Source of the DNA: Candidatus Termititenax sp.
GTDB taxonomy: Bacteria > Margulisbacteria > Riflemargulisbacteria > GWF2-35-9 > DYQY01
Length of the DNA: 64,000 nt
NCBI GenBank assembly: GCA_020719045.1
Contig: DYQY01000001.1
Span: 58,516-122,515 of the forward strand
Direction of reading: 5' to 3'
Shown: one piece after another, positions 1 to 64,000 of the stretch
Position numbering within the stretch: position 1 is the first letter of the stretch
Layout of the letters: every line of letters begins with the position of its first letter
The notes under the pieces: model-generated
Told to the model about the DNA's origin: nothing
Database searches by the model: none
What the model saw: only the letters and a program-made list of their open reading frames with translations
Translations under genes and position numbers: made by a program

Positions 1-33
1 ATATTGCGATATTGCTTTATGAAAGGAGTTTAA

Positions 34-318
34 ATGTTGGATATAAATCATGAAAAGATGGGCCATATTTTGAAGGCACTTGCTCATCCTGTGAGGTTAC
101 AAATGGTACAATTATTGCTTGATAATGAATGTTGTGTGAATAATTTATGTAATATTTTGGATATACCACAGTCAACATCTTCACAACATTTAGGAGTTTT
201 AAGAAACAGTGGTATTGTTTACCCAACTAAGAAAGGTAATAGAACTTGTTATGTTGTTAAGAATAAGGAGGCTATCCAAGTATTAGCTATTTTAAAGAAT
301 ATGCAAAGTAAGTCATAA
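34..318 (+). CDS. ArsR/SmtB family metalloregulatory repressor
   Basis: LKALAHPVRLQMV, then ECCVNNLC (alpha3-type Cys metal site) and an HTH, QSTSSQHLGVLRNSGIV; SD aaggag upstream. Confidence 0.9.
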   Translation: MLDINHEKMGHILKALAHPVRLQMVQLLLDNECCVNNLCNILDIPQSTSSQHLGVLRNSGIVYPTKKGNRTCYVVKNKEAIQVLAILKNMQSKS

Positions 319-341
319 AATATTTAAAAAAGGAGAAATAA

Positions 342-1328
342 ATGAAAAATGAGCAAAAAAATAACAGGGAAGATGTTTATGAATTGAATAGATTAAAGAA
401 TTTTCCTATTTCTTTTTTTTCAATATCCTTAGGGCTTATTGGTTTTACACTTGCCTGGCAAAAAGCTGAGCAAATTTTAGAAATTAATTTAAAGTTTAGT
501 AGTTACTTGTTGTATTTATCTCTTTTGATTATTGTGATTACTGCTTTAATCTATATATCAAAATTAGTAAAATATCCAAGCTTAATAGGAGAAGAGTTAC
601 GTCATCCTATTAAAATAAACTTTTTTCCAATAATTGCCAAAATTTTTCTTATTACCAGTATAATTTACCTTCCATTAGATATTGTTATTTCTAAGTATCT
701 TTGGTGGATTGGTGTTGTTGCACAGTTTATTTTTTCAATTACAACTATGTCATCTTGGATTAGGCATACTAGTTTTGAAATACCACACCTTAATCCTTCA
801 TGGTTTATTCCTGTTGTTGGCTCTATTATTGTGCCAATTGCAGGCGTTACACATTTTTCGCCTGAGCTATCATGGTTCTTTTTTAGTATAGGTTTTTTTT
901 GGTGGCTAATTTTGACAGTAATAGTTGTAAATAGGATTATTTTTTTCCATCCTATTCCAGATAAATTATTGCCAACAATGTTTATTTTATTCGCCCCTCC
1001 TATCATAGGATTTATATCTTTAACAAAGCTAGTTGGAGTAACATATTTTGGCAATATGCTTTACTATTTTGGATTGTTTATGTTTATTCTTGTTATCGCT
1101 CAACTGAAAACATTTTTAAAGATAAAGTTTTATTTGTCTTGGTGGGCTTATTCTTTTCCGTTAGACGCCTTGGTTATAGGCACATTACTTATGTACCATG
1201 AGACTGGTTCAGTTTTTTTCAGAGTAATATCATGGGGATTGTTGCTGTTATTAAATTTTGTTATCTTATTATTGGGGTTTAAAACAATAATTGCCATTAA
1301 AAACAAGCAAATTTGTATTGAAGAGTAA
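342..1328 (+). CDS. TDT/SLAC1 (TehA-like) anion transporter
   Basis: About 10 hydrophobic segments; motifs PISFFSISLGLIG, HPIKINFFP, NPSWFIPVVG, LSWWAYSFP. Confidence 0.85.
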   Translation: MKNEQKNNREDVYELNRLKNFPISFFSISLGLIGFTLAWQKAEQILEINLKFSSYLLYLSLLIIVITALIYISKLVKYPSLIGEELRHPIKINFFPIIAKIFLITSIIYLPLDIVISKYLWWIGVVAQFIFSITTMSSWIRHTSFEIPHLNPSWFIPVVGSIIVPIAGVTHFSPELSWFFFSIGFFWWLILTVIVVNRIIFFHPIPDKLLPTMFILFAPPIIGFISLTKLVGVTYFGNMLYYFGLFMFILVIAQLKTFLKIKFYLSWWAYSFPLDALVIGTLLMYHETGSVFFRVISWGLLLLLNFVILLLGFKTIIAIKNKQICIEE

Positions 1329-1335
1329 GAAAATA

Positions 1336-2244
1336 ATGAGAGATATTAATGTTGATGTTTTAATAATTGGAGCTGGTCCAGCCGGTTTATCTGCAGCGAT
1401 TTATACAGCAAGGGCGGGAAAGAAGACGGTTGTATTAAAAGGAAAAACAAAGTCCCATTTGGAACTTGCACATAAGGTTGAGAACTATCCAGGGATTGAT
1501 TCAATTTCAGGGCATGAGTTATTAAAGAGATTCGAAGACCAGGCAACTAAGTTTGGAGCTGAAATAATAGTAGCAGATGTATTAGAAATGTCACTTGAGT
1601 TTGAACCTAAAATGGCAACTACTCGCTCAGAGTTTATTCAGGCTAAGGTTGTTATTATTGCCATGGGTAAAGGTGAACATAAAAAGGATATTATTGGTGA
1701 GTCTGATTTTCTTGGTGCAGGAGTGTCTTATTGTGCTACTTGTGATGGAGATTTTTATAAAGGTAAGAAGGTTGTTGTTTATGGTAACGACTTTGAGGCA
1801 GTTCATGATGCACAGATGTTGATTCAATTAGGTTGTGACGTGACGCTTGTCTCATATTGCAAAGATCAAACGTGTCCAGAAAGTTTATTGAAGCTTGCAC
1901 AGGAAAAAGGAGTTCATCTGATAAATAATACTGAGATTATTGAGGTAATGGGTTCTGGAACAGTTGAAAAGATACGCATTAAGAATAGTGATGGAGAAAT
2001 AGAGCTAGAGACTTCAGGTTTATTTATTATTCAGGCTATTCCATCTTCAGCGTTGTTGTCTAAGATGGGCGTGACTCTTTCAACTAAAGACTGTATCGCA
2101 GTTGATCGTGAGATGAAAACAAATTTCCCAGGGGTGTATGCAGCTGGCGATATTACTTGTGGTGGTTGGCAGATTGCTATAGCTAATGGAGAAGGTTCTG
2201 TTGCTGCACTGAGTGCTCTTAAGTATTTAAGAGACCATAAATGA
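1336..2244 (+). CDS. Thioredoxin reductase-like FAD oxidoreductase (degenerate NADPH site)
   Basis: GAGPAG FAD motif, GVSYCATCDG, GVYAAGD; start placed at ATG 1336 rather than the upstream TTG. Confidence 0.85.
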   Translation: MRDINVDVLIIGAGPAGLSAAIYTARAGKKTVVLKGKTKSHLELAHKVENYPGIDSISGHELLKRFEDQATKFGAEIIVADVLEMSLEFEPKMATTRSEFIQAKVVIIAMGKGEHKKDIIGESDFLGAGVSYCATCDGDFYKGKKVVVYGNDFEAVHDAQMLIQLGCDVTLVSYCKDQTCPESLLKLAQEKGVHLINNTEIIEVMGSGTVEKIRIKNSDGEIELETSGLFIIQAIPSSALLSKMGVTLSTKDCIAVDREMKTNFPGVYAAGDITCGGWQIAIANGEGSVAALSALKYLRDHK

Positions 2245-2257
2245 ATAGGAGTAAGTT

Positions 2258-2809
2258 GTGGATTGTTTAGCTTGTTCAAGTAAAAACTGTAAATCAAATG
2301 CACAAGATTGTAATGGTCAACGAGAGTCTGTTTTAAGTAATTATTCTATTGAATCACTAAAACAAAGCTACCTAAATTCCGATAAGTTGGTGGCAAATGG
2401 TCGAGCAGGACAGCTGTCTAGGATACAGGAAATAGTTGAGTATGCAAAATTGCAGAATTATAAAAATATAGCGATTGCGTATTGCTTTTGCATGGAAAAT
2501 TTAGCAAAAGAAGTGATGGAAATTTTCTCTAATGAAGGATTTAAAACAAGCTCAGTGCGTTGCACCATTAATGGTATTCGTGAAAAGCAAATCGATAGTT
2601 CGTTGGGAGAGAGTGTTAATTGTAACCCAATTGGACAAGCATTAGAAATAAATAATAGTGAGGCAGAGTTTGCTATAGATATGGGGCTTTGTATGGGTCA
2701 TGATGTGCTTTATCGTCAGCATTTAACAAAACCAGGAACAACGTTAATCGTTAAAGATCGTGTATACAATCATAATCCAGCGAAAGCATTAAAAAGTTAT
2801 AAGGAGTAG
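2258..2809 (+). CDS. DUF1847-like Cys-rich putative metal-binding protein
   Basis: SRIQEIVEYAK, CNPIGQA, GLCMGHD and KDRVYNHNP motifs; N-terminal CxxC...C. Confidence 0.75.
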   Translation: MDCLACSSKNCKSNAQDCNGQRESVLSNYSIESLKQSYLNSDKLVANGRAGQLSRIQEIVEYAKLQNYKNIAIAYCFCMENLAKEVMEIFSNEGFKTSSVRCTINGIREKQIDSSLGESVNCNPIGQALEINNSEAEFAIDMGLCMGHDVLYRQHLTKPGTTLIVKDRVYNHNPAKALKSYKE

Positions 2810-2811
2810 CT

Positions 2812-3513
2812 ATGACTACGAAAACAGGTTGTTTAGTATGTGCAAAGGAATTGAAATATGGCGAGATAAGAGAATTGTCTTGTCATTATTGCGGAGAAAA
2901 AACAGACACGCAGGTAGCTTGTGTTGATGGTCATTATGTTTGTGATAACTGTCATCAAGCAGATAGTTTAGAATTTCTGGAAACTTATATAAAAAATAGC
3001 AAGAAAACAGACCCGATTGCCATGCTTGAAGAAATCATGAAGCATCCTTCTTATAATATGCATGGACCAGAGCATCATTATATTATTCCTGCTATATTTT
3101 TAACTGCTATGAAAAATTCAGGCATAAAAATAATAGATAATTATTGGCAATTAGTTTTAGCTCGTTGTTCTGATTTGCCTGGGGGCACTTGTGGTTATTG
3201 GGGAGCTTGTGCAGCAGCTCTTGGAAGCGGGATTACTTTAAGCATTTTAAAGGAGTGCACACCTTTAAAGAAAAGTTTCTATGGTGAGATACATGGAGCT
3301 ACTGCAAATGTATTAAATTCTATTGCCAAAGTAGGTGGTCCTCGTTGTTGTAAGCGAAATGTTACATTAACCGCAGAATCACTGCTATTAACATTAAAGA
3401 ATGAATTTGGGATTGACCTTAAGGCAACCAATTATGTTTGTTCTTTTATGAGGTATAATAAAGAATGTTTGTATCAAGATTGTCCATATTTTCCTAAGAA
3501 GGCTGTGGGGTAA
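2812..3513 (+). CDS. DUF5714-like Cys-rich protein with N-terminal zinc-ribbon
   Basis: HGPEHH, GGTCGYWGAC and GGPRCCKR motifs; several N-terminal CxxC pairs. Confidence 0.7.
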   Translation: MTTKTGCLVCAKELKYGEIRELSCHYCGEKTDTQVACVDGHYVCDNCHQADSLEFLETYIKNSKKTDPIAMLEEIMKHPSYNMHGPEHHYIIPAIFLTAMKNSGIKIIDNYWQLVLARCSDLPGGTCGYWGACAAALGSGITLSILKECTPLKKSFYGEIHGATANVLNSIAKVGGPRCCKRNVTLTAESLLLTLKNEFGIDLKATNYVCSFMRYNKECLYQDCPYFPKKAVG

Positions 3514-4124
3514 TGACTAATACTTTAGTTGAAGAACGTTATGCAAAAATTGTAGACGAGTCTAACTTGGGATGTGCCAATGTCTCTGGTTTTATTGTTT
3601 TACTGGGTGGCGAAAAAGTGTTGGACTTGGGCTGTGGGAATGGCTCGCAGGTTCATCGATTTGCTAGGCTTGTAGGTAAAGAGGGTATGGCATGCGGGTT
3701 AGACACAACAGAAAAAATGATTGAGCGTGCAAAGGCTAATTATTTCCTACCAAACACCGACTACCTGGTCGGAGATATTCATAGCCTTCCATATGAGCCA
3801 GGCTTTTTTGATGTTATTACAAGTAATTGCGTTATCAACCATTCACTAAACAAGAGAAGGGTGTTTGAGGAAATTTACCGTGTAATAAAGCAAGGGGGGT
3901 TTTTTGTTATAGGAGACGTTATGGCTGTAAATAAGCTACCAGATTCAGTTGTAAATAATCCTCAAAATATCGCAGATTGTTGGGGTGGAGCAATTCCAAA
4001 AAAAGATTATTTGGACATTGTTAGTGAAGTTGGGTTTACAAGTATTGAGGTTTTAAGTTCTCGCAAGTATATTAAGAATGGGTATGGGTTGGAGAGTATA
4101 ATATTAAAGGGGGTGAAGAAATGA
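3513..4124 (+). CDS. SAM-dependent methyltransferase, ArsM (arsenite methyltransferase)-like
   Basis: VLDLGCG SAM motif plus ArsM-type Cys motifs LGCANV, SNCVINH and DCWGGA. Confidence 0.7.
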   Translation: MTNTLVEERYAKIVDESNLGCANVSGFIVLLGGEKVLDLGCGNGSQVHRFARLVGKEGMACGLDTTEKMIERAKANYFLPNTDYLVGDIHSLPYEPGFFDVITSNCVINHSLNKRRVFEEIYRVIKQGGFFVIGDVMAVNKLPDSVVNNPQNIADCWGGAIPKKDYLDIVSEVGFTSIEVLSSRKYIKNGYGLESIILKGVKK

Positions 4125-4240
4125 AGAAAGTAACAGAAGTGAATGTACATAAAGCAGAATCTTGTTGTGGTAATGCAGATAGTTCAGTTGCACAGTGTTG
4201 TGCAAAGTCAACAAAACTTGTGATGGGGTGTCATGATTAA
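4121..4240 (+). CDS. 39-aa Cys-rich peptide MKKVTEVNVHKAESCCGNADSSVAQCCAKSTKLVMGCHD, putative radical SAM RiPP precursor (missing from ORF track)
   Basis: Translated by hand. ATGA overlap with the upstream stop, TAATG overlap with the rSAM start, SD-like aagggggtg 5 nt upstream; exactly fills the intergenic gap. Confidence 0.8.
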   Translation: MKKVTEVNVHKAESCCGNADSSVAQCCAKSTKLVMGCHD

Positions 4241-5592
4241 TGGATAAATTATTTAAATCTAGGTATAACCAAATAACCAAGATGAATGAGGACCATTATG
4301 CAGTTTTTAATCCACTCTCTGGAGCTTTTGATGTAGCAGATGCTGATAGCGTTAAATCTTTTGAGAGTGGTATTCCGCGCAATGAAGAAGAGAAGAAATA
4401 CTGGCTTCTGCGTGGTTATTATTTTGCTGATAAAGCAAGCGAGAAAATATACATTGCTAAGAGGTATCAGGACTTCTTAGAGGTTTCTGAGGAAAACGAG
4501 ATTCAGTTCTTATTAGTTCCAACTTATGGTTGTAATTTTAATTGTCCTTACTGTTATCAGAAAGGGATTGATATAAATAAAAATATAATGTCACAAGAGA
4601 TGCTAGATGCTTTTGTCGATTATGTAGTTAATTATCGTAATAAAAACAATAAAAAGGTTACTGTAACTCTTTTTGGTGGTGAGCCACTATTGTTAAATGA
4701 ACATCAAAAGACACTTGTGTCTTCTTTGGTTGATAAGTTGGTAGAACATAGTATAACTTTAGCTGTTGTTACCAATGGTTATAATTTGGAAGAGTATATT
4801 CCTATATTACAAAAAGCCATGATTAAAGAAATACATGTCTCTTTAGATGGTGCAGAGACAGAACACAATAGGCGACGTAGCACAAAAGATGGCAAAGATA
4901 GCTATCAAAAGATAATGCGAGGTCTGGAAGTAGCTAAAGAGATTGGTCTTCCCTTAAATGCTAGGTTAATAACAGATAAACAAACACTTAAGACCTTCCT
5001 TGAGTTAGCTAAGGACTTGGAGAAACGAGGGTTTTTGGATTTACCAAAAGGTATGTTTAAAACGTCATTGGGTCGTAATTATGAGCTGATAGACGAGTCT
5101 ATGACACAAGCTGATTTGCTATCTTTAGATGAAATGCATAGAGAGTATACAGAGTTGATGTTGCTTAATCCAGTTTTAAGAAAACTACATATTCCTAACT
5201 ATTTTGGTGTTAAGAAAATGGTGGATTCTGGAGAGATGTATGTTCCCTCTTTTGACACTTGTCCGGCAGGCAAATCGGAATTTGTCTTTGATGCTTCTGG
5301 GAATATTTTTGGTTGTACTGCAAGCTGTGGTCGTGAGGGGTACGAGCTTGGTAGTTATTTCCCAGTACTAAAGTTTAATGAGCAAGTCTTAAAAGATTGG
5401 CAAACACGTAATATCTTAAATATTGCTGAGTGCGTAGATTGTTCTGTTGGGGTGGTGTGTGGCGGAGGCTGTGGTGTTATAGCCAAGGACCGTAATGGTG
5501 AAATCCATTCGCCAAATTGTAAGCCTATCAAAGAGGTTATGGATATAGGAATAAATTACTATAGGAAAGAGATTTTAGATAAAGCAAAGTAA
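4240..5592 (+). CDS. Radical SAM/SPASM-domain protein, probable peptide maturase
   Basis: CNFNCPYC motif, FGGEPLL, 8 Cys in the C-terminal SPASM region (CPAG..GCTASC..CVDC..CGGGC..C); N-terminal extension with YAVFNPLSG. Confidence 0.9.
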   Translation: MDKLFKSRYNQITKMNEDHYAVFNPLSGAFDVADADSVKSFESGIPRNEEEKKYWLLRGYYFADKASEKIYIAKRYQDFLEVSEENEIQFLLVPTYGCNFNCPYCYQKGIDINKNIMSQEMLDAFVDYVVNYRNKNNKKVTVTLFGGEPLLLNEHQKTLVSSLVDKLVEHSITLAVVTNGYNLEEYIPILQKAMIKEIHVSLDGAETEHNRRRSTKDGKDSYQKIMRGLEVAKEIGLPLNARLITDKQTLKTFLELAKDLEKRGFLDLPKGMFKTSLGRNYELIDESMTQADLLSLDEMHREYTELMLLNPVLRKLHIPNYFGVKKMVDSGEMYVPSFDTCPAGKSEFVFDASGNIFGCTASCGREGYELGSYFPVLKFNEQVLKDWQTRNILNIAECVDCSVGVVCGGGCGVIAKDRNGEIHSPNCKPIKEVMDIGINYYRKEILDKAK

Positions 5593-5618
5593 AAATATAA
5601 TAAATATGGAGGCAAATA

Positions 5619-6908
5619 ATGGTTAAAGATATTTCAGCAGTAGAATACGAAGAGTTAGTATTAAAGAGCAAGGGTCCAGTAATTGTAGATTTTTACTCTA
5701 CAGAATGTCCTCCTTGTGAAGCTTTAGCCTCAAAGTATAATTATTTTGCTGGTCTGTATGACAAAGAGATTTCATTTTATAAAATATTTAGGCAAGGTAA
5801 TAAAGAGCTATCTTCAGGACTAAACGTCAAAGGTTCTCCAACAGTATTATTCTATAAAGATGGCAAAGAAATAGGCAAAAGATTGTCAGGCGCTGTTTTG
5901 AAAAGCGAGTTAAAGAATTCTATTTTGGGAAATTTTGATGTTGAAGAGAAAGATAAAGTAGATAAGCGTGAAGTTATTGATTGCGATGTAGCAATTATTG
6001 GTGGAGGTCCAGCTGGGCTAGCAGCTGCAATTTACACGGCTCGTGCAAAACTGAAAACAGTTGTGGTGGATAAAGGACAACCTGGAGGATTAGTTAACCT
6101 AACCCATCTTGTATCAAATTATCCTGGTACTGGCGAAGATATTAAGGGATTTATGTTAATGCATCATACAACAGAGCAAGCAAAGGCTTCTGGTGCAGAG
6201 ATAATTATGGCAGCAGATGTGACTAGTATAAATCTATCCGAGAAGACTATGGACATTGATGATGATAAGACAATTAATGCTAAAACTATTATTCTTGCTA
6301 CTGGTTCAAAGCCAAGGGAATTGGGTATTCCAGGTGAGAAGGAGTTGTTTGGTAAAGGAGTTTCTTATTGTGCTACTTGTGATGGTGCTTTTTATGAAGG
6401 AAAGGAAGTTTATGTTATTGGTGGTGGAAACTCTGCTGTTGAAGAATCTTTGTTTTTAACAAAGTTTGTTAATAAACTTACGATAATTCATCAGTTTGAT
6501 TCATTTCAAGCAAATGCAGTTGCAATTGATGAGGCTTTAAGTAATCCAAAGATTGAAGTTTTGTGGTCACATGAGCCAAGAGCCTTTTTGGGTAATGAGG
6601 GGTTTAAAGCAATAGAGGTAGAGGACTTGAAAACAGGAGAGAGAAAGATTCTAGATAAAGCAGATGGGCTATTTGTTTTTGTTGGGTATCAGCCACAAAA
6701 TGCTTTATTTAAAAACGATTTAACTTTAGACAAATGGGGAACAGTTGTTGCAACAGAAGATATGGAAACAAATATTCCAGGTGTTTTCGTGGCTGGAGAT
6801 GTTCGTAGCAAAAAATACAGACAAATAACAACTGCTGTAAGCGATGGGACAATAGCTGCATTACAAGCAGAAAAATATATTAAGGAAAAAGCTCAGCAAA
6901 ATAAATAA
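5619..6908 (+). CDS. Thioredoxin-thioredoxin reductase fusion (N-terminal Trx)
   Basis: N-terminal VDFYSTECPPC Trx domain, then GGGPAG, CATC, GGGNSA and GVFVAGD. Confidence 0.9.
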   Translation: MVKDISAVEYEELVLKSKGPVIVDFYSTECPPCEALASKYNYFAGLYDKEISFYKIFRQGNKELSSGLNVKGSPTVLFYKDGKEIGKRLSGAVLKSELKNSILGNFDVEEKDKVDKREVIDCDVAIIGGGPAGLAAAIYTARAKLKTVVVDKGQPGGLVNLTHLVSNYPGTGEDIKGFMLMHHTTEQAKASGAEIIMAADVTSINLSEKTMDIDDDKTINAKTIILATGSKPRELGIPGEKELFGKGVSYCATCDGAFYEGKEVYVIGGGNSAVEESLFLTKFVNKLTIIHQFDSFQANAVAIDEALSNPKIEVLWSHEPRAFLGNEGFKAIEVEDLKTGERKILDKADGLFVFVGYQPQNALFKNDLTLDKWGTVVATEDMETNIPGVFVAGDVRSKKYRQITTAVSDGTIAALQAEKYIKEKAQQNK

Positions 6909-6943
6909 TTGTTATTAATCTTTTTCTATAAGAAAATAGTAGT

Positions 6944-7744
6944 ATGAGCTTACAACTAACTTTGCTTGGAACAGGGACATCGGACGGCGTTCCACTTATT
7001 GGTTGTAGTTGTCCTGTCTGTGTAAGCACAAATCCAAGAAATAAACGGTTAAGAACATCCGCGTGGATTCATAATGAAGACCAATCAATAAGCATTCTTA
7101 TAGATTGTGGACCAGATTTTAGAGAGCAAGCATTAGTTTATGGTATTAAGCGAGTTGATGCTGTTCTTATTACTCATACCCATTGGGACCATATAGCTGG
7201 TATAGATGACCTTAGGCCATTGGCGTTAAAAAATGGGAAAGAAATCCGCCGAGGTAATAAAATTGATATTTACGTTTTCAGCGAACTTGCTGAGAGTCTA
7301 AAACGACCATTCCCATACATCTTTGGTGAGCCAGAACAGATAGGTGGAGGTGTTCCTGCTGTTGAGATAAAGGAACTTATAGAAGGACAGGTTTTTTATA
7401 TAAAGGGTATCCGTTTTGAGCCACTAGTTGGGTTTCACGGTAAGATGAAAGTTTTTGGCTTCTCTTTTAAAGATACTGTATTTATTACAGATGTAAACGA
7501 GCTTCCACATAATACTGTAGACTTAATTAAGAATAAGAAAACAGTTATTTTGAACGCATTAAGGTATAGTGAACACTCAACTCATTTTAATGTTAATCAA
7601 AGCATAGAAATGTTAGTTAAAGTAGCTCCAGCTCAGGCATATTTAGTACATACTACTCACGATTTAGAATATGATAAATTAAACAGTGAATTGCCTGATG
7701 GTATTGAAATGGGATACGATGGATTAAGTATTAATCTTAAATAG
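6944..7744 (+). CDS. Metallo-beta-lactamase fold hydrolase, PhnP-like
   Basis: LGTGTSDGVPLIGCSCPVC, LIDCGPDFREQ and HTHWDH. Confidence 0.85.
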   Translation: MSLQLTLLGTGTSDGVPLIGCSCPVCVSTNPRNKRLRTSAWIHNEDQSISILIDCGPDFREQALVYGIKRVDAVLITHTHWDHIAGIDDLRPLALKNGKEIRRGNKIDIYVFSELAESLKRPFPYIFGEPEQIGGGVPAVEIKELIEGQVFYIKGIRFEPLVGFHGKMKVFGFSFKDTVFITDVNELPHNTVDLIKNKKTVILNALRYSEHSTHFNVNQSIEMLVKVAPAQAYLVHTTHDLEYDKLNSELPDGIEMGYDGLSINLK

Positions 7745-7754
7745 AAGGCATTTT

Positions 7755-7943
7755 ATGAAATATGTTTGTAGCATATGTGGCTTAGAGAAGTATTCAGATA
7801 ATAAAACGGAAATCCCTATGTGTTGCAGTGAGAAGATGTTGCCTTGTACAAAAGTTCAGGATGCTGAGATGGCTAAATTTACTGATGAAGATGGTCCTTG
7901 TGATGATAGTAGGGGGACACAAAGAATAATCGTTAAAGAGTAA
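7755..7943 (+). CDS. Small Cys-rich protein, desulforedoxin-like CxxC-x14-CC
   Basis: YVCSICG...PMCCSEKM; SD-like gaagg upstream; last ORF of the + strand run. Confidence 0.55.
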   Translation: MKYVCSICGLEKYSDNKTEIPMCCSEKMLPCTKVQDAEMAKFTDEDGPCDDSRGTQRIIVKE

Positions 7944-9375
7944 ATATTCTAATCTTAGTTGTTTTTTCACTGTTAAGGTAAGGAAGACCTGCTACAAAAA
8001 GAACCTTATCCCCTTTGTTAAGGAAAGTTTCAGTTGTTATTTTGTTTGAAATATCCTGTAGCGACTTGTCGTCAAATTCTACCGAATATATGTCATGATA
8101 AACTGGGAGTATTCCCCAAAACAGATTTAGCTCCTTACAGAGCTTAGCCTGATTGCTTAGTGCAATTATTGGAAACTTAATCCTAGCTTTGGAAAGAACT
8201 GTAGCCGTGTATCCGCTAGTTGTGATAGCAACAACAGCCTTAATATCTAAATCATTACAAAGGTTGGAGATTGCTATGTCGTGATTCATGTCTATGCTTC
8301 TGTCCGTGTGATGCTCCATAAGAAATTTTAAAGAATCTTTGTAGTATTCGCTTTTTTCTATTTCTTCTGCAATGCGTTCCATTATATTAACTGCTTGTAT
8401 TGGAAATTTACCTACAGATGTTTCTGCTGACAGCATGATGGCATCAGTTCCATCTAAGATAGAGTTTGCAACATCATTTGCTTCAGCTCTTGTAGGGATT
8501 GGATCATTAATCATTGATTCCAACATTTGGGTGGCAATAATAACTGGTTTTCCCGCTATGTTAGATTTTTCTACTATCATTTTTTGAACAAGAGGAACTT
8601 TTTCTGGAGAGAGCTCAATTCCTAAGTCGCCTCTGGCAACCATTATTCCGTCAGCCTCTCGTATTATTTCATCGATTCTTTCAACTGCTTGAGGCTTTTC
8701 TATCTTCGCAATTACTGGAATATTTTTCCCGTAAGATTGTATTATTTGTTTTGCTTGAATAATATCTTTTTCAGAACGAACAAATGATAATGCGATATAG
8801 GATATGTCGTTTTGTGCGGCAAAATGGATGAACTCTTTGTCTCTTTCTGTAATTGCTGGGGTGCTTACTTCTGTTCCTGGTAGATTAATTCCTTTTCTGG
8901 ATGATAGTATTCCTCCATTAATTACTGTACAGCCTATTCTTTTGTTATTTACCCAATCTGCTTTAAGTCTTATTTTGCCGTCATTTATAAAGATATCATC
9001 TCTAGGTTTAACATCTTTAACAATATTCTTATAGTCAACAGGAATGTCTTGGTTTTCTATTTTATCTGCAGTAGTCAGAACAATCTCTTGTCCATCTTCA
9101 AGTAGGATATCTTCCTTTAACTGTCCCATTCTTATTTTGGGGCCTTGTAGGTCTATTAGAATAGCAATGTTGCATTTCTTTTCATTCGAGATAGCTTTTA
9201 TGAGCTTAATGGTTTCTTGATGCTTCTCTGGGCTACCGTGTGAACTGTTAATGCGGAAAACATCAACGCCAGCATCTATTAGAGAGCTTATCATTTGATG
9301 GTTGTCGCTGGCAGGACCAACAGTTATAACTATTTTAGTGTTATTTGGTTTTTTAATAGTTTGCATGTCGAACAT
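7933..9375 (-). CDS. pyk: Pyruvate kinase
   Basis: TKIVITVGPA, DLQGPKIR, GIMVARGDLG, ATQMLESM and DAIMLSAET. Confidence 0.97.
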   Translation of the reverse strand: MFDMQTIKKPNNTKIVITVGPASDNHQMISSLIDAGVDVFRINSSHGSPEKHQETIKLIKAISNEKKCNIAILIDLQGPKIRMGQLKEDILLEDGQEIVLTTADKIENQDIPVDYKNIVKDVKPRDDIFINDGKIRLKADWVNNKRIGCTVINGGILSSRKGINLPGTEVSTPAITERDKEFIHFAAQNDISYIALSFVRSEKDIIQAKQIIQSYGKNIPVIAKIEKPQAVERIDEIIREADGIMVARGDLGIELSPEKVPLVQKMIVEKSNIAGKPVIIATQMLESMINDPIPTRAEANDVANSILDGTDAIMLSAETSVGKFPIQAVNIMERIAEEIEKSEYYKDSLKFLMEHHTDRSIDMNHDIAISNLCNDLDIKAVVAITTSGYTATVLSKARIKFPIIALSNQAKLCKELNLFWGILPVYHDIYSVEFDDKSLQDISNKITTETFLNKGDKVLFVAGLPYLNSEKTTKIRIFTL

Positions 9376-9490
9376 ATATAATAGCAGACAATATCTTACA
9401 AGATAAGTTATATTTTTGTGAATATTTAATGGGTTTTGAATAATGACGAGCTAATTTTAGTAACGGCATATTTATCTTTGTTTCTTCCAT
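9353..9490 (-). CDS. 45-aa ORF MEETKINMPLLKLARHYSKPIKYSQKYNLSCKILSAIIYVRHANY (small protein or truncated gene start)
   Basis: Perfect AGGAGG SD 7 nt before the ATG and a sigma70-like promoter upstream; no recognised homology. Confidence 0.35.
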   Translation of the reverse strand: MEETKINMPLLKLARHYSKPIKYSQKYNLSCKILSAIIYVRHANY

Positions 9491-9511
9491 TTTTTATCCT
9501 CCTTTTTGTTA

Positions 9512-9539
9512 AGTATACACCTCTAGTTTTCAAATTCAA
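9512..9539 (-). promoter_or_regulatory. Sigma70-like promoter TTGAAT-16-TATACT
   Basis: Read on the minus strand upstream of the 9490 ATG. Confidence 0.45.
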
Positions 9540-9550
9540 TTAAGATATAA

Positions 9551-9575
9551 AAAAAGCCCCCTTTCGGGGGCTTTT
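9551..9575 (-). terminator. Intrinsic terminator downstream of pstS
   Basis: Minus strand aaaagccccc-GAAA-gggggc followed by a U-tract. Confidence 0.85.
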
Positions 9576-9603
9576 AAATTTACATTATTGTCTCATCAAA
9601 AAA

Positions 9604-10455
9604 CTATTTCAATAAACCTTCGTTCTTATTCATAATGTCTTTACCTATAAGGAAAAAACCATGTTTCTTAAATAGGCTTTGACCAGCTGATGAAAGCTCA
9701 TACTTAATGAACGCTTTACCTTCTGGAGTAGCCTTATTCGAAATATACTGATACAAGAACCTTGAAAGTGGGTATTTACCTGCATTAACAGCAGCAACAT
9801 CAGTAGCAGAATATGCTGTTCCGCCAGTCTTTTCAGAAACTGACAACTTTGTTATACCTGGAATTACCTTACCGTCTACGATAACAGCAGATGCACCAAC
9901 GTATCCAATCGCTCCTGGGTCCTTCTTAACTGCTTCAACAATAGCAGAATTGTCTACCATACTAATCATTGTATCTGCATAGTTTCCTTTAATGATATCT
10001 TCTTTCACAAATGCGTAAGTTCCTGAATTGCTGAATCTTCCATAAAGCACTATTGGTTGATTAGCTCCACCAACATCACTCCAATTCTTATATTCTCCAG
10101 TATAAATCTTAGTTATCTGCTCTACAGATAAGCTCTTAACTTTATTGCTTGGATTAACAATCATAGAAAGAGCATCAATAGCAAGAATTATTTCCTTAAT
10201 CTCTAGACCACTTTCTTTACCTTTGGCTATTTCTTTATCCTTAATCTGTCTTGAAGCATTAGCTATCTCTGTTGAACCTTTAAGTAAAGCTGTAATCCCA
10301 GCACCTGATCCTCCACCAGAAACATTAATTCCCTCTGCCTTATACCCTTTAGCAATCTCTTCTACAGAATCAAGTAAAGTATCTGAACCTTTAACGGTAA
10401 CAGGCGCCGCAAAAGCCATTGATAACAAAACTAACATTACTAATAATTTTTTCAT
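9604..10455 (-). CDS. pstS: Phosphate-binding periplasmic protein (PstS family), no pstCAB adjacent
   Basis: Signal peptide, VKGSDT, SGGGSGAGI, IANASR, SGTY and YPLSRFLY. Confidence 0.85.
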   Translation of the reverse strand: MKKLLVMLVLLSMAFAAPVTVKGSDTLLDSVEEIAKGYKAEGINVSGGGSGAGITALLKGSTEIANASRQIKDKEIAKGKESGLEIKEIILAIDALSMIVNPSNKVKSLSVEQITKIYTGEYKNWSDVGGANQPIVLYGRFSNSGTYAFVKEDIIKGNYADTMISMVDNSAIVEAVKKDPGAIGYVGASAVIVDGKVIPGITKLSVSEKTGGTAYSATDVAAVNAGKYPLSRFLYQYISNKATPEGKAFIKYELSSAGQSLFKKHGFFLIGKDIMNKNEGLLK

Positions 10456-10494
10456 TTCTCTCTCCTTAATTAATTTAATCTAAACACGGTTTTC

Positions 10495-11940
10495 TTACTT
10501 ATCACCTCCGTTAACAATTACTGATAAATTATCAACGATATCCTTAACATTGACTGCTTGCGCTTTAAACTGGACGCTAGTTGCTGATAGCTCTGTTGAA
10601 ACAGCATTAATATCATTAGCTGAATCAAACAAGGCATGCATGTTCTGCCCTATCTGAACAATAGCTTGATTTTGGCTGTTATTTAAGGTTGAAGCACTAT
10701 CCATAATTTCAGAAATACTCTGGACTCCTTCCATAATATTTGTCAAAACGCTTGATGTGTTATCAACAATAGAAACTCCTTCCTCAGTCATCAGTATTGA
10801 ATTTGCTATTAACTCGCTAGTTTCCTTTGCTGCTTCTGAACTTTTTTCTGCAAGACTTCTTACTTCTTTTGCTACAACAGCAAATCCCTTACCTGCATCT
10901 CCTGCCCTACTAGCTTCTACTGCGGCATTTAACGAAAGAAGATTTGTCTGAGTAGCTATATCGTTTATTGTTTTAATAATAGTCTCCATTTTTTCAGTTG
11001 ATTCTTTTATATTTGTCATACTTTTCTGCATCAACGTCATACACCTATATCCGTCTTGAACCTTACCACTTATATGTCTCGAAGAATCTGTTGCTTCTTG
11101 CATCTTTACTAAGTTGGTTTGCGAAATAGCCTTTATATCCTCTACTTCTTTTGTGGTTGAAGAAATGCTACTAACTTGCCTATTAGAAGTAGCACTGGTA
11201 TGGTCACTAACTTTATTAATTTCCCCTGATGCTTGGTAAAGATTACTGGCTGATGTTGATAATAATACCATAATACTATTTATTGGATTAGAAATCCCTT
11301 TAGCTACAAGAACTGCTAGAGTAACTGCTATTATAATAATTATGCTTACTCCAAAAACAAACAAAAAAATTGTTCGTTTATGGCTTTTTAAAGAATCTGT
11401 ATACTTTTTCTGACTTAAATCATTTTCTAAAACCAACAATTCTTTGATTGTCGTATTTAAACTATCAAATTGCTTTGTTGCAGACATCAGGTAAAGAGTT
11501 GCAGTTGACGTGTCGTCTATAATAACATCCATTATTTGAGAATGAACACTTAGATACTGACTTAACACAGTATCAAATTTCGTAAGATAACCCTCTTCTT
11601 CAGTGCCAGTCTTTACGTTATCCCTGAACTCTTTTTGAGTTTCAGTCAATTTTGACTTATACTCATTAATACCCTTAACCACTGCATCTAGCTGATCCTC
11701 ATCAAAACCTTGGTCAACTAAATTAATTAAAGAACTTGTTGATAAATGAATTGAGGTAAGATAATTCATTAGGTCAGAGCTAAATTTATAATTCTGAAAC
11801 CTAACTGTGTGAATCTCTTTAACAATCTTTATCTGCTTATTGATTGCTACTGTTGCGACAACAGCAATTAATATACAAAACAGTATTACCGTTACTTGAG
11901 AACCTATAATTTTTTTAAATAAACTGAGTTTTTCTAACAA
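10495..11940 (-). CDS. Methyl-accepting chemotaxis protein
   Basis: Two TM helices flanking a helical sensor domain; signalling signature [37 protein letters not shown]. Confidence 0.93.
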
Positions 11941-12094
11941 AATATTTCCCCCTCAAAAACCAATTATAGTTATAACAAATTTACAGATATTTAACAATAA
12001 ATAGTGATAAATATTATATTAACGATTCCCTTTCTACTAATTTTAAACAAAAATGTCCATTAGCCTTAGTCTTTCATCTTTCATCTTTAATCTA

Positions 12095-12100
12095 TATAAT
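12095..12100 (+). promoter_or_regulatory. -10 element of rnpB
   Basis: TATAAT ending 7 nt before the P1 helix. Confidence 0.55.
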
Positions 12101-12106
12101 ACAATC

Positions 12107-12390
12107 GGCCAGTCGAGTCATCGTCTGTATTTATTTACGGGAGGAAAGTCCGGACTCCATAGAGCACTGTAGCGGGTAACGCCCGTCCGGCGCAAGCCGA
12201 GGACTAGTGGAACAGAAACGATCCTATTAAGTTAGGCTGAAACGGCTAAACTCTACAGGGAGCAAGACCAAATAGGCAAAGAGGAGTTGCTCGCTCCATT
12301 TGGATTTGCGGGTAGGTTGCTAGAGATAAACAGCAATGTTTGTCCAAGATAAATGATGACATAGAACAGGATCCGGCTTATGGACTGGCC
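12107..12390 (+). ncRNA. rnpB: RNase P RNA (compact type A-like, about 284 nt)
   Basis: P1 GGCCAGTC/GACTGGCC, P2 GTCATC/GATGAC, and conserved GAGGAAAGTCCGG and AGAACAGGATCCGGCTTA blocks. Confidence 0.95.
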
Positions 12391-12398
12391 ACTTATTT

Positions 12399-14576
12399 TT
12401 ATTCGTCCTCAAGAGCTACAAGCTCCGCAGAAACACTGCGTAGGCGACTTGAAAGACGCTTTGCGAAATTCCTCGTGAGTGTGAGGAAAATTGCCTGATG
12501 GTCCTTCAATAATTTCTTATAAGACTCTACTGTCAAAACGAAAAGACTACCTTCCTCTGTTGCTGTAACAGATGATGAACGCGGCTCTTCAGAAAACAAT
12601 GCAATTTCTCCAAAATGTTCGCCTGCGCCATAAGTAATTAGCCTTCTTTGATCGTCAATATTATTCGAAGGACAGTACAGAACACTGAACTCCCCTCTCC
12701 TAATAAAATACACCTCACATGCCACATCGCCTGCCGAGTAAACCAAATCACCTACCATGAAATCACGACTTACAAGATACCCTGATAAGATTTCTAGCTG
12801 AGTATCTGAAAGTCCCTGACATGACGTTAGTTCAGACAAGGGAAGCAACGTATCTTTTTTGGATACGGTTGCTTTATGTCCATGACGAATAAGTAAACTA
12901 TCTTCACAGGCTTCCGTTGCCAAATCTATATCTATAAAAAGATGCTCTTCGCCCACGCTTCTAAGAATCTCTAACTCATCCAGCATATTCTTAAATTTGC
13001 TTTTCTTCATTAACCCTGACAGACAAATAGTCTTACCTGTCTTAAGTATATGGTCTACCAATTCCTTTAACATCTGACCGCCAGTTAGGTCGATGGATTG
13101 AACATGACGCATATCTAAAATAATCTCTTGTACTACCTTGATTTCTTTTTCAATAATTTCTGAAAACCGATCTACTGTACCAAAAAAAACACTTCCCTCT
13201 AGTTCTACTACTATAATCTCTCTTCCATGACGATTTAAGATTTTATTGGCGACATCGCTTCTAAGCTTACGTGAGCGCATTACATTCCCATAACGAATAC
13301 TTCTAACAACACGAGATGCTATCTGACTCTTTATAAAAACTATAAAAGCCAAAAGCAAACCTATTCCTACTGCTATAATTAAATCCACTAAAACCGTAAT
13401 TATTGTTACTGCCAACATAATAAGCACATCTTCTTTTACCGATTTCTTTGAAATCAACTTAAAGCTCCAAATATCAATCATTTTTACTGCTGTTACCAAC
13501 AAAATTCCAGCAAGGACTGACATTGGAATCCACTGTGCAAAAACACCTAAAAAGATTAGCACAAACAACAGAATTATACTGTGCACCATTCCAGCTATCT
13601 TTGTTTTCCCTCCTGCGTCAATATTGCATACAGTGCGAACTGTTGCTCCTGCCCCTGGTAGACCACCAAATAAGCCTGAAAGCACGTTACCGATACCCTG
13701 ACCAATTAATTCACGATTACTGTTATGCTTTTCTTTAGTTTTAAGATCAGCAATAACAGAAGTAAGCAAAGTATCTATTGCGCCCAGCAACCCTATGATA
13801 ATTGCTTGCTGAATCATAAGTTTCCAAATATCTAAATCAAACAAAGCAAAAAATGATAAATGCAAGAAAAAAACAGGCTTAGGAAGAACATTAGGAATTG
13901 GCCCGATTATTAGTGAATTATTTTGTAGGCTAAGAAAGGATGGTTCAATAAAATACCCAACTGCTAAATAAGCGACCACTCCACTTATTAATGCAAACAA
14001 TGAAGATGGGATTCTTTTCGTTATTATTGGTAACAATACCATGCTCAAGACTGTTACTACTCCAACTCCAATTATTAGAATATTCTTAGTGTGAAATATT
14101 GTTAAGATTTCAGACCATCTTGTCTGGCTAGTAACCCCCAAAAAAGGCTTAATCTGGCTAATAAAAATTATCACAGCAATACCATTCATAAATCCAGCCA
14201 AAACGGAATAAGGAATAAACTTAATAAGCTTCCCCGTACGGGTAATGCCCAAAATAATTTCCACCAGTCCTCCCATAATAATGGTAATGGAAAAGATAAG
14301 TATAACTGCTGCAATCTGATCCTGCTGAGGTATCTTATGCAAAAAACCAGTTGCAATTACCGTTGCTATCGTGGATTTTGTAACCACAGACATCGGACCA
14401 GTTGGGCCTGTTACCTGTGAGGGGCAACCACCAAAAAGCGATGCAAAAAAACCAGTAAAAATAGCGCCTGTTAAACCAGCCACTGCTCCTATTGGAATAA
14501 AGGCAGGACCTAGTGGGGAAAAAGCGGCTACGCCAAATGCAATTGCCAATGGCAATGCAATGACCGAAACAACCAT
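12399..14576 (-). CDS. SulP/SLC26 anion transporter with STAS and cyclic-nucleotide-binding domains (start may lie upstream, about 14624)
   Basis: ALPLAIAFG, GPTGP, NRELIGQGIGN, GATVRT; STAS LEGSVFFG..DLTG; cNMP domain GEHFGEIAL..PRSSSV. Confidence 0.92.
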   Translation of the reverse strand: MVVSVIALPLAIAFGVAAFSPLGPAFIPIGAVAGLTGAIFTGFFASLFGGCPSQVTGPTGPMSVVTKSTIATVIATGFLHKIPQQDQIAAVILIFSITIIMGGLVEIILGITRTGKLIKFIPYSVLAGFMNGIAVIIFISQIKPFLGVTSQTRWSEILTIFHTKNILIIGVGVVTVLSMVLLPIITKRIPSSLFALISGVVAYLAVGYFIEPSFLSLQNNSLIIGPIPNVLPKPVFFLHLSFFALFDLDIWKLMIQQAIIIGLLGAIDTLLTSVIADLKTKEKHNSNRELIGQGIGNVLSGLFGGLPGAGATVRTVCNIDAGGKTKIAGMVHSIILLFVLIFLGVFAQWIPMSVLAGILLVTAVKMIDIWSFKLISKKSVKEDVLIMLAVTIITVLVDLIIAVGIGLLLAFIVFIKSQIASRVVRSIRYGNVMRSRKLRSDVANKILNRHGREIIVVELEGSVFFGTVDRFSEIIEKEIKVVQEIILDMRHVQSIDLTGGQMLKELVDHILKTGKTICLSGLMKKSKFKNMLDELEILRSVGEEHLFIDIDLATEACEDSLLIRHGHKATVSKKDTLLPLSELTSCQGLSDTQLEILSGYLVSRDFMVGDLVYSAGDVACEVYFIRRGEFSVLYCPSNNIDDQRRLITYGAGEHFGEIALFSEEPRSSSVTATEEGSLFVLTVESYKKLLKDHQAIFLTLTRNFAKRLSSRLRSVSAELVALEDE

Positions 14577-14763
14577 TCCACTCAGAACATCTTTCTTCCA
14601 GTTAGAAAAGTCTATACTTATAATCTTGTGCCACCTTTTATTTGTATTTTACTCTAATCCATTTTACTTCGGTTAATAGAAACAATCCAACTTAAATTAT
14701 CTATTTTGCTTATGTCCGCAAGCAAAATAGGTAATAATACTATTTGCCAACTTTATTATTCCT

Positions 14764-16111
<1,348 letters not shown>

Positions 16112-16128
16112 AAAGGCTTTTTGATTTA

Positions 16129-16419
16129 GTGTTAGATACGTTTATAAGAAGTCGGTTCTTTACGTTTCTTTTAGTTCTGATGGTTGGTAGTATGTTATAC
16201 CAGAATCTTAGAATTCTGTATTACAATATTAGCTACAGTCAAAAGATTAAGTCAACGAACCGACTTATTATTTTGGAAGAAGAAAAGAACAAGATGCTAA
16301 ATGAGCAGCTTGTATATGCTGGGTCGATAGGTAATGTAGAGCAAAAAGCTCGAACTATCTTAGGTCTAGTAAAACAAAATGAGGTAGCGTACAAGATAGT
16401 ACGCAAAAAAGGTGATTAA
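16129..16419 (+). CDS. Septum formation initiator FtsB/DivIC family
   Basis: One TM helix, coiled coil, EQKARTILGLVKQNE; lies downstream of eno. Confidence 0.75.
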   Translation: MLDTFIRSRFFTFLLVLMVGSMLYQNLRILYYNISYSQKIKSTNRLIILEEEKNKMLNEQLVYAGSIGNVEQKARTILGLVKQNEVAYKIVRKKGD

Positions 16420-16885
16420 CATAGAAAACGAAGAAAATATACTAGAAAAAGACTCCATTGTAGACGGCGTAGTAACGGGCGTTACTAGTTTCGGAGCCTT
16501 TGTCAAACTCCCAGGAAATAACGAAGGTCTTGTTCATATTTCAGAAGTTGCAAACGAATATGTTACAGACATTAACAAACACGTTGCCTTAAACGATAAC
16601 GTAAAAGTTAAGGTGCTAGGCAAAAACCCAAAAGGTAAATATGACCTTTCTATGAAAAAAGCAGCTCCTCCAAAAGAAGTTGAAGAATCTGATAATTCCG
16701 AAGAAAACAGAATCGCGACAATGGACAGAAGGAAAGCTAAAAAACTTGCAGAAACTGGAGAACTTAATCCATTTGAATCTAAAATGCTTAACTTCCTAAA
16801 GAAAAGCGAAGAAAAACAAATAGATTTAAAGCGTAATATTCAGTTAAAACAGGGTTTCAAGAAAAAGAAAAAGCTTAAAAAATAG
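16412..16885 (+). CDS. S1 RNA-binding domain protein (YabR/YugI-like)
   Basis: GVVTGVTSFGAFV..EGLVHISEVA; C-terminal FESKMLNFLKKSEEK. Confidence 0.85.
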   Translation: MINIENEENILEKDSIVDGVVTGVTSFGAFVKLPGNNEGLVHISEVANEYVTDINKHVALNDNVKVKVLGKNPKGKYDLSMKKAAPPKEVEESDNSEENRIATMDRRKAKKLAETGELNPFESKMLNFLKKSEEKQIDLKRNIQLKQGFKKKKKLKK

Positions 16886-16891
16886 CGCTTG

Positions 16892-17635
16892 TTAGCTACG
16901 AATTTCTACTAACATTTCTTTCATTATAACTTCAAGTTTCATGGCACTTTCAATAGAATAATCTCTACTATCATTGTCCCAGTCATATACTTGTGGCTTA
17001 CCAACGATAGTTTTAATTTCAAGTAACGTAATATTTTTCTCAGCTTTATTAAAAATCTTAAATAAAGGATCATTCACCACGGGAATGATCGGTGTCTGCG
17101 TCTGAAAGGCTACCTGCAGGCTTCCCCTCTTTATCTTTTGAATCTCACCATCAACTGACCTAGTTCCTTCTGGAAACACCAAAACAGAGTGTCCACTAAG
17201 TAATTCGTCTTTGATTTTATCCAATGTTTCTGCCGAACGCCTTACGTTCTTTCTATCTATTGTTAAATAGTCTGCCATTTTAATCAGTGAACCAATAATC
17301 GGTGCTTTTAATAACTCTTCCTTAGCTACAAACAAAAAGCCAGGCGGAAGTATTGCTAAAGAAAGGATTATATCTAAATCGCTTTGATGGTTCATACAGT
17401 AAACAAAAGTTCCTTTTGTTGGGAACTCACCCTTAACCTTAGGACTAACCCCCTGAAGCAAAAGAATAAAATTAGAGTTAAGCTTATACAATCTTCTTAA
17501 ATAATAGATAGCCTTCTTACCAAAAATTAATTTAATAATAATTGATTGAAGATAAGTGCCCAGAACAACAACAAACCCTACTAACACAAAATAAATAGAA
17601 TATAGTTTTTTAAAAATACTTTTCATAAAAATCAT
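16892..17635 (-). CDS. plsC: 1-acyl-sn-glycerol-3-phosphate acyltransferase
   Basis: NHQSDLD, FVAKEEL and FPEGTRS. Confidence 0.9.
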   Translation of the reverse strand: MIFMKSIFKKLYSIYFVLVGFVVVLGTYLQSIIIKLIFGKKAIYYLRRLYKLNSNFILLLQGVSPKVKGEFPTKGTFVYCMNHQSDLDIILSLAILPPGFLFVAKEELLKAPIIGSLIKMADYLTIDRKNVRRSAETLDKIKDELLSGHSVLVFPEGTRSVDGEIQKIKRGSLQVAFQTQTPIIPVVNDPLFKIFNKAEKNITLLEIKTIVGKPQVYDWDNDSRDYSIESAMKLEVIMKEMLVEIRS

Positions 17636-17640
17636 TATAG

Positions 17641-17890
17641 TACTTATGCTCTTTCCTTAAAAGAAAGTAAAACTAACACGACAACATTACATAATTGTAA
17701 AAACAGGTCTAATAGTTGCCAGAGATCCCATTAAAAAACAAATGCTTTATTGGAATCAAATTAAACAAGAAACACGTGCCGAATACCAAACAATAAAGGA
17801 TATTCTAGAAGCTCAAGGATTTGAGATATTAGGCGTAGTTATTGCTGAAATATTCTCTAAATAGACCCCCGTTTTGTCCATTAGACCTAA
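17641..17890 (+). mobile_element. Degenerate IS remnant (IS256/Mutator-like transposase fragment, 17706-17864)
   Basis: Start-less frame GLIVARDPIKKQMLYWNQIKQETRAEYQTIKDILEAQGFEILGVVI resembles the segment preceding the DG of IS256-like transposases, as recalled from memory. Confidence 0.55.
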
Positions 17891-17962
17891 ATTTCATTTT
17901 TGTTTTAGGGGGTAGTGTAGCTTCACTACCCCCAGTCAACAAATGAGAGAGAGAGAGAAATG

Positions 17963-18307
17963 TTAACCGATAGCTTTACTACCTTTTTCGCCTGTCCTGA
18001 TACGAATTGTTGCTTCAAGATCAAGAACGAAAATCTTACCGTCACCAACTTCACCAGTCTGAGCTCCAGAAACAATAGCTTTTACAGTTGCTTCAACAAA
18101 AGCATCGTTAACAGCAATTTCTAATTTAATTTTTCTTAGAAGATTACCACTTTCCTTATTGCCTCTATAATACTCTGCAATTCCCATCTGACGTCCGTGC
18201 CCTAATACTTCACTAACTGTCATTAAGTTTACTTCTGCATCGTATAGCGCCTGTTTAACTTCTTCTAATCGATGTGGCTGAATAATAGCAATTATGTATT
18301 TCATCAT
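17963..18307 (-). CDS. glnK: P-II nitrogen regulatory protein
   Basis: [22 protein letters not shown] and IRIRTGE; follows amtB. Confidence 0.95.
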
Positions 18308-18317
18308 TAACCCCTTT

Positions 18318-19604
18318 CTATTCTAAGAGTGTGTAAGCACGCTCATTATGCTGACTAACATCAAGACCAATAGCTTCTTCTTTTTCACTTACACGCATTC
18401 CAATTACTAAATCAACTACTTTATAAATAACTGCAGTTAGAATAAATGAATATACAATTGTAAATCCTACAGCAATCAACTGAACCTTAAGCTGGTCAGG
18501 ATTACCGAAAAAGAAACCTTTGTATGCACTCTGGATAACTGGTGTAGCAAATAAACCGGTAGCAATGGCTCCCCAAATACCACCAATACCATGAACTCCA
18601 AAAGCGTCTAACGCATCATCATATTTGAAAAAACCTTTAACAAATACTACGAACACATAACAAACTAAACTTACTACGGCGCCTATTATAAGTGCACCAG
18701 TAACGTCTACAAACCCAGCTGCAGGAGTAATAGCAACTAACCCAGCAACTGCACCTGTAGCAACACCAAACATAGTAGGCTTACGATGGAATAACCAATC
18801 TAATGCTCCCCAAGCCAAAGCAGCCATTGCTGCTGCAATGTGTGTAACAACAAAAGCACTTGCAGCAAGTCCATCAGCAGCAAGTCCACTGCCTGCATTA
18901 AATCCAAACCAACCAAACCATAGTAAAGCTGCACCAACCATTGTAAAAACTAGATTGTGTGGTGGAGCAATCTTTGAATCCTTGCGACGTCCTATCATAA
19001 TTGCTACAACTAATGCAGCAATACCAGCATTAACGTGAACAACTGTTCCTCCTGCGAAGTCTAATGCACCTAACTTGAATAACCATCCATCTGCTGACCA
19101 TACCATATGTGCAATTGGTGCATATACAAGTAGTGACCAAGCAATAGTAAATAGCACAAATGCTGAGAATTTCATTCTTTCAGCAAAAGCACCAATAATA
19201 AGAGCTGGTGTTATAACAGCAAACATACACTGAAAAATCATAAATACCAAATGTGGAATTCGTGCATTTGCTTGTGAAATATAGTATGGACTAACATCCA
19301 TTCCAACATTCTTTAAAAATGCCCAATCCAATCCACCAATAAATCCAGCCAAGGCACCATGTCCAGGACCAAAAGCTAAACTATATCCTACGGTCACCCA
19401 AATTACGCTAACAAGAGCTAGAGTAACCATTGATTGCATTAAAATACTTAAAATATTTTTACGCTTTACTAAGCCTCCATAAAAAAGTCCAAGACCTGGG
19501 GCAGTCATTAACAAAACCAGAGCAGCACACATTAACATCCAAGCTGTATTTCCAAAGTCTACATAAGGAGTAACAGCAGCAACAACCGTTTCCATAAAAA
19601 TCAC
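18318..19604 (-). CDS. amtB: Ammonium transporter
   Basis: [29 protein letters not shown] and [11 protein letters not shown]. Confidence 0.97.
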
Positions 19605-19717
19605 CTTCCTATTTTAAAACTTATAAACCTAACCTTTTAACTTACATTTTCTTATTTCCTAAAAACAACCAAAGACTCTCTCGTTAAATTGCTGACCTCC
19701 TTCCATCATTAATAGCT

Positions 19718-19746
19718 ATTCTAGCAAAACTATTTTATTACTTCAA
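19718..19746 (-). promoter_or_regulatory. Sigma70-like promoter of amtB-glnK
   Basis: TTGAAG-17-TAGAAT with extended -10 TG. Confidence 0.55.
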
Positions 19747-19887
19747 AACATAATGTCAAGCACATTTGTTACAATTATCGTATTATTTTTATATTTGTCC
19801 AAACAATCTATTAAAAAATGTACTTTTGTTTTGCAAAAAAATAAAATTATACGTAAAAGTAATTATTTTTATTTGATAACTTGTGTT

Positions 19888-19916
19888 TTTACAAAACTCT
19901 GGGTCTGTCTTATAAT
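19888..19916 (+). promoter_or_regulatory. Sigma70-like promoter of the pgk operon
   Basis: TTTACA-17-TATAAT. Confidence 0.65.
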
Positions 19917-19950
19917 GATTCAAGCTTTATATTTACTCAGGAGGACTATT

Positions 19951-21132
19951 ATGCAGAAACAAACAATTAAAGACATTAAATCGCTAAACGGAAAGAGAGT
20001 CCTGGTTAGATGTGACTTCAATGTTCCAGTAGATGGCGACAAAATTACAGACGATATTAGAATTGTTGAAGCATTACCTACCATTAAATTCCTTAAGGAT
20101 GCTGGCGCAAAAGTTATTCTATGCAGCCACTTCGGTAGACCAAAAGATGGTCCTGACCCTGTATTTTCTTTAGCGCCTGTTGCAAAGAATCTTACTAAGC
20201 ACCTTGGCCAAGAAGTTTCGTTAGCTCCTGATTGTATTGGTGAAGCTGTCGCTTCGTTAGTATCTAAAATGAACAATGGTGACGTTCTTTTACTTGAAAA
20301 TGTTCGTTTCTATAAAGAAGAAACCAAAAATGATCCTGAGTTCTCTAAAAAACTTGCTTCTGTTGCTGATATCTACGTAAACGATGCGTTTGGTTCTGCA
20401 CACAGAGCACATTCGTCCACAGAAGGTGTTACAAGGTACTTACCAGCATACGCAGGTTTCCTAATCGAAAAAGAATTAGAATATTTTGGCAAGGCTTTAA
20501 CAAATCCTAAAAGACCTTTTGTTGCAATTATCGGTGGAGCAAAGGTTTCTTCTAAGATTACAGTTCTAAAGCACCTACTAGATAAGGTAGACATGCTACT
20601 TATTGGTGGCGGGATGAGCTATACTTTCTTTAAAGCTCAAGGACACAGTGTTGGAAAATCAATCTGTGAACCAGACTTCATAGATACTGCTAAAGAAATT
20701 GTTGAATACGCTAAACAAAAGAAAGTAGCAATTCATTTTGCTGATGACATTGTGGTTGGTGATGACTATAGCGCCGATGCTAACTCACAAATCGTTCCCT
20801 TTGATGCAATACCTGATGGTTGGGAAGGTCTAGACATCGGACCAAAAACCATTAAAAAGTTTGAAGAAATAATCAAAACTGCAGGAACCGTTATTTGGAA
20901 CGGTCCTGTCGGCGTTTTTGAAATGGACAAATTCGCTGGTGGTACTAATGCAATTGCTAAAGCACTCGCGGCATCTCCTGCAATAACAATTATTGGCGGT
21001 GGCGACAGTGCTGCGGCTATCAAAAAGGTTGGCCTTGAAGACAAAATGGACCACATATCAACTGGTGGAGGGGCTTCTTTAGAACTACTTGAAGGCAAGG
21101 TTCTTCCTGGAATTGCAGCTCTTCTAGACTAA
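19951..21132 (+). CDS. pgk: Phosphoglycerate kinase
   Basis: [28 protein letters not shown] and STGGGASLE; start reassigned to ATG 19951 after SD aggagg. Confidence 0.97.
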
Positions 21133-21134
21133 TA

Positions 21135-21545
21135 ATGCCTTATTTATTCATTATACTATTAATGGCCGATCAGCTAACTAAGCTATCGGTCATTTTATTT
21201 GGTGCTAAAATCAACCTAACAATAATTCATAATACTGGCGTTGCATTTGGAATGCTCAGCCACAAATCTGCTCTTGTTATAATTCTGACAGCAACTATGC
21301 TAATAACCCTATATATTATGAAAAAAACTTTCTTTCTAAATAACGTTTGGCACGAAAAAGCAATATACTTCATCTTGGCTGGTGGAGCCGGTAACCTAAT
21401 TGATAGGCTTGTTTATGGACATGTAGTTGATTTTATTAAGGTTCCACTAATCCCGTATTTTAACCTTGCAGATCTTTTTATAAATATCGGTATGTTTTTA
21501 TATATTTTAGGTTTATTCAAGAAAAAATATGAACCTCGTTTATAA
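21135..21545 (+). CDS. lspA: Lipoprotein signal peptidase II
   Basis: NTGVAFG, GGAGNLIDR, VVDFI and FNLAD. Confidence 0.9.
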   Translation: MPYLFIILLMADQLTKLSVILFGAKINLTIIHNTGVAFGMLSHKSALVIILTATMLITLYIMKKTFFLNNVWHEKAIYFILAGGAGNLIDRLVYGHVVDFIKVPLIPYFNLADLFINIGMFLYILGLFKKKYEPRL

Positions 21546-22392
21546 CAATACAGAGCCTGCTCGTCTTGATGTTTGGTTAAGCGAACAAACTGGCAGAAGT
21601 CGCTCTTTTATAAAAACTTGTCACCAAAACGACCCAATAACTATTAATAACAAACCAATTAAACTTAGCCATTTGCTAAAAAATGGTGATTCTATTACGC
21701 TCTCTTTAGATGAAAAGCCTTTGGAGTACCAGCCGACAGAAATAAAGCTAGATATTATTTTCGAAGATGAACATTTGATAGTTATAAATAAACCTGTTGG
21801 CCTGACTGTTCACCCAGGCGCTGGCAACAAGGATAACACGCTTGTTAATGCCCTTCTGCACTATGGAAAAGAACTTTCAACTATTGGTGGTCTTGAAAGA
21901 CCAGGCATTGTACACAGACTAGATAAAGACACTTCTGGACTTATGGTTGTAGCTAAAACTAACCTAGCTCACGAAAAAATGGCTAAACTCTTTGAAACAA
22001 GAAACATAGAGAAAAAGTATCTTGCTCTCGTTCATGGCTATTTGCCACATGACAACGGCTCTATTGATGCACCCATCGGAAGAATGCCAAATAACTATAA
22101 AAAAATGCAAGTTAATTATGAAAATGGCAAACAATCATTAACAGATTATGTAGTAATTAAAGCCTCCAACGAAAAGTCTCTAGTAGAGCTAACTCTTCAC
22201 ACTGGCAGAACACATCAAATCAGGGTACATTTGGCGCATCTAGGCCATCCTGTTGTTGGAGATTCTGTTTATGGAAAAGCTGGAAAAGGCAAAACTCAGC
22301 TACTTCACTCCTATTCACTTAAGTTCAACCATCCTATTACTTCTGAGCCTCTTTTTTTCAAAACCGAGCTGCCAACCTGGGGCAAGTTCTAA
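21529..22392 (+). CDS. rluD: RluA/RluD family pseudouridine synthase
   Basis: RLDVWLS S4-like domain, HRLDKDTSG and TGRTHQIRVH. Confidence 0.9.
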   Translation: MNLVYNNTEPARLDVWLSEQTGRSRSFIKTCHQNDPITINNKPIKLSHLLKNGDSITLSLDEKPLEYQPTEIKLDIIFEDEHLIVINKPVGLTVHPGAGNKDNTLVNALLHYGKELSTIGGLERPGIVHRLDKDTSGLMVVAKTNLAHEKMAKLFETRNIEKKYLALVHGYLPHDNGSIDAPIGRMPNNYKKMQVNYENGKQSLTDYVVIKASNEKSLVELTLHTGRTHQIRVHLAHLGHPVVGDSVYGKAGKGKTQLLHSYSLKFNHPITSEPLFFKTELPTWGKF

Positions 22393-22410
22393 AAAACATC
22401 GAAAGAACTA

Positions 22411-22438
22411 TTGAAACTGTTGTATTTTTCCGTATAAT
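22411..22438 (+). promoter_or_regulatory. Sigma70-like promoter of the yggS-sepF-proC cluster
   Basis: TTGAAA-16-TATAAT. Confidence 0.55.
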
Positions 22439-22460
22439 ATAAGCATTGCAGGGGGAATGC

Positions 22461-23144
22461 ATGAAATTTTCAGAAAAAATCCGTGAAACTCGACGTGTTG
22501 TCGAGGACACGAAAACTGTTGACTCAATTCGCTTAATTGGCGTAACTAAATACCTTGACCTTAAAGGAACAGAAGAAGCTATACTTTCTGGCCTTACAGA
22601 TATTGGTGAAAACAGACTTCAATCTGCTGAAGAAAAGATAATAACCCTAAAACCAAAATACCCAAACATTTCTTGGCATTTCCTAGGAAGACTACAAACA
22701 AACAAAGCCAAAAAAATTATTCAACTATTCAACTACATCCACTCTATTGATTCCTTTGAAAAACTTGAACTTATTGATAACCTTTGTTTACAAGAAAACA
22801 AAGACATTAACCTGCTAATCCAATTGGATATCTCCGGTGAAGAAACCAAACAAGGAATGACAGAAGAAGAACTATTTGCAAACCTTGAGGCTATTAAGAA
22901 TTTGAAGAAAGCAAAATTTGTTGGATTAATGACAATGGCACCACTTATTCAAGACGAAAATATCTTAAGGGGGATATTTAAAAAAACAAAAGAAATAAAA
23001 AAGGAGTTGATAAAAAAAGGAATCAAGTGTCAAGAACTATCAATGGGAATGAGCAATGACTACATCATAGCGCTTCAGGAAGAAGCTACTATGCTACGGT
23101 TAGGAACCGTATTATTTTTACAGGAGGGAACCAATGAACGTTAA
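22461..23144 (+). CDS. yggS: PLP homeostasis protein YggS
   Basis: LIGVTK, GENRLQ, WHFLGRLQTNK, LSMGMSND and LRLGT. Confidence 0.93.
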   Translation: MKFSEKIRETRRVVEDTKTVDSIRLIGVTKYLDLKGTEEAILSGLTDIGENRLQSAEEKIITLKPKYPNISWHFLGRLQTNKAKKIIQLFNYIHSIDSFEKLELIDNLCLQENKDINLLIQLDISGEETKQGMTEEELFANLEAIKNLKKAKFVGLMTMAPLIQDENILRGIFKKTKEIKKELIKKGIKCQELSMGMSNDYIIALQEEATMLRLGTVLFLQEGTNER

Positions 23145-23583
23145 GCAAAATACAAAATTCTTTGAACAATGTAAACTTTTTTTAGGACTTGAGGATATGA
23201 CTGAAGTAAAGAAAAAGCAAACAGGAGGAAGTACAAAATCAACCAACGCACTAAGCTTAGCTTACTTTAAAAAATCATCATCAGAAATAAAAATTGTTTC
23301 ACCAAAATCATTTGCTGATGGAGCTCCTATTGTTGAATTTATAAAACAAGATATTCCAGTTATTATCAATCTTCAAAGCCTTAATACAATGCAAGTTGGT
23401 AGATTTATGGATTTTATTTCTGGCACAATTTGTTCACTAAATGGAACCTGCGTTAAGTTATCAGAAACTTTACTAATGATTTGCTCTGAAAGAACATCTA
23501 TTACTGAGGAAGATCTTAGAAAACCAATAGTTACAAACAATGCTAATGAAGAAATTATAATGAATATGATGACTGTAAACTAA
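23134..23583 (+). CDS. sepF: Cell division protein SepF
   Basis: PKSFADG..PVIINL..RFMDFISGTICSLNG; yggS-sepF-proC-yggT synteny. Confidence 0.85.
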   Translation: MNVKQNTKFFEQCKLFLGLEDMTEVKKKQTGGSTKSTNALSLAYFKKSSSEIKIVSPKSFADGAPIVEFIKQDIPVIINLQSLNTMQVGRFMDFISGTICSLNGTCVKLSETLLMICSERTSITEEDLRKPIVTNNANEEIIMNMMTVN

Positions 23584-23605
23584 TAAAGGATTTATAATAA
23601 GAATC

Positions 23606-24406
23606 ATGAAAAAATCTATTTGTTTTTTAGGTGCAGGCAACATGGGAGAAGCCTTAATTAAAGGTTGCTTATCATCTATGAATAAAAACGAGATTGGTTT
23701 TATAGAAACTAATGAACAAAAAACAAAATATATTTGTGATACTTATAAAATAAATAAACTAACGTCTTTTCAGGAAATAAATGACTACAAAACACTAATA
23801 ATAGCCATAAAACCACAAAGCGTACCTTCTGTAATTACGGAGCTAAGCTCTACAGTATCAACTGACATTATTATTGTATCTATTGCTGCTGGTATCACTA
23901 TTGGATACTATCAGAAACATTTTCCTTCCAATAAAATAATAAGAGTAATGCCAAACACGCCATGCTTAATAAATAAAGGAATCAGCGTAATCAGCCTAGA
24001 CGAAAATTGTTCCAAGTACGACGAATCATTAGTTGAAAAAATATTTCTTTCAACAGGAAAAGTTCTCTTCATGCCAGAAAGCAAAATTAATGCTGTTACT
24101 GCTATAAGTGGAAGCGGTCCAGCCTATTTCTACCATCTAGCAGATACCTATGCAAAAGAAGCCAGCAGTATCGGACTAGACTACGACGATGCACTGCAAC
24201 TAATAACAAATACAATGCTTGGTTCTGCTGAAATGATCTTACAATCAAATAAAAAAACTGACGAATTAATTGCACAAGTTCGCTCTCCAGGCGGCACTAC
24301 AGAAGAAGCGCTAAAGAAGCTTCAAATTAACGAACTATCTCAAATAATCAAAGAAAGCATAACTGCTGCCAATAATCGTGCTTCAGAATTAAGCTTAAAG
24401 GAGTAA
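23606..24406 (+). CDS. proC: Pyrroline-5-carboxylate reductase
   Basis: GAGNMG, RVMPNTP, AISGSGPAY and SPGGTT. Confidence 0.95.
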   Translation: MKKSICFLGAGNMGEALIKGCLSSMNKNEIGFIETNEQKTKYICDTYKINKLTSFQEINDYKTLIIAIKPQSVPSVITELSSTVSTDIIIVSIAAGITIGYYQKHFPSNKIIRVMPNTPCLINKGISVISLDENCSKYDESLVEKIFLSTGKVLFMPESKINAVTAISGSGPAYFYHLADTYAKEASSIGLDYDDALQLITNTMLGSAEMILQSNKKTDELIAQVRSPGGTTEEALKKLQINELSQIIKESITAANNRASELSLKE

Positions 24407-24408
24407 AA

Positions 24409-24666
24409 ATGCCAACCATAATCGAACTTATATCTTTCCTATTTGAAGCATACAAAATTCTACTAATTGTAAGGATTATGCTCTCTTGGGTGCCACATGA
24501 CAGCTCTCATTTTCTAGTAAATAAAATACACGAATTAACAGACCCATACTTAAACCTTTTCCGTTCCCTAAATCTAAATTTTGGTGGAATTGATCTCTCT
24601 CCAATTGTTGCTTTTTTTGTATTAAGTTTTGTTCAGAAAATACTAATTCACATTCTCTACTTTTAA
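24409..24666 (+). CDS. yggT: YggT family membrane protein
   Basis: RIMLSWVP..LTDPYL..GGIDLSPIV. Confidence 0.88.
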   Translation: MPTIIELISFLFEAYKILLIVRIMLSWVPHDSSHFLVNKIHELTDPYLNLFRSLNLNFGGIDLSPIVAFFVLSFVQKILIHILYF

Positions 24667-24667
24667 A

Positions 24668-24952
24668 ATGATTAACCTCTATCTTATTTTTAAAATTATC
24701 TATGTGTTACTGATTATTAGAGCTATTACTAACTATCTCAGACATAAACAACCAAGAAGAAATAGCCATATAAATATACTTACTATTGTTGAAGTAATTA
24801 CTAATCCACTATGTAAGCCATTTCAGCATATATTTTATTTTCAATATGACACATCTCCCATTATTGCCATTGCCTTTGTCCGTTACTTGGGTGAACCTTT
24901 TACGCACATGATTTATAATTTATGCATGAAACTAATACTACTCATACTATAG
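24668..24952 (+). CDS. Second, divergent YggT-like membrane protein
   Basis: ITNPLCKPFQ..DTSPIIA pattern. Confidence 0.6.
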   Translation: MINLYLIFKIIYVLLIIRAITNYLRHKQPRRNSHINILTIVEVITNPLCKPFQHIFYFQYDTSPIIAIAFVRYLGEPFTHMIYNLCMKLILLIL

Positions 24953-25191
24953 CCATAACTGTTATAACTAATGCTCAAAAGGAGTCTATCTCCGAATTTG
25001 GTGATAGATATAAAGTTAAAATTAATGCCATTCCAGAAAAAGGAAAAGCCAATGAAAGTATTATTAAATTATTAGCCAAAAGATTGAAAATTTCACAAAA
25101 AAATATCAAAATTATTAAAGGGGAGCTATCTAATAAAAAAACTATTGTAATCAGTAAATTTGCTGGTTCTATTTCTGAAATTTTGGACTAA
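24922..25191 (+). CDS. DUF167 (YggU) family protein
   Basis: AIPEKGKANESIIKLLA..IIKGELSNKK. Confidence 0.8.
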   Translation: MHETNTTHTIAITVITNAQKESISEFGDRYKVKINAIPEKGKANESIIKLLAKRLKISQKNIKIIKGELSNKKTIVISKFAGSISEILD

Positions 25192-25224
25192 TATTAATAG
25201 AGATGACTTAGTCATGAGGGGATA

Positions 25225-28200
25225 ATGTTTCAAAGGTATATTGCCTATCTATTATTAATCTTTTCTTGTTTGCTTTTTGGAGTATCAGATTCGTTTGTTG
25301 TCAGCCAAAATGATGACTTGAGTTCTGATGAACTACAAAATATTATATCGCTTATCCCAACCGAAAATCTGCAAGAAATATCCTTTCTCATTCCTTCAGA
25401 AAACCCTAATACAGACACTACAAACTTAAATATCTCAACCGAAAGTATCCCAACGCAAAACATTGAACCTCTTCTGCCACCACTACCACCGCCCAAAGTA
25501 ATCTTTACCAATGAACTATTCAAACCAAAAGAAATACAAAAAACTAATAGATTACTAGTCATTACTGATAATCGCTCATACCTTGAATCCAAAAAGAAAA
25601 AAGAGCCTAGTCCGGATGTAGACGATGAATGGAAAGACTTTAAATGGGAACAATGGGAAGAAGCTAAAGACCCGCTTGCTGCCTTCAAGTCTCCACCATA
25701 TGTTGACGGTTTCGGAGAAATAAAAGTTTACTCCTTACAAGTAAATGCAGACAACAAGAATAGAGCCTACGCGCTTAATGACGAAGTCTATAAGTTCTTA
25801 ACTTCAAAAGTTAAGGAGGTAGCATTCCAAATAGATTACAGATTTAATTTACTTATTCAAGCAAAAATAAGCGAAGAAGCAGAAGTCTACTATAATGTCT
25901 CGCAAGAACCAGACCTGCCTCAAAAAACAGATGTTTCCCTTAAAGTAAGACAAACCTGGGTAAGATTTGGATACACAGAAAAAAGATTTGTTGTCGGCTC
26001 TTTTACCGATGTAAGCAAAAAGATTGACGGTGTATCTGTTGAAGGTACAGAAGGTCCATTTACCTATAACTTTGCGTTTGGTTCTGAAAAAAGCAAGTCA
26101 GATGTTTTTACCAGACAAGGTAATGGTGGGGATGAGTACGAACTAAGAAATAAACCTGTATTAGAAAAATCTGTTCAGGTTTGGGTGAACGATAGACTTC
26201 AAACAATTAACAAAGACTATACTGTAAACTATTTTGAAGGAAAAGTAATTTTTGCTACCATTAAAACCTCTGCTGAAACCTTAAAATTCTCTTACCAATA
26301 CACCAACCCAATAGAAGAATTCATTCCCATTGCAAGTAACGTAAATTTAATAGGTATTAATGCAAAATATGATAACAAAAACAAACAAACTATAATAAAA
26401 AAACTAGGCTCATATACTGAAACTTTCGCTTCTTTACCAGCTGAAAACGAGATAAGGGTTTTTAGCTACCCTATAGAGCTTAACTCAGAAAAAATATATG
26501 CCAACAATACTGAGCTCCAAAAGAATGTTGATTATTATATCCAATATTCGTCCGGAGAAATTTTCTTCCATAACAAAAATATATCGAATATTAAAATCAG
26601 TTATATGTCCCCTGAAACAAAACTCCATCAAGAAAAACTACAAGGTAACGGAGAAAAAATAGCCTTCAACATAAAAAACACCCCTATCTTAAACAACAGT
26701 GAAGTTGTATCTCTTCAAGGAAATATCTTAGAAAAAAACAAAGATTACAAAATAGAAAACGAAAAAGGAATGCTTATTTTAAAGTACCCAATTGCCTCAA
26801 ACGAAACAGTTTCAATATCGTATCGCCAACTGCAATTCGAAACAAAAACCTTTAGCAGCGCAACTGACGCTGACTTTAACATAAACTTTGCCTACATAAG
26901 ACAATTTGCAAAGTCTCAAGACGATATTAACTCCAAGCTCACATCTGAAAGGATTACATCATCAACCAACTTTTCTTCAACTGTAACAATTAATCTCAAA
27001 AACTGGCCTATTGTAAATTCTTCAGTGTCTTTATTACTAAACAATTCTACAATTACAGCTGATTCGATTAGCCTTGACTACTACACTGGATTTATGACGA
27101 TAAATGCTTCTGCCCTAAACACTGCAACTGGCACCCTACAAATAAATTATTCATACTATAAAGAGTTTGGCCCACAACAATGGAACTTCTCTGGTTCTAG
27201 CAGGGAACTAGAAAACTATATTTTCTATAATAATAAAATTGGATATAGAATCAAATCAAACCTGCCTCACCCTATGAAATATGACCCAAACAGCCAATAT
27301 ATTAAAGTTGAACATAAAAACAACGCAAACATTTATAAAACGCTTAAAAGAGGCTATGACTATGATATTCTTTTTAATGTAGATTCCGTAAAAGAAGGCC
27401 AAGTCTACTTAATACTCTATCATAGCCACGGAGTTACGGTAGACTCTAGTTCAGAGCTTGTAAGTTATGGGCTACCTTCATCACTAGGCAATGATGACCT
27501 ATTTAAAATAACTTACTACTATACTAATTCTAATATTCCTGACTCAGGTGAAATAATCAACGAACAGTTTGCTGTTGTTTACAATCAACAATTTGATCAA
27601 AACTTTGGATATTCTGTTGAAGTTGCTCGTTCCCATAAAGAATACTCGAAATCCACCAAAACAACCACAGATGTTCTCGCTGGAACAGGTGAATTCAACA
27701 AAGCATACACTCTCTCAGCAACCAATATTGTTGAAAACTCAGAAGTAGTCTACTTAAATGAAAATGTGGCTATTAGAGATATTAACTACTATATAAACTA
27801 TAACACTGGTCAAATAACCTTTATCAATCTTAATCCAAGTGCAACAGACTATATTAGAATTGAATTTAGCTATTTTACCAAGAGTTCTGGCGGACAAGTC
27901 ACCAAATATGATGAAGCTGGTTCTGCTATTGGAATTAAGGCAAATTTGAAAAATACATTCCACGACACAAGTACCCAATTATTTTTTGTTGATGACAACT
28001 TCTCTCCAGTAGGAACATCACAGTACAGAAAAGGCTCTAATGTATTTATATTAGGCTCAAAAATGAGACCTTCAAAAGAATTAAACATTAATACAGAGCT
28101 CTTTACCAACAATCAAAAATCAACTTTTCAATCAATCTCCGCTGGAAGATATTTAGGCTATAGTGAAAATAAATATAAACTCGGTGCATCCTACGCACCA

Positions 28201-30303
28201 CTTGATATTTTTAACGTTCAAGGCGAAGCTGATATTCAAAACTATGCAACAGAAAAAAATCCAGATAACGGACTAAAACCCATTGATAAATCGCTTAACG
28301 CCTATAAATTCTCAGTAGCCTCAGGTCCATCAGTTTTCAAAACCTCCTTTTTCCTGAATAAATACAATAACATTGATAAATCAAACAGAACCACAAACCT
28401 TGAAACCATTGGGCAATCTCTTGAGCTAAATAATGACCTTATTCTTTTTGAAAACAACTTAAGGCTGATTTCTGCATTTAAAGAAACAACTGAATTCCAA
28501 ACATCAAGCAACCAAAACACAAACAACTTAAATAACAGAAAATATGGCTTCGATCTTGGAGTAAGACCAATATCTTTCTTAAGACTAAACGGTAATTACT
28601 CGCAAGAAAACTTGGAAAAAAATAATTATGTAAGCACAACACTTAGTGCGACTAAAGAAGAAGCTCGAAATTATGGAACCAATCTTTCACTTACCCCACC
28701 CATAGAATTTCCCCTCTTTCAAAAACCAAACTATGGATTTGCATTACTAAATTCTGAAAAAAGGTCATTACTGTCAACCTATAAACCAGAAGCAAATAAA
28801 TCTATTGGAAACAACTTATCTTTTGGAATCTTTGACCTAAGCAACATTGCACTAAGAAACTCACTTGCTAACTCACTTCAAAGTGACGAAAAAATACTCA
28901 AAGACTCTTATCTGGAAGAATACTCCATAAGTGGGTTTACGGTATTAGGAAACATTTTACCAATCACCCTTAAACCTTTTTCAAGAAGATTTACTCGTTC
29001 TTCAGCATCAGATGGCATAGGCAACTCCTCTACCATAAGTAGCTCTGGAAGAAATTGGGGTGACTCAACCAAATATGGAATTAGCTGGTCTCCATTAAAA
29101 GAGTACAATGGCGGATTTGATTATACTCTCAACGAAAACTATTACTTATCTACTGAAAATAAAGCTATTGAAGTAATCCACTCATATCAAACCAAACCTA
29201 ACAGTTCCTTAGTATTATTTAATAATATTAACGCAGCCGACCTTCTTAAAACAAATCACACCTATCAGAACAATGAAGATAAAGAACAAAAATTTACCTA
29301 CTATAAAGCAACCTCTGATTTATCTATCACGAACATCACCACCTACAACAAAACAAGTCACCTATATTCTAATATCTTTAAAAACGTTTTACTTGAGAAG
29401 ATTCATCCTGTCTACTTTAACAACAGCTACGTTGATGATGACTTCATAGATACTGCAAAGGGTATAAAACTTAGAAAACAGGAAGATTACGAACTATATT
29501 CTGATTTTAAAGTTTTAAGCTCTCTCACACTTAAACCAAAAATTAATTATAGCCAAATAGATCAACATACTAGCATCTCAGATAACTATTCACTTGAGTC
29601 CATTAAATCATTGTATGATCAAAGAATTTATAATAACAAACTTATTTCTTCCTTAGGAGCAGCATATCCTGTTATTGAAAAAACCAATGTTCTTGCTAAT
29701 ATTGGCTACGACAATATTAAAGAAAATGTATATACAAAAAACTCGGGTGGCATATCTGAAAACCTAAAAGAGTTTGATGTTTACAGCCTCGGGGTAGGTG
29801 TAGATACAACCATTATTGATGGATTATTTTTAAAAGGAACTTATACTCTAAAAAACAGTTTAGACAAAAATGCTACTCAAAAAGCATTTAATGGTAGCCA
29901 AACAATCAGGATTGAAGGAACCTATAAACCTTCTACTCATTTTAATGTTTCTAACGTAGAAACTATTGGTGATATGTTAGTTGTTGTCTTAAACAAATCA
30001 ACAGTCGGGTTCTTTTTAGAACACAATAAAGGAACTGGTATCAATTCCTATACTGTTGAAGAAACCGAAAACTTAGTAGGAAAAACTGTTGAAACAAAAA
30101 TTGAAGAAATCGACAACCTAAGAATTAAAGGCTCCTTTGTTTCACAAGTTGAAGTTCCGCTAAAAGAGCAAAGTAGCGGGATGATAGAAAAGTTTGTCTT
30201 TTCATCTGACGCACATATTGTTATAAAAAATGACTACGCATCCACCTCTGGAATAAACTACTCAGTGCTTGGACTTATCTTTAGCGGAAAACTTATCTTC
30301 TAA
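25225..30303 (+). CDS. 1692-aa exported, predicted outer-membrane beta-barrel protein with SprA-like repeated beta-domains
   Basis: Signal peptide, five copies of P(I/V)xxxSxxV..DYxIxYxxGxIxF, aromatic/Asn-rich beta-strand pattern, C-terminal Phe (GKLIF). Confidence 0.6.
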   Translation: MFQRYIAYLLLIFSCLLFGVSDSFVVSQNDDLSSDELQNIISLIPTENLQEISFLIPSENPNTDTTNLNISTESIPTQNIEPLLPPLPPPKVIFTNELFKPKEIQKTNRLLVITDNRSYLESKKKKEPSPDVDDEWKDFKWEQWEEAKDPLAAFKSPPYVDGFGEIKVYSLQVNADNKNRAYALNDEVYKFLTSKVKEVAFQIDYRFNLLIQAKISEEAEVYYNVSQEPDLPQKTDVSLKVRQTWVRFGYTEKRFVVGSFTDVSKKIDGVSVEGTEGPFTYNFAFGSEKSKSDVFTRQGNGGDEYELRNKPVLEKSVQVWVNDRLQTINKDYTVNYFEGKVIFATIKTSAETLKFSYQYTNPIEEFIPIASNVNLIGINAKYDNKNKQTIIKKLGSYTETFASLPAENEIRVFSYPIELNSEKIYANNTELQKNVDYYIQYSSGEIFFHNKNISNIKISYMSPETKLHQEKLQGNGEKIAFNIKNTPILNNSEVVSLQGNILEKNKDYKIENEKGMLILKYPIASNETVSISYRQLQFETKTFSSATDADFNINFAYIRQFAKSQDDINSKLTSERITSSTNFSSTVTINLKNWPIVNSSVSLLLNNSTITADSISLDYYTGFMTINASALNTATGTLQINYSYYKEFGPQQWNFSGSSRELENYIFYNNKIGYRIKSNLPHPMKYDPNSQYIKVEHKNNANIYKTLKRGYDYDILFNVDSVKEGQVYLILYHSHGVTVDSSSELVSYGLPSSLGNDDLFKITYYYTNSNIPDSGEIINEQFAVVYNQQFDQNFGYSVEVARSHKEYSKSTKTTTDVLAGTGEFNKAYTLSATNIVENSEVVYLNENVAIRDINYYINYNTGQITFINLNPSATDYIRIEFSYFTKSSGGQVTKYDEAGSAIGIKANLKNTFHDTSTQLFFVDDNFSPVGTSQYRKGSNVFILGSKMRPSKELNINTELFTNNQKSTFQSISAGRYLGYSENKYKLGASYAPLDIFNVQGEADIQNYATEKNPDNGLKPIDKSLNAYKFSVASGPSVFKTSFFLNKYNNIDKSNRTTNLETIGQSLELNNDLILFENNLRLISAFKETTEFQTSSNQNTNNLNNRKYGFDLGVRPISFLRLNGNYSQENLEKNNYVSTTLSATKEEARNYGTNLSLTPPIEFPLFQKPNYGFALLNSEKRSLLSTYKPEANKSIGNNLSFGIFDLSNIALRNSLANSLQSDEKILKDSYLEEYSISGFTVLGNILPITLKPFSRRFTRSSASDGIGNSSTISSSGRNWGDSTKYGISWSPLKEYNGGFDYTLNENYYLSTENKAIEVIHSYQTKPNSSLVLFNNINAADLLKTNHTYQNNEDKEQKFTYYKATSDLSITNITTYNKTSHLYSNIFKNVLLEKIHPVYFNNSYVDDDFIDTAKGIKLRKQEDYELYSDFKVLSSLTLKPKINYSQIDQHTSISDNYSLESIKSLYDQRIYNNKLISSLGAAYPVIEKTNVLANIGYDNIKENVYTKNSGGISENLKEFDVYSLGVGVDTTIIDGLFLKGTYTLKNSLDKNATQKAFNGSQTIRIEGTYKPSTHFNVSNVETIGDMLVVVLNKSTVGFFLEHNKGTGINSYTVEETENLVGKTVETKIEEIDNLRIKGSFVSQVEVPLKEQSSGMIEKFVFSSDAHIVIKNDYASTSGINYSVLGLIFSGKLIF
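26149..27830 (+). repeat. Five protein-level repeats of about 35 aa within the 1692-aa protein
   Basis: NKPVLEKSVQVW..DYTVNYFEGKVIF; SYPIELNSEKIY..DYYIQYSSGEIFF; NTPILNNSEVV..DYKIENEKGMLIL; NWPIVNSSVS..LDYYTGFMTI; ATNIVENSEVV..NYYINYNTGQITF. Confidence 0.75.
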
Positions 30304-31421
30304 ATAGTTTCGCTAATCTGACTAAGCGGAATAATCATTACATAACCCAAAACAATTATTACTAGTGCTATTACAGCTATCGAAAAACTACTTATCAGAT
30401 TAGCCAATAATCCTTGTGTCTCTCTTTGTTTCTCCTCAGCTTCAATAATAAAGTTTTTATACAGACTCATCTTTCTCTCATTATCAGTTGCTAATACTGA
30501 TAGCACTCTTTGCTTATTTGGTATTACCTTAATCTCAAGTGCCTTTTCTAAAGATAGTCCCATTGTTAGTCTAGAAAAAATTGTTGATAAATAATAGACA
30601 TTTATCCCCTTCTTCTCCTGTTTTATGTATTCACTTATAAGCTCCTCCAGAGGCACACCAGTTTCTATAGCCATTAACGCAATCTGCCAAAAGTATGTCT
30701 GGAATTTTGCTTTATATAAATAATTTATTAACCTCGTTTCTGCCTTTACCTTCACCGGAACTAACTTGTAGGCAAAATAAACCATCAAGACCAATATTGC
30801 TAAAAAGGAAACTACTATCCACAAGTACTCTCTACTGATTATCCTTAACAAGAACGGTACTGCTTGTCCACTATCTTGAAAAAACAGCATAAAATTAGGA
30901 AGAATATTATATGAAACAAAAACTATCATTCCAAAACATGCCATCAATAAAACTGTCGGATAAGTTAGTCTGTTAACCAAATCTTTTGTATTTTTTACTC
31001 TTGCTCTTAGTATAACCACCATCTTTTCAAATAACTTCTGATTAATTGCTAATCTGTTCACTGTTAAAGAAGAAACTATCTCCTCACAAAACAAGTTTGA
31101 TTCTCTTAAAATCGTAGTAAAATCTTGTCCTCTTCTAAGTTCTGCCAAAACAAATTTACAAACATCCTTTATCTCTCTACTAGCAAACTTTTGATACTGC
31201 AAAAGTAGACTATAAATATTTTGTCCGTCTGAATAATAGAGTGCCAAAAACTCAAAAATCTCTAGCTGCTTAATAAGAGACAACTTACTTTTTAACTTTA
31301 TAAAGAAAACTTTCTTTATTATAAAACGCTCAATCTGATTCTGCGTAACCAGACTAAATCGCAATCCATTACGAGATAAATACAAAGCTCTAAATAGCAC
31401 CAAAATAAAACCTTTCTGCAT
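30300..31421 (-). CDS. Type II secretion F / PilC / ComGB family inner-membrane platform protein (start uncertain)
   Basis: Two cytoplasmic repeats (ELRRGQDFT; LTMGLSLEKAL), LTYP before TM1, three TM helices, MIIPL at the C-terminus. Confidence 0.7.
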   Translation of the reverse strand: MQKGFILVLFRALYLSRNGLRFSLVTQNQIERFIIKKVFFIKLKSKLSLIKQLEIFEFLALYYSDGQNIYSLLLQYQKFASREIKDVCKFVLAELRRGQDFTTILRESNLFCEEIVSSLTVNRLAINQKLFEKMVVILRARVKNTKDLVNRLTYPTVLLMACFGMIVFVSYNILPNFMLFFQDSGQAVPFLLRIISREYLWIVVSFLAILVLMVYFAYKLVPVKVKAETRLINYLYKAKFQTYFWQIALMAIETGVPLEELISEYIKQEKKGINVYYLSTIFSRLTMGLSLEKALEIKVIPNKQRVLSVLATDNERKMSLYKNFIIEAEEKQRETQGLLANLISSFSIAVIALVIIVLGYVMIIPLSQISETI

Positions 31422-32154
31422 TGTTAGTTGTTATGGTAACAACTTCAGTATAACTCATACCAAGCAGCTCTGACAAAAATTCAACCGTTGTCTTAAGATA
31501 TTCTGGCAAATTAGTTTTCCCTCTATATGGAACCGGAGCCAAGTATGGCCCATCAGACTCAACAAAAATCCTCTCCAGTGGGACCTTTTTTGCGATATCT
31601 CTTACGTTTTGTGCTCCCTTAAAGCTCATCATGCCATTAAATGAGAAAAAAGCCCCTAGTCTCAAATAATCATCAACCAAACCTACATCGCCAGTATAGG
31701 AGTGACAATGATACTTCCCTGGAAACTCTTTGATGATTTCTAAAACTTCTTTCTCTGCTGCTCTGGTATGTAAAACAACTGGTTTCTTACCATTTGCAAG
31801 CTCAAGCATCTTCGAAAATACTTTTCTCTGCTCATCTGGCTTACTAAACTCATAATAAAAATCCAGACCAACTTCTCCTACAGCAACACACTTAGGGTGC
31901 TGAAGTAACTTTGCCAGCTCTGCAGTATCATTAGTTTTGGCCTTATCTGCTTCATGAGGATGAATTCCAGCGCAAAAAAACACATCTTCATATTTCTCTG
32001 CAAGCTCTAAAGCAGCAAGACTATCCTTAAGGTCTACACCTAAAGTAATAAGCTTTTTAACACCTTCTTCTTTAGCTTTAAATAATAGGGATTCCAAACT
32101 TAATTCACGATACTTGCTGTCAGTAAGGTGAATGTGTGTGTCTACTAGATACAT
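31390..32154 (-). CDS. tatD: TatD family DNase
   Basis: DTHIHL, GIHPH, GEVGLD, LHTR, HSY and ESDGPYLAP. Confidence 0.93.
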   Translation of the reverse strand: MYLVDTHIHLTDSKYRELSLESLLFKAKEEGVKKLITLGVDLKDSLAALELAEKYEDVFFCAGIHPHEADKAKTNDTAELAKLLQHPKCVAVGEVGLDFYYEFSKPDEQRKVFSKMLELANGKKPVVLHTRAAEKEVLEIIKEFPGKYHCHSYTGDVGLVDDYLRLGAFFSFNGMMSFKGAQNVRDIAKKVPLERIFVESDGPYLAPVPYRGKTNLPEYLKTTVEFLSELLGMSYTEVVTITTNNAERFYFGAI

Positions 32155-33689
32155 TGCTTTCTTGGAAAAATCGGCTCTGGTTGATTTAGCATTCTGTCTT
32201 TAGTAAAGAATCCCCAAGTAAATGGATTTTGAAGCCTCTCTTCTTCTGATATATTTAATTGTTTGTAAAATAACGCTGTAACTGTAGGCATAAAAGGACT
32301 CAACCATGCTGTCACAATTCTTAGCGTTTCAATTAAATGAACCATCACTGTTGCTAGTTTCTCCATATTACCCTCTTTTTGCAATGTCCAAGGAGCCATC
32401 TCCTCAACAAACTTGTTAGCCCTTCTTATGACTGTAAAAATCTCCTCAAGCGCTATAGATAACTTAAAGGCATCGATCTTTGCAGGAATGCTGGATTCTA
32501 AGGCAATTACCATTTTCTTTAAACCCAACTCTTCCTCTGAAAATAAAGCATCGTTCGCTGATGGAACCTTAAGATCAAAGTACTTCTTTGTCATATTTAA
32601 AGTTCTATTTAGTAAGTTTCCATAATCATTAGCAAGGTCGCTATTGAATCTTTGCTTCATTGTTTCGTCTGTATAAGAACCATCTAACCCAAAAACCATT
32701 TCTCTTGATATATAGTATCTAAAAGGGTCTACACCGTATTCGTCAATAATAGCAAAAGGGTCTAATACATTACCCTTGGACTTTGACATCTTTTCTCCGC
32801 CTTGATAAATAAAGCCATGACCAAATACATGTTCTGGTACCTCTACTCCCATAGCCATTAACATTGCAGGCCATATTACCGCATGAAACTTGAGAATATC
32901 CTTACCTATTAAATGTACACTTGCTGGCCAATATCTTTCAAAAAAAGCATTATCTTTTTTATACTTAATGCCTGTTAAATAATTTAATAACGCATCAAAC
33001 CAAACATAAACGTAGTGTTTTTTTTCAGTATTCTCTAACTGTGGGAACTCTATTCCCCAGCTTATTGTTGTCCGACTAATACAAAGGTCTGTTAAGCCAC
33101 TTTCAACAAAACTAATAACTTCATTTTTTCTGCTTTCTGGTAATACAAAGTCTGGAACTTTCTTAATGTGGTCCAAAATCTTTTGTTGAAACTCAGATAA
33201 TCTAAAGAAATATGCTTCTTCTTGAAGCATTATTACTTCTCTTCCACAATCAGGGCATTTGCCATCCACTAATTGAGTTTCTGTAAAATATGCTTCACAA
33301 GGTCTACAATAAAGACCTTCATAGGAACCTAAATATATATAACCATTATCATATACTTGCTTTATTGTATCCTTAACAATTTCTTGATGCTCAATGTCTG
33401 TTGTTCTTATGAAACGATCATTAGAGATGTTTAGCTTTACCCAGAGTTCTTTAAACCTTAAGACAACACTATCAACTAATTCTTTTGGTGTTATTCCTTT
33501 TGCTTCAGCTGCTTTTTCTATTTTCTGACCATGCTCGTCTGTACCTGTTAGGAAAAAAACATCTTTACCTCTAAGCCTGTAGAACCTTGCTAAAATATCT
33601 GCAATTATTGTTGTGTAACAGTGGCCAATGTGGGGAATATCGTTAACATAATAAATAGGGGTCGTGATATAAACTGAATCCTTTACCAC
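32145..33689 (-). CDS. metG: Methionyl-tRNA synthetase (short form)
   Basis: YITTPIYYVN, HIGH, GTDEHG and KMSKS. Confidence 0.97.
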   Translation of the reverse strand: MVKDSVYITTPIYYVNDIPHIGHCYTTIIADILARFYRLRGKDVFFLTGTDEHGQKIEKAAEAKGITPKELVDSVVLRFKELWVKLNISNDRFIRTTDIEHQEIVKDTIKQVYDNGYIYLGSYEGLYCRPCEAYFTETQLVDGKCPDCGREVIMLQEEAYFFRLSEFQQKILDHIKKVPDFVLPESRKNEVISFVESGLTDLCISRTTISWGIEFPQLENTEKKHYVYVWFDALLNYLTGIKYKKDNAFFERYWPASVHLIGKDILKFHAVIWPAMLMAMGVEVPEHVFGHGFIYQGGEKMSKSKGNVLDPFAIIDEYGVDPFRYYISREMVFGLDGSYTDETMKQRFNSDLANDYGNLLNRTLNMTKKYFDLKVPSANDALFSEEELGLKKMVIALESSIPAKIDAFKLSIALEEIFTVIRRANKFVEEMAPWTLQKEGNMEKLATVMVHLIETLRIVTAWLSPFMPTVTALFYKQLNISEEERLQNPFTWGFFTKDRMLNQPEPIFPRKQCI

Positions 33690-36600
33690 TAATGGACAAC
33701 TCCTATCATTCTTACAATTTTAGTTGGCTTACCACTTGAGGCAAATGGTGCCGCCTCTATAACTGCAAAGTATCCACCTTTTGAAACAAATTGTCCAGAC
33801 TCATTCCTTCCGTCCCAATCAACTGAACAAAAGAATCCAGAGCCACTTGTTGCACCCTCTTTAGTAATTGCAGTGCTATCAAATCTTCTTACAAAATGCC
33901 CTAATGAATCATATATTGTTATACTTGCATCAATGTTTTGATTTAAAGAGAAAACTATTTTTGTAGTTTGAAATGCTGAATAAAAAGGATTTGGATAATT
34001 AGATACATTAAAAATAACTTCACTAGTATTAGTAGTCATAATCCTGTCACCTGAATCAAGATACTCGCTTGATGCTTTCGCTCCATTAACCGCCTTTACT
34101 CTATAGGCATACGGTGTATCATACAACACGCTCACATTGCTCCACTCACGATCATTTGCGTTTTTCGTTGCCACCTTCTGCCACACTAGTGACTGCCCTG
34201 CAAGCATCTCTACAATATAATAATCAATGACAGACTCTGCCTCAATAAACGGAGACCAAATCAAATCATGTCTATTTTCATCCCATTTAGCAATAACATG
34301 TAAACGATTATCATTTCCTACCCATGGAGGAGTAACGTCAGTATGAAATGCAAAGTCTCCTGTTATTGACCAATACTCTGTACCAGTTAATGTAGACTTA
34401 ACCTTTGCAGAAATATTGTAAGTTGTGTTATCAGCTAAAAACTTTAATGAATCAGTTATTGTAATACTTACTGTTGCTAACTGAATATCTTTACTGTTGG
34501 TTACATTATTTACTGAAACATACCCACTATAAATATCAGAACCACCAGATGTTGAACCTATTTTAACCAAGATAGTATCAACACCATTATTCTGAACATT
34601 AACTGATGTAGAATATCTAAAACTTATATTCCTGTGACTATTGATGTATGCATCCCCTGAAATAATAGGTCTAGTTGGTTGATAGTAACTCACAACCTGA
34701 ATCTTATTTGTTGTTACCTCTATCTCATTTAAAATTGTAGCATAAGCTTTCTCACCAGGAATTTGAAAACTAATGTTTCCTGATGCTGTTTCAGTGTTCA
34801 CAAACTTAATTTTATATGAAGCTTCTTTTCCAACATTACTTCCAATATATGGCCGAATAACTAATGCAAAATAATTTTCTGTTGCTAATATTCTTGGATT
34901 AGTTTGTGGATTTGAGCTATCTGCAAGCGTTATTCTTATTCTTTCTCCTGAAGGGGCTCTATCAATCTGAGTAACAGATACTTCCTCTGTATATGCGTAA
35001 TCATCATTCGCTTGAGAACCAGAATATCTATAAAGCTTAACCTCTACGTCACTATTAGCATTTGAATTTAATCTTAAGGTTCCTTGGTCTCTATATAAAT
35101 CTAAATAGTATAGTTTTGGATATTCTGCTGACCCTTTATAATCTAAGGATAATTTAAATTTAAGTAAATTTATGCTCTGATCTTGATAAACGTAACTCTC
35201 CGGATTTTTAAAGGTCTCAATCGAAACTTTTGAAACATAATAATCAGAATCAAAAGTAATTGTTCTAACTGGAAATTCTCCAGTATTTACCATCTTATCT
35301 CCACTCCTAAACTGAAAAGAGTCAGCGCTGACAATCTCAAATGAAAATTTCTTACCAGCACCTAATGTCTTATCTGTTTCAACCACAACATAAAACTCAG
35401 GATCTGTTGACCCAACATTAACTGGATAAGGAAATACAACATTAATTGTTGTTTGACTAATATTTAAAAACTTATCTGTTCCTGAACTCACAAGTAAATC
35501 ATCCACATCATACAGTTGATTTCCATTATCTTTATAAATAGCCACTCTTGTAATCTTAGTTGGATTAATATCTATTGAATAATTAAACTTCAATGTCAAA
35601 CCTGTCCAAAGAGCACCTTCAGCAGCTACTCCACCTGAACCAGCAGTTTCAGCAAGCCATGAACGCAACGCAAATTTCTTAGCAACAAAACTAACACCAG
35701 AATGAATTTCTCTGGTAACAATTAAAGACTCATCCTGTTCCTTTGGAATATAGGAAATATTTAACCTGGTTTTAGAAATATTAAAACTTGCAACAATCCC
35801 ATCCAGTGGTTGATTAGCCGGAGGAATAACAGACTCATAGTATAAAACATTAAACGCATCAACTGTCGCAAATCCAAAACCAATATACTCATTTTTTATA
35901 TCAGCACCAGAATACACATCTACAACCAAAAAGACCGTTGTGGTTGTCTGTGTGTCTACTATTTTCTCAGTAAACGATATATTCATAGTGTCTCCTACTC
36001 CTTGATAAGGCTTAGAAGCCATTAATAAATCTGTACTTTCACTAAATAATCCATCCTTGTCTTGATCATAGTATATATGAAACTTTTCAATTTTAGTTAC
36101 ATGCATATTATCAAGCTGTAAATTAACACCAGAAACATGAACATCTCTGCTGGATGCTTTTAGTTCAGCGTATATAACTGGTATTTTCTGCTTACCTACT
36201 TCTAAATTGTTAAAACTATATGCAGACACATGCTCACTTCTGCCTCTCGCAAAATAATCACCATAACTAAGAACCCTTAGTGGTCTTGCAAAAGGAGACC
36301 TTCCTATTAGCTGATTTCCTGCTAAATCCATAACATTAATACTAATATTCTTACCAATAGCCTGCTCTCTTGTATCAATAATACTTCTATCAACAGTTAC
36401 TCTATATAAATAATCATTACCCATTGTTCCAAGATAAGTCATATCTAGACTTCCCACGATGCTCCCATTCTCTGAAACTAACCAACAATTATGAGTTGTT
36501 GACAAATCTATTTGTTCGTTAAAAAACATTGTAACAACTATTGGATTTACTAAGTCTATATTGGTAGGTTGAATTACTGTCTCATAGGTAGGAGACTGGG

Positions 36601-39600
36601 AGTCATAAGTGATAAACCATCTAGCTGGCTCATCACATCTTGTTTGTGCATCAGCAACCCAAGCAATTATTTCTTTACGTCCTTGAGATGTGTCAGTAAG
36701 TATATGTTGTGCACTAAAACTTGCTACATATTCACCAGCAACGTCTGGCCATATATTATACTGATCCCATCTAGGGTTACCATAGTAATTATCAAATATA
36801 TAATATTTTCGATAGTCGTCACTGATAATGTTTCTACTTAATACATAGTTTATTGTTAAACTATTAGTATAATTACCATTTCCCCTATTAGAATAAACCT
36901 CAAACCTTGGAGTTGCTGGTATTGTTGAGTCAATAACAAAAGAACCACCAAGCGCTACAGATGTCGTTATATTCTTTGCTTCGTCTGTAACAATTACTTC
37001 AAAAATAGCATTATAGGTGGATTTTTCCTCTCCCAATAAATTAAACAAATTGTAAGTTGCCATCCAGTACGCTTTATATGCTGAACTATTCTCATTTGTG
37101 GCATCCCACCTATCTGAACTAATTAAAAATGGCACTAATATACTAACTGTTATAGGAGTAATAAAATCGTTTGCTGGATAAATCACAAGTCTCCAACTTG
37201 GTGTTACTGCTGCTCTTTCATAATAATTAATATCTTCTCCACTAAACGTCGTATTATGAGTAATTTCCATCTGTGCTCGATACAATATCTTTGATAGCTT
37301 CAGCCCTTCATATTGAACCTTTGTATCATCTGGTCTAATCATAACTTTTGGCTCAGACTGATCTAAAACAATACTACAAGTAACAGCCTCCATTGTATTG
37401 ATGCCTTTATCATTTATTACCCACAAATGTAACGTTCTTAAACCGTTAATAGAATATACATCTCCTTTTGGGAAAATATAGAGAATTAAATATTTTCTAG
37501 CACCATTAACAACTACATAGCTTTCAGTTGCAAGTGATTGCCAAGTTCTTCCAGCAGCTATTGCATAATTTACAGAAGAAGCATCTTCTCCCTCAAGAAT
37601 TAAATACTGATTTATACTAGTTCCAACAATAAAAGAAATACTTACAACATCAGCATTTGTTAAATCATTTCTTCCAGTTTCAATATCTTGCACATTAAAA
37701 GACTGAGGAAAAGGTACTTGCTCTGCTCCTAATTTAAAGAAATTACTATAACCATTGAACGTTGTTGCAATATTACCTGCGTCATCAACGAGTAGCACGC
37801 TGAAATGATGAACCCCATCATTCAAAACACCATTCATTGTTACAGAATACTCCCACGACCTTCCAAGCCCTCCAGTACAATTAATTGTAACAAGCTCACT
37901 TGCCCCGCCACTTATTGTATATCTCACAAACGGCGTAACAACTATTTCCTCTGAAACATCTAATGTAATATATAGAATATCCTGACTATTTATAAAAGGC
38001 ATAACATCATTACCAGACTGAGATCTCATTATTATATCTACAACTGGCCTAACTATATCAACTTTAATACCTCTTGTTGCCACGGTGCTGTTCCCAGCAT
38101 TATCCCAAACCTTAACATAACAATCAATTGTTGAATGGTTATTAGCCGAAACCAGTACCTGTGTAGCCACTAATACCATATCCAAGGTTGCGCTATACTC
38201 CGTTTGACCTGTCGATGCTTTTACTCGAACACTCTTAGATGGAAAACCACCAGCATCCACTGCAGTCCAAGTTAAAACAACATTTTCTGTGTTTAGCCAT
38301 CCACTTAACGGAAATGTTTTACTATATTCTTGGTTAAAAACTGAATAAATTGTCCCCTCAAGTTCAATCTGAGGTGATACAAATAATGAAGCCACAGGAG
38401 TTTCAACATCCACTTTTAATGGTACTGACTTAGTCGCTAAGTTACCTGCTCTATCTCTCACCTGAATATAAACATTCTGTGTTGCAAAATTATTTGGACT
38501 TACATATATTCCAGAATAACTTAATTCATATTGGAAGCTACTCCACACATCAACACCATCTGAACGAACCCTGTAAGGATTGTTGTGTAAGCTTCCTGCT
38601 CCATCATTTGTCTGATCCCAATTAAGATTAATTGTTGGGGTTGCATGCCAACCAGATTGTGGCCATATACCATCCTCCCCTGAATCAGAATCTGCTAGTA
38701 TTCTTGCTTCAAAATTAATTGCTGGAGCATCTGTATCAACATAAACATTTGTATTACTTAAAATAATATTACCAGCTCTATCAGAAATTGCTCCCACGAT
38801 ACTTCGTTGAAGTGCACCCGCATTTGCTATAAATAAAGTGGCATTTTGTGAGTTAATTGTACCGTTGGTAAAATACGTATCTGCTTCTCCCTTTAAAAAA
38901 TATCCATCAGTTCTAACATCAAATGTGTCAGCAACGGTTAATCCTGGTGCTACATAAAAAGAAAATGAAACAATATTCCTATTATACCAACCTGCATCAG
39001 GCGTCACCTGAAGACCAGCAACATAATTACATGTTATCAGCCTCAAAGTGAAAGAACCTAAAGGAGGCACCGAGTCAACGGTTACAAGCATACTCTTTGT
39101 TAATATGTTTCCTGCTCTATCTATATATCTAGTCTGGATAACATTTACTGTGTTAGAGCTAACTGGTAAATTTGTTATATATAGGTTAGATGTTGGTTCA
39201 CCCCAAGGATTATCATTTACCTTGAACTGAAACGGCCTGTTCCTTGCTGTTGGATCAGCCTGACTAAACATAATCATAAAAGTAATTTCAGGATTATCAT
39301 AATATCCCAATTCAGGATCTAATCCATCATTATTTGAGTCTGAGTCATACGACAAGTCAACCTGAAAATCATTTGGTGCAACTATATCAGAATATACGCT
39401 GTCATTAATTTCAGTAAAATTACCGGCTTTATCTACTAATAGCGCCTTAAAATTAATTGGTGTAGCATCGTTAGCGATTAAACTGACATTATTGAAACTA
39501 ATATTTTGTTCCAAAACGGATTGTATCGTTGGAACCACCGATTGGCCAATATACAACATTACCCTATGAAGTAAACCATTCTCTACCACAGAATCCCAAG

Positions 39601-41542
39601 TAATACTTAGATCTAGGGTTGCCTGATTGTACCATTTTGCTTCTGGAGTAACCCCCTCTGGTTTAGTTTCACACGCATCAAACGATATTTTAAAGTTTGT
39701 TGGCACAGGATCTTGCAAATCAACAAAAACTTGAGCAGTAACCGATGACATATTCCCTGCTTTATCTACAGCCATTAATAAAAATACATTATTAGTAATA
39801 TCAGCATCAGGAGTAACAACTACATCACTTACAATCTTTACCCAATCTGAAGTTGTAGCATTACTTGTGCCGACAAGATATCTATATTGAAAAGCCTTAT
39901 CTCTAAGTTGACCAGCATCTTCAGCATCACAACCCCATTTAACGTTTACATCGTTATACCAACCAATTTGCGGTAAAATATTTACTAGTACATTTTCTTT
40001 TCCGGTATAGTCTGGTACTAGTTGTAAACTTATGGTTGGCGCTATTGTATCAACTTTGATAGTTCCATATGATGTCTTAATATTCCCTGCTCGGTCTATT
40101 GCTCTAACCCATATACTACTTGCATTATTTCCCTTTGCATCAACTGTTACCCATGCCTGACTTGCAGACTGAGAAACCCCTAACATCACGTCGTCAGCCA
40201 CTAACGCTGACCAAGTACTCCAACCTTCACTCTTAAACTGATAAGCTAATATACCAGAACTATCAACTGGTTCAGCCCAGCTAAAACTCACTGTTTGATC
40301 GTTATACCATCCTTCCTCTGGTGCTATTTGGTCAGCTTCATTAATTAAGTCTGGCTGAACAGTAACAACAAATTCATTTGGTTCTGTAACATCAATTGTC
40401 ACTTTCACGCTCCTTGTCACAAAGTTATAGACATTATCAAAAACATGAACCACCAAATCTATATTTCCTTGAAGAGGAACATCATTATAGCTAAAAGTTA
40501 CTAAAAATGGTGCTGTTCTTGAAGTGAAAAATCCTGTTGAAGAATTAAATGGGTCAACCACCCAAATATTACTACTGATACCACTTTGCACTGTACCACT
40601 TGAGTCATTAGGGACTCCTTGTAAATTAAAACTAACTGTTATTCTGTTAAAGTAGCCTGCTAATGGCTTAATTATTGTTCCTTCACTATCAAACTCTGTT
40701 GCAGCAACATACTCAAGTGCCGCAAAAGCTACATTTGGATTAGTGTTATCTACCTCAATTAAAAAATATGACTTAGATGCTTCATCATCAAGAAGAGGTG
40801 CTCCATCAATATCTACAGATATCCACACTAAACTAGCTGCACTAGTAGGTATCGAAAAGTTAGTATAAATAAACTTGCCCCTATCACCTATACTTGCTAC
40901 TCCCTTTAAGTCACCAGAAACAAATAATTCTAAACTAAGTGGGATATGAGATGAAGGGAACACTTCTGGATCACCATAATAGTGAATTGTACCTGTTATG
41001 CTTAGCCCAGCATCAGGATAGCTACTATTATTAAGCCCTCCTTTAAATAAATGCCTATTACTTATTTTTGTACTATATTTTGAATTTGCATTAATTGTTA
41101 TTGTTTCTACTACATACTGGTCGTTAAAAACCACAGGTATTACCCATGGTAAGGGGTCTGCATCACCTACATCAACGGATATTGTATATTGAATGCCTCG
41201 CTGGAAGCTTCTATCGCTCCTTGGAACAAACCTAACGCGCCATAAATCTGTCGCATACTCCACGTTTGTTGTCAAAAACTGATTGCTTCCTTTAACGAAG
41301 CCCCACTTACCAGAAGCATTTGCTGTAATAACAACAACCTCAACACCATTATTATCTCTTATATCTACTGTAATATTATCGTCATAAGCATCTGTAACGT
41401 TTACCGAAATATACATATCTTGATATGCATGTATGTATTGGCTATCTGCTTTATCATGCGCCCAAAGCTTTAAATCATTTGACTGCAATGCGAAAGACAT
41501 TGCACTAAAAATAAAAAGAACAAACAAAATTAATTTTTTCAT
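33689..41542 (-). CDS. 2617-aa secreted Ig-like repeat surface protein with FN3-like module and C-terminal FlgD-Ig/T9SS-CTD-like domain
   Basis: Signal peptide (MSFA), many D(R/K)AGN Ig-type motifs, C-terminal NYPNPF..ITIYDSLGHFVR..WDGRNESG..GGYF. Confidence 0.85.
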   Translation of the reverse strand: MKKLILFVLFIFSAMSFALQSNDLKLWAHDKADSQYIHAYQDMYISVNVTDAYDDNITVDIRDNNGVEVVVITANASGKWGFVKGSNQFLTTNVEYATDLWRVRFVPRSDRSFQRGIQYTISVDVGDADPLPWVIPVVFNDQYVVETITINANSKYSTKISNRHLFKGGLNNSSYPDAGLSITGTIHYYGDPEVFPSSHIPLSLELFVSGDLKGVASIGDRGKFIYTNFSIPTSAASLVWISVDIDGAPLLDDEASKSYFLIEVDNTNPNVAFAALEYVAATEFDSEGTIIKPLAGYFNRITVSFNLQGVPNDSSGTVQSGISSNIWVVDPFNSSTGFFTSRTAPFLVTFSYNDVPLQGNIDLVVHVFDNVYNFVTRSVKVTIDVTEPNEFVVTVQPDLINEADQIAPEEGWYNDQTVSFSWAEPVDSSGILAYQFKSEGWSTWSALVADDVMLGVSQSASQAWVTVDAKGNNASSIWVRAIDRAGNIKTSYGTIKVDTIAPTISLQLVPDYTGKENVLVNILPQIGWYNDVNVKWGCDAEDAGQLRDKAFQYRYLVGTSNATTSDWVKIVSDVVVTPDADITNNVFLLMAVDKAGNMSSVTAQVFVDLQDPVPTNFKISFDACETKPEGVTPEAKWYNQATLDLSITWDSVVENGLLHRVMLYIGQSVVPTIQSVLEQNISFNNVSLIANDATPINFKALLVDKAGNFTEINDSVYSDIVAPNDFQVDLSYDSDSNNDGLDPELGYYDNPEITFMIMFSQADPTARNRPFQFKVNDNPWGEPTSNLYITNLPVSSNTVNVIQTRYIDRAGNILTKSMLVTVDSVPPLGSFTLRLITCNYVAGLQVTPDAGWYNRNIVSFSFYVAPGLTVADTFDVRTDGYFLKGEADTYFTNGTINSQNATLFIANAGALQRSIVGAISDRAGNIILSNTNVYVDTDAPAINFEARILADSDSGEDGIWPQSGWHATPTINLNWDQTNDGAGSLHNNPYRVRSDGVDVWSSFQYELSYSGIYVSPNNFATQNVYIQVRDRAGNLATKSVPLKVDVETPVASLFVSPQIELEGTIYSVFNQEYSKTFPLSGWLNTENVVLTWTAVDAGGFPSKSVRVKASTGQTEYSATLDMVLVATQVLVSANNHSTIDCYVKVWDNAGNSTVATRGIKVDIVRPVVDIIMRSQSGNDVMPFINSQDILYITLDVSEEIVVTPFVRYTISGGASELVTINCTGGLGRSWEYSVTMNGVLNDGVHHFSVLLVDDAGNIATTFNGYSNFFKLGAEQVPFPQSFNVQDIETGRNDLTNADVVSISFIVGTSINQYLILEGEDASSVNYAIAAGRTWQSLATESYVVVNGARKYLILYIFPKGDVYSINGLRTLHLWVINDKGINTMEAVTCSIVLDQSEPKVMIRPDDTKVQYEGLKLSKILYRAQMEITHNTTFSGEDINYYERAAVTPSWRLVIYPANDFITPITVSILVPFLISSDRWDATNENSSAYKAYWMATYNLFNLLGEEKSTYNAIFEVIVTDEAKNITTSVALGGSFVIDSTIPATPRFEVYSNRGNGNYTNSLTINYVLSRNIISDDYRKYYIFDNYYGNPRWDQYNIWPDVAGEYVASFSAQHILTDTSQGRKEIIAWVADAQTRCDEPARWFITYDSQSPTYETVIQPTNIDLVNPIVVTMFFNEQIDLSTTHNCWLVSENGSIVGSLDMTYLGTMGNDYLYRVTVDRSIIDTREQAIGKNISINVMDLAGNQLIGRSPFARPLRVLSYGDYFARGRSEHVSAYSFNNLEVGKQKIPVIYAELKASSRDVHVSGVNLQLDNMHVTKIEKFHIYYDQDKDGLFSESTDLLMASKPYQGVGDTMNISFTEKIVDTQTTTTVFLVVDVYSGADIKNEYIGFGFATVDAFNVLYYESVIPPANQPLDGIVASFNISKTRLNISYIPKEQDESLIVTREIHSGVSFVAKKFALRSWLAETAGSGGVAAEGALWTGLTLKFNYSIDINPTKITRVAIYKDNGNQLYDVDDLLVSSGTDKFLNISQTTINVVFPYPVNVGSTDPEFYVVVETDKTLGAGKKFSFEIVSADSFQFRSGDKMVNTGEFPVRTITFDSDYYVSKVSIETFKNPESYVYQDQSINLLKFKLSLDYKGSAEYPKLYYLDLYRDQGTLRLNSNANSDVEVKLYRYSGSQANDDYAYTEEVSVTQIDRAPSGERIRITLADSSNPQTNPRILATENYFALVIRPYIGSNVGKEASYKIKFVNTETASGNISFQIPGEKAYATILNEIEVTTNKIQVVSYYQPTRPIISGDAYINSHRNISFRYSTSVNVQNNGVDTILVKIGSTSGGSDIYSGYVSVNNVTNSKDIQLATVSITITDSLKFLADNTTYNISAKVKSTLTGTEYWSITGDFAFHTDVTPPWVGNDNRLHVIAKWDENRHDLIWSPFIEAESVIDYYIVEMLAGQSLVWQKVATKNANDREWSNVSVLYDTPYAYRVKAVNGAKASSEYLDSGDRIMTTNTSEVIFNVSNYPNPFYSAFQTTKIVFSLNQNIDASITIYDSLGHFVRRFDSTAITKEGATSGSGFFCSVDWDGRNESGQFVSKGGYFAVIEAAPFASSGKPTKIVRMIGVVH
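38060..40393 (-). repeat. Seven tandem Ig-like repeats of about 110 aa
   Basis: Recurring DxxxP..P(E/Q)xGW(Y/H)N..W..D(R/K)AGN units, starting DVTEP, DTIAP, DLQDP, DIVAP, DSVPP, DTDAP, DVETP. Confidence 0.75.
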
Positions 41543-41555
41543 TCTTCCCCCATAC

Positions 41556-42254
41556 TTAACTTATTACATTATTCACAAAAACTTCTTGCAACATTATATT
41601 TATTTCAATTCTACGATTCTTAGCTCTATTCTCTTCCGTATCATTAGGCATCATAGGACGATACTCTCCATATCCTACTGCCTGTATTCTCATGGGCGAT
41701 ATATCAACCTTCTCCACAAAAAACTTTATAACAGAATATGCTCTATCAAAAGAGAGGTCCCAATTAGAGTCGTACTTCTCTGTTTTAATAGGTATATTAT
41801 CAGTATGCCCTTCTATCACAATTTTATTATCGGTTTTTTTTAATATTTCTCCAATGTCTTTTAAAATCTCAAGTGCCTCTTCTTTTAACTCTGCTTTCCC
41901 TGTTTCATAAAGAATCGGGGAGGCTAATACAACTCTAATTTTACTCTCTTCCACCATTACATTTAAAAAATCACTCAATTTTTGTTCTTGAATGTATTGC
42001 TTAACTTTATCAACAACATTAATTCGCTCTTCATCTGGATTCTTCTCAGCTATCTTTGGCTGTAAATACTGTCCCTGCAACGAAACCCTAATTGACTCAA
42101 ACACCTGCTGTTGCTCACTCTCAGAAACATTGTTCATGATAAATGTGTACAACAACAAAAACAAAATCATTAAAAAGGAATTTAAGTCTGCCCATATAGT
42201 AAAGAAACTACCACCTTCACCGCCTCCTGATTTTTTTCTCTTTATTTTGAGCAT
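41556..42254 (-). CDS. motB: MotB-like stator subunit (TM with conserved Asp plus OmpA-like peptidoglycan-binding domain)
   Basis: FFTIWADLNSFLMILF; IEGHTD, NWDLSFDRA and NRRIEI. Confidence 0.9.
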   Translation of the reverse strand: MLKIKRKKSGGGEGGSFFTIWADLNSFLMILFLLLYTFIMNNVSESEQQQVFESIRVSLQGQYLQPKIAEKNPDEERINVVDKVKQYIQEQKLSDFLNVMVEESKIRVVLASPILYETGKAELKEEALEILKDIGEILKKTDNKIVIEGHTDNIPIKTEKYDSNWDLSFDRAYSVIKFFVEKVDISPMRIQAVGYGEYRPMMPNDTEENRAKNRRIEINIMLQEVFVNNVIS

Positions 42255-42259
42255 TCTGT

Positions 42260-43045
42260 TTACTCTTTTCCACTCTCTTGTTTTTTCTCTTTCTTTGCGT
42301 TATTTGATAAAAATCCTTTCAAGTAGGTCTCAACCTTAATTGGTATTTCACCTTTTGCAATCATTATTATTCCTTCAATCATTATTGTTTTACCCATTAA
42401 CTCCACATCGTTTCTCTTTTCTAACTTCTTTGCCATTGGAGACATCATAAATCCAGAAATAAAGACACCATAAAGAGTAGTTAATAGTGCTAATGCCATG
42501 GATGGACCCACCGTCTTAGGATCTGTCATGTTCTGTAGCACCTGGAGTATCCCAACAATGGTTCCAAACATACCAGTCAAAGGAGCAATTGTTCCCATAA
42601 AATTCATGCCTTCAGTATTTTTTGTATGTCTTGCATCTGTTTCCTGAAGTTCATTTTCTAAAACAACCCTTATAAAATCGGGGTGTAATTTGTTTACTAT
42701 CATTAGAAGACCATTATTTAAAAATCCATCACCAAAACCTTTGCCGGCATCTTCTAGTGCTAATCTACCTTCTTTCTGAGATAAAATTGATAGCTCAACA
42801 AGCTTATCAACTATTTCCGAGTTCGAAGGAAATTTATGTTTACCTAATAGTGCTCTAAAAGATGATAGAACACCTTTTAACTCAGATGCTGATGATGACA
42901 CAATAAATAATGTTATTGTTCCACCTATTACCATTATTGCTGACTCTAACTGCATATAAGTTGCAGGATGTACAAATATATCTGGCACAGAAAGCACCAA
43001 AACCAAAAACGTTCCTATCATACCAATAAAAAAGAAAATATCCAT
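42260..43045 (-). CDS. motA: MotA-like stator subunit
   Basis: IGGTI, KEGRLALE, APLTGMFGTIVG..NMTDP..VGPSMALALLTTLYG and GEIPIKV. Confidence 0.9.
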   Translation of the reverse strand: MDIFFFIGMIGTFLVLVLSVPDIFVHPATYMQLESAIMVIGGTITLFIVSSSASELKGVLSSFRALLGKHKFPSNSEIVDKLVELSILSQKEGRLALEDAGKGFGDGFLNNGLLMIVNKLHPDFIRVVLENELQETDARHTKNTEGMNFMGTIAPLTGMFGTIVGILQVLQNMTDPKTVGPSMALALLTTLYGVFISGFMMSPMAKKLEKRNDVELMGKTIMIEGIIMIAKGEIPIKVETYLKGFLSNNAKKEKKQESGKE

Positions 43046-43067
43046 GTTGTCCCCCCTAGACTACAAA

Positions 43068-43832
43068 TTACTTTTTAGCTTTTGCTACATCATCTCCTAG
43101 TATTGGCTCTATGAAACCATCTACTTCTAGGTTCTTTGAGTACTCAATAATGTACTGCTGTGATTTCTTGATTTCAGTCTTTGAATATTTATTTTTCCCG
43201 AATTCAATACCTTGTTGAACCATATTCTTTATACCTTTTGGCATAACCCCATACAATTTTTCTATCTTATCTTCTGGCATTTGGCAAAAAGCTATCGATA
43301 AAACATCTGAAGGTATATCTGAAAAAATCCTTGCAAAGTCTTTATCTGATACATTAAATAAATCTTCAAAAAACAACATAATTTTTCTAAATGAAGAAGC
43401 TGTTTCTGGATATCGAGAGGCTACTGTATCATTTAACAATGTCTTTTGATCAATATCTAAAAACTCAACTATTTTAGCAAGAACGTATCTTCCACCAAAC
43501 TGCTCTGTTAATAGTTTTCTCAATATTTTATCAAATTGCTCTATTTCTTTCTTTGTAAACTGAATAAGCGAAAGCATCTCGGCTATTATCTGAGCTCTCA
43601 TTTCATCATCAAACTCTTCCATAATTCTCTGTGCAACATCTGGCTCAACAGAAGATATAACTAAATATAAATATTTCATATTCTCTTCTTTTGATTTAAT
43701 AATCTTTTTTAAAACGTGTGCTGTATGATAGGCATTCTCTTTGTTTATATATGCAAAGTGTTCTTTCTTGACTTGGTCAATATTAACAGTTTCATTTCCA
43801 ACTAAATTTATTATATCTTGTTTATCTACCAT
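43068..43832 (-). CDS. FliG-like protein (middle and C-terminal domains only)
   Basis: FGGRYVLAKI..YPETASSFRKIMLFFEDL (MFxF-like)..QQYII; start placed at ATG 43832, 1 nt after the upstream stop. Confidence 0.75.
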   Translation of the reverse strand: MVDKQDIINLVGNETVNIDQVKKEHFAYINKENAYHTAHVLKKIIKSKEENMKYLYLVISSVEPDVAQRIMEEFDDEMRAQIIAEMLSLIQFTKKEIEQFDKILRKLLTEQFGGRYVLAKIVEFLDIDQKTLLNDTVASRYPETASSFRKIMLFFEDLFNVSDKDFARIFSDIPSDVLSIAFCQMPEDKIEKLYGVMPKGIKNMVQQGIEFGKNKYSKTEIKKSQQYIIEYSKNLEVDGFIEPILGDDVAKAKK

Positions 43833-43833
43833 T

Positions 43834-45441
43834 TTATAATTCAATAAACCCTTCTCGCTCTAAGTGCTGAGCGTAACTCAATACCTTCTGCCTTGCTTCC
43901 TCAACATCAAACTTAGATGCTGTGTTAGACTTTAGCGCTAACCATTGATCAACCATTGCTTGAATGCCTCTTGCCAATGTGTTGATAACTTTTCTTTGTC
44001 TCTCTGGATCAACATGTACTAATGACGTTGCAATTACCTCGGTATCCATATCGCTAAATACCCTCGCAATAACATTTGTATCAAGTTTTAATAAATCATC
44101 AAATAAGAAAATTAGAGCATTAACTTCATCTGCAATACCTGGATATTTAGATGAAATAATGTCCAATATCTTTTTCTTATCTTCTCCCGGTATTCTTTCA
44201 ATAATTAACTTGAGCCTATTTCTTCCCCCGAATAAATATTCTATATTTTCTTTTATCTCGTTTTCCAACACTTGCATCTCACTATCAGGATAATGCTGTA
44301 ATGACATAATATTATTTACAATTTCTGCCTGTATTTTAGCTGGATACTCAACCAAAATAGAAGACGCTATCTTAAATGGCAAGCAAGACATTACAACAGC
44401 TATTGTCCTTGGAGAGGCTTGCTGAAGCGCTATCTTAACTTGTAATAAAAATTTTAACTTAAATACATTTTCCTCATCAATAAAATTAAAATATCTTTCA
44501 CCATTACCTAAAATACCTTTCTGCATTTCAAGTAACTTTTCTTCTTCTTCTTGTTTTTTAGCTTCTTCTTCTTTTTTCTTTTTCTGCTCTGCATCTCTTT
44601 TCTGTTTTTCAGCTGCGCTCATTGGCACTCCTGCCTCACCAGCATCTGAACCTTTGCCCTCACCTGCTCCAGCACCCTCACCAGCGCCAGCTCCAGAACC
44701 TGAACCACTTCCTGCTCCAGCAGCACCTTTTCCGGATCCTGCTGATTCTTTTTCTGCACCTGCTCCATCTTCACCTGCTCCAGACTTATCTTTCTTGCCT
44801 CTATTTGGTAGTATTTTTAGTAACACAATGCCAATAATTAATAACAACAATACAATAACTGATATAACGATTATTGGAGTCCAGTCGTTTTTCTTTTTAG
44901 AAGTTACGCTTGATGCTGATTTATCAGACTTCTGCATTGTGGAAAAATTTTCTCTTAATATTGTGAATTTATCGCCTGCATTTTCATCTAACTCTAAAAA
45001 CTTTGTAACAAAAGTTTTTGCCGCTCTCAAGTCACCCATTTTAATTTTATTATCTAAAATTAGTACAACATCTTTATTATTAACAATAGGTGGTCTCTGA
45101 ACTATTTCATAGTTAAGTGGAACGCCTTCTCCGCCACCACCCTGGGTAAGAAACTTGAGTGATGGAATACCTGGAACAACTGTCTGTTGTGAGCCACCAG
45201 ATCCCCTTGAGTCCATTCCATCAATTTGAGGTAAAGATGTATACCTTATCTCGAACTTTTCTGATTCGCCTAATAGTGAAATATAAACAATAGAGTTATC
45301 TGGACCAAGGATCCTATCTAACGCTGATTGAACTGTATCTTCTAAGTGCTTTTGGTTATCCAATAATGATTGTGCACTAACTGGCACATAAAAAAATAAG
45401 ACGAATAACCCCAAAAGCAATATTTGTTTTGCTTTTACCAC
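43834..45441 (-). CDS. Fusion protein: signal peptide, FliF/RBM3-like periplasmic domain, TM, Gly/Ala linker, FliG(M+C)
   Basis: LEDTVQSALDRILG..VVPG..VVLILD..GDKFTI resembles FliF C-terminal ring domain; SPRTIAVVMSCL..GG..IFLFDDL..DVEEARQK resembles FliG. Confidence 0.7.
   Translation of the reverse strand: MVKAKQILLLGLFVLFFYVPVSAQSLLDNQKHLEDTVQSALDRILGPDNSIVYISLLGESEKFEIRYTSLPQIDGMDSRGSGGSQQTVVPGIPSLKFLTQGGGGEGVPLNYEIVQRPPIVNNKDVVLILDNKIKMGDLRAAKTFVTKFLELDENAGDKFTILRENFSTMQKSDKSASSVTSKKKNDWTPIIVISVIVLLLLIIGIVLLKILPNRGKKDKSGAGEDGAGAEKESAGSGKGAAGAGSGSGSGAGAGEGAGAGEGKGSDAGEAGVPMSAAEKQKRDAEQKKKKEEEAKKQEEEEKLLEMQKGILGNGERYFNFIDEENVFKLKFLLQVKIALQQASPRTIAVVMSCLPFKIASSILVEYPAKIQAEIVNNIMSLQHYPDSEMQVLENEIKENIEYLFGGRNRLKLIIERIPGEDKKKILDIISSKYPGIADEVNALIFLFDDLLKLDTNVIARVFSDMDTEVIATSLVHVDPERQRKVINTLARGIQAMVDQWLALKSNTASKFDVEEARQKVLSYAQHLEREGFIEL
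44620..44780 (-). repeat. Gly/Ala/Glu low-complexity linker (GAGEG-type repeats)
   Basis: GAGEDGAG..GAGSGSGSGAGAGEGAGAGEGKGSDAGEAG. Confidence 0.8.
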
Positions 45442-45524
45442 TTTAACCCTCTGTCTCTATGCTCTTAATTATTACTGAGTATAACATGCAAATCTGTCAT
45501 AAAACAATAAAATGAGCATTAAAA

Positions 45525-45567
45525 TATGTAAGCAAAAAAGCAGATAATCTGCCCTCTTGCTTACATA
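45525..45567 (-). terminator. Hairpin downstream of ssb (probable terminator)
   Basis: tatgtaagcaa/ttgcttacata outer stem, gcagat/atctgc inner stem, tttt following on the minus strand. Confidence 0.6.
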
Positions 45568-45579
45568 TTAGCATATATA

Positions 45580-45921
45580 TTAATCGCCAACAGTAGCTAG
45601 CGATTGTTTTACTGAAAGAAACTTCAAGTTTTCAGCAATGACCTCTGTAATCCAGCGTCTTTGCTTATCTACCTCGTAAGAACGCACTTGAATTCTTCCA
45701 TCTACCAGAACCTTCTTACCCTTTTTTAAATATTCACCACCTATTTCAGCTAACTTTCCCCACGTTACAACATTAAAGAAATCAACCTCAGCCTCCTTTT
45801 CCTTTCCTGCAAACCGCTCTACTGCAAGAGTAAAGTCTGTTTTACTTCTTTTTCCTACCTTTTTTGTCTCAGGATCTTTTACTAAATTTCCAACCAATGT
45901 TACATGATTATAAGCACTCAT
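45580..45921 (-). CDS. ssb: Single-stranded DNA-binding protein (short)
   Basis: NHVTLVGNLVKDPE, DFFNVVTWGKLAE and DGRIQVRSY; start reassigned to ATG 45921 after SD aggag. Confidence 0.93.
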   Translation of the reverse strand: MSAYNHVTLVGNLVKDPETKKVGKRSKTDFTLAVERFAGKEKEAEVDFFNVVTWGKLAEIGGEYLKKGKKVLVDGRIQVRSYEVDKQRRWITEVIAENLKFLSVKQSLATVGD

Positions 45922-45963
45922 CTGATTCTCCTTTCGTATTTTTATATCTTGCCGGCTATACAT

Positions 45964-45992
45964 ATAGTACTTCATGCGTTTATTTTCGTCAA
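45964..45992 (-). promoter_or_regulatory. Sigma70-like promoter of ssb
   Basis: TTGACG-17-TACTAT. Confidence 0.65.
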
Positions 45993-46036
45993 CTTTATTT
46001 TAAATATATTTGAGTACGTAATTTATAGGGCAATAA

Positions 46037-46061
46037 AATACCCCTCTTGTGGAGGGGTATT
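46037..46061 (-). terminator. Intrinsic terminator of hup
   Basis: aatacccctc/gaggggtatt stem followed by T-rich tail on the minus strand. Confidence 0.8.
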
Positions 46062-46076
46062 CATTAGGTTCAATTA

Positions 46077-46349
46077 TTAGTTAACTGATTCCTTTAACTG
46101 TTTACCTGCACTGAAAGAAACTGTGTTCTTCGCAGGGATTTTTATTGTTTGGCCTGTTTGTGGATTTCTTCCTGATCTGGCTGCTCTTTGTTTTTTCTTC
46201 CAAGTACCAAATCCTACTAAAGATACATCACTTCCGCTCTTTAATGCACCTTGTACATTATCAAGTATGGAGTCCAGTGCCTTTGAAATATCTGATTTTT
46301 TCAAACCAGTATCTGAAGATACTGCATCAATTAATTGCCCTTTGTTCAT
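46077..46349 (-). CDS. hup: Histone-like DNA-binding protein HU
   Basis: MNKGQLI, LVGFGTW and GRNPQTG; SD aggaggtg. Confidence 0.96.
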   Translation of the reverse strand: MNKGQLIDAVSSDTGLKKSDISKALDSILDNVQGALKSGSDVSLVGFGTWKKKQRAARSGRNPQTGQTIKIPAKNTVSFSAGKQLKESVN

Positions 46350-46384
46350 AATGTTCACCTCCTTATTTTTCAAACTATAATTGG

Positions 46385-46413
46385 ACTATACTCAATATAA
46401 ATTCAAAAGTCAA
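46385..46413 (-). promoter_or_regulatory. Sigma70-like promoter of hup
   Basis: TTGACT-17-TATAGT. Confidence 0.7.
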
Positions 46414-46471
46414 GAAAACGACCCCGACTTTTCTTTAAAATGTCAAAAATCAAGCTATCTTTGGATTTTCC

Positions 46472-46500
46472 TTGCATTTTAGAGGGTGTTTTTGTAATAT
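46472..46500 (+). promoter_or_regulatory. Sigma70-like promoter of clpC
   Basis: TTGCAT-17-TAATAT. Confidence 0.55.
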
Positions 46501-46535
46501 TAAAAAAATTGATTTAAAGGTGGGATATCTTAACT

Positions 46536-48815
46536 ATGTTCTCAAAATTTACCCAAGAAGCCATACAAGTAATAATGTATGCTCAAGAAAAAGCAAAAAA
46601 ACTACAAATACCATTTATTAATAATGAGTTAATATTTTATGGAATCTTAAAAGTAGAAGACTCTGTTGTTATCAAGGCACTAAATAATCTCAATATTGAT
46701 ATTAATATTATTAGAAGTGTTATTCAAAAAAACATTCAAGAATATAAGGGAAACTACAAAAATGATACTATTCCCTTTTCTCCTCAAGTAAAAAGTCTTC
46801 TTTCACAAACTTGGGACGAAGCTCGTCAGCTTGGCCACAATAATGTTGCAATTGAACATTTATTTTTAGCAATCATTAAAGATTCTTCTACTGGGATTTC
46901 AACTATACTAGCAGAATCCAATATTGATTCTACTAAAATTAAAGAGGAGATTCTCTCTTTGCTTAGCGAAAACTATACTGAAGAAACTACAACAACAGAG
47001 AAAACACAAAAAAACCCAACGCCAACTCTCGATATCTATGGTCTAGATTTAACAAAACTTGCAAAAGAAAACAAGCTTGACCCTGTTATTGGTAGAACAA
47101 ATGAAATAAAAAGAATTATGCAAATTCTAAGCAGAAGAACCAAAAATAATCCAGTACTAACAGGTGAGGCTGGAGTAGGTAAAACTGCTATCGTTGAAGG
47201 GCTTGCACAGCTAATAGTGAACGGCGAAGTTCCTCCAAATCTTCTCAATAAAAGAGTAATAACTCTAGACCTTGGTCTATTGGTTGCGGGAACAAGATTT
47301 AGAGGTGAATTTGAAGAAAGAATCAAAAAAATTATTGAAGAGGTAAAAAACGATAACACTACTATTCTATTTATTGATGAAATCCATACTATTATCGGAA
47401 CTGGAAACTCAGAAGGTTCGCTGGATGCAGCCAATATGATGAAGCCATCCTTAGCAAGAGGTGAAATACAGTGTATTGGAGCAACAACTATTAACGAATA
47501 CAGAAAGTCTATTGAGAACGACGCTGCGCTTGAAAGAAGATTTCAATCTATCTTTATAGACCCACCTTCTGAGGAAGACACTCTAAGTATTTTAAAAGGA
47601 ATAAGAACAAAATACGAAGAATATCACAAAGTTAAAATAACAGACGAAGCACTTGAAAGTGCTGTGCATTATTCCATAAGATACATAACCAACAGACAAC
47701 TACCAGATAAGGCTGTTGACTTAATTGATGAAGCAGCTTCAACAGAGATGCTAGAGGCATCTAAAACAACTCCTCCTGAAGGTAAGGATAGAATTATATC
47801 AGTAACTACCTCCTCCATTATTAATGTGGTTTCTACTTGGACCGGAATACCGCTTCAAGACTTATCTACCTCAGAAGCAATTAGGCTAAAAAAAATGGCT
47901 GAAGAGCTAGCTGTTAAGGTAGTAGGTCAAACAGAAGCTATTCACTCGCTTGCCAAAGCAATTAAAAGATCAAAGGCTGGTCTCAAGGACCCTAAAAGAC
48001 CTACTGGCTCATTTCTATTCCTTGGACCTAGTGGTGTAGGAAAAACTGAACTAGCTAAACAGTTAGCTATCTATTTATTTGGTAAAGAAGATTCGATTAT
48101 TAGAATTGACATGAGCGAATACACAGAGAAGCACACTACTTCTAGGCTAATCGGTTCTCCTCCTGGCTATGTTGGCTATAATGAGGGCGGTTTATTAACT
48201 GAACCTGTTAGACAAAAACCTTTCTCTATTGTCTTATTTGATGAAATAGAAAAAGCCCATCCAGAGGTTCTTAATCTTCTACTGCAGGTAATGGAAGACG
48301 GTAGATTAACAGATTCTACAGGTAAGCTAATAGATTTTAAAAATACTATTATCCTAATGACTTCCAATGTTGGAGCAAAAACTATTGAAAATAACACTAG
48401 TTTTGGTTTTAAAACCAACACCTCTGAAAAAGCTGATTATGAAAGAATGAAAGAAAAAATTATGGCTGACATTAAAGAAACATTCAGACCTGAATTTATA
48501 AATCGTGTTGATGATGTAATAGTTTTTACCTCTCTTACCAAAGAAAATCTTGAAGAAATTGGTCAACTATTTATTGATGATATAAATAAAAGAGTTAAAT
48601 CGAAAGAAATAACAATTAAAGTATCACCAAAAGCAAGAGCATGGATAATCGACAAATCTTTTGAAGCAAACAAAGGCGCCAGACCTATCAGAAAAGCCAT
48701 TCAAGAATACATAGAAGACCCTATTTCTGATCTTTTAATTGATAGAGACCTAACACCTGGCTCAGCTATTAGTGTGGGCTTAAAAGACGATAAACTAACT
48801 TATTCGAAAAAATAA
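46536..48815 (+). CDS. clpC: Clp protease ATP-binding subunit (ClpC-like, no M-domain)
   Basis: Clp-N repeats, GEAGVGKT and GPSGVGKT Walker A motifs, [15 protein letters not shown] loop. Confidence 0.9.
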
Positions 48816-48819
48816 AAAG

Positions 48820-48896
48820 TGGTGCGCCTGGAGGAATTCGAATCCCCGGCCTTCTGTTCCGTAGACAGACGCTCTATCCAGCTGAGCTACAGGCGC
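48820..48896 (-). tRNA. tRNA-Arg (ACG)
   Basis: GCGCCTG acceptor stem, TAGCTCAGCTGGATAGAG D-arm, TCTGT-CTACGGA-ACAGA anticodon arm, GATTCGAATTC T-arm, encoded CCA. Confidence 0.97.
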
Positions 48897-48899
48897 ATT

Positions 48900-49115
48900 T
48901 TAAATAAACCCTTGATCCTTCATGGCTTGAATTAAGTCCATTGATCTTTTAAACTTCAACATTACTTCCCTTTGCTCTTTTGACAAAGGTTCTTTGTTCT
49001 TAATCATTTCTTTTAACTTAAGAATCTTTGGCTTTGCTAGCGCTATATTTTCTTTTAGCTCAGCAAGTGCTTCTTGAAGTTCTCTTTTCTCTTCTTCAGT
49101 TAAAGATTGCCCCAT
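48900..49115 (-). CDS. Small helical, charged hypothetical protein
   Basis: 71-aa ORF overlapping the lepB end, with SD-like aggtagag. Confidence 0.6.
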   Translation of the reverse strand: MGQSLTEEEKRELQEALAELKENIALAKPKILKLKEMIKNKEPLSKEQREVMLKFKRSMDLIQAMKDQGFI

Positions 49116-49827
49116 AACTCTCTACCTTCTTTGCCCTATTAATTGGCCAAAAAACAAACAATGCTTTTCCTAACAAATTTTCTTCTGGTACTGGCCCCCA
49201 ATAGCGACTATCACTACTTCTTGGTCTATTATCTCCTATCATAAAATAGCATTTATCAGGAACTATTACAGGCCCAAACTCAAAATAATCTCTATTAACC
49301 GGAAATGGTTCTTGTAGTTTCTTTCCATTAATATAAATAAACCCATCCTTTATCTCTAACACTTCACCCGGTAACCCAAGTATTCTTTTAACGTACTTCT
49401 CGCCCAATAGCTGCGGTGGCTCAAAATAACTTGTTCTTCGCTTATCACCTGCAAAAGAATATTCTCTACCCCAAACAGGCTCCTCTGGTGGAAAAAACAC
49501 TACTATATCATATCTGTTTAATTTATAGTCCCGTTTATAATAGTACTGATTGTCTGAAAAAGGCATGTTTGCCCTATATAAAGGGTTTGGCATTAAAAGC
49601 ATTATACTCTTCTTCTTTTTCGCATTATAAAGTGGGTTTTGTACTCCAAAAGAAAGTCTATTTACTACCAATCTATCTCCCACCTCAAAATAAGGTATCA
49701 TTGATCCTGTTGGTATTAATTGAAACTCTAAAAAAAATTCCTTTATAAAAAAAGCAATAAGGACAGCTATAATAACTGTCCCTATAAAATGTAATGCTTT
49801 AAGAATGGCTTCTTTTAAGTAGCCCAT
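49096..49827 (-). CDS. lepB: Signal peptidase I
   Basis: IPTGSM, YVKRILG and GDNRPRSSDSRYWG. Confidence 0.93.
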   Translation of the reverse strand: MGYLKEAILKALHFIGTVIIAVLIAFFIKEFFLEFQLIPTGSMIPYFEVGDRLVVNRLSFGVQNPLYNAKKKKSIMLLMPNPLYRANMPFSDNQYYYKRDYKLNRYDIVVFFPPEEPVWGREYSFAGDKRRTSYFEPPQLLGEKYVKRILGLPGEVLEIKDGFIYINGKKLQEPFPVNRDYFEFGPVIVPDKCYFMIGDNRPRSSDSRYWGPVPEENLLGKALFVFWPINRAKKVESYGAIFN

Positions 49828-49829
49828 TA

Positions 49830-50189
49830 TTAATTAAATCTTGGATCTCTGGCCTTTATCTTGTTAGCCTTGCTTCCTACTCTGTCTCTTAAATAGAACA
49901 ACTTAGCTTTTCTGGCCTTACCTTCTCTTAATACTGTAATTTCAGTAATCTTTGGTGAATGAATTAGATATGTTTTCTCAACACCTACGCCACCTACAAC
50001 TTTTCTAACTGTAAATGCCTTTGTAATCCCTCCGCCTTGTATTCTTGTTACTACGCCCTCAAAAGGCTGTATTCTTTCTTTTTTACCTTCAATAATTTTG
50101 TAAAATACCTTTATAGTATCTCCAATATTGAAGTCTACAACGTTTTCTTTCATCTGTTCTTTTTCTATTTCCTGTATTACATTACTCAC
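49830..50189 (-). CDS. rplS: 50S ribosomal protein L19
   Basis: GDTIKV, ERIQPFEG, GVGVE and AKLFYLRDR. Confidence 0.97.
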   Translation of the reverse strand: MSNVIQEIEKEQMKENVVDFNIGDTIKVFYKIIEGKKERIQPFEGVVTRIQGGGITKAFTVRKVVGGVGVEKTYLIHSPKITEITVLREGKARKAKLFYLRDRVGSKANKIKARDPRFN

Positions 50190-50923
50190 GCTATTCCATC
50201 CTCCTTTAAAAAATCCTTTAGGATTTTTGTTTCTTCATTATTAAATTTATATTGCGCTAAAACACTAGGTCTATGCACAAGGCTGTTCATTATAGCACTT
50301 TTTTTCTTCCAATGCTCTATTTTTTTATGATCGCCGGACAATAATACCTCAGGAACCTGTCTTTCGTCAAACTCTCTAGGCCTAGTATACACATCCCAAT
50401 CCAGTAAACCACTTGAAAAAGAATCCTCAGTAGCAGAAAGATCATTTCCTAAAACACCTGGAATAAGCCTAACTAAAGCATCGGCAATTACCATCGCAGG
50501 AAGCTCTCCACCCGTTAAAATAAAGTCTCCTATTGATATTTCATCATCTATATAACCCTCTATTCTACTATCTATTCCCTCATAATGACCTGAAATAATT
50601 ATCACTTTATCTTTAGCTAATAACTGCTGCAATTTAGCATAATTTAAAGTTCTTCCCTTTGGAGAGGTCATAACAACATAGGTGTTTTCTGTTTTTAACT
50701 CATCTAAAAATAGTTTCACTGGCTCAACTCTTATTACCATGCCAGTAGCACCACCAAAAGGAATATCATCTACTTTATTGTGTTTATTATTTGCTTTTTC
50801 TCTAATATTATAAACATTTAAAGACACCTTTTTCTCGCTCTGGGCTCTTCCAAGTATACTTTCTGAAAAATATGTTTTTACAACTTCTGGAAATAAAGTT
50901 AAAACTGATATTTCTTTTATCAT
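50186..50923 (-). CDS. trmD: tRNA (guanine37-N1)-methyltransferase
   Basis: VDDIPFGG, GHYEGID, SIGDFILTGGE and VPEVLLSGDH. Confidence 0.97.
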   Translation of the reverse strand: MIKEISVLTLFPEVVKTYFSESILGRAQSEKKVSLNVYNIREKANNKHNKVDDIPFGGATGMVIRVEPVKLFLDELKTENTYVVMTSPKGRTLNYAKLQQLLAKDKVIIISGHYEGIDSRIEGYIDDEISIGDFILTGGELPAMVIADALVRLIPGVLGNDLSATEDSFSSGLLDWDVYTRPREFDERQVPEVLLSGDHKKIEHWKKKSAIMNSLVHRPSVLAQYKFNNEETKILKDFLKEDGIA

Positions 50924-51411
50924 TTATCGTATTCTGGCGTATTTATCTTAACAACTTTACTTTCTTCATCAACATCAAGAATAAAATCCTCAACCACTGG
51001 AACTAATATCTCACTTGCTCCTTGAACAACTAACACATCATTGGCGCCTGTAAATAATATATCCTCTATAACTCCTACAGGTTTATCGTTCTCATCAATT
51101 ACTTGATAACCAATCCACTGTTCTGTAAAATATATTCCTTCTTCTTTGAAATAATCTAAAGCTATTTTTGAATCAACAGCTAGCTCCTCATCTCTTAATT
51201 CCTCAGCAACATCCATATCATTAATACCAACTAATTTTAGAATAAAACCTTGCTTATAGTCTTTAATATAGGAAACTTTGAGCTTATTTTCTTGAAGATA
51301 AAAAAAATTTTGAGTAACTAACAATGGAGCAAAAACTTCTTTAATCGGAAGTAGTTTAATTTCTCCTTTTACGCCATGTGGTTTTATTATTCTAGCAACA
51401 GGAAAAAACAA
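50920..51411 (-). CDS. rimM: 16S rRNA processing protein RimM
   Basis: KPHGVKGE, TGANDVL and PRC-barrel. Confidence 0.93.
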   Translation of the reverse strand: MFFPVARIIKPHGVKGEIKLLPIKEVFAPLLVTQNFFYLQENKLKVSYIKDYKQGFILKLVGINDMDVAEELRDEELAVDSKIALDYFKEEGIYFTEQWIGYQVIDENDKPVGVIEDILFTGANDVLVVQGASEILVPVVEDFILDVDEESKVVKINTPEYDK

Positions 51412-51431
51412 GGTTTAAAAGAGCAGGATAA

Positions 51432-51857
51432 TTAGTCCTGCTCTCCTTTAATGTCTTGAACAACACCGTCTTTTACAATTATTTCTAATGCTCCAAGTTT
51501 CTGATATAAGTTGTCGCCTGTTTTAACAGTCGTAAAACCATCAATTGTTCCTTGGATAAACTCAGTGTCTAATTGAAGGTTTTTAGCATCTCCAATTCTT
51601 TTTTGAAGGTCAGCAATTGTGTTTTCTTGCTGTTGTTTTTCGATTTGAAGTTGCTGGTTAATCATTTTAACTTGATCAGCTGCTCCGCTTTTTTCTAACG
51701 ATGTAATAAGATCTTTAGCTTGCTTTTCAATATCTGTTAGCTTTCTTTGTAAGTCTTTAATTGATGTCTCTAACTCATATGTTAGATACTTCTTAAAATC
51801 TTCTGTAACAATTGCTTTTATAGTTACGGTTCTCTTTAAAGTAACAGATTTTGCCAT
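51432..51857 (-). CDS. YlqD family coiled-coil protein
   Basis: LKRTVTIKAIVTE..QGTIDGF..VKTGDNL..IIVKDGVV; found between khpA and rimM. Confidence 0.75.
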   Translation of the reverse strand: MAKSVTLKRTVTIKAIVTEDFKKYLTYELETSIKDLQRKLTDIEKQAKDLITSLEKSGAADQVKMINQQLQIEKQQQENTIADLQKRIGDAKNLQLDTEFIQGTIDGFTTVKTGDNLYQKLGALEIIVKDGVVQDIKGEQD

Positions 51858-51867
51858 TTTAAGCTCC

Positions 51868-52101
51868 TTACTTAGTTATAATCTCAACTGTTACTTTTTT
51901 GCCTTGCTTTGCAGCAGCAGCTTTTACAACAGTTCTTATAGCATTTGCTATTCTTCCTTCTTTACCAATAACTTTGCCAACATCATCTTGACTTACTTTT
52001 ATCTCAAGAATGATTATGCTTTCTCCAACAGTTTCTTTAATATCTACTTCTTCTGGATTATCGACAAGTGCCTTTGTTAGTAATTCTAATAAATCTTTCA
52101 T
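51868..52101 (-). CDS. khpA: KH-domain RNA-binding protein KhpA
   Basis: LVDNPEEV..DVGKVIGKEGRIANAIRTVV. Confidence 0.92.
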   Translation of the reverse strand: MKDLLELLTKALVDNPEEVDIKETVGESIIILEIKVSQDDVGKVIGKEGRIANAIRTVVKAAAAKQGKKVTVEIITK

Positions 52102-52127
52102 CGTTCTTCCTCCTACGTTGTAATTAC

Positions 52128-52460
52128 TTAAGCTTCTTCTGCTGCTTTTTTAGTTGTTTTTTTTGCTGGCTCTTTTACTGCTTCTTTGCTTGCTGGAGCA
52201 ACTTTTTGTTTTTTTGCTTGAATATAGCCCTTATTAATTAGTAGTCTTTCAACTGTTTCTGTTGGCTGAGCACCATTACCTAACCACTGCTTCACCTTTT
52301 CATCATCTAACTCAAGAACCATAGGTTCAGACAAAGGATTGTATTGACCAATAATATCAATAGTCTTTCCATCTCTTGCTGTTCTAGAATCTTGGATAAC
52401 AACCCTGTAAACAGGTTTCTTCGCTCTTCCTCTTCTTTGTAACTTAATCTTTACTGTCAT
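52128..52460 (-). CDS. rpsP: 30S ribosomal protein S16
   Basis: VKIKLQRRG..YRVV..RDG..GAQPTETV; ATG 52460 after SD ggaggtg. Confidence 0.96.
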   Translation of the reverse strand: MTVKIKLQRRGRAKKPVYRVVIQDSRTARDGKTIDIIGQYNPLSEPMVLELDDEKVKQWLGNGAQPTETVERLLINKGYIQAKKQKVAPASKEAVKEPAKKTTKKAAEEA

Positions 52461-52645
52461 CTGCTTCTTCACCTCCGTTTAAACTGTTACTGTGTTGTGT
52501 TTTGACACAAGGACATTAATTATAACTTAACATTCTACACTTAATTAATAAAAGGAGCAACAATATTTGACGCACCATAATTTTGTTGGGAATCCATAAT
52601 TTTAGTTACGATAATACTATATATTTAAATATCAGGAGTCGTGTA

Positions 52646-53563
52646 ATGAACTTAAAAATAATCGCCATTAATCCAGCTAAAAAAGCTATATTATTCATAA
52701 AACCTACTGTTACTGTTAATGAAAAAGCTATTACTAAAGCGTGGGCGCTATTAGACAAATATGGGATAAAAAAAATTACAGAACCTAAAACTTTCATAGG
52801 AGCTGAAATTGATGCACAACAATTAATACAAAGACATTATGGTGCTCATTACCAAAATACTATTAAAAAACCTTCAGAATTCGCTTTAAATGATGCTGAT
52901 AGGCTAAGGTTTCTTAAAACTTTTGGTTTATCTTTTGAGGAAGCTATTAAGCAAAATAAAATCAAAAGTGGCTATGGTTTTATGGAAGAATTCAGCTTAT
53001 CGGCTATTGCTCTAAACGACCTTTGGACACAATCAAAGAATGTTACAAAGATTGCTGGCGTCAGATTTGGAACTATTAAGCACAATAACATAGATTATAT
53101 TGTTACAAATGCCTTTATACCAAAACTACTAGAAGTATTTACAATGCCAAACGCATCTATCCTCCTGACTGAAGTTTCCTTCTCTGGAACATGGCAATCC
53201 TTTAGAGCTAAGCTCATGGAAATACGTAACGAATTAAAAGCTTTGTCAAACGAATACGGGATAATTATTGATGGTATGAATAATGGTCTACACGCTAGTG
53301 CTTCACCCTTTGAAGCAATGCTTGAGCGCTGGATTTGGAACGACCCTACAAAAAACACACACTTTCTTAAAACAGATGTTTTTGGAAAACAACTAATTGA
53401 AAAAGGTATCTCCCTTGAAACAATCCTTGCGTGGAGCAAATGCCCGTTTATCCAATATCAAGGTAATCTAACCCCTTTGTTTGACACTATTGAAGATAAG
53501 GATCCTGATGAAGCTATTCGAATTCTATTAGAAATACAAGCCGAAAATAAAACTGTACGCTAG
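52646..53563 (+). CDS. Nucleoside-diphosphate-kinase-like protein resembling the protist family
   Basis: LFIKP at the N-terminus, IQRHY, NGLHASASPFEA..ERWIW and LFDTIEDKD; ATG 52646 after SD aggag. Confidence 0.55.
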   Translation: MNLKIIAINPAKKAILFIKPTVTVNEKAITKAWALLDKYGIKKITEPKTFIGAEIDAQQLIQRHYGAHYQNTIKKPSEFALNDADRLRFLKTFGLSFEEAIKQNKIKSGYGFMEEFSLSAIALNDLWTQSKNVTKIAGVRFGTIKHNNIDYIVTNAFIPKLLEVFTMPNASILLTEVSFSGTWQSFRAKLMEIRNELKALSNEYGIIIDGMNNGLHASASPFEAMLERWIWNDPTKNTHFLKTDVFGKQLIEKGISLETILAWSKCPFIQYQGNLTPLFDTIEDKDPDEAIRILLEIQAENKTVR

Positions 53564-54663
53564 ACGTTAAACTTAAAAACAACAACGTCACCATCGTGCA
53601 TAATATATTCTTTGCCTTCGAGCCTAACCGTACCATTCTCTTTGGCTTTTGCCATGCTTCCTGCTGATTTTAGGTCCTCATAGGCTACTATTTCTGCCTT
53701 AATAAACCCTCTTTCAAAATCAGTGTGAATTACTCCGGCTGCTCCAGGAGCTTTTGTTCCTTTTCTAATTGTCCAGGCTCTAGTTTCCTTCTCGCCAGTT
53801 GTTAAATAGGTTATTAATCCTAACAGCTTATAGCTTGAACCTACTAATTGAGACAATCCTGATTCTTTCATGCCCATCTCTTTTAGAAACTCTTTAGCTT
53901 CTGCTTCTTCTAACTGGGATATCTCTGATTCTATTTGAGCTGAAATTACAACAACTTCATTATTCTCGCTTTTCACAAATTCTTTTACTCGTTTAACAAA
54001 GTTATTATCCTCACCACTTATAATATCTTCTTCGCTAACATTGGCTGCATAAATTACTGGCTTAAAAGTAAGCAAGCTAATTTGCCTAATCATTTTCTCT
54101 TCATCTTCGTTTAGGTCCACTGCTCTTGCCGGTTTTCCTGCTGATAATGCCTCAAAAACCCTTGAAAAACAATTAAACTGTGCTATCGCCTCTTTGTCTT
54201 GGCCACCCTTAGCTTTCTTTTGAACTGCTTGAACTCTTTTTTCTACAGTTTGTAAGTCTGCCAAAATAAGCTCTGTATTTATTACGTCTATATCCCTAAT
54301 TGGATCGACTGAGCCATCTACGTGTATTACCTGAGAATTTTCAAAACACCTTACAACATGAACGATAGCACTAACTTCTCTAATGTTAGCTAAAAACTGG
54401 TTGCCTAAACCCTCGCCTTTAGATGCACCTTTAACAAGTCCAGCAATATCAACAAACTCTATAGCTGTAGGTAGTAATTGCTTTGAACCTGAAATCATAG
54501 AAAGTACTTCTAATCTTTCGTCTGGTACAGTTACAACTCCAACATTAGGATCAATTGTACAAAAAGGATAGTTACTAGCCTCTGCTCCTGCCTTGGTTAT
54601 TGCATTAAAAAGCGTTGACTTACCAACATTCGGAAGCCCTACTATCCCTAAAGAAAAACCCAC
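53560..54663 (-). CDS. ychF: Redox-regulated ATPase YchF
   Basis: GLPNVGKST, NYPFCTIDPN, DIAGLV and TGS domain RAWTI..HTDFERGF. Confidence 0.97.
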   Translation of the reverse strand: MGFSLGIVGLPNVGKSTLFNAITKAGAEASNYPFCTIDPNVGVVTVPDERLEVLSMISGSKQLLPTAIEFVDIAGLVKGASKGEGLGNQFLANIREVSAIVHVVRCFENSQVIHVDGSVDPIRDIDVINTELILADLQTVEKRVQAVQKKAKGGQDKEAIAQFNCFSRVFEALSAGKPARAVDLNEDEEKMIRQISLLTFKPVIYAANVSEEDIISGEDNNFVKRVKEFVKSENNEVVVISAQIESEISQLEEAEAKEFLKEMGMKESGLSQLVGSSYKLLGLITYLTTGEKETRAWTIRKGTKAPGAAGVIHTDFERGFIKAEIVAYEDLKSAGSMAKAKENGTVRLEGKEYIMHDGDVVVFKFNV

Positions 54664-57129
54664 TTATTCTTGGCTCTCTTCCACGTCTTCTTCAAGAAGT
54701 TTTGCAAAAGCTACTACGCTGTCACCACCGTCTAACTTTTGAACCTTAACTCCTCTTGCAGCTCTACCTTGAGAAGAGATTGACTTAACGGCTTGTCTGG
54801 AAACAGTACCTTTAGAAGAAACAATAATTACTTCGTCATCCGGTTGAACAACAAGACCACCAGCTAGCTTATCGTCTGCTTTTAGTTTAATACCAATAAC
54901 ACCGATACCAGCTCTATTCTGGACTCTAAAGTTATTAACCTGTGTTCTCTTACCAATACCTGTTGTAGCTATCATAAGCAAGCTTTCTTTTTCTTCATCA
55001 GGATTAATAATGCTGTTACCAACTATGATATCCTTTGCTCTAAGCTTCATTCCTCGCACGCCTCTTGCTGTACGACCTACAGAACGAACTTGTTCTTCGT
55101 CAAAACGAATTACCATACCGTTACTGCTAACCATTAATACATCCATTTTTCCATTAGTAATCTCAATCCATCTTAGCTCATCACCCTCGTCTAGTGTTAT
55201 TGCGATAATACCAGTTGTTCTAATATTCTTAAAATCTGATACTTTTGATCTCTTAACAACACCATGAACTGTTGTCATTAATAAATATTGATCATCAACA
55301 TCAAAATTCTCTATTACAACACCAGTTGTGACTTTCTCTTCTTCTTTGATGTTTAGAACATTTTTAATGGAAGACCCCTTACTATAACGAGACTCTTCTG
55401 GTATGTTATAAACTTTTGTTTTATAAGCTTTACCTTCGGAAGTAAAACAAACCAGATAGCTATGTGTAGAAGTGATAACAACTTTTTCGATAATATCACC
55501 TTCTCTTGTAACCATACCGCCAATACCTCTTCCACCTCTTAGCTGTGTTCTAAAAGTATCAACTGCTAATCTCTTTACAAATCCAAACTTAGTAAAGAAA
55601 ACAGCTACCTTTTCTTCTTGAATAAGGTCTTCCATGTTAATATCCTCAAGACCATCTGCAAGCTCAGTTTTTCTTTCATCACCAAACTTTTCCTTAAGGT
55701 AAAAACAATCTGCTTTAATAATATCTAATAGTCTACTTTTCTTAGAAAGAATGTCTAACATATCAGCTATCTTCTCTAGTAATTCATTGTATTCTATTTC
55801 AATTTTTTCTCTTTCAAGGCCTGTTAATCTTTGGAGCTTCATATCCAAAATAGCTTGAGCTTGTATTTCAGACAATGCAAACCTTGCAACAAGCGCGTCT
55901 CTTGCATCTGTAGCTGTTGCGCTAGCTCTAATAAGCTCAATAACCTCATCAAGATTCTGAAGTGCAATCCTTAGACCTTCTAAAATATGTGCTCTTGCTT
56001 GTGCTTTGTTTAAATCAAACTCAACTGCTCTTTTTACAACAATAAATCTATGCTCTAAAAACTTTACAAGCATTTCCTTTAAGTTAAGCTGTTTTGGCTG
56101 ACCATTATCTAATGCAACTATGTTAATACCATAGCTCATGAACAAGCTTGTATGCTTCATTAGTAGGTTTAATACTATATCTTCATTAGCTTCCTTTTTA
56201 AGCTCAATATATATTCTCATACCTTTTCTGTCTGATTCATCTCTAAGGTCTGCGATACCGTTAAATACTTTTTCTTTAACTAAATCTGCTATTTTAATAA
56301 TCAACTGTGCTTTATTAACTGTGTATGGAAGCTCAGTTACGATTATTGCTTTTCTTTTCTTACTTTTTACTTCTTCAATATGGTATTTTGCTTGAAGTTT
56401 AATAATACCCTTGCCTGTAGTATATGCCTCAACAATACCGTTATATCCTCTAACGATACCACCTGTTGGAAAGTCTGGACCTTTGATAAAGCCCATTAAT
56501 TGCATTGGTGTTATATCTGGATTATCTATTAAAGCAACTAATCCATCTAATACCTCAGAAAGATTATGTGGAGGAATGTTTGTTGCCATACCAACTGCAA
56601 TACCTGAACTACCATTTATTAGTAAGCTTGGTAGTTTAGAAGGTAATACTTCTGGCTCACCTAGTGATTCATCAAAATTAGGTGTAAAAGCAACTGTATT
56701 CTTTTCAATATCAGCTAACATTTCAGCTGCTATTCTAGACATTCTTGCTTCTGTATACCTCATCGCAGCCGCATTATCTCCATCAACTGAACCAAAGTTA
56801 CCTTGACCATCAATCATTGGGTAACGTAATGAAAAGTCTTGCGCCATTCTAACCATAGAATCATAAACTGCAGTATCGCCGTGTGGATGATATTTACCTA
56901 AAACTTCCCCTACTACTCTGGCTGACTTTTTATAAGGTTTATCATGAGTGATTCCTTGTTCGTGCATAGCATAAAGGATTCTTCTATGAACTGGCTTTAA
57001 TCCATCTCTTACATCTGGTAACGCACGACCAACGATAACACTCATCGCATATTCGATATAAGAAGACTTCATCTCGTCTTCTATGTTCACTGGTTTAATA
57101 CTTATTGTTGAAAATAGATCTTCTTGCAT
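54664..57129 (-). CDS. gyrA: DNA gyrase subunit A
   Basis: [21 protein letters not shown] and GyrA-box QLRGGRG. Confidence 0.97.
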
Positions 57130-57153
57130 TTATTGTTTCTTCCTTTCTATGCC

Positions 57154-59508
<2,355 letters not shown>

Positions 59509-59519
59509 TCATTCTCTCC

Positions 59520-60326
59520 TTAGCTTTGGTATAATTTGAACCATTTTTTTGGAATATTGTTCTCTAGTATTTGTTCTGTTAACTCTGAAGGCTCTATGCT
59601 TATTTTCAAAATTACTAATTCCTCTATTTTAGACTTAAAAAACTCTTTATTCGGTTTTTTGTTTTTTTGAATATCTAAATATTCATTTTCAATAATATCA
59701 CAAATTCTATTGATTTTAAACTTCTTTTCTTGCATAAATCTTTCATAATTTATGTTTTTCCTTTGATTTTGCTCAATTTCTTCATATTTAATCCATGGTG
59801 TTTCTTTTAGTATCTCTTGTGCGTTTTTCGAACAGGTTGCTTTATTTTGAGATAAACACAGTGAACAAAAGTTGTTTTTTTCAGAAATGATTGGGCTCCC
59901 GCAAGAAACACATACATGCTCATATTGTTTGGCTGACTCTAATATTATATTTTTAATTTTTTCTCTGTACTTTGGCTCACATGATTCTATATCTTGCTTT
60001 AAGCCGGTGATGTCTCTTTTCTTTTTTATTTTTGTTTTAATTTCCTCTTCACTTGTTACTGAAAACGCTACCTGAATTTTTACATCCTTTGTGGTATTAA
60101 CTATTTCTTTAGCTCTCTTAAGTATTGTATGCTTATACTGCATAAGTTGTGTTGCCCAGACATTATCTTTAACATATATAAATAATGTGTTGTTCTTATA
60201 TAACAAATCTGTTGTAACTGCTAATATTTTTTCATTAACTATTTCTTTATACGCCCTCTTTAATAAAAGACTTTCTTTAATATTTTTCAGTCCGCTTTGT
60301 AATAATACATCTTTTAATATGTTCAT
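59520..60326 (-). CDS. DUF721/DciA-like protein with zinc-ribbon and C-terminal extension
   Basis: LFIYVKDNVWATQL..; CVSCG..CSLC; located between recF and gyrB. Confidence 0.7.
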   Translation of the reverse strand: MNILKDVLLQSGLKNIKESLLLKRAYKEIVNEKILAVTTDLLYKNNTLFIYVKDNVWATQLMQYKHTILKRAKEIVNTTKDVKIQVAFSVTSEEEIKTKIKKKRDITGLKQDIESCEPKYREKIKNIILESAKQYEHVCVSCGSPIISEKNNFCSLCLSQNKATCSKNAQEILKETPWIKYEEIEQNQRKNINYERFMQEKKFKINRICDIIENEYLDIQKNKKPNKEFFKSKIEELVILKISIEPSELTEQILENNIPKKWFKLYQS

Positions 60327-60328
60327 AT

Positions 60329-61351
60329 TTACAACCTTATAATATTTAAATTGCTTAGCTTGTCTTGATGTCTCTCATCTGTTGCTGTAAGAATTTTTTG
60401 ATGGTCATTATCTATTAGTTCATAAAAAATAGTCTGTCTTTCATCATCTAAACCTAGAAACGCATCATCTAAAAGCAACACTGGCTTAATATTTAGTTTG
60501 CTATTAAATAGTTGTTTTTCACTTACTTTCATTATTAAGCTTATTAGTCTTTTTTCTCCTGTTGAACTATACTTCTTAGCTTCTTTTGTGTTTAATAAAA
60601 TTTCAAAGTCATCTCTGTGAGATCCATATAAACACTCTTTATAATTTATCTCTTTCTTAACATCTGAGTTAATGAAAGTGTCTATATATCTCAAACTAAT
60701 TGCTCCTACTTCTGGATAATGTATTTTTAAATAATTATTAGATGTTTCTTCTATTTCCTCAAGCAAAAGACTTCTATTCTTCACTATCTTAATGTTTACC
60801 TTCTGAAGTTGTTCCTGATAAACACTTAGTAGCTGCTCGTTTATACGAGGCTCCTTTAATGTTTTTCGCTTAATGTCTATTAGTCTTTTTTGTTCTTTTA
60901 TATTATCAATATAGCCTGTTTCTGTTTTGGTTAATATTGTATCTAAGTATCTCCTTCTAATGCTTGGTGAGCCATCAATAATCGTAACGTCATTTGGTGA
61001 TATTAGGATGGCTGTAAACTCTTTTAATAAATCTGATGACTTACTAAGAAGGTTATTATTAAGTGATATTTTCTTAAATCCATCTTCTTTAAAAATAATA
61101 TTGATTTTGCTTACCTTTTTTTCATTTACCACTTCAGCTATAAGTGATGATTCGTTTTTGGTAAAACTTATTATTTCTTTATTTGTGTTTGTTTTAAATG
61201 ATTTGGTTGATGAAAAAAAATTTATTGCTTCAATAAGGTTACTTTTACCTTTACCATTTAAACCAATAATTAAATTATTAGTATCAGTAAAGGTAAATTT
61301 CTTATCAGTAAAAGTTCTAAAGTTATATAAATAAATACTCTTTATGAGCAT
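60329..61351 (-). CDS. recF: DNA replication/repair protein RecF
   Basis: GLNGKGKSNLIEAI, PSIRRRYLD, SHRDD, STGEKR and LLLDD. Confidence 0.92.
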   Translation of the reverse strand: MLIKSIYLYNFRTFTDKKFTFTDTNNLIIGLNGKGKSNLIEAINFFSSTKSFKTNTNKEIISFTKNESSLIAEVVNEKKVSKINIIFKEDGFKKISLNNNLLSKSSDLLKEFTAILISPNDVTIIDGSPSIRRRYLDTILTKTETGYIDNIKEQKRLIDIKRKTLKEPRINEQLLSVYQEQLQKVNIKIVKNRSLLLEEIEETSNNYLKIHYPEVGAISLRYIDTFINSDVKKEINYKECLYGSHRDDFEILLNTKEAKKYSSTGEKRLISLIMKVSEKQLFNSKLNIKPVLLLDDAFLGLDDERQTIFYELIDNDHQKILTATDERHQDKLSNLNIIRL

Positions 61352-62463
61352 TACCTTTTAACTTTTATCGGCATCATTATATAAATATATTCTTGATTAT
61401 TATCTTCTTTAATAACCAATGGTTTCTCGTCATTAATAATCTCTATTTTAACATAATCACTTTCAAGACTCTTTAAAACATCCATCATTAGTCTTACATT
61501 AAAAACAACATTAATATTATTATCACCTTCATAAACAATGCTTAGTTTTTCACTTCCATCACCAAAATCAGGTGTTATTGATGATATCACTAGTGCTTTA
61601 TTAACTAACTCTACTTTAACCATATAAGAGTTACGTTGAGCTATAATATTTATACGCTCACACGCATCCAAAAATTCTTTTCTGTTTATCTTAATGTCTA
61701 AGTTTTTCTCTTTAGGAATTAATAAATTATAATCTGGAAATTGTCCGTTTATTAATCTTGAATACATTTGAATATCTTCAATAATAAAAAGAATTTTATC
61801 GTCACTTAGTCTTATTTTTATACTATCTGTTTCTTTAATAGAAAAAATTGAAATAATTTCTTTAATTGTCTTAATTGGTATTATTGCTTTTAAAGAATCT
61901 TTTCCTTCAAACTTAATATCATCTTTTGCTAATCTATAACCATCAGCAGCAACAAATACTATTTTTTTCTTTTCACTACTAATATCTAGTAATACACCAT
62001 TTAATATTACTTTTTCTTCCTCTTCTGAAGCTGCAAAAGAAACTCTTCTTACCATATCTTTAAAAACATCTTTACTTAAAACTATCTCTTTATATTCATC
62101 AATAACCATATTTTCTGGGAATTCTTCAGGGTTAGCAGTAAAAATATTAAATGTTGATTCTCCACTACTTATAAGTAATGTATTATTTTCACTTAAATAC
62201 ATTGATACTTCTTCTGAAGGTAATTTACTAACTATATTATAAAAAGTTTTTGCATGTACAAGTGTTACTCCTTCAGAATCAACTTGTGCATCTAATGTAC
62301 AAATAATATTTGTCTTTAAATTATTTGTTGTGATGATTAGTAAATTACTTTTTGTTTCTAATTTAAAACATTTTAGTGCTTCAACTGTTGTTCTTTCACT
62401 AACTGAGTTCATGCTTATTGATAAAATTTTTAATAGTTTGTTTTTTTCACAGGTTATATTCAT
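61351..62463 (-). CDS. dnaN: DNA polymerase III beta sliding clamp
   Basis: AADGYRLA, GQFPDY, FNVRLMMDVL and YIMMPIK. Confidence 0.95.
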   Translation of the reverse strand: MNITCEKNKLLKILSISMNSVSERTTVEALKCFKLETKSNLLIITTNNLKTNIICTLDAQVDSEGVTLVHAKTFYNIVSKLPSEEVSMYLSENNTLLISSGESTFNIFTANPEEFPENMVIDEYKEIVLSKDVFKDMVRRVSFAASEEEEKVILNGVLLDISSEKKKIVFVAADGYRLAKDDIKFEGKDSLKAIIPIKTIKEIISIFSIKETDSIKIRLSDDKILFIIEDIQMYSRLINGQFPDYNLLIPKEKNLDIKINRKEFLDACERINIIAQRNSYMVKVELVNKALVISSITPDFGDGSEKLSIVYEGDNNINVVFNVRLMMDVLKSLESDYVKIEIINDEKPLVIKEDNNQEYIYIMMPIKVKR

Positions 62464-62683
62464 ATTACTACTCCTTATTATTTTTATATATTCAACCCTT
62501 ATTCATCATAGGTGTTTATATCTAGAACAACTTTAATTTTATCGATTGTTATCATGAAATAATCTCCACAACTTATAAGATTATATTCCTAGTGTTATCA
62601 ACAAAATTATAATTATTTAACTTATCCCCTTTTTATCTAAACTTATTAATAAGTTATTAACAACATTATCAACAAAATAAAAT
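62464..62683. other. Probable oriC (dnaA-dnaN intergenic), AT-rich, with variant DnaA boxes
   Basis: TTATCAACA at 62595 and 62666, TTATTAACA at 62654, TTATCCCCT at 62622; position is typical of Firmicutes-type origins. Confidence 0.6.
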
Positions 62684-64000
62684 TTAGTCTATTAGTGTTG
62701 TTTTAATCTGATTTAAGGCACTTTTTAAATCAGTATTTTTTTTAATATCAGTTCTAACTTTATCACAAGCATGCATTACAGTCGTGTGATCTCTACCACC
62801 AAAATTTTCACCTATCTTAGGTAAAGAAAAATTAGTGAGTTCTCTACATAAAAACATAGCAACTTGTCTAGCGTGAGCTATTTCTTTAGTTCTAATTTTA
62901 GCTGAAAGTCCTTCATATTCAATATTATAGTACTCAGCAACTGATTTTTTTATTTTTGAGATAGAGATAGGTTTTTTAGAATTGTTTTTTACAATGTCTT
63001 TTATTACATCTTTAGCGAGATTTATATTAATTTCTTGGTTAATAAGTGACGAATAAGCAATAATTTTAATTAAAGCACCCTCTAGTTCTCTGATGTTGCC
63101 AGGAATTTGAGAAGCAATGTAATAGATAACATCTTGAGGGATGTTTTGAAATTCAGGTTCTAATTTTTTATATAAGATAGCCATTCTTGTTTCTAAGTCA
63201 GGAGCTTGGATATCAGCTGATAAACCCCATTCAAATCGAGACTTAAGTCTATCCTGAATAGATGGTATATCTTTAGGAAGCCTATCAGAAGTAATAACTA
63301 TTTGTTTATTAAGTTGATACAAGTAATTAAATGTATGGAAAAATTCTTCTTCTGTTTTTTCTTTACCAGCGATAAACGGAATATCGTCGATAAGCAAAAC
63401 ATCAACTTTTCTATATTTTTCTCTAAATTCGTTAATTTTATTATTTTGAAGAGAACTAATAAGATGGTTAGTAAATTCTTCTGCGGTAATATATAAAATC
63501 TTTAAATATGGATGAAGGTCTTGAACTTTATGGCCAATAGCATGCATTAGGTGAGTTTTCCCAAGTCCAACACCACCGTAAATAAAGAAAGGATTATAAG
63601 CTTTCCCTGGTGCTTTAGCGACAGCAAGTGAAGCAGCATGACTAAAACGATTACTTTGACCAACAACATAAGAGTCGTAGGTATACTTAGGGTTAAGCAT
63701 ATAAGCAGATTCCTGCGGTTCTATACTAAAAGCTTTTCTTTCAACAGGCTTTTCTAGCTCTGAATTTTTAGAAAGACGCTCATTTTCAGTTGCGTAATGC
63801 TCATCCTCAACTATTTGTTTCATTTGCTCATTAACATTAAGCTCAAGGATGATATCTATATTAAAATTCTGTTTTACAGACTTTTTAATATGATAATCGC
63901 ATTTTTCGTAAACCCATTTTTTCATAAAAGCATTGGGCACCCCTAAAATAAGGGAGTTATTAAGAAACGAAATTGGTTTGACAGCTTTTTGAAAAGTAGA
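62684..64000 (-). CDS. dnaA: Chromosomal replication initiator DnaA (5' end outside the window)
   Basis: GGVGLGKTHL, LLIDD, SRFEWGL and GGRDHTTVMHA; frame is open to the window edge. Confidence 0.98.
   Translation of the reverse strand, partial: STFQKAVKPISFLNNSLILGVPNAFMKKWVYEKCDYHIKKSVKQNFNIDIILELNVNEQMKQIVEDEHYATENERLSKNSELEKPVERKAFSIEPQESAYMLNPKYTYDSYVVGQSNRFSHAASLAVAKAPGKAYNPFFIYGGVGLGKTHLMHAIGHKVQDLHPYLKILYITAEEFTNHLISSLQNNKINEFREKYRKVDVLLIDDIPFIAGKEKTEEEFFHTFNYLYQLNKQIVITSDRLPKDIPSIQDRLKSRFEWGLSADIQAPDLETRMAILYKKLEPEFQNIPQDVIYYIASQIPGNIRELEGALIKIIAYSSLINQEININLAKDVIKDIVKNNSKKPISISKIKKSVAEYYNIEYEGLSAKIRTKEIAHARQVAMFLCRELTNFSLPKIGENFGGRDHTTVMHACDKVRTDIKKNTDLKSALNQIKTTLID

Follow-up and report, generated by a model that had tools for sequence, protein, structure and literature searches.

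The operon described here carries a conserved and apparently undescribed module, in which a minimal ArsM-type methyltransferase (MTase), a short cysteine-rich peptide, a radical SAM/SPASM enzyme (rSAM), a thioredoxin-thioredoxin reductase (Trx-TrxR) fusion and a DUF5714 protein are encoded together. It lies at the start of the window, as we call the whole analysed stretch of 64,000 nucleotides from Candidatus Termititenax sp. contig DYQY01000001.1. About 80 anaerobic species carry the cassette, among them Spirochaetes, Margulisbacteria, Acidobacteriota and many Clostridia. The module matched no curated NCBIfam equivalog, and no description of it was found in the searchable literature. Our tentative reading, held with somewhat less than even confidence, is that the cassette serves peptide-assisted, thioredoxin-recycled methylation or detoxification of metalloids.

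Layout of the operon

All eleven co-directional open reading frames that the earlier note had claimed at 34-7943 were found on the plus strand (Table 1). Adjacent genes overlap by 1-4 nt or are separated by at most 35 nt. For the small TrxR-like gene the ORF list gives 1291-2244, whereas gene callers choose the ATG at 1336, which yields 302 aa. Pfam and NCBIfam agree with the proposed family of each gene, with three labels refined. For the SPASM assignment, support comes from the 7-Cys motif and from models of SPASM maturases that match over the full length; the Pfam SPASM model itself is silent. The hydrolase called PhnP-like does have the MBL fold, but is better described as PRK02113/GPMC type. 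"Desulforedoxin-like" holds for the 62-aa protein at the level of the motif only, as there was no Pfam match at E<=10; against the desulfoferrodoxin N-domain it aligns over 27 residues with 41% identity (pairwise E 0.009). Reading of the translations bears out that most products carry CC or CxxC motifs (9/11, TDT and MTase having neither). Likewise, the remark that arsB, acr3 and arsC are missing agrees with the Pfam families of the called genes listed, which include no ArsB, Acr3/SBF or ArsC; these genes represent most of the window, outside a region of ~34-41 kb (one giant ORF), and a few of them have no Pfam match.

Table 1. Genes and other features of the operon and its borders (window coordinates)
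Feature	Position	Strand	Assignment and support
3' half of conserved palindromic operator	1-18		just 5' of the arsR ribosome-binding site
ArsR	34-318	+	ArsR/SmtB-family repressor; PF01022 E 1.8e-13; NF033788 78 bits (cutoff 55)
TDT	342-1328	+	TDT/SLAC1-family (TehA-like) anion transporter, putative exporter; PF03595 E 2.9e-48; TIGR00816 168.7 bits (below cutoff 237)
Small TrxR-like flavoprotein	1336-2244	+	TIGR01292 266 bits (below cutoff 343)
DUF1847 Cys-rich protein	2258-2809	+	PF08901 E 1.7e-28
DUF5714 protein	2812-3513	+	PF18978 E 4.8e-56; NCBIfam MbdU match partial
Minimal ArsM-type SAM methyltransferase, 203 aa	3513-4124	+	NF008823 163.7 bits (below cutoff 263)
39-aa Cys peptide (precursor or carrier), MKKVTEVNVHKAESCCGNADSSVAQCCAKSTKLVMGCHD	4121-4240	+	homologous peptides between MTase and rSAM in surveyed loci
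Radical SAM/SPASM peptide maturase, RRE-like N-domain	4240-5592	+	CNFNCPYC motif and complete SPASM Cys set
Trx-TrxR fusion	5619-6908	+	TIGR01292 346 bits (above cutoff 343); PF00085 E 2.3e-17
MBL-fold metallohydrolase, PRK02113/GPMC type	6944-7744	+	PF12706 E 2.1e-32; NF038231 240 bits and NF002553 232 bits (both below cutoff)
62-aa Cys-rich protein, CxxC...CC	7755-7943	+	desulforedoxin-type motif; no family match
Pyruvate kinase gene, convergent	7933-9375	-	closes the operon at its 3' side

Conserved core and variable periphery

The neighbourhood survey suggested by the earlier note covered 80 species-level loci, with some genes counted over 79 or 71 of them, and its result was positive for the core. 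Where 1 kb or more of upstream sequence is available, MTase lies upstream of rSAM in every locus (71/71), and the Trx-TrxR fusion adjoins the cassette in 68/79. DUF5714 is present in 53/79 loci, and in 39 loci it is fused to the C-terminus of rSAM. The peptide was found everywhere except in three Marinamargulisbacteria loci, where MTase, rSAM and Trx-TrxR are retained but a peptide could not be detected. Since the order MTase-peptide-rSAM(-DUF5714)-TrxTrxR recurs in ~70 of the 80 independent loci, over several phyla, the arrangement is far beyond chance, and the suggested pairing of these five components is a genuine conserved module. That unrelated genes for redox, metal and RiPP functions merely ended up side by side, by chance or locally, and share no function has a negligible probability in our opinion. 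This reading would suit the MBL hydrolase, the 62-aa protein and TDT, which are not conserved with the core; yet the recurrent order, the 39 fusions and the start/stop codon overlaps all speak against it, and for the core genes the survey has already refuted it.

The notion that all eleven genes make up a single conserved pathway fails, however, for conservation is restricted to the core. As operon genes, ArsR and DUF1847 are confined to the window's contig (locus L081) and its two closest relatives (L083 and L084), and the transporter and the small TrxR-like gene occur in two of these three. Two genes, for the MBL hydrolase and the 62-aa protein, occur on the window's contig only: none of the 80 loci surveyed has a match to them, and both are missing from L083, the sole close relative with downstream DNA available. 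As it is not conserved with the cassette, the MBL hydrolase is probably a passenger, co-transcribed with the operon. The commonest non-core neighbour reaches at most 12/80 loci, and classical ars genes (arsB, acr3, arsC, arsA, arsD) are not enriched near the cassette in these 80 loci.

The peptide and its maturase

Members of the peptide family have 35-40 aa and follow the consensus M[KR]x[VI]T...CC...AQCCSK[ST]S.[IV]VAGCH[DN]-COOH, but match no Pfam or NCBIfam family. From Spirochaetes to Clostridia there is hardly any change in the ~17 residues at the C-terminus; the first CC pair is replaceable, by CAC or CSC and, in L019 and L038, by SSSS. In the window the peptide gene has a strong ribosome-binding site (AAGGGGGTG), and its TAA overlaps the ATG of rSAM, a layout that indicates translational coupling of the two genes.

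The rSAM is a peptide maturase, as judged from its RRE-like N-domain (beta3-alpha3), its complete SPASM motif, its NCBIfam matches to maturases of Cys-rich peptides and CteB as best relative by both sequence (E 3.7e-15) and fold. Its AF2 model (pLDDT 92.0) has CteB as top Foldseek match, with E ~1e-18 and TM 0.62-0.69. The best NCBIfam matches are CefB, TIGR04463 and PapB, all below cutoff (CefB 146 vs 600). With the CteB/PapB maturases of SCIFF and ranthipeptides (CefB and TIGR04463 included) it further shares the CxxxCxxC motif, the full two-cluster SPASM motif and a Cys-rich precursor encoded directly upstream. Unlike them, it scores far below the family cutoffs, its precursor has an almost invariant, C-terminal core, and the cassette lacks a protease or exporter. 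We know of no ArsM-like MTase, DUF5714 fusion or Trx-TrxR as partners of CteB/PapB-type families.

Alternatively, the cassette would make an ordinary secreted product of ranthipeptide or sactipeptide type, either antimicrobial or signal, with MTase as a tailoring enzyme and ArsR and TDT as local regulator and exporter. We find this improbable. The closeness of rSAM to thioether-forming maturases, the RRE-like domain, the short leader-like M[KR]x[VI]T preceding the Cys-rich core and the transporters adjacent to some loci would all agree with it. However, secreted RiPPs as a rule have cores that diverge, which is hard to reconcile with the fixed C-terminal end. Moreover, a leader peptidase, an ABC exporter and an immunity gene are all missing from the conserved genes, and this reading has no use for Trx-TrxR, DUF5714 and the ArsM Cys triad, although these are conserved.

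The methyltransferase

Canonical ArsM is the nearest outgroup of the cassette MTase (34-41% identity), and both have the class I SAM fold. The As(III)-binding Cys triad is kept (C21, C106, C156). In an alignment to the structures of Cyanidioschyzon CmArsM (4FR0) and Chlamydomonas ArsM (5EVJ), these positions correspond to the As(III) ligands C72, C174 and C224 of CmArsM, and the triad is unchanged throughout the cassette MTases (74/74). In contrast to ArsM/AS3MT, the ~203-aa enzyme lacks both the C-terminal domain and the ~44-residue CC...CC N-terminal insert (the CC-rich loop), falls below the NF008823 cutoff and is always coupled to the peptide and rSAM/SPASM, outside ars operons. The missing insert coincides with a CC-bearing peptide encoded beside MTase; the resemblance of the peptide to the ArsM N-loop has no statistical support (hhalign probability 3%, 8 columns).

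Both organoarsenical pathways known, ArsL/ArsM for arsinothricin and ArsS/ArsM for arsenosugars, combine an ArsM-type MTase with a radical SAM enzyme, and in the cassette MTase and rSAM are strictly coupled. In the strongest form of the earlier note's idea, one could imagine that a peptide carbon radical captures thiolate-bound As(III) and that the resulting C-As bond is followed by methylation by the ArsM-like enzyme. Such a covalent organo-metalloid peptide would give the radical SAM step a purpose, which simple peptide-assisted methylation does not. Nevertheless, we regard it as very improbable. The radical SAM enzymes of both known pathways are not SPASM/RRE maturases and have no peptide substrate, MTase is far below the corresponding ArsM models (90 vs 240, 84.9 vs 500 and 75.5 vs 400), the sequence does not distinguish this chemistry from ordinary thioether formation, and to our knowledge C-As bond formation by a SPASM maturase is without precedent.

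Redox partners and DUF5714

During ArsM catalysis one Cys pair is oxidised per methyl transfer and recycled by Trx/TrxR; the cassette encodes a thioredoxin system in cis. The Trx-TrxR fusion has [DE]C[PA]PC as Trx site and CATC as TrxR site, and its NADPH signature HRR is mostly changed to HQFD. CATC is also the redox centre of the small TrxR-like flavoprotein; since YGNDFEA stands in place of the second GxGxxA motif for dinucleotide binding, this protein probably does not depend on NAD(P)H. Loci L002 and L008 of Marinamargulisbacteria have homologues of it upstream of MTase.

DUF5714 consists of an N-terminal double zinc-ribbon-like region and a helical domain, with ~15 Cys and 5 His invariant. 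Its AF2 model (pLDDT 92.8) found no match in the PDB (best E 3.3), i.e. the fold is one without a solved relative. The fusions to rSAM contain complete DUF5714 and are of the Rosetta-stone kind. DUF1847 is an accessory partner of DUF5714; it is found in L083, L084 and ~6 Firmicute loci, and in C. cylindrosporum the two are paired outside the cassette.

Regulator, operator and transporters

Aligned to the CVC-type ArsRs of L049 and L029, the window's ArsR shows a vicinal CC (ECCVNNLC) at the position where classical ArsR/CadC proteins have CVC. The window start cuts through the operator palindrome, whose full element is TATATCGTATTATTGC(N)ATA(N)T(N)CGATAT. The same operator precedes arsR in L081 (5746-5773), L083 (7671-7704, perfect 17+17 nt) and L084 (88-119), in all of which arsR is the first gene of the operon. 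The operon thus resembles ArsR-regulated ars operons in its ArsR/SmtB repressor with alpha3-region thiolates, its operator palindrome and the order repressor, exporter, enzymes; it differs in the ArsR motif, CC vs CVC, and in the absence of ArsB, Acr3 and ArsC from the window. Only in this clade does ArsR head the operon. An ArsR-family gene lies within 10 kb in ~7/80 loci, directly upstream of MTase in L049 only.

The TDT transporter is lineage-specific: L084, the nearest relative (87% identical), has a distant SBF/Acr3-like carrier at its position and L083 has no transporter. Pairs of PF03773 (ArsP_1) permeases are present within the 10-kb flanks of 8 Firmicute loci, several directly adjoining the cassette, and so three different metal(loid)-type exporter families stand beside it in different lineages. 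A TDT (TehA-family) carrier with a SAM methyltransferase also brings to mind the tellurite-resistance pair TehA/TehB, but the window's TDT is below the TehA equivalog cutoff and the methyltransferase is ArsM-like rather than TehB-like.

A possible model of peptide-assisted metalloid methylation

From the invariant ArsM Cys triad, the CC-type ArsR with its palindromic operator, the three exporter families and the dedicated thioredoxin system, we infer a link of the cassette to arsenic or other metalloids. In the model that we tentatively prefer, the maturase acts on the peptide, which would stay in the cell, because the core comprises neither protease nor exporter. The maturase, with DUF5714 as a presumed metal- or Fe-S-bearing helper, would introduce at least one intramolecular cross-link; the most plausible kind is a Cys thioether, as formed by the related CteB and PapB. 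The remaining thiols (the invariant CC and C, an S3 set comparable to those of ArsD and ArsR) might then bind a soft trivalent metalloid, e.g. As(III) or Sb(III), which the truncated ArsM would then receive at its S3 site. In canonical ArsM the CC-rich N-terminal loop serves the disulfide relay, and peptide thiols could stand in for it in trans. SAM-dependent methylation of the metalloid would follow, with the Trx-TrxR fusion re-reducing the disulfides that arise in each cycle. In this organism, the product or substrate may exit via the TDT carrier, and ArsR would derepress the operon once an inducer occupies its CC site.

Several observations weigh against the metalloid model: the lack of ars enrichment, the ArsR-headed operon of a single clade, the sub-cutoff MTase with its two missing ArsM regions, the replaceable first CC pair, the peptide-less Marinamargulisbacteria loci and the unsupported resemblance of peptide and N-loop. 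Nor does the chemistry of the model convincingly call for a radical SAM enzyme.

A serious rival, in our judgement rather unlikely but less so than the two other products considered above, is an intracellular cofactor or thiol redox mediator derived from the peptide, with no metalloid role. The rSAM/SPASM enzyme would remodel the C-terminal GCH[DN] end and/or cross-link the peptide, the ArsM-like enzyme would methylate it, and Trx-TrxR would be the redox partner of the finished molecule. Remodelling of this kind has precedents in MftC for mycofactocin and PqqE for PQQ. Those systems (MftA/B/C and PqqA/D/E) similarly combine a short, highly conserved peptide whose C-terminal end is functionally fixed with an rSAM/SPASM enzyme, RRE function, intracellular logic and a dedicated redox partner. 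On the other hand, there is no sequence membership, with MftC and PqqE not among the top matches; the residues in question are Cys/His/Asp vs Val-Tyr or Glu-Tyr; and the methyltransferase with its Cys triad has no counterpart there. A near-invariant core that is always C-terminal is more like cofactor precursors than antibiotics, and the missing protease and exporter, the conserved reductase and the lack of ars enrichment would follow the same logic, as would the presence of LahSB (6UAK, a RiPP C-terminal methyltransferase) among the PDB relatives of MTase. Still, ArsM is clearly closer than LahSB (85 vs 51 bits), a peptide O-, N- or S-methyltransferase does not need the invariant triad, and ArsR and metal(loid)-type exporters adjoin the cassette in several lineages.

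The cofactor reading also draws on desulfoferrodoxin (superoxide-reductase) genes directly 3' of the cassette, after Trx-TrxR, in 6 Firmicute loci and on Hdr-like genes close to some cassettes; a more general role in thiol or oxidative stress chemistry would explain these neighbours just as well.

Organization and conservation of the operon

Eleven co-directional plus-strand genes had been reported between positions 34 and 7943, and the ORF listing confirms them (table). Neighboring genes overlap by 1-4 nt or are separated by gaps of no more than 35 nt, and the unit ends at a pyruvate kinase gene in convergent orientation. Pfam and NCBIfam reproduced the family assignments made in the earlier note, with two labels in need of refinement. 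The hydrolase that it called PhnP-like is better described as an MBL hydrolase of the PRK02113/GPMC type. The 62-aa product resembles desulforedoxin at the level of its motif only. At E<=10, the weak Pfam hits of this protein, DUF5714, DUF1847 and the Cys peptide amounted to zinc-ribbon-like noise, and none of the four showed a detectable link to C_GCAxxG_C_C or to Pfam's desulforedoxin models; neither the 62-aa protein nor the peptide falls into any family.

Genes of the operon and the basis of their assignment
Feature	Position	Strand	Basis
ArsR/SmtB	34-318	+	Pfam/NCBIfam
TDT/SLAC1 carrier	342-1328	+	Pfam/NCBIfam
TrxR-like flavoprotein	start most likely ATG at 1336	+	Pfam/NCBIfam
DUF1847	2258-2809	+	Pfam/NCBIfam
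DUF5714	2812-3513	+	Pfam/NCBIfam
ArsM-like methyltransferase	3513-4124	+	Pfam/NCBIfam
39-aa Cys peptide	4121-4240	+	ORF listing
Radical SAM enzyme	4240-5592	+	Pfam/NCBIfam
Trx-TrxR fusion	5619-6908	+	Pfam/NCBIfam
MBL hydrolase	6944-7744	+	Pfam/NCBIfam
62-aa Cys protein	7755-7943	+	ORF listing

Homologues of the radical SAM enzyme number in the hundreds. Many of them are about 700 aa long, being fusions to an entire DUF5714 domain with its zinc ribbon. An alignment of this family was scanned against one genome per species, which yielded 80 loci, and the eleven proteins of the window were matched against every ORF of these loci. They come from Spirochaetes, Brevinema, Marinamargulisbacteria, "UBA8530", one Acidobacteriota MAG and many Clostridia, among them Thermoanaerobacterium, Desulfitobacterium, Carboxydothermus, Syntrophomonas and Acididesulfobacillus. 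The ArsM-like methyltransferase lies upstream of the radical SAM gene wherever enough upstream DNA is available (71 of 71 loci), and the peptide is found between the two in all loci with upstream DNA but three from Marinamargulisbacteria. In 68 of 79 loci the Trx-TrxR fusion adjoins the cassette. DUF5714 occurs in 53 of the 79, in 39 as a fusion to the radical SAM enzyme and in 14 as a separate protein. There is no other conserved neighbor in the 80 loci, the next commonest family occurring in at most 12.

The gene-neighborhood survey proposed in the earlier note thus supports part of its idea: a core is syntenic across species, but the eleven genes are not one conserved set. ArsR and DUF1847 accompany the core in the window's own contig and in its two closest relatives, L083 and L084. 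Of these two relatives only L084 shares the transporter and the small TrxR-like gene with the window's contig; L083 lacks both. The small TrxR-like gene recurs in Marinamargulisbacteria. Neither the MBL hydrolase nor the 62-aa protein has a match in the 80 loci, and both are missing also from L083, the one close relative for which downstream DNA is available. Because only five parts are conserved, we regard the operon as a lineage-specific elaboration of a five-part core; a single conserved pathway of all eleven genes is ruled out by the survey and the close relatives.

The three Marinamargulisbacteria loci that depart from this layout (L002, 4495-8656; L008, 8323-12652; and L007) keep the TrxR-like gene, methyltransferase, radical SAM gene and Trx-TrxR fusion, and the methyltransferase stop overlaps the radical SAM start. 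No hidden peptide was found in them, either by motif or among small Cys-rich ORFs.

Radical SAM enzyme and its peptide

The radical SAM enzyme has the character of a peptide maturase. The cysteines of its CxxxCxxC motif (C98, C102 and C105) are invariant (PF04055, E 8.4e-24). So are all residues of the SPASM motif Cx9-15Gx4C ... Cx2Cx5Cx3C ... C, which stands for two auxiliary clusters: C341, G354, C359, C398, C401, C407, C411 and C427. This complete cysteine set, together with matches over the full length of the PapB and TIGR04463 models, bears out its original assignment as a radical SAM/SPASM protein. A putative RRE precedes the catalytic part: the AF2 model places strands at 11-14, 19-24 and 29-34, followed by three helices (pLDDT >90), so the predicted N-terminal domain is RRE-like, a beta3-alpha3 winged helix. 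The curated families closest to it mature Cys-rich peptides, and all equivalog scores are far below the cutoffs (CefB 145.8 of 600 bits, TIGR04463 130.7 of 525, PapB 128.3 of 340, SCIFF ScfB 89.7 of 425). Both sequence and predicted fold point to CteB, a thioether-forming enzyme, as the best solved relative (model pLDDT 92.0; Foldseek E about 1e-18, TM 0.62-0.69 over ~470 columns).

The presumed precursor is encoded directly 5´ of the maturase. A strong ribosome-binding site precedes its ORF, the stop codon of which overlaps the radical SAM start codon (TAATG). The peptides are extraordinarily conserved. They share a short leader-like start, M[KR]x[VI]T, a variable basic stretch, usually a CC pair, and then the segment AQCCSK[ST]S.[IV]VAGCH[DN], which in the surveyed peptides always forms the end of the protein. 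CAC, CSC and even SSSS occur in place of the first CC, which leaves as invariant thiols those of the second CC and of one Cys ten residues on. Such peptides might be secreted ranthipeptides, as the enzyme family would fit. We consider this improbable, because the peptide core is invariant and the conserved redox partners would be left unaccounted for.

A search of 1.84 billion representative proteins with the peptide returned three 39-aa peptides and one unrelated protein of 1369 aa (P0242, from outside the window), presumably a Cys-rich repeat protein, six stretches of which match the peptide at 29% identity; it is the sole large protein matched. Fusions of the peptide to the methyltransferase or to the radical SAM enzyme were not found in this search.

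Methyltransferase, DUF5714 and thioredoxin parts

The methyltransferase has a class I SAM-binding fold, and no family is closer to it than ArsM: its best NCBIfam match is the ArsM model NF008823 (E 5.9e-48), its best PDB matches are ArsM structures, and the DLGCGNG motif is present. Its nearest relatives outside the cassette are canonical ArsMs (34-41% identity). Residues C21, C106 and C156 align with C72, C174 and C224 of the Cyanidioschyzon enzyme CmArsM, which bind As(III), and this triad is invariant in 74 of 74 cassette methyltransferases. Compared with canonical ArsMs, the cassette enzymes lack an N-terminal insert of about 44 residues bearing S-CC...(S)CC, and the C-terminal domain is missing too. 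That insert carries the N-terminal Cys (C44 of CmArsM, or the bacterial CC...CC loop) that serves the first methylation and the disulfide relay. We hypothesize that the peptide is a trans-acting equivalent of this loop. Homology between the two was tried and rejected: profile-profile comparison (hhalign) aligned 8 columns round the first CC with a probability of 3%, which leaves a functional analogy only.

The DUF5714 protein is a clear member of PF18978 (189.5 bits, cutoff 26.2), and some 20 Cys/His positions are invariant in it. AF2 gives a confident model (pLDDT 92.8); comparison of the fold with the PDB and of the sequence with PDB chains gave nothing meaningful, and thus no functional lead. 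The MbdU model describes a 468-aa double-selenoprotein with two Sec; the DUF5714 protein scores 140 bits against 600, covers model positions 39-269 only and has Cys throughout. The name MbdU reportedly comes from Haft & Tolstoy 2025. Outside the cassette DUF5714 occurs alone or paired with DUF1847. For L086 (Clostridium cylindrosporum, 5394-6744), L013, L015 and L047 two arrangements were noted: an adjacent DUF1847-DUF5714 pair away from the cassette and, in several Firmicute loci, an overlap of DUF1847 with a gene of the AIR-synthase family (HypE/ThiL/SelD-like, all below cutoff).

The dedicated reductase of the cassette, the Trx-TrxR fusion, combines a CATC reductase site with a thioredoxin site of the unusual form [DE]C[PA]PC, and most members miss the NADPH HRR signature. 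Just 3´ of it, six Firmicute loci (L013, L033, L037, L042, L045 and L062) carry a gene for desulfoferrodoxin (superoxide reductase), a neighbor reminiscent of the desulforedoxin-type motif in the 62-aa protein of the window.

Possible function of the cassette

We propose, tentatively and with somewhat less than even confidence in the scheme as a whole, that the cassette performs peptide-assisted, thioredoxin-recycled methylation or detoxification of metalloids. The radical SAM enzyme would mature the peptide with help from DUF5714, thioether cross-linking being the most plausible reaction. The product would stay intracellular, its free thiols acting as an S3 chelator and as disulfide-relay partner of the truncated ArsM, so that it would stand in for the missing CC loop. 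The Trx-TrxR fusion would then recycle the peptide, and in the window's organism the module might be under an ArsR-type switch and coupled to the TDT exporter. Several points speak against this scheme. It offers no compelling role for the radical SAM step; the analogy of peptide and ArsM loop has no statistical support; the methyltransferase scores under the ArsM family cutoff (163.7 bits against 263 for NF008823); classical ars genes are not enriched near the cassette; and three loci do without the peptide.

The fixed C-terminal end of the peptide, the lack of protease and exporter genes and the desulfoferrodoxin genes nearby would also suit a peptide-derived cofactor or thiol mediator that is methylated by the methyltransferase. 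We see this as the main rival explanation, somewhat less probable than the first, against which the invariance of the arsenic-ligand cysteines argues. A covalent arseno-peptide seems very unlikely to us. Only marginally less doubtful is a ribosomal peptide, tailored by the radical SAM enzyme, that would carry a methylated metalloid covalently or quasi-covalently, with the truncated ArsM acting on peptide-bound substrate only and DUF5714 being a new metalloid-handling fold. If such an "arseno-RiPP", or a peptide-bound organoarsenical or organoantimonial, were true, it would constitute a third, peptide-based organo-metalloid route, in anaerobes.

Regulation and export

The window's contig (L081, full site at 5746-5773) and both close relatives share a palindrome of ~30 bp, TATATCGTATTATTGC(N)ATA(N)T(N)CGATAT, immediately 5´ of the ribosome-binding site of arsR. 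It is a perfect 17+17 nt repeat in L083, and the start of the window falls inside the element. In alignment, ArsR has ECCVNNLC at the CVC region of the classical sensors of As(III) and Cd; C34 is invariant, and the third Cys is Ser in L083. A sulfide/sulfite sensor of the BigR/SqrR type was rejected, because the score is far below cutoff (56 bits of 155) and the 94-aa protein presumably lacks the C-terminal sensing cysteine of that family. DUF134-family putative DNA-binding proteins are encoded near the cassette in 11 Firmicute loci (L013, L015, L020, L033, L036, L042, L047, L063 and L068-L070), where they may be regulators in place of ArsR. In the one inspected, at 7954-8430 of L047, the C-terminal tail is rich in Cys.

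The noted absence of arsB, acr3 and arsC holds for the listed called genes, which cover most of the window (the giant ORF at ~34-41 kb is unlisted) and include no ArsB, Acr3, ArsC or LMWPc family. A TDT carrier stands where an ArsB/Acr3 efflux pump might be expected. It scores well below the TehA equivalog model (132.6 bits against 342), and the TehB Pfam match of the methyltransferase (E 0.0029) is far weaker than that to ArsM. Only the 87%-identical relative L084 has a distant Acr3-like carrier, at the TDT position; its one notable NCBIfam match is to ACR3 arsenite efflux proteins, full-length at 78.5 against 282.8 bits. Near the cassette, eight Firmicute loci have permease genes of PF03773 (ArsP_1) that are split, and their products show faint similarity to the SO_0444 Cu/Zn and SaoE efflux proteins. 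Three unrelated exporter families with metal- or metalloid-exporting members (TDT, Acr3-like and ArsP_1) thus stand beside the cassette.

Relation to known systems and significance

In its mode of working the cassette resembles in part ArsM with Trx/TrxR, in part RiPP maturation of the CteB/PapB or cofactor type. It differs from arsinothricin and arsenosugar pathways in that its radical SAM enzyme is a SPASM/RRE peptide maturase, and the methyltransferase stays far from the ArsM models of those pathways (NF040538 84.9 of 500 bits, NF040539 90 of 240, NF038099 75.5 of 400). The system falls outside the curated limits of every named family tested, and the radical SAM enzyme has no equivalog. Literature searches turned up nothing on DUF5714 or DUF1847, on the peptide motifs, on ArsM together with SPASM, or on the combination of ranthipeptide, thioredoxin reductase and methyltransferase. 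The module is a broadly conserved, apparently undescribed variant built from known kinds of parts.

If our proposal of a peptide-assisted ArsM system is true, it would show how a metalloid methyltransferase is supplied and recycled in strict anaerobes by a dedicated thiol peptide and reductase, and would functionally tie radical SAM RiPP chemistry to metalloid metabolism for the first time. To our knowledge, many of the cassette-bearing organisms probably have no glutathione. Should the product be a new peptide cofactor instead, it would join a very small class with PQQ and mycofactocin. Either way, DUF5714, a widespread Cys/His-rich domain whose predicted fold has no solved relative, would gain its first concrete functional context. 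The module is experimentally tractable: three cassette loci (L050, L051 and L053) are from Thermoanaerobacterium, a genus with strains amenable to genetic manipulation, which should allow a direct test of the question.

Chromosomal surroundings

The window is chromosomal, and contains, besides RNase P RNA, enolase and PGK genes, a set of replication genes at 54.6-62.5 kb. This block (54664-63940, minus strand) consists of gyrA, gyrB, a DciA-domain gene, recF and dnaN, then a probable dnaA (62684-63940, minus strand) that is assigned by position alone, with no Pfam hit on record. Its composition indicates that the window adjoins the chromosomal origin of a DciA-type bacterium. The RNase P RNA is of bacterial class A (12105-12396, plus strand, 209.7 bits), and a tRNA-Arg(ACG) gene is at 48820-48896 on the minus strand. 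Two giant ORFs encode 2617 aa (33689-41542, minus strand) and 1692 aa (25225-30303, plus strand). Both are nearly blank in Pfam, with a faint FlgD_ig match on the larger one only; MotA/MotB and FliG-like genes follow downstream, at 41.5-45.4 kb. Positions 12399-14576 (minus strand) encode a SulP-type anion transporter of 725 aa, fused to STAS and cyclic-nucleotide-binding domains.

What the first reader, a model, noticed from the sequence alone, without database searches (positions are those of the whole stretch)
25225..30303. Giant SprA-like outer-membrane protein, a candidate translocon for CTD-bearing cargo
Seen: signal peptide, Pro-rich linker, five PIxxxSExV..DYxIxYxxGxIxF modules, about 800 aa of beta-strand-like sequence and a terminal Phe. 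As I recall, T9SS SprA/Sov carries this kind of DYxIDY..G.I.I module and forms a very large barrel. No gldKLMN is in the window, but a CTD-like cargo and an orphan motor are 3.4-15 kb away. Inference: it is the pore of a T9SS-analogous system outside Bacteroidota.
Basis: inference. Interest (0 to 1): 0.65.

Follow-up and report, generated by a model that had tools for sequence, protein, structure and literature searches.

The report
Divergent SprA-like giant barrel, Margulisbacteria
This 1,692-residue protein is a remote relative of SprA, the giant outer-membrane pore of the Bacteroidota type 9 secretion system; it lies in a phylum related to Cyanobacteria where that system is not reported, and genes for proteins carrying the matching export tag sit beside it.

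Summary
ORF 25225-30303 (+) encodes 1,692 aa with a signal peptide, a Pro-rich linker, five ~65-aa "DYxIxYxxGxIxF" modules, an all-beta C-terminal half and a conserved terminal Phe.

It belongs to a family found only in Margulisiibacteriota: 46 loci among species-representative genomes, and 133 clusters at 50% identity.

No curated SprA model scores it above threshold. Three other results point to SprA:
- A family profile aligns end to end with an SprA profile (98.8%, E 4.5e-17; reversed control E 0.25).
- The module-free N-terminal strands match alone (95%).
- Both AlphaFold2 models have the four solved SprA entries as top PDB hits (E down to 4e-18; other barrels about 1e-4).

In two different gene arrangements the gene converges on a secreted protein ending in a T9SS type-A-like C-terminal domain (CTD). 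Here that is a 2,617-aa protein; in 29 Saganbacteria-type loci it is an S8 peptidase.

No gldKLMN or porV lies in about 84 kb around the gene or in any locus flank. The MotAB/FliG link holds only in close relatives.

Verdict: a new variant of the SprA translocon, probably exporting CTD proteins. Its partners, energy source and strand count are unknown.

The parts
25225..30303 (+). Gene for the 1,692-aa SprA-like outer-membrane protein (the stop codon overlaps by 4 nt the end of the convergent gene)
   Evidence: ORF. 12 full-length homologues of 35-71% identity. Family of 133 clusters.
25225..25296 (+). Signal peptide (about aa 1-24; cleavage site not determined)
   Evidence: Sequence MFQRYIAYLLLIFSCLLFGVSDSF. 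Homologues also start with a hydrophobic N-terminus.
25297..25668 (+). Poorly conserved low-complexity, Pro-rich linker (aa 25-148)
   Evidence: Sequence. Few conserved columns before W136. pLDDT 32-45 for aa 140-200.
25669..26109 (+). N-terminal beta-strand region homologous to the N-terminal region of SprA (aa 149-295)
   Evidence: hhalign of aa 140-300 alone against the SprA profile: 95.2%, E 2.8e-8, aligned to SprA (P0016) 131-277. Eight strands in model 2. Most conserved part of the family.
26110..26310 (+). Module 1 (aa 296-362; DYTVNYFEGKVIF)
   Evidence: SprA-HMM hit at 302-388, i-E 2e-7. Module alignment.
26407..26613 (+). Module 2 (aa 395-463; DYYIQYSSGEIFF)
   Evidence: SprA-HMM hit at 392-460. 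Module alignment.
26632..26844 (+). Module 3 (aa 470-540; DYKIENEKGMLIL)
   Evidence: SprA-HMM hit at 479-538. Module alignment.
26962..27174 (+). Module 4 (aa 580-650; SLDYYTGFMTIN, the most degenerate copy)
   Evidence: SprA-HMM hit at 577-659, i-E 0.09. Module alignment.
27175..27549 (+). Further ~125-aa beta insert of a different type (aa 651-775)
   Evidence: Short strands in both models. No family match.
27682..27888 (+). Module 5 (aa 820-888; NYYINYNTGQITF)
   Evidence: Pfam DUF2460 29.7 bits at 825-884. hhalign to SprA protein P0016 578-636, 94%. SprA-HMM hit at 825-883, i-E 1e-7.
27889..30300 (+). C-terminal ~800 aa made of about 34 long beta-strands, the main barrel-wall candidate
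   Evidence: DSSP of models 1 and 2; pLDDT 75-93 for aa 1112-1692. Foldseek outer-membrane barrel hits with SprA first. Weak collinear profile match to the SprA C-terminus: 76%, E 2e-5.
30271..30300 (+). C-terminal beta-signal-like motif GLIFSGKLIF ending in Phe
   Evidence: Invariant F1686, G1688, L1690 and F1692. Terminal F in 78 of 87 members.
33689..41542 (-). Candidate cargo: 2,617-aa secreted protein with a signal peptide and a C-terminal CTD
   Evidence: Pfam FlgD_ig 30.2 bits. Conserved in the same position in 7 loci. N-terminus MKKLILFVLFIFSAMSFALQ.
33692..33997 (-). T9SS type-A-like C-terminal domain of the 2,617-aa protein (..NYPNPF..WDG..GGY..TKIVRMIGVVH)
   Evidence: TIGR04183 24.0 bits (cut-off 23) on the isolated domain, and a match to the PorU CTD, E 1.6e-8. 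Hit by the HMM built from the S8-peptidase CTDs, E 2.6e-11.
30300..31421 (-). Convergent ComGB/GspF-like inner-membrane protein. Conserved neighbour in close relatives; no shown role.
   Evidence: Pfam T2SSF. NCBIfam ComGB, E 3e-13. Synteny.
41556..45441 (-). MotB, MotA, a FliG-like protein (258 aa) and a membrane-anchored FliG-domain fusion (535 aa). Neighbours only in close relatives; the link to the barrel is not supported.

Best explanation
The gene encodes a divergent member of the SprA/Sov superfamily. It is a Sec-exported, BAM-inserted, single-chain giant outer-membrane beta-barrel.

Its N-terminal strands and the ~800-aa C-terminal strand array would form the wall. Five small beta-sandwich modules plus one other insert, all placed between N-terminal strands, would form an extracellular cap.

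By analogy with SprA, it most likely serves as the outer-membrane translocon for periplasmic proteins that carry a T9SS type-A-like C-terminal domain. In this genome that is the neighbouring 2,617-aa protein. In Saganbacteria-type relatives it is the adjacent S8 peptidase.

Shown here: the architecture, the homology and fold resemblance to SprA, the phylum-wide distribution, and the adjacency to CTD proteins.

Inferred: the barrel topology in detail, CTD recognition, and export.

Unknown: the carrier (a PorV equivalent), the CTD-removing enzyme, and the energy source.
For: Homology to SprA:
- Profile of 87 family members against a profile of 50 SprA proteins: 98.8%, E 4.5e-17, collinear over query 149-1692 and SprA 131-2014. 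The reversed control gives E 0.25.
- N-terminal aa 140-300 alone: 95.2%, E 2.8e-8.
- With the modules masked on both sides: 80.5%, E 1.3e-5. A separate collinear C-terminal alignment appeared when only the query modules were masked: 76%, E 2.2e-5.
- NCBIfam TIGR04189 (Sov/SprA) hits four family members at E 1e-16 to 1e-18.

Fold:
- AF2 model of aa 140-1339: pLDDT 75.7. Its four best PDB hits are the four SprA entries, E 3.8e-18 to 1.6e-11. The best generic barrels score about 1e-4.
- AF2 model of aa 493-1692: pLDDT 70. SprA is again first, at 2.7e-8, against FecA at 4e-5.

Outer-membrane protein hallmarks:
- Signal peptide and a conserved terminal Phe motif.
- About 50 long strands in all, with above-random hydrophobic alternation: 1.52 against 0.85.

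Cargo link:
- An HMM of the C-terminal 95 aa of the S8 peptidases adjacent in 29 loci hits nothing else among about 600 flank ORFs and all window ORFs, except the C-termini of the giant proteins next to the gene in this arrangement (E 2.5e-14 to 1.5e-8).
- These CTDs reach TIGR04183 at 39.0, 27.9 and 24.0 bits (cut-off 23), and at 22.8 and 22.0 in two others. They also match the CTDs of PorU and PorZ.
- They keep the Lys near the C-terminus that is nearly invariant in type-A CTDs (PMC10994853).
Against: - The window protein has no hit to Pfam SprA_N or TIGR04189 at E <= 1. Family members stay far below the TIGR04189 cut-off: about 60 bits against 200.
- A family profile does not reach the solved F. 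johnsoniae SprA sequence.
- The C-terminal 800 aa alone is not significantly similar to SprA by sequence: E 0.012.
- TM-scores to SprA are low (0.23-0.27), because only open partial models could be made.
- No GldK/L/M/N, PorV, PorU or PorZ-like gene lies in about 84 kb around the gene. The gene families that recur in the +/-10 kb flanks of the related loci, and the flanks sampled with Pfam, are housekeeping genes.
- The gene sits in housekeeping contexts: a cell-division cluster here, the fab operon in Saganbacteria.
- The CTDs score as well or better against FlgD_ig.
- The two arrangements may descend from one ancestral adjacency, so they are not two independent observations.
Confidence: 0.6

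Rival explanations
1. It is a true SprA-superfamily barrel, but it has a different, housekeeping envelope role in this phylum (for example lipid or LPS handling, outer-membrane architecture, or a general large pore) rather than CTD-dependent secretion.
For: - The gene is phylum-wide and embedded in core-gene neighbourhoods. Here it follows yggS-sepF-proC-yggT-DUF167 with a 33-nt gap.
- In 25-29 Saganbacteria-type loci it follows fabG-acpP-fabK-fabF on the same strand with a gap of a few nt.
- Elsewhere it lies next to queA, lepA or ftsZ.
- No T9SS partner genes were seen anywhere.
Against: - The only known function of the superfamily is CTD-protein translocation (PMC10994853).
- The only CTD-bearing ORFs in about 800 kb of flanks are the ones next to this gene.
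- Pfam and NCBIfam give no OstA/LptD, POTRA or TonB-plug match.
- LptD is only a generic fold hit, at about 1e-4.
Confidence: 0.25
2. It is a giant outer-membrane barrel that is not homologous to SprA. In this reading the similarity comes only from a shared mobile ~65-aa beta-sandwich module, also found in phage tail proteins, plus generic beta-barrel statistics.
For: - Most of the HMM-level signal is the module.
- The module matches DUF2460/TIGR02217 phage distal tail proteins and many phage tail-fibre models.
- The C-terminal barrel alone is not significant.
- Curated SprA models are failed.
Against: - The module-free N-terminal region matches the equivalent SprA region: 95%, E 2.8e-8.
- The module-masked comparison is still 80%, E 1.3e-5, while the reversed controls give E 0.2-0.25.
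- The alignment is collinear from the N-terminal strands to the C-terminus.
- Foldseek separates SprA from all other barrels by 3 orders of magnitude in one model and about 14 in the other.
Confidence: 0.1
3. It is the outer-membrane part of a machine driven by the neighbouring FliG/MotAB motor.
For: - The MotA, MotB and two FliG-domain genes share an operon with the 2,617-aa CTD protein, 11-15 kb from the barrel gene.
- The gene order barrel / GspF-like / TatD / (MetG) / giant CTD protein is kept in relatives down to 35% identity.
Against: - That operon also holds metG and tatD, so the linkage may be plain conserved gene order.
- In L001 MotAB is not between the giant protein and the FliG-like gene.
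- None of the 29 Saganbacteria-type loci or the other loci has MotA, MotB or FliG within 10 kb.
- A fliS gene in another Marinamargulisbacteria MAG suggests these may be ordinary flagellar genes.
Confidence: 0.1

Closest known systems
SprA/Sov, the outer-membrane translocon of the Bacteroidota type 9 secretion system (PDB 6H3I, 6H3J, 8GL6, 8GL8; TIGR04189; Pfam PF14349)
   Same: - Giant single-chain all-beta outer-membrane protein with a signal peptide.
- Homologous N-terminal strand region.
- The same ~65-aa 'DYxIDYxxGxIxF' module.
- Collinear profile alignment to the C-terminus.
- Best and specific fold match.
- Genomes encode proteins with type-A-like CTDs.
   Different: - 1,692 aa, against about 2,400 aa in F. 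johnsoniae (the TIGR04189 model is 2,319 positions long).
- Five module copies instead of one strong copy.
- Fails the curated family thresholds.
- About 12% identity in the profile alignment.
- Found in Margulisiibacteriota, not in the FCB group.
- No GldKLMN, PorV or PorU seen nearby.
- The cargo gene lies next to the translocon gene.
SprA-family proteins of non-Bacteroidota FCB-type lineages (P0016 group; relatives labelled Gemmatimonadetes, Fermentibacteria; 1,800-2,100 aa)
   Same: - Nearest sequences by profile search.
- P0016 shares the module at 39% identity over 59 columns (hhalign; 38% by BLASTP).
- Shorter than Bacteroidota SprA.
- Often end in Phe.
   Different: They pass Pfam SprA_N (E 8.5e-21 for P0016) and carry one module. 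The window family does neither.
Other giant outer-membrane barrels: LptD, TonB-dependent transporters, Deinococcus SlpA, MtrB
   Same: All-beta membrane barrels. They appear as weaker Foldseek hits (E 1e-4 to 1e-3).
   Different: - No OstA, plug or SLH domains.
- E-values are 3 to 14 orders of magnitude worse than for SprA.
Phage distal tail / tail-fibre domains (Pfam DUF2460, TIGR02217, NF052337)
   Same: The repeated module alone resembles a ~55-aa stretch of these proteins.
   Different: Only a domain-level resemblance, mostly below the family cut-offs. The rest of the protein is unrelated, and nothing phage-like lies around the gene.

Membership tests
SprA/Sov (TIGR04189, PF14349) | Scores above the curated cut-off of the family models | tested here: not met
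   The window protein has no PF14349 or TIGR04189 hit at E <= 1. Four family members hit TIGR04189 at 57-63 bits against a cut-off of 200.
SprA/Sov (TIGR04189, PF14349) | Detectable homology to SprA over the length of the protein | tested here: met
   hhalign 98.8%, E 4.5e-17, collinear over 149-1692 and 131-2014. N-terminal region alone 95.2%. Modules masked 80.5%. Reversed controls E 0.2-0.25. The C-terminal half alone is not significant.
SprA/Sov (TIGR04189, PF14349) | SprA is the best structural match | tested here: met
   The four SprA entries are ranks 1-4 for model 2 (E 3.8e-18 to 1.6e-11) and ranks 1-3 and 5 for model 1 (E 2.7e-8 to 7.9e-6). Other barrels score 4e-5 or worse. TM-scores are low (0.23-0.27) because the models are partial.
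SprA/Sov (TIGR04189, PF14349) | Closed single-chain barrel of about 36 strands with an extracellular cap and a lateral opening | tested here: inconclusive
   About 50 long strands were counted from the DSSP of two overlapping models. The 1,200-aa limit prevented a full-length model, and no coordinates are returned, so closure, strand number and opening cannot be read.
SprA/Sov (TIGR04189, PF14349) | Sec signal peptide and C-terminal beta-signal of an outer-membrane protein | tested here: met
Type 9 secretion system (as a system) | Co-occurrence with the core components GldK/L/M/N (PorK/L/M/N), PorV and PorU/PorZ | tested here: inconclusive
   None lies in about 84 kb around the gene. The gene families that recur in the +/-10 kb flanks of the related loci, and the flanks sampled with Pfam, are housekeeping genes. 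T9SS genes are dispersed in Bacteroidota, and whole genomes could not be searched with these tools.
Type 9 secretion system (as a system) | Substrates with a type-A CTD (TIGR04183) | tested here: met
   Isolated CTDs score 39.0, 27.9 and 24.0 bits (cut-off 23), and two score 22.8 and 22.0. They also match the PorU and PorZ CTDs. Pfam rates FlgD_ig higher than Por_Secre_tail.
LptD / TonB-dependent transporter / usher | OstA/LptD, plug or usher domains | tested here: not met
   No such Pfam or NCBIfam hit. Only generic fold hits.
DUF2460 / TIGR02217 phage distal tail protein | Full-length match to the family model | tested here: not met
   Only model positions 117-174 of 205 match, at 29.7 bits against a cut-off of 30.4. 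For TIGR02217 the score is 31 bits against 137.

The most novel reading that the evidence does not exclude
Margulisiibacteriota run a minimal secretion pathway that does not use GldKLMN. In this reading a compact SprA-like barrel (1,350-1,850 aa) exports a few CTD-tagged proteins encoded next to it. In Marinamargulisbacteria-type genomes the exported 2,617-aa CTD protein would be moved or powered by the co-operonic membrane-anchored FliG fusion / FliG-like / MotAB rotary motor, giving a surface-motility or secretion machine analogous to, but built differently from, Bacteroidota gliding. It would also mean the SprA translocon predates, or was exchanged beyond, the FCB group.
Probability: 0.12. 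Interest if true: 0.9.

Novelty: new variant of a known kind. Interest (0 to 1): 0.62.

Why it matters
The papers found describe the type 9 secretion system and its SprA pore as confined to Bacteroidota or the FCB superphylum (PMC10994853, PMC7906972, PMC12398890; searches found nothing on Margulisbacteria).

A phylum-wide, much-diverged SprA relative in the sister lineage of Cyanobacteria, with CTD-tagged proteins encoded beside it and no canonical partners in sight, bears on three questions:
- Where did the translocon come from?
- What is the minimal working unit of SprA-type export?
- Can such a pore be served by a different energy source?

It also gives a function lead for a family of about 130 sequence clusters of ~1,700-aa 'hypothetical proteins'.

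Tried and rejected
- Direct sequence searches against solved structures found no SprA: single protein, 12-sequence profile, 30-sequence profile.
- Pfam and NCBIfam on the window protein gave only a sub-threshold phage-tail module hit.
- The C-terminal 800 aa alone against the SprA profile was not significant.
- A first MAFFT run timed out and was repeated with a faster setting.
- A full-length structure was impossible because of the 1,200-aa limit.
- P0013 could not be located on a contig.
- Ten kb beyond each window end held no secretion genes.
- The Pfam-negative ORF in the window (52583-53563) and five more in those flanks were checked by eye for outer-membrane features. None looked like a PorV candidate; one truncated ORF at the far end of L052 is beta-rich but was not followed up.
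- No RNA runs contain the sequence.
- Lipoprotein status was rejected: the Cys is in the hydrophobic core and there is no consistent lipobox across homologues.
- LptD, TonB-dependent transporters, ushers and SlpA were rejected as primary relatives.
- The hydrophobic-alternation test gave only modest support: 22% of strands lie above the 95th percentile of shuffles.
Full report
**1. The observation**

Read directly from the sequence:
- a Sec-type signal peptide (MFQRYIAYLLLIFSCLLFGVSDSF);
- a poorly conserved linker with a Pro run (..IEPLLPPLPPPKVIF..) up to about aa 148;
- a terminal ..GLIFSGKLIF.

Twelve full-length homologues of 35-71% identity are conserved along the whole length. The last ten residues are almost invariant.

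The five modules are real. An HMM built from bona fide SprA proteins hits the window protein five times, at 302-388, 392-460, 479-538, 577-659 and 825-883. The five segments align to a common pattern: P-I/V-x-x-x-S-E-x-V ... DYxIxYxxGxIxF ... IxIxY.

**2. What the standard searches say**

- Pfam and NCBIfam give only a sub-threshold match of module 5 to DUF2460/TIGR02217, a phage distal tail protein family.
- There is no hit to SprA_N (PF14349) or to TIGR04189.
- Sequence and profile searches against PDB chains find nothing.

By curated criteria the protein is therefore unannotated.

**3. The family**

- A word-indexed search found 12 orthologues and two distant full-architecture relatives, P0013 and P0014, at 20-23% identity.
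- A profile of the C-terminal 800 aa, run with HMMER over 1.84 billion representatives, found 133 clusters. 49 of them score below 1e-30.
- Most of these proteins are 1,600-1,850 aa, with the match ending at their C-terminus.
- 78 of the 87 members of 1,300 aa or more end in Phe.
- A scan of one genome per GTDB species returned 46 loci. All are labelled Margulisiibacteriota (Marinamargulisbacteria, Riflemargulisbacteria, Saganbacteria/WOR-1) or unclassified, apart from two MAGs labelled 'Rickettsiales'.
- NCBI taxonomy places this phylum in the Cyanobacteriota/Melainabacteria group of the kingdom Bacillati.

**4. Relation to SprA: sequence**

A profile search with the 14-sequence alignment pulled in P0016, a 2,014-aa protein. 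P0016 is PF14349-positive (E 8.5e-21). Its relatives are named 'cell surface protein SprA' and include Gramella and Chitinophagaceae proteins. P0016 shares one module with the window protein (hhalign 94%).

I then built a profile of 87 family members and a profile of 50 SprA proteins, and compared them:

| Comparison | Probability | E-value | Region aligned |
|---|---|---|---|
| Full family vs SprA | 98.8% | 4.5e-17 | 1,340 columns, query 149-1692 to SprA 131-2014 |
| Reversed family alignment (control) | 0.2% | 0.25 | - |
| N-terminal aa 140-300 alone (essentially no module) | 95.2% | 2.8e-8 | SprA 131-277 |
| Modules removed from both sides | 80.5% | 1.3e-5 | anchored on the N-terminal region |
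| Second alignment, query modules masked only | 76% | 2.2e-5 | C-terminal ~490 columns to the SprA C-terminus |
| Module-masked, reversed (control) | 0.3% | 0.2 | - |
| C-terminal 800 aa alone | 3.5% | 0.012 | not significant |

Independently, the curated model TIGR04189 (T9SS outer membrane translocon Sov/SprA) hits four family members at E 1e-16 to 1e-18. The match runs through the module at model positions ~585-670.

**5. Relation to SprA: structure**

The protein exceeds the 1,200-aa limit, so two overlapping AlphaFold2 models were made with the 14-sequence alignment.

| Model | Residues | Mean pLDDT | pTM |
|---|---|---|---|
| 1 | aa 493-1692 | 70 (75-93 for aa 1112-1692) | 0.42 |
| 2 | aa 140-1339 | 75.7 | 0.49 |

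Both models are all-beta.
- The modules and the 651-775 insert are made of short strands.
- The rest consists of strands of 9-26 residues, about 50 in all.
- About eight of these lie at aa 159-298 and about 34 between aa 889 and 1692.

Against the PDB:
- Model 2 has the four SprA entries (8GL8, 8GL6, 6H3I, 6H3J) as ranks 1-4, at E 3.8e-18 to 1.6e-11. Next comes a cyanophage tail protein (1.6e-7, the module). Generic barrels such as ChuA, MtrB and LptD follow at about 1e-4.
- Model 1 also has SprA first, at 2.7e-8 to 7.9e-6, against FecA at 4e-5.

TM-scores are low (0.23-0.27), as expected for open partial models. No coordinates are returned, so closure, strand number and pore size stay undetermined.

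Family-averaged hydrophobicity alternates along the long strands more than in shuffles, 1.52 against 0.85. This is only modest support.

**6. Gene neighbourhood**

Three kinds of context exist.

(A) This window and nine close relatives (35-73% identity):
- Upstream, same strand: yggS-sepF-proC-yggT-DUF167, then the barrel gene.
- Downstream, an operon converges on it: a ComGB/GspF-like gene (the ends overlap by 4 nt), tatD, usually metG, then a 2,200-2,600-aa secreted protein.
- In the window, motB, motA, a 258-aa FliG-like gene and a 535-aa membrane-anchored FliG fusion follow.

(B) 29 Saganbacteria-type loci:
- The fab operon (fabG-acpP-fabK-fabF among them), then a ~1,360-aa version of the barrel.
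- A convergent ~735-aa S8 peptidase meets it after a few nt.

(C) A few loci lie next to queA, lepA or ftsZ.

No MotA, MotB or FliG homologue lies within 10 kb in (B) or (C).

**7. The CTD link**

The S8 peptidases end in ..ALPNPF..TF.Y.L......V.L.DL.G......G.N...WDG....G..V..GVYLYQ.....ARGKIIVLN.

An HMM of their last 95 aa was searched against about 600 flank ORFs and every window ORF of 80 aa or more. Apart from the S8 peptidases themselves, it hits only the C-termini of the class-A giant proteins, at E 2.5e-14 to 1.5e-8. The window's 2,617-aa protein is among them at aa 2516-2597.

Scanned as isolated domains:
- TIGR04183 (T9SS type A sorting domain; cut-off 23 bits): 39.0, 27.9 and 24.0 bits, the last being the window protein. 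Two others score 22.8 and 22.0.
- They also match the CTDs of PorU and PorZ.
- Pfam rates FlgD_ig best, with CHU_C and Por_Secre_tail as sub-threshold seconds.

Both cargo types have signal peptides. Both keep a Lys a few residues from the C-terminus, the one nearly invariant residue of type-A CTDs (PMC10994853).

So in two different arrangements the only CTD protein in the neighbourhood is encoded convergently to the SprA-like gene. The two may descend from one ancestral adjacency. I therefore count this as one strong association, kept across the phylum, rather than two independent ones.

**8. What is missing**

- No GldK/L/M/N, PorV, PorU or PorZ-like gene is in the window.
- None is in the 10 kb beyond either end.
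- The gene families that recur in the flanks of the related loci, and the flanks sampled with Pfam, are housekeeping genes.
- Whole genomes could not be searched.
- The papers found describe the T9SS as restricted to Bacteroidota or the FCB superphylum. None mentions it in Margulisbacteria.

**9. Most likely mechanism**

Shown: the architecture, the homology, the fold resemblance and the cargo adjacency.

Inferred:
1. The protein crosses the inner membrane by Sec and is inserted by BAM through its C-terminal Phe motif.
2. Its N-terminal and C-terminal strand arrays form one very large barrel.
3. The five modules and the extra insert sit in extracellular loops as a cap.
4. Periplasmic CTD proteins dock through their CTD inside the pore and leave the cell, as in SprA (PMC10994853).

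Unknown: the carrier protein, CTD removal and the energy input. One untested possibility is that the adjacent S8 peptidase, which has a PorU-like CTD of its own, plays the PorU part.

Confidence by step:
| Step | Confidence |
|---|---|
| Outer-membrane beta-barrel | about 0.95 |
| SprA homologue | about 0.85 |
| Exporter of CTD proteins | about 0.6 |
| Coupling to the MotAB/FliG genes | about 0.1 |

**10. Verdict**

This is a new, compact, multi-module variant of the SprA translocon family, in a phylum where the system is not reported.

- Its interpretation is partly supported. The SprA likeness and the cargo link hold.
- The motor link does not hold outside close relatives.
- Pore geometry was not obtainable.

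Noticed in passing
window 41556-45441 (-), with 33689-41542 (-): A tight operon encodes, in order: a 535-aa protein with a signal/TM segment, a ~170-aa periplasmic part, a second TM helix, a Gly/Ala/Glu-rich spacer and FliG middle and C domains; a 258-aa FliG-like protein; MotA; MotB; and the 2,617-aa CTD protein. metG, tatD and a GspF-like gene follow. No other flagellar genes are in the window. In L001 the FliG-like gene (67% identical) directly follows the giant protein without MotAB.
   Followed up: partly
window 30300-30303; L001 15142-15145; L002 15136-15139: The SprA-like gene and the convergent ComGB/GspF-like gene overlap by 4 nt at their 3' ends, leaving no room for a terminator. The overlap is conserved in relatives at 35-57% identity.
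   Followed up: partly
L039 13845-16055 (-), and 28 other loci (for example L034 13724-15688): In Saganbacteria-type genomes a ~735-aa S8 (subtilisin-type) peptidase with a T9SS type-A-like CTD is always the convergent neighbour of the SprA-like gene. The SprA-like gene itself follows the fab operon. The peptidase could be cargo, or a stand-in for the CTD-cleaving enzyme PorU.
   Followed up: partly
L017 (CAZIFG010000020.1) and L050 (NZFK01000009.1): Two MAGs labelled 'Rickettsiales' carry the Margulisiibacteriota-type gene next to queA, as does a Marinamargulisbacteria single-cell genome (L045). The labels are probably wrong.
   Followed up: no
window aa 296-888 of the protein (26110-27888): The repeated module resembles domains of phage distal tail, tail-fibre and tailspike proteins: DUF2460/TIGR02217/NF052337; BFVD hits down to E 8e-14; PDB 9K09_U cyanophage A4 tail at 1.6e-7. 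The same small fold is thus used in phage tails and in the SprA cap.
   Followed up: partly
window 54664-63940 (-): Origin-type gene set dnaA-dnaN-recF-dciA-gyrB-gyrA. GC falls to 0.26-0.29 over 60-64 kb, and the cumulative GC skew declines steadily across the window.
   Followed up: no
window 22446-25191 (+): The cell-division-associated cluster yggS-(sepF)-proC-yggT-yggT-DUF167 lies directly upstream of the barrel gene, with a 33-nt gap, and contains two tandem yggT genes. The same order is found in relatives down to 35% identity.
   Followed up: partly
L012 15583-16035 (-): A fliS gene lies near the 29%-identical family member of another Marinamargulisbacteria MAG. Some members of the class may therefore be flagellated, which bears on whether the window's MotAB/FliG genes are really 'orphan'.
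   Followed up: no
L052 1-534 (-), about 10 kb beyond the window's right end: A truncated beta-rich ORF with no Pfam hit (362-aa product in the record) might be another outer-membrane protein.
   Followed up: no

What the first reader, a model, noticed from the sequence alone, without database searches (positions are those of the whole stretch)
33689..45441. Orphan rotary-motor operon: FliF-FliG fusion, FliG2, MotA, MotB and a giant surface protein, with no flagellar genes
Seen: five co-directional genes with gaps of 1, 22, 5 and 13 nt, separated from ssb by a hairpin. No fliM/N, flhAB, fliPQR, fliI, rod, hook or flagellin genes are in the window. The ion-conducting features look intact (MotB WAD Asp, MotA GTIVG and TTLYG). 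Established: MotA5B2 stators turn a FliG ring anchored on FliF, and the T9SS uses a different stator (GldLM) with a ring to secrete and move CTD adhesins. Inference: a minimal ring-plus-stator machine repurposed for adhesin export, surface motility or mechanosensing, possibly undescribed.
Basis: partly seen in the sequence, partly recalled or inferred. Interest (0 to 1): 0.92.

Follow-up and report, generated by a model that had tools for sequence, protein, structure and literature searches.

The report
Flagellar-type motor module beside giant surface protein
A Margulisbacteria genome carries a flagellar-type ion motor and a fused ring/rotor protein in a gene cluster that is linked, in very distant uncultured bacteria too, to a giant secreted protein, which suggests an undescribed cell-envelope machine rather than an ordinary flagellum.

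Summary
The five genes are real and sit as described. g1 (535 aa) has a signal peptide, a FliF RBM3-like periplasmic domain, one TM helix, a disordered/charged linker and FliG middle and C domains. g2 is FliG_MC only. MotA and MotB are full-length flagellar (PomAB-like) types. The giant protein (2617 aa) is Sec-secreted and has a weak T9SS-like C-terminal domain.

"Orphan" holds only for the window. A MAG whose g1 is 80% identical also carries flgD/E-like, fliM/N/O/P/Q/R and flhB, and a FlgE-like gene lies 8–9 kb from g1 in two other species.

The adhesin linkage is conserved. An exhaustive HMMER search shows g1 belongs to a wide unnamed family (145 representatives at E≤1e-30). In a distant lineage (about 20% identity) the operon is: homologous giant protein, PorV/PorQ-family outer-membrane barrel, g1-like, coiled-coil protein, MotA, MotB. 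MotAB followed g1-like in 10 of 10 loci with enough flank. No flagellar genes appeared in 638 kb of those flanks.

Best reading (about 0.5): a flagellum-derived rotor–stator module dedicated to a giant surface protein. Main rival: the rotor/stator of a divergent Margulisbacteria flagellum. I could not test whether canonical fliF/fliG exist in this genome. I found no description in the literature.

The parts
45525..45567 (-). Intrinsic-terminator-like hairpin after ssb. It marks the upstream boundary of the transcription unit.
   Evidence: 20-pair stem followed by a T run; sequence read.
43834..45441 (-). g1, 535 aa: a membrane-anchored FliF(RBM3)–FliG(MC) fusion.
   Evidence: Pfam FliG_M and FliG_C. 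The profile matches T. maritima FliG at E 2e-31 and FliF weakly at 6e-3. AF2 and Foldseek results. The family is conserved.
44932..45372 (-). g1 residues 24–170: periplasmic ring-building domain of FliF RBM3/collar type. Its fold is alpha-beta-beta, a loop carrying the invariant PGIPSL motif, then beta-beta-alpha-beta.
   Evidence: Core pLDDT 94–97. Foldseek hits FliF S-ring structures 6sd1, 6scn, 7cg7 and 8z4d at E 1e-5 to 1e-4 with TMt 0.5–0.56, and SpoIIIAG at 2e-2. Homologues score above threshold for Pfam YscJ_FliF_C.
44812..44883 (-). g1 residues 187–210: the single transmembrane helix. Residues 1–23 (45373..45441) form a signal peptide or N-terminal anchor.
   Evidence: Hydrophobic stretch in the translation; helix 188–210 in the models.
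44512..44811 (-). g1 residues 211–310: cytoplasmic G/A/S/E-rich disordered linker followed by an E/K-rich long helix (276–310). It stands where FliF-C and FliG_N would be in a flagellar rotor.
   Evidence: pLDDT below 50 for 215–271 and a helix at 276–310. Linker length varies between homologues.
43837..44511 (-). g1 residues 311–535: FliG middle and C-terminal domains. The Gly-Gly linker and the MFXF-like hinge (IFLF) are kept. EHPQ is replaced by ASPR. On the torque helix, R281/D288/D289 are replaced by G492/Q499/W500.
   Evidence: FliG_C matches 1qc7 at TMt 0.90 and 8ucs_H (FliG_C bound to MotAB) at TMt 0.85.
43068..43832 (-). g2, 254 aa: a soluble FliG_MC-only paralogue with no FliG_N. It is a duplicate of the cytoplasmic part of g1, starting at the shared 'F-x-[FY]-I' motif.
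   Evidence: Pfam. T. maritima FliG E 6e-12. 25% identical to g1 residues 317–534. Present next to g1 in all Riflemargulis-type loci whose contig continues past g1.
42260..43045 (-). motA, 261 aa: flagellar (PomA/MotP/MotA) type stator A subunit with the large cytoplasmic loop.
   Evidence: PomA E 3e-40 over the full length. NCBIfam flagellar MotA/MotP/PomA at about 1e-50, against TolQ/ExbB at 1e-6 or weaker. PomA K89, E96 and E97 correspond to K, E and D.
41556..42254 (-). motB, 232 aa: stator B subunit with the TM Asp (WAD), a plug region and an OmpA-like peptidoglycan-binding domain.
   Evidence: Pfam MotB_plug and OmpA. NCBIfam MotS/MotD/MotB at about 1e-40. Sequence.
33689..41542 (-). Giant secreted protein, 2617 aa: Sec signal peptide, about seven 'GW[YHL]N' Ig-like modules (residues ~390–1200), and a conserved C-terminal third.
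   Evidence: Full-length orthologues in the Riflemargulis clade. Homologous giants occur in g1-like operons of distant lineages.
33695..35068 (-). Giant protein residues 2159–2616: the region conserved with the giants of the distant g1-like operons. It contains an FN3-like domain and a FlgD_ig / T9SS-CTD-like terminal beta-sandwich (residues ~2516–2597).
   Evidence: HMM of 10 distant giants matches it at E 2.7e-31. Pfam FlgD_ig 30.2 bits, cut-off 27. Por_Secre_tail 19.3 bits, below the 23 cut-off; PorU C-terminus E 2.7e-9. Titin FN3 0.004.

Best explanation
g1, g2, motA, motB and the giant gene encode a flagellum-derived but non-canonical rotor–stator module dedicated to a giant cell-surface protein.

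**Shown**
- g1 joins a FliF-RBM3-type ring-building periplasmic domain, through one TM helix and a long spacer, to a FliG_MC rotor domain.
- MotA and MotB are complete flagellar-type, peptidoglycan-anchored ion channels.
- The g1-like/MotAB pairing, and the pairing with a homologous giant secreted protein, recur in lineages that share only about 20% identity. There a PorV/PorQ-family outer-membrane barrel lies between the giant and g1-like.

**Inferred**
- g1 oligomerises into an MS-ring-like ring. Its cytoplasmic FliG_C domains, supplemented by g2, are pushed by MotA5B2 units driven by H+ or Na+ flow.
- The movement of the ring, or the energy it transduces, is passed through the periplasmic RBM3 ring to the conserved C-terminal third of the giant protein. 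The outcome would be export or anchoring of that protein, or its movement on the surface, giving adhesion or gliding.
- This would be analogous to GldLM with PorV and CTD adhesins in the T9SS, and to SiiAB with SiiE.

The module coexists with flagellar genes, at least in close relatives. It is therefore an addition to the flagellum, not a remnant of one.
For: **Domain anatomy**
- Pfam, PDB-profile and AF2/Foldseek results.
- YscJ_FliF_C scores above threshold in homologues.

**Stator**
- Full-length PomA-like MotA with the key motifs.

**Family size**
- 145 representatives at E≤1e-30, mostly full-length g1-like.
- Sources named: Margulisiibacteriota, Elusimicrobiota and unclassified bacteria.

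**Linkage with MotAB**
- MotAB lies adjacent or within 4 kb in every Riflemargulis-type locus with enough flank on that side, the divergent L004/L022 excepted.
- It is adjacent in L003 and in the same cluster in L024.
- It is present in 10 of 10 distant loci with at least 6 kb downstream.

**Linkage with the giant protein**
- Present in 10 of 11 Riflemargulis-type loci with flank.
- Present in 12 of 19 distant loci, where PorV-like is directly upstream of g1-like in 21 of 26.
- The giants are homologous: E 2.7e-31 and 2.4e-58, while the control proteins give no hit.
- A third arrangement, L104, has PorV-like, then SLH-TPR-FliG_MC, then a 5005-aa homologous giant.
- PorV_fam scores 154.5 bits against a cut-off of 90.

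**Separation from flagellar genes**
- No flagellar structural or export genes in 638 kb around the distant loci.

**Departure from canonical rotor parts**
- g1 and g2 lack FliG_N and RBM1/2, the EHPQ FliM-binding motif, and the canonical torque-helix charges.
Against: - All evidence is genomic and structural prediction. No ring, rotation or interaction has been demonstrated.
- Within the Riflemargulis clade the giant's position is no better conserved than that of metG, tatD, ssb and HU. The case for linkage therefore rests on the distant lineages.
- No PorV-like gene is in the window or in the Riflemargulis loci.
- No outer-membrane translocon candidate was identified anywhere.
- One subgroup (L059, L068, L075) and L003 have g1-like with MotAB but no giant.
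- L104 has no MotAB within 10 kb.
- Close relatives carry flagellar genes, and L003 is flanked by rod and L/P-ring genes. A flagellar role is therefore not excluded.
- A FlbD-like gene, a flagellar stator partner, accompanies MotAB in some loci.
- The torque-helix charges are altered, so productive MotA–FliG coupling is unproven.
Confidence: 0.5

Rival explanations
1. The block is the rotor and stator of a divergent Margulisbacteria flagellum. g1 is the lineage's fused, reduced FliF–FliG (MS ring plus the top of the C ring), g2 is an extra FliG, and MotAB are the flagellar stators. The other flagellar genes are scattered across the genome. The giant gene is merely a syntenic neighbour.
For: - MAG GCA_037141875.1 has both the g1-g2-giant locus and flgD/E-like, fliM/N/O/P/Q/R and flhB.
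- A FlgE-like gene lies 8–9 kb from g1 in L005/L008 and in L021.
- That flagellar cluster lacks the motAB block usually found between flgE and fliM.
- MotAB are flagellar-type.
- No canonical FliG with FliG_N appeared among the 150 best HMMER hits.
- All flagellar proteins of this clade are highly divergent.
- The window encodes an MCP.
- Flagellins and FlgV are reported from Margulisbacteria (PMC7018530, PMC11607428).
Against: - g1 lacks RBM1/RBM2, which are needed to house the export gate.
- It also lacks FliG_N, the EHPQ FliM-binding motif, and R281/D288/D289.
- The same architecture sits in operons with a giant protein, PorV-like and coiled-coil genes, with no flagellar genes in 638 kb of flanks.
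- In L003 the homologue coexists with a conventional rod and L/P-ring gene set that would need a conventional FliF.
- The top-150 list cannot exclude canonical FliG, because 5446 hits exist in total.
Confidence: 0.22
2. g1 and g2 are accessory parts of a conventional flagellar motor. They would form a membrane ring whose FliG-like domains recruit, park or brake MotAB units, acting as a stator scaffold or clutch. The giant protein would be unrelated, or would form an envelope scaffold around the motor.
For: - MotAB adjacency is universal.
- FlbD-like genes occur in the cluster.
- L003 lies among flagellar genes.
- TPR proteins and large scaffolds are known accessories of complex motors (general knowledge: PflA/PflB, FlcA).
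- The altered torque helix could bind MotA without transmitting torque.
Against: - No flagellar genes flank the distant operons.
- A Sec-secreted, 2600-aa, Ig-repeat protein with a CTD-like end, together with a PorV/PorQ-family barrel, fits surface-protein handling better than a motor scaffold.
- An RBM3 ring with FliG_MC is rotor-like, not stator-like.
Confidence: 0.13
3. The module does not rotate. It would be an ion-flux or envelope-stress (mechano)sensor, in which engagement of MotAB with the FliG-like domain signals the state of the giant surface protein to the cytoplasm.
For: - One family member is fused to HisKA and HATPase_c (P0338).
- C-terminal TPR domains in most distant members suggest docking of protein partners.
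- The torque-helix charges are altered.
Against: - Only one kinase fusion was seen.
- The window's g1 and g2 have no output domain.
- A complete stator with plug and peptidoglycan anchor, plus a ring-building domain, are hallmarks of torque generation.
Confidence: 0.08
4. There is no functional unit. The genes are tightly packed neighbours in a streamlined genome, and the recurrent giant-gene adjacency is chance.
For: - metG, tatD and a PilC-like gene follow without a terminator and are equally syntenic.
- Giant genes are common in uncultured lineages.
Against: - Three different gene orders in three deep lineages keep homologous giants beside membrane-anchored FliG_MC genes.
- MotAB linkage was found in 10 of 10 loci.
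Confidence: 0.05

Closest known systems
Bacterial flagellar motor core: FliF MS ring, FliG, and MotAB/PomAB stator
   Same: - The periplasmic domain has the FliF RBM3/collar fold.
- FliG_M and FliG_C folds are present, with the Gly-Gly linker and an MFXF-like hinge.
- MotA is PomA-like over its full length.
- MotB has the TM Asp, the plug and the OmpA-like domain.
- An engineered FliF–FliG fusion still assembles an MS ring whose S-ring structure was solved (PDB 8z4d; PMC11481574).
   Different: - No RBM1/RBM2, no second cytoplasmic FliF tail and no FliG_N.
- EHPQ is replaced by ASPR.
- R281/D288/D289 are replaced by G/Q/W.
- There is an extra FliG_MC-only paralogue (g2).
- The genes are not in a flagellar operon.
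- They are linked to a giant Sec-secreted protein and, in relatives, to a PorV-family barrel.
Type IX secretion / Bacteroidota gliding: GldLM (PorLM) motor, PorV, and CTD cargo such as SprB
   Same: - An ion-driven 5:2-type motor is genetically tied to a very large surface protein with a C-terminal beta-sandwich.
- A PorV/PorQ-family outer-membrane barrel lies in the operon of distant relatives (154.5 bits, cut-off 90).
   Different: - The motor is MotAB with a FliF/FliG-like ring, not GldLM with PorKN.
- No SprA/Sov, PorU or PorZ was seen.
- The CTD match is sub-threshold (19.3 bits against 23).
- No PorV is in the window.
- The host phyla lie outside the FCB group.
Salmonella SPI-4 T1SS: SiiAB (MotAB-like proton channel) with the giant adhesin SiiE
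   Same: - A peptidoglycan-binding MotB-like / MotA-like proton channel is encoded with, and needed for the function of, a giant Ig-repeat adhesin (bioRxiv 10.1101/641415).
   Different: - SPI-4 has an ABC transporter, a membrane-fusion protein and a TolC-like protein, and no FliF/FliG-like ring.
- SiiE has a T1SS signal, not a Sec signal peptide.
- The window has no T1SS genes next to the block.
SpoIIIAG and other RBM ring builders (SctJ/SctD, SpoIIIAH)
   Same: - The ring-building motif carries an inserted loop, as in FliF RBM3 and SpoIIIAG (Foldseek 5wc3, E 9e-3 to 2e-2).
   Different: - Those rings are static conduits and have no FliG domain or stator.

Membership tests
FliF (flagellar MS-ring protein) | Two TM helices flanking RBM1, RBM2 and RBM3/collar (Pfam PF01514 YscJ_FliF plus PF08345 YscJ_FliF_C) | tested here: not met
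   g1 gives no PF01514 or PF08345 hit. Only an RBM3-like fold of about 150 aa is found. PF08345 scores above threshold only in distant homologues.
FliF (flagellar MS-ring protein) | RBM3/beta-collar ring-building fold | tested here: met
   Foldseek to 6sd1, 6scn, 7cg7 and 8z4d: E 1e-5 to 1e-4, probability 1.00, TMt 0.5–0.56. The collar-equivalent loop (residues 70–108) is low-confidence in the monomer model.
FliG (flagellar rotor/switch protein) | FliG_N domain that binds the FliF C-terminal tail | tested here: not met
   Neither g1 nor g2 has a FliG_N domain. Instead, g1 is covalently tethered to the membrane.
FliG (flagellar rotor/switch protein) | FliG_M and FliG_C armadillo folds with the Gly-Gly linker and the MFXF hinge | tested here: met
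   Pfam above threshold. G405-G406 are invariant. 'IFLF' and 'MLFF' align to MFVF. TMt is 0.85–0.90 for FliG_C.
FliG (flagellar rotor/switch protein) | EHPQR motif (FliM binding) and the charged torque-helix residues R281, D288 and D289 (E. coli numbering) | tested here: not met
   EHPQ is ASPR in g1 and ENMK in g2. R281/D288/D289 are G/Q/W in g1 and G/Q/G in g2. NCBIfam fliG scores 65 and 54 bits against a cut-off of 226.7.
Flagellar-type MotAB/PomAB stator ('FIT' clade of PMC12505986) | MotA with four TM helices and a large cytoplasmic torque-generating loop; conserved TM3/TM4 prolines and channel motifs | tested here: met
   End-to-end alignment to PomA, E 3e-40. Flagellar MotA/MotP/PomA models score about 1e-50, against TolQ/ExbB at 1e-6 or weaker.
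Flagellar-type MotAB/PomAB stator ('FIT' clade of PMC12505986) | MotB TM Asp, plug, and OmpA-like peptidoglycan-binding domain | tested here: met
   Pfam MotB_plug 31 bits (cut-off 24) and OmpA 72 bits; 'WAD'.
Flagellar-type MotAB/PomAB stator ('FIT' clade of PMC12505986) | Scores above the curated equivalog cut-offs, and canonical rotor-facing charges (MotA R90/E98; PomA R88, K89, E96, E97) | tested here: inconclusive
   The best NCBIfam score is 172 bits against a cut-off of 340. PomA R88, K89, E96 and E97 correspond to Q, K, E and D.
Flagellum as a system | Export gate, rod, hook and filament genes in the same genome | tested here: inconclusive
   None is in the 64-kb window. The related MAG GCA_037141875.1 has flgD/E-like, fliMNOPQR and flhB. 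The rest of this genome could not be read.
Type IX secretion system | Cargo with a type A/B CTD (TIGR04183) | tested here: inconclusive
   Por_Secre_tail scores 16–19 bits against a cut-off of 23. The PorU C-terminus matches at E 2.7e-9. Pfam FlgD_ig scores 30.2 bits against a cut-off of 27.
Type IX secretion system | PorV/PorQ-family outer-membrane barrel | tested here: not met
   A custom HMM finds none in the window or the Riflemargulis loci. The feature is met only in distant relatives' operons: L091 scores 154.5 bits (cut-off 90), and L104 scores 80.7.
Type IX secretion system | GldL/GldM (PorL/PorM) motor, PorK/N ring, SprA/Sov translocon | tested here: not met
   No such Pfam or NCBIfam hits among the window ORFs scanned. 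The genome outside the window was not testable.
SiiAB-type T1SS for giant adhesins | ABC transporter, membrane-fusion protein and TolC-like genes next to the adhesin; a C-terminal T1SS signal | tested here: not met
   The neighbours are metG, tatD and a PilC-like gene. The giant protein has an N-terminal Sec signal peptide.

The most novel reading that the evidence does not exclude
A previously undescribed class of trans-envelope machine, found in Margulisbacteria, Elusimicrobiota-like and other uncultured diderms. A flagellar-type MotAB stator turns a ring made of a FliF-RBM3/FliG-MC fusion protein. This ring powers the export, anchoring or surface movement of one giant CTD-bearing adhesin, and in some lineages works with a PorV/PorQ-family outer-membrane protein. 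It would be a non-flagellar use of the flagellar rotor–stator pair, convergent with T9SS gliding.
Probability: 0.4. Interest if true: 0.92.

Novelty: categorically new. Interest (0 to 1): 0.82.

Why it matters
**A possible exception to the flagellar rule.** FliG and flagellar-type MotAB are regarded as specific to the flagellum. The recent stator survey PMC12505986 treats the 'FIT' clade as flagellar. A conserved operon that couples them to a giant secreted protein and a PorV-family barrel would be, as far as I could find, a new non-flagellar use of the rotor–stator pair.

**What it would bear on.**
- How the flagellar motor evolved in modules, since an RBM3 ring with FliG_MC and MotAB would form a minimal torque unit.
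- How giant adhesins are handled outside the Bacteroidota.
- How uncultured Margulisbacteria attach or move.

**Testability.** The fusion protein gives a simple target for ring assembly and stator docking experiments.

**If the rival is right.** A flagellum whose MS ring lacks RBM1/2 and whose FliG lacks FliG_N and the canonical torque charges would still be a notable variant.

Tried and rejected
- **Word-indexed homologue search with g1.** It found only 26 Margulisbacteria clusters and suggested a tiny lineage-specific family. The exhaustive HMMER search overturned this.
- **Canonical FliG in Margulisbacteria.** I inspected the short and medium-length hits. All were g1- or g2-type, or fragments, so the question stays open.
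- **Window ORF 52583..53563.** I tested whether it is the FlgE-like gene found at the syntenic site in L008. It is not.
- **The 985-aa neighbour in L024.** I tested it for homology to the giant. It is an unrelated coiled-coil protein.
- **PorV-like genes.** A custom HMM found none in the window or the Riflemargulis loci.
- **The 288-aa ORF between fliP and fliQ.** I considered it as the missing RBM1/2 part of a split FliF. It is a secreted beta-rich protein with no Pfam hit.
- **Metagenome scan.** It failed with broad alignments and worked only with a 7-sequence subset.
- **Supplementary files of the FlgV paper.** They hold no Margulisbacteria entries.
- **Literature searches.** Searches for a description of the family or system found none.
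- **Zorya/ZorAB defence and ExbBD/TolQR readings.** I rejected these because MotA aligns end-to-end with PomA and only weakly with TolQ/ExbB models.

Full report
**1. Observation**

The minus strand between 45441 and 33689 carries five tightly spaced genes:

| Gene | Coordinates | Size |
|---|---|---|
| g1 | 45441..43834 | 535 aa |
| g2 | 43832..43068 | 254 aa |
| motA | 43045..42260 | 261 aa |
| motB | 42254..41556 | 232 aa |
| giant ORF | 41542..33689 | 2617 aa |

- The gaps are 1, 22, 5 and 13 nt.
- A 20-bp-stem terminator-like hairpin (45567..45525) follows ssb.
- No comparable terminator lies inside the block or before metG, tatD and the PilC-like gene downstream. The giant's stop shares nt 33689 with the metG start.
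- Pfam gives FliG_M and FliG_C for g1 and g2, MotA_ExbB for MotA, and MotB_plug and OmpA for MotB. For the giant it gives only a C-terminal FlgD_ig.
- The other window ORFs of 100 aa or more are housekeeping genes, including the dnaA-dnaN-recF-gyrBA origin region. One is an MCP. None is a flagellar structural or export gene.

**2. What g1 is**

- Two AlphaFold models were made. The second used a 54-sequence alignment and reached mean pLDDT 81, with the periplasmic core at 94–97.
- The models show, in order:
  - a signal peptide or anchor;
  - an alpha-beta-beta / loop / beta-beta-alpha-beta periplasmic domain (residues 24–170);
  - one TM helix (188–210);
  - a disordered G/A/S/E-rich stretch;
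  - a 35-residue E/K-rich helix;
  - FliG_MC (residues ~311–535).
- Foldseek places the C-terminal half on FliG. Hits include 1lkv, 4fhr, and 8ucs_H, which is FliG_C bound to MotAB (TMt 0.85).
- Foldseek places the periplasmic domain on the RBM3/collar (S-ring) part of FliF, at E 1e-5 to 1e-4 and TMt 0.5–0.56. SpoIIIAG follows as a weaker hit.
- A profile of the family hits FliF weakly at the sequence level (E 6e-3, FliF residues ~407–526).
- Distant family members score above the Pfam threshold for YscJ_FliF_C.

'FliF–FliG fusion' is therefore right in kind, but g1 is a minimal version. RBM1, RBM2 and FliG_N are missing.

Conserved and altered features of the FliG part:
- The Gly-Gly linker and the MFXF-like hinge are conserved.
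- The EHPQ FliM-binding motif is replaced by ASPR.
- The torque-helix charges R281/D288/D289 are replaced by G492/Q499/W500. D498-Q499-W500 is conserved throughout the Riflemargulis-type family (Q499 invariant).
- g2 duplicates only the cytoplasmic FliG_MC part and shares these changes.

**3. The stator**

- MotA aligns end-to-end with Vibrio PomA (E 3e-40). It also matches MotA structures from other flagellated species.
- NCBIfam flagellar MotA/MotP/PomA models score about 1e-50, although below the equivalog cut-offs. TolQ and ExbB models score 1e-6 or weaker.
- PomA K89, E96 and E97 are kept as K, E and D, and the 'LLTTLYG' channel segment is identical to PomA. The coupling ion cannot be assigned from this.
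- In the terms of PMC12505986 this is a flagellar-type stator, not a generic ion transporter.

**4. Organism and flagellar genes elsewhere**

- The window is contig CDCLUB010000015.1 of MAG GCA_974328665.1.
- Close homologues of g1 come only from Candidatus Margulisbacteria of the Riflemargulis/GWF2_35_9 type. These make 26 clusters and 9 species representatives.
- A FlgE/F/G-like gene lies on the same contig as g1 in two species: GCA_028715625.1 and GWF2_35_9.
- This gene belongs to a Margulisbacteria-specific family of about 30 clusters.
- In other contigs that family heads a cluster of flgD-like, flgE-like, fliM-like, fliN-like, fliO, fliP, a 288-aa ORF, fliQ, fliR and flhB.
- MAG GCA_037141875.1 holds both that cluster's flgD-like and flgE-like genes (contig JBAXBT010000113.1) and a g1-g2-giant locus whose g1 is 80% identical to the window's (contig JBAXBT010000031.1). 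The full cluster (L011) and the g1 locus also occur in one ENA metagenome at similar coverage.

'No flagellar genes' therefore describes the window, not the lineage. I could not read the rest of this genome, so the presence of canonical fliF/fliG and of a second motAB is untested. None of the 150 best exhaustive-search hits is a canonical FliG, but that list is far from exhaustive for FliG.

**5. Synteny inside the clade**

There are two arrangements:
- A: clpB, HU, ssb, g1, g2, motA, motB, giant, metG. Seen in the window, L015, L020 and L021.
- B: motA, motB, clpB, HU, ssb, g1, g2, giant, metG. Seen in L005, L006, L016 and L023 (the L023 contig ends within g1).

Points to note:
- The two MotA types share only 31–37% identity, while g1 shares 48–52%. 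They are therefore different stator lineages.
- The giant follows in 10 of 11 loci with enough flank.
- metG, tatD, ssb and HU are just as syntenic, so within this clade synteny alone says little.

**6. The decisive comparison: distant relatives**

*Family size.* An exhaustive HMMER search of 1.84 billion representatives with the g1 profile found 145 proteins at E≤1e-30. Most are full-length g1-like proteins of 470–710 aa. Named sources include Margulisiibacteriota and Elusimicrobiota, and many are unclassified. Longer members add C-terminal TPR repeats.

*Individual contexts.*
- L003: g1-like, MotA, MotB, lying among rod and L/P-ring genes.
- L024: g1-like, coiled-coil protein, FlbD, MotA, MotB.
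- L025: a giant of more than 3200 aa, PorV/UPF0164-like protein with TPR, then g1-like.

*The common operon.* A metagenome scan returned 77 loci. ORF clustering of these gives this order:
1. giant protein (2450–2830 aa);
2. PorV/PorQ-family barrel with TPR (about 540 aa; NCBIfam 154.5 bits against a cut-off of 90);
3. g1-like protein (YscJ_FliF_C, FliG_M, FliG_C, TPR);
4. coiled-coil protein (1000–1600 aa);
5. FlbD-like gene, in some loci;
6. MotA;
7. MotB;
8. rplM.

*Partner frequencies among 39 distinct loci.*

| Partner | Condition on flank | Found |
|---|---|---|
| MotA and MotB downstream | at least 6 kb downstream | 10 of 10 |
| PorV-like directly upstream | at least 1.7 kb upstream | 21 of 26 |
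| Giant upstream | at least 2.5 kb upstream | 12 of 19 |
| Coiled-coil directly downstream | at least 1.2 kb downstream | 21 of 27 |

*Homology of the giants.* An HMM built from ten of these giants matches the window giant at residues 2159–2616 (E 2.7e-31). It matches the L005 giant colinearly over about 820 residues (E 2.4e-58). Two control giant ORFs give no hit.

*A third arrangement.* In another Margulisbacteria class (L104) the order is PorV-like, then SLH-TPR-TM-FliG_MC, then a 5005-aa giant with homologous repeats.

*Flagellar genes in the flanks.* tblastn with flagellar queries found nothing in 638 kb of these flanks.

The linkage is conserved across lineages that share only about 20% identity in g1.

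**7. Mechanism**

Shown:
- a ring-building periplasmic domain joined to a rotor domain;
- a complete peptidoglycan-anchored flagellar-type stator;
- conserved genetic coupling of both to a giant Sec-secreted protein whose C-terminal third is the conserved part.

Inferred:
- g1 forms an MS-ring-like ring, and its FliG_C domains, together with g2, are driven by MotA5B2.
- The periplasmic ring passes this work to the giant protein, for export, anchoring or surface movement.
- In relatives a PorV/PorQ-family barrel takes part.

Known analogies are GldLM with PorV and CTD adhesins, and SiiAB with SiiE (10.1101/641415). I give this reading about 0.5.

Weak points:
- There is no outer-membrane conduit candidate.
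- There is no PorV-like gene in this window.
- Some subgroups lack the giant.
- The rotor–stator charges are altered.
- The lineage carries flagellar genes.

**8. Rivals**

| Rival | Confidence | Status |
|---|---|---|
| (i) Rotor/stator of a divergent Margulisbacteria flagellum with scattered genes | 0.22 | Supported by section 4 and by the absence of motAB from the flgE–fliM cluster. Opposed by the missing RBM1/2, FliG_N and EHPQ, and by section 6. |
| (ii) Accessory stator scaffold or brake of a normal flagellum | 0.13 | See Rival explanations. |
| (iii) Non-rotary sensor | 0.08 | Rests on one histidine-kinase fusion, P0338. |
| (iv) Chance neighbours | 0.05 | See Rival explanations. |

**9. 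Comparison with known systems, and novelty**

The parts belong to known families: FliF RBM3, FliG_MC, PomAB-type stators, PorV/PorQ, and CTD-like giant proteins. The combination fails the membership tests for each known system:
- the flagellar rotor (no RBM1/2, FliG_N, EHPQR or torque charges);
- the T9SS (no GldLM, PorKN or SprA; sub-threshold CTD; no PorV in this window);
- the SiiAB T1SS (no ABC, MFP or TolC genes; a Sec signal instead).

Nine full-text searches found no description of the family or of the operon. If the best explanation holds, this is a new kind of envelope machine. If rival (i) holds, it is a strongly derived flagellar rotor.

Either way the finding merits follow-up. The first step is a whole-genome inventory of the g1-positive MAGs.

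Noticed in passing
window 54664-63940: Chromosomal origin neighbourhood on the minus strand: dnaA, dnaN, recF, a DciA/DUF721-like gene, gyrB and gyrA. G+C falls to 26–28% beyond 60 kb.
   Followed up: partly
window 10495-11940 (-): A methyl-accepting chemotaxis protein gene. It implies a chemotaxis-controlled motility system somewhere in this genome.
   Followed up: no
window 25225-30303 (+) and 30300-31421 (-): A second very large ORF (1692 aa) whose only hit is a sub-threshold match to the DUF2460 / phage distal-tail family. It converges on, and overlaps by 4 nt, a ComGB/PilC/GspF-like platform gene that ends the g1...tatD gene string.
   Followed up: partly
window 33689; 31390-33689: The giant gene's stop shares a nucleotide with the metG start. 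metG, tatD and the PilC-like gene follow without a terminator, so housekeeping genes may be co-transcribed with the motor genes.
   Followed up: partly
L005:5012-6520, L006:5148-6664 versus window 41556-43045: There are two MotAB lineages in the clade. Type A lies between g2 and the giant; type B lies upstream of clpB. MotA identity between them is only 31–37%, although g1 is 48–52% identical. Each locus holds only one type.
   Followed up: partly
L009:9406-16831, L011:802-8279: The Riflemargulis flagellar cluster is flgD-like, flgE-like, fliM-like, fliN-like, fliO, fliP, a 288-aa secreted ORF, fliQ, fliR and flhB. It lacks the flbD-motAB-fliL block that usually lies between flgE and fliM. The ORF inserted between fliP and fliQ has no known family.
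   Followed up: partly
P0338: A g1-like protein (YscJ_FliF_C, FliG_M, FliG_C) fused to HisKA and HATPase_c. In this member a signalling output is attached to the same ring/rotor architecture.
   Followed up: no
L104:3652-22661: Another Margulisbacteria class has an SLH-TPR-TM-FliG_MC protein (886 aa). A PorV-like barrel lies directly upstream, and a second PorV-like/SLH/FlgD_ig protein is nearby. A 5005-aa giant lies downstream. No MotAB occurs within 10 kb.
   Followed up: partly
L091:12360-15398, L024:12045-15002: A 1000–1600-aa E/K/R-rich coiled-coil protein with no family assignment lies between g1-like and MotAB in most distant operons (21 of 27). It has no counterpart in the window, where g2 occupies that position.
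   Followed up: partly
window 52583-53563 (+): A 326-aa ORF with no Pfam hit lies between ychF and the rpsP operon. In L008 the FlgE-like gene lies between those same neighbours. The two proteins are unrelated.
   Followed up: yes
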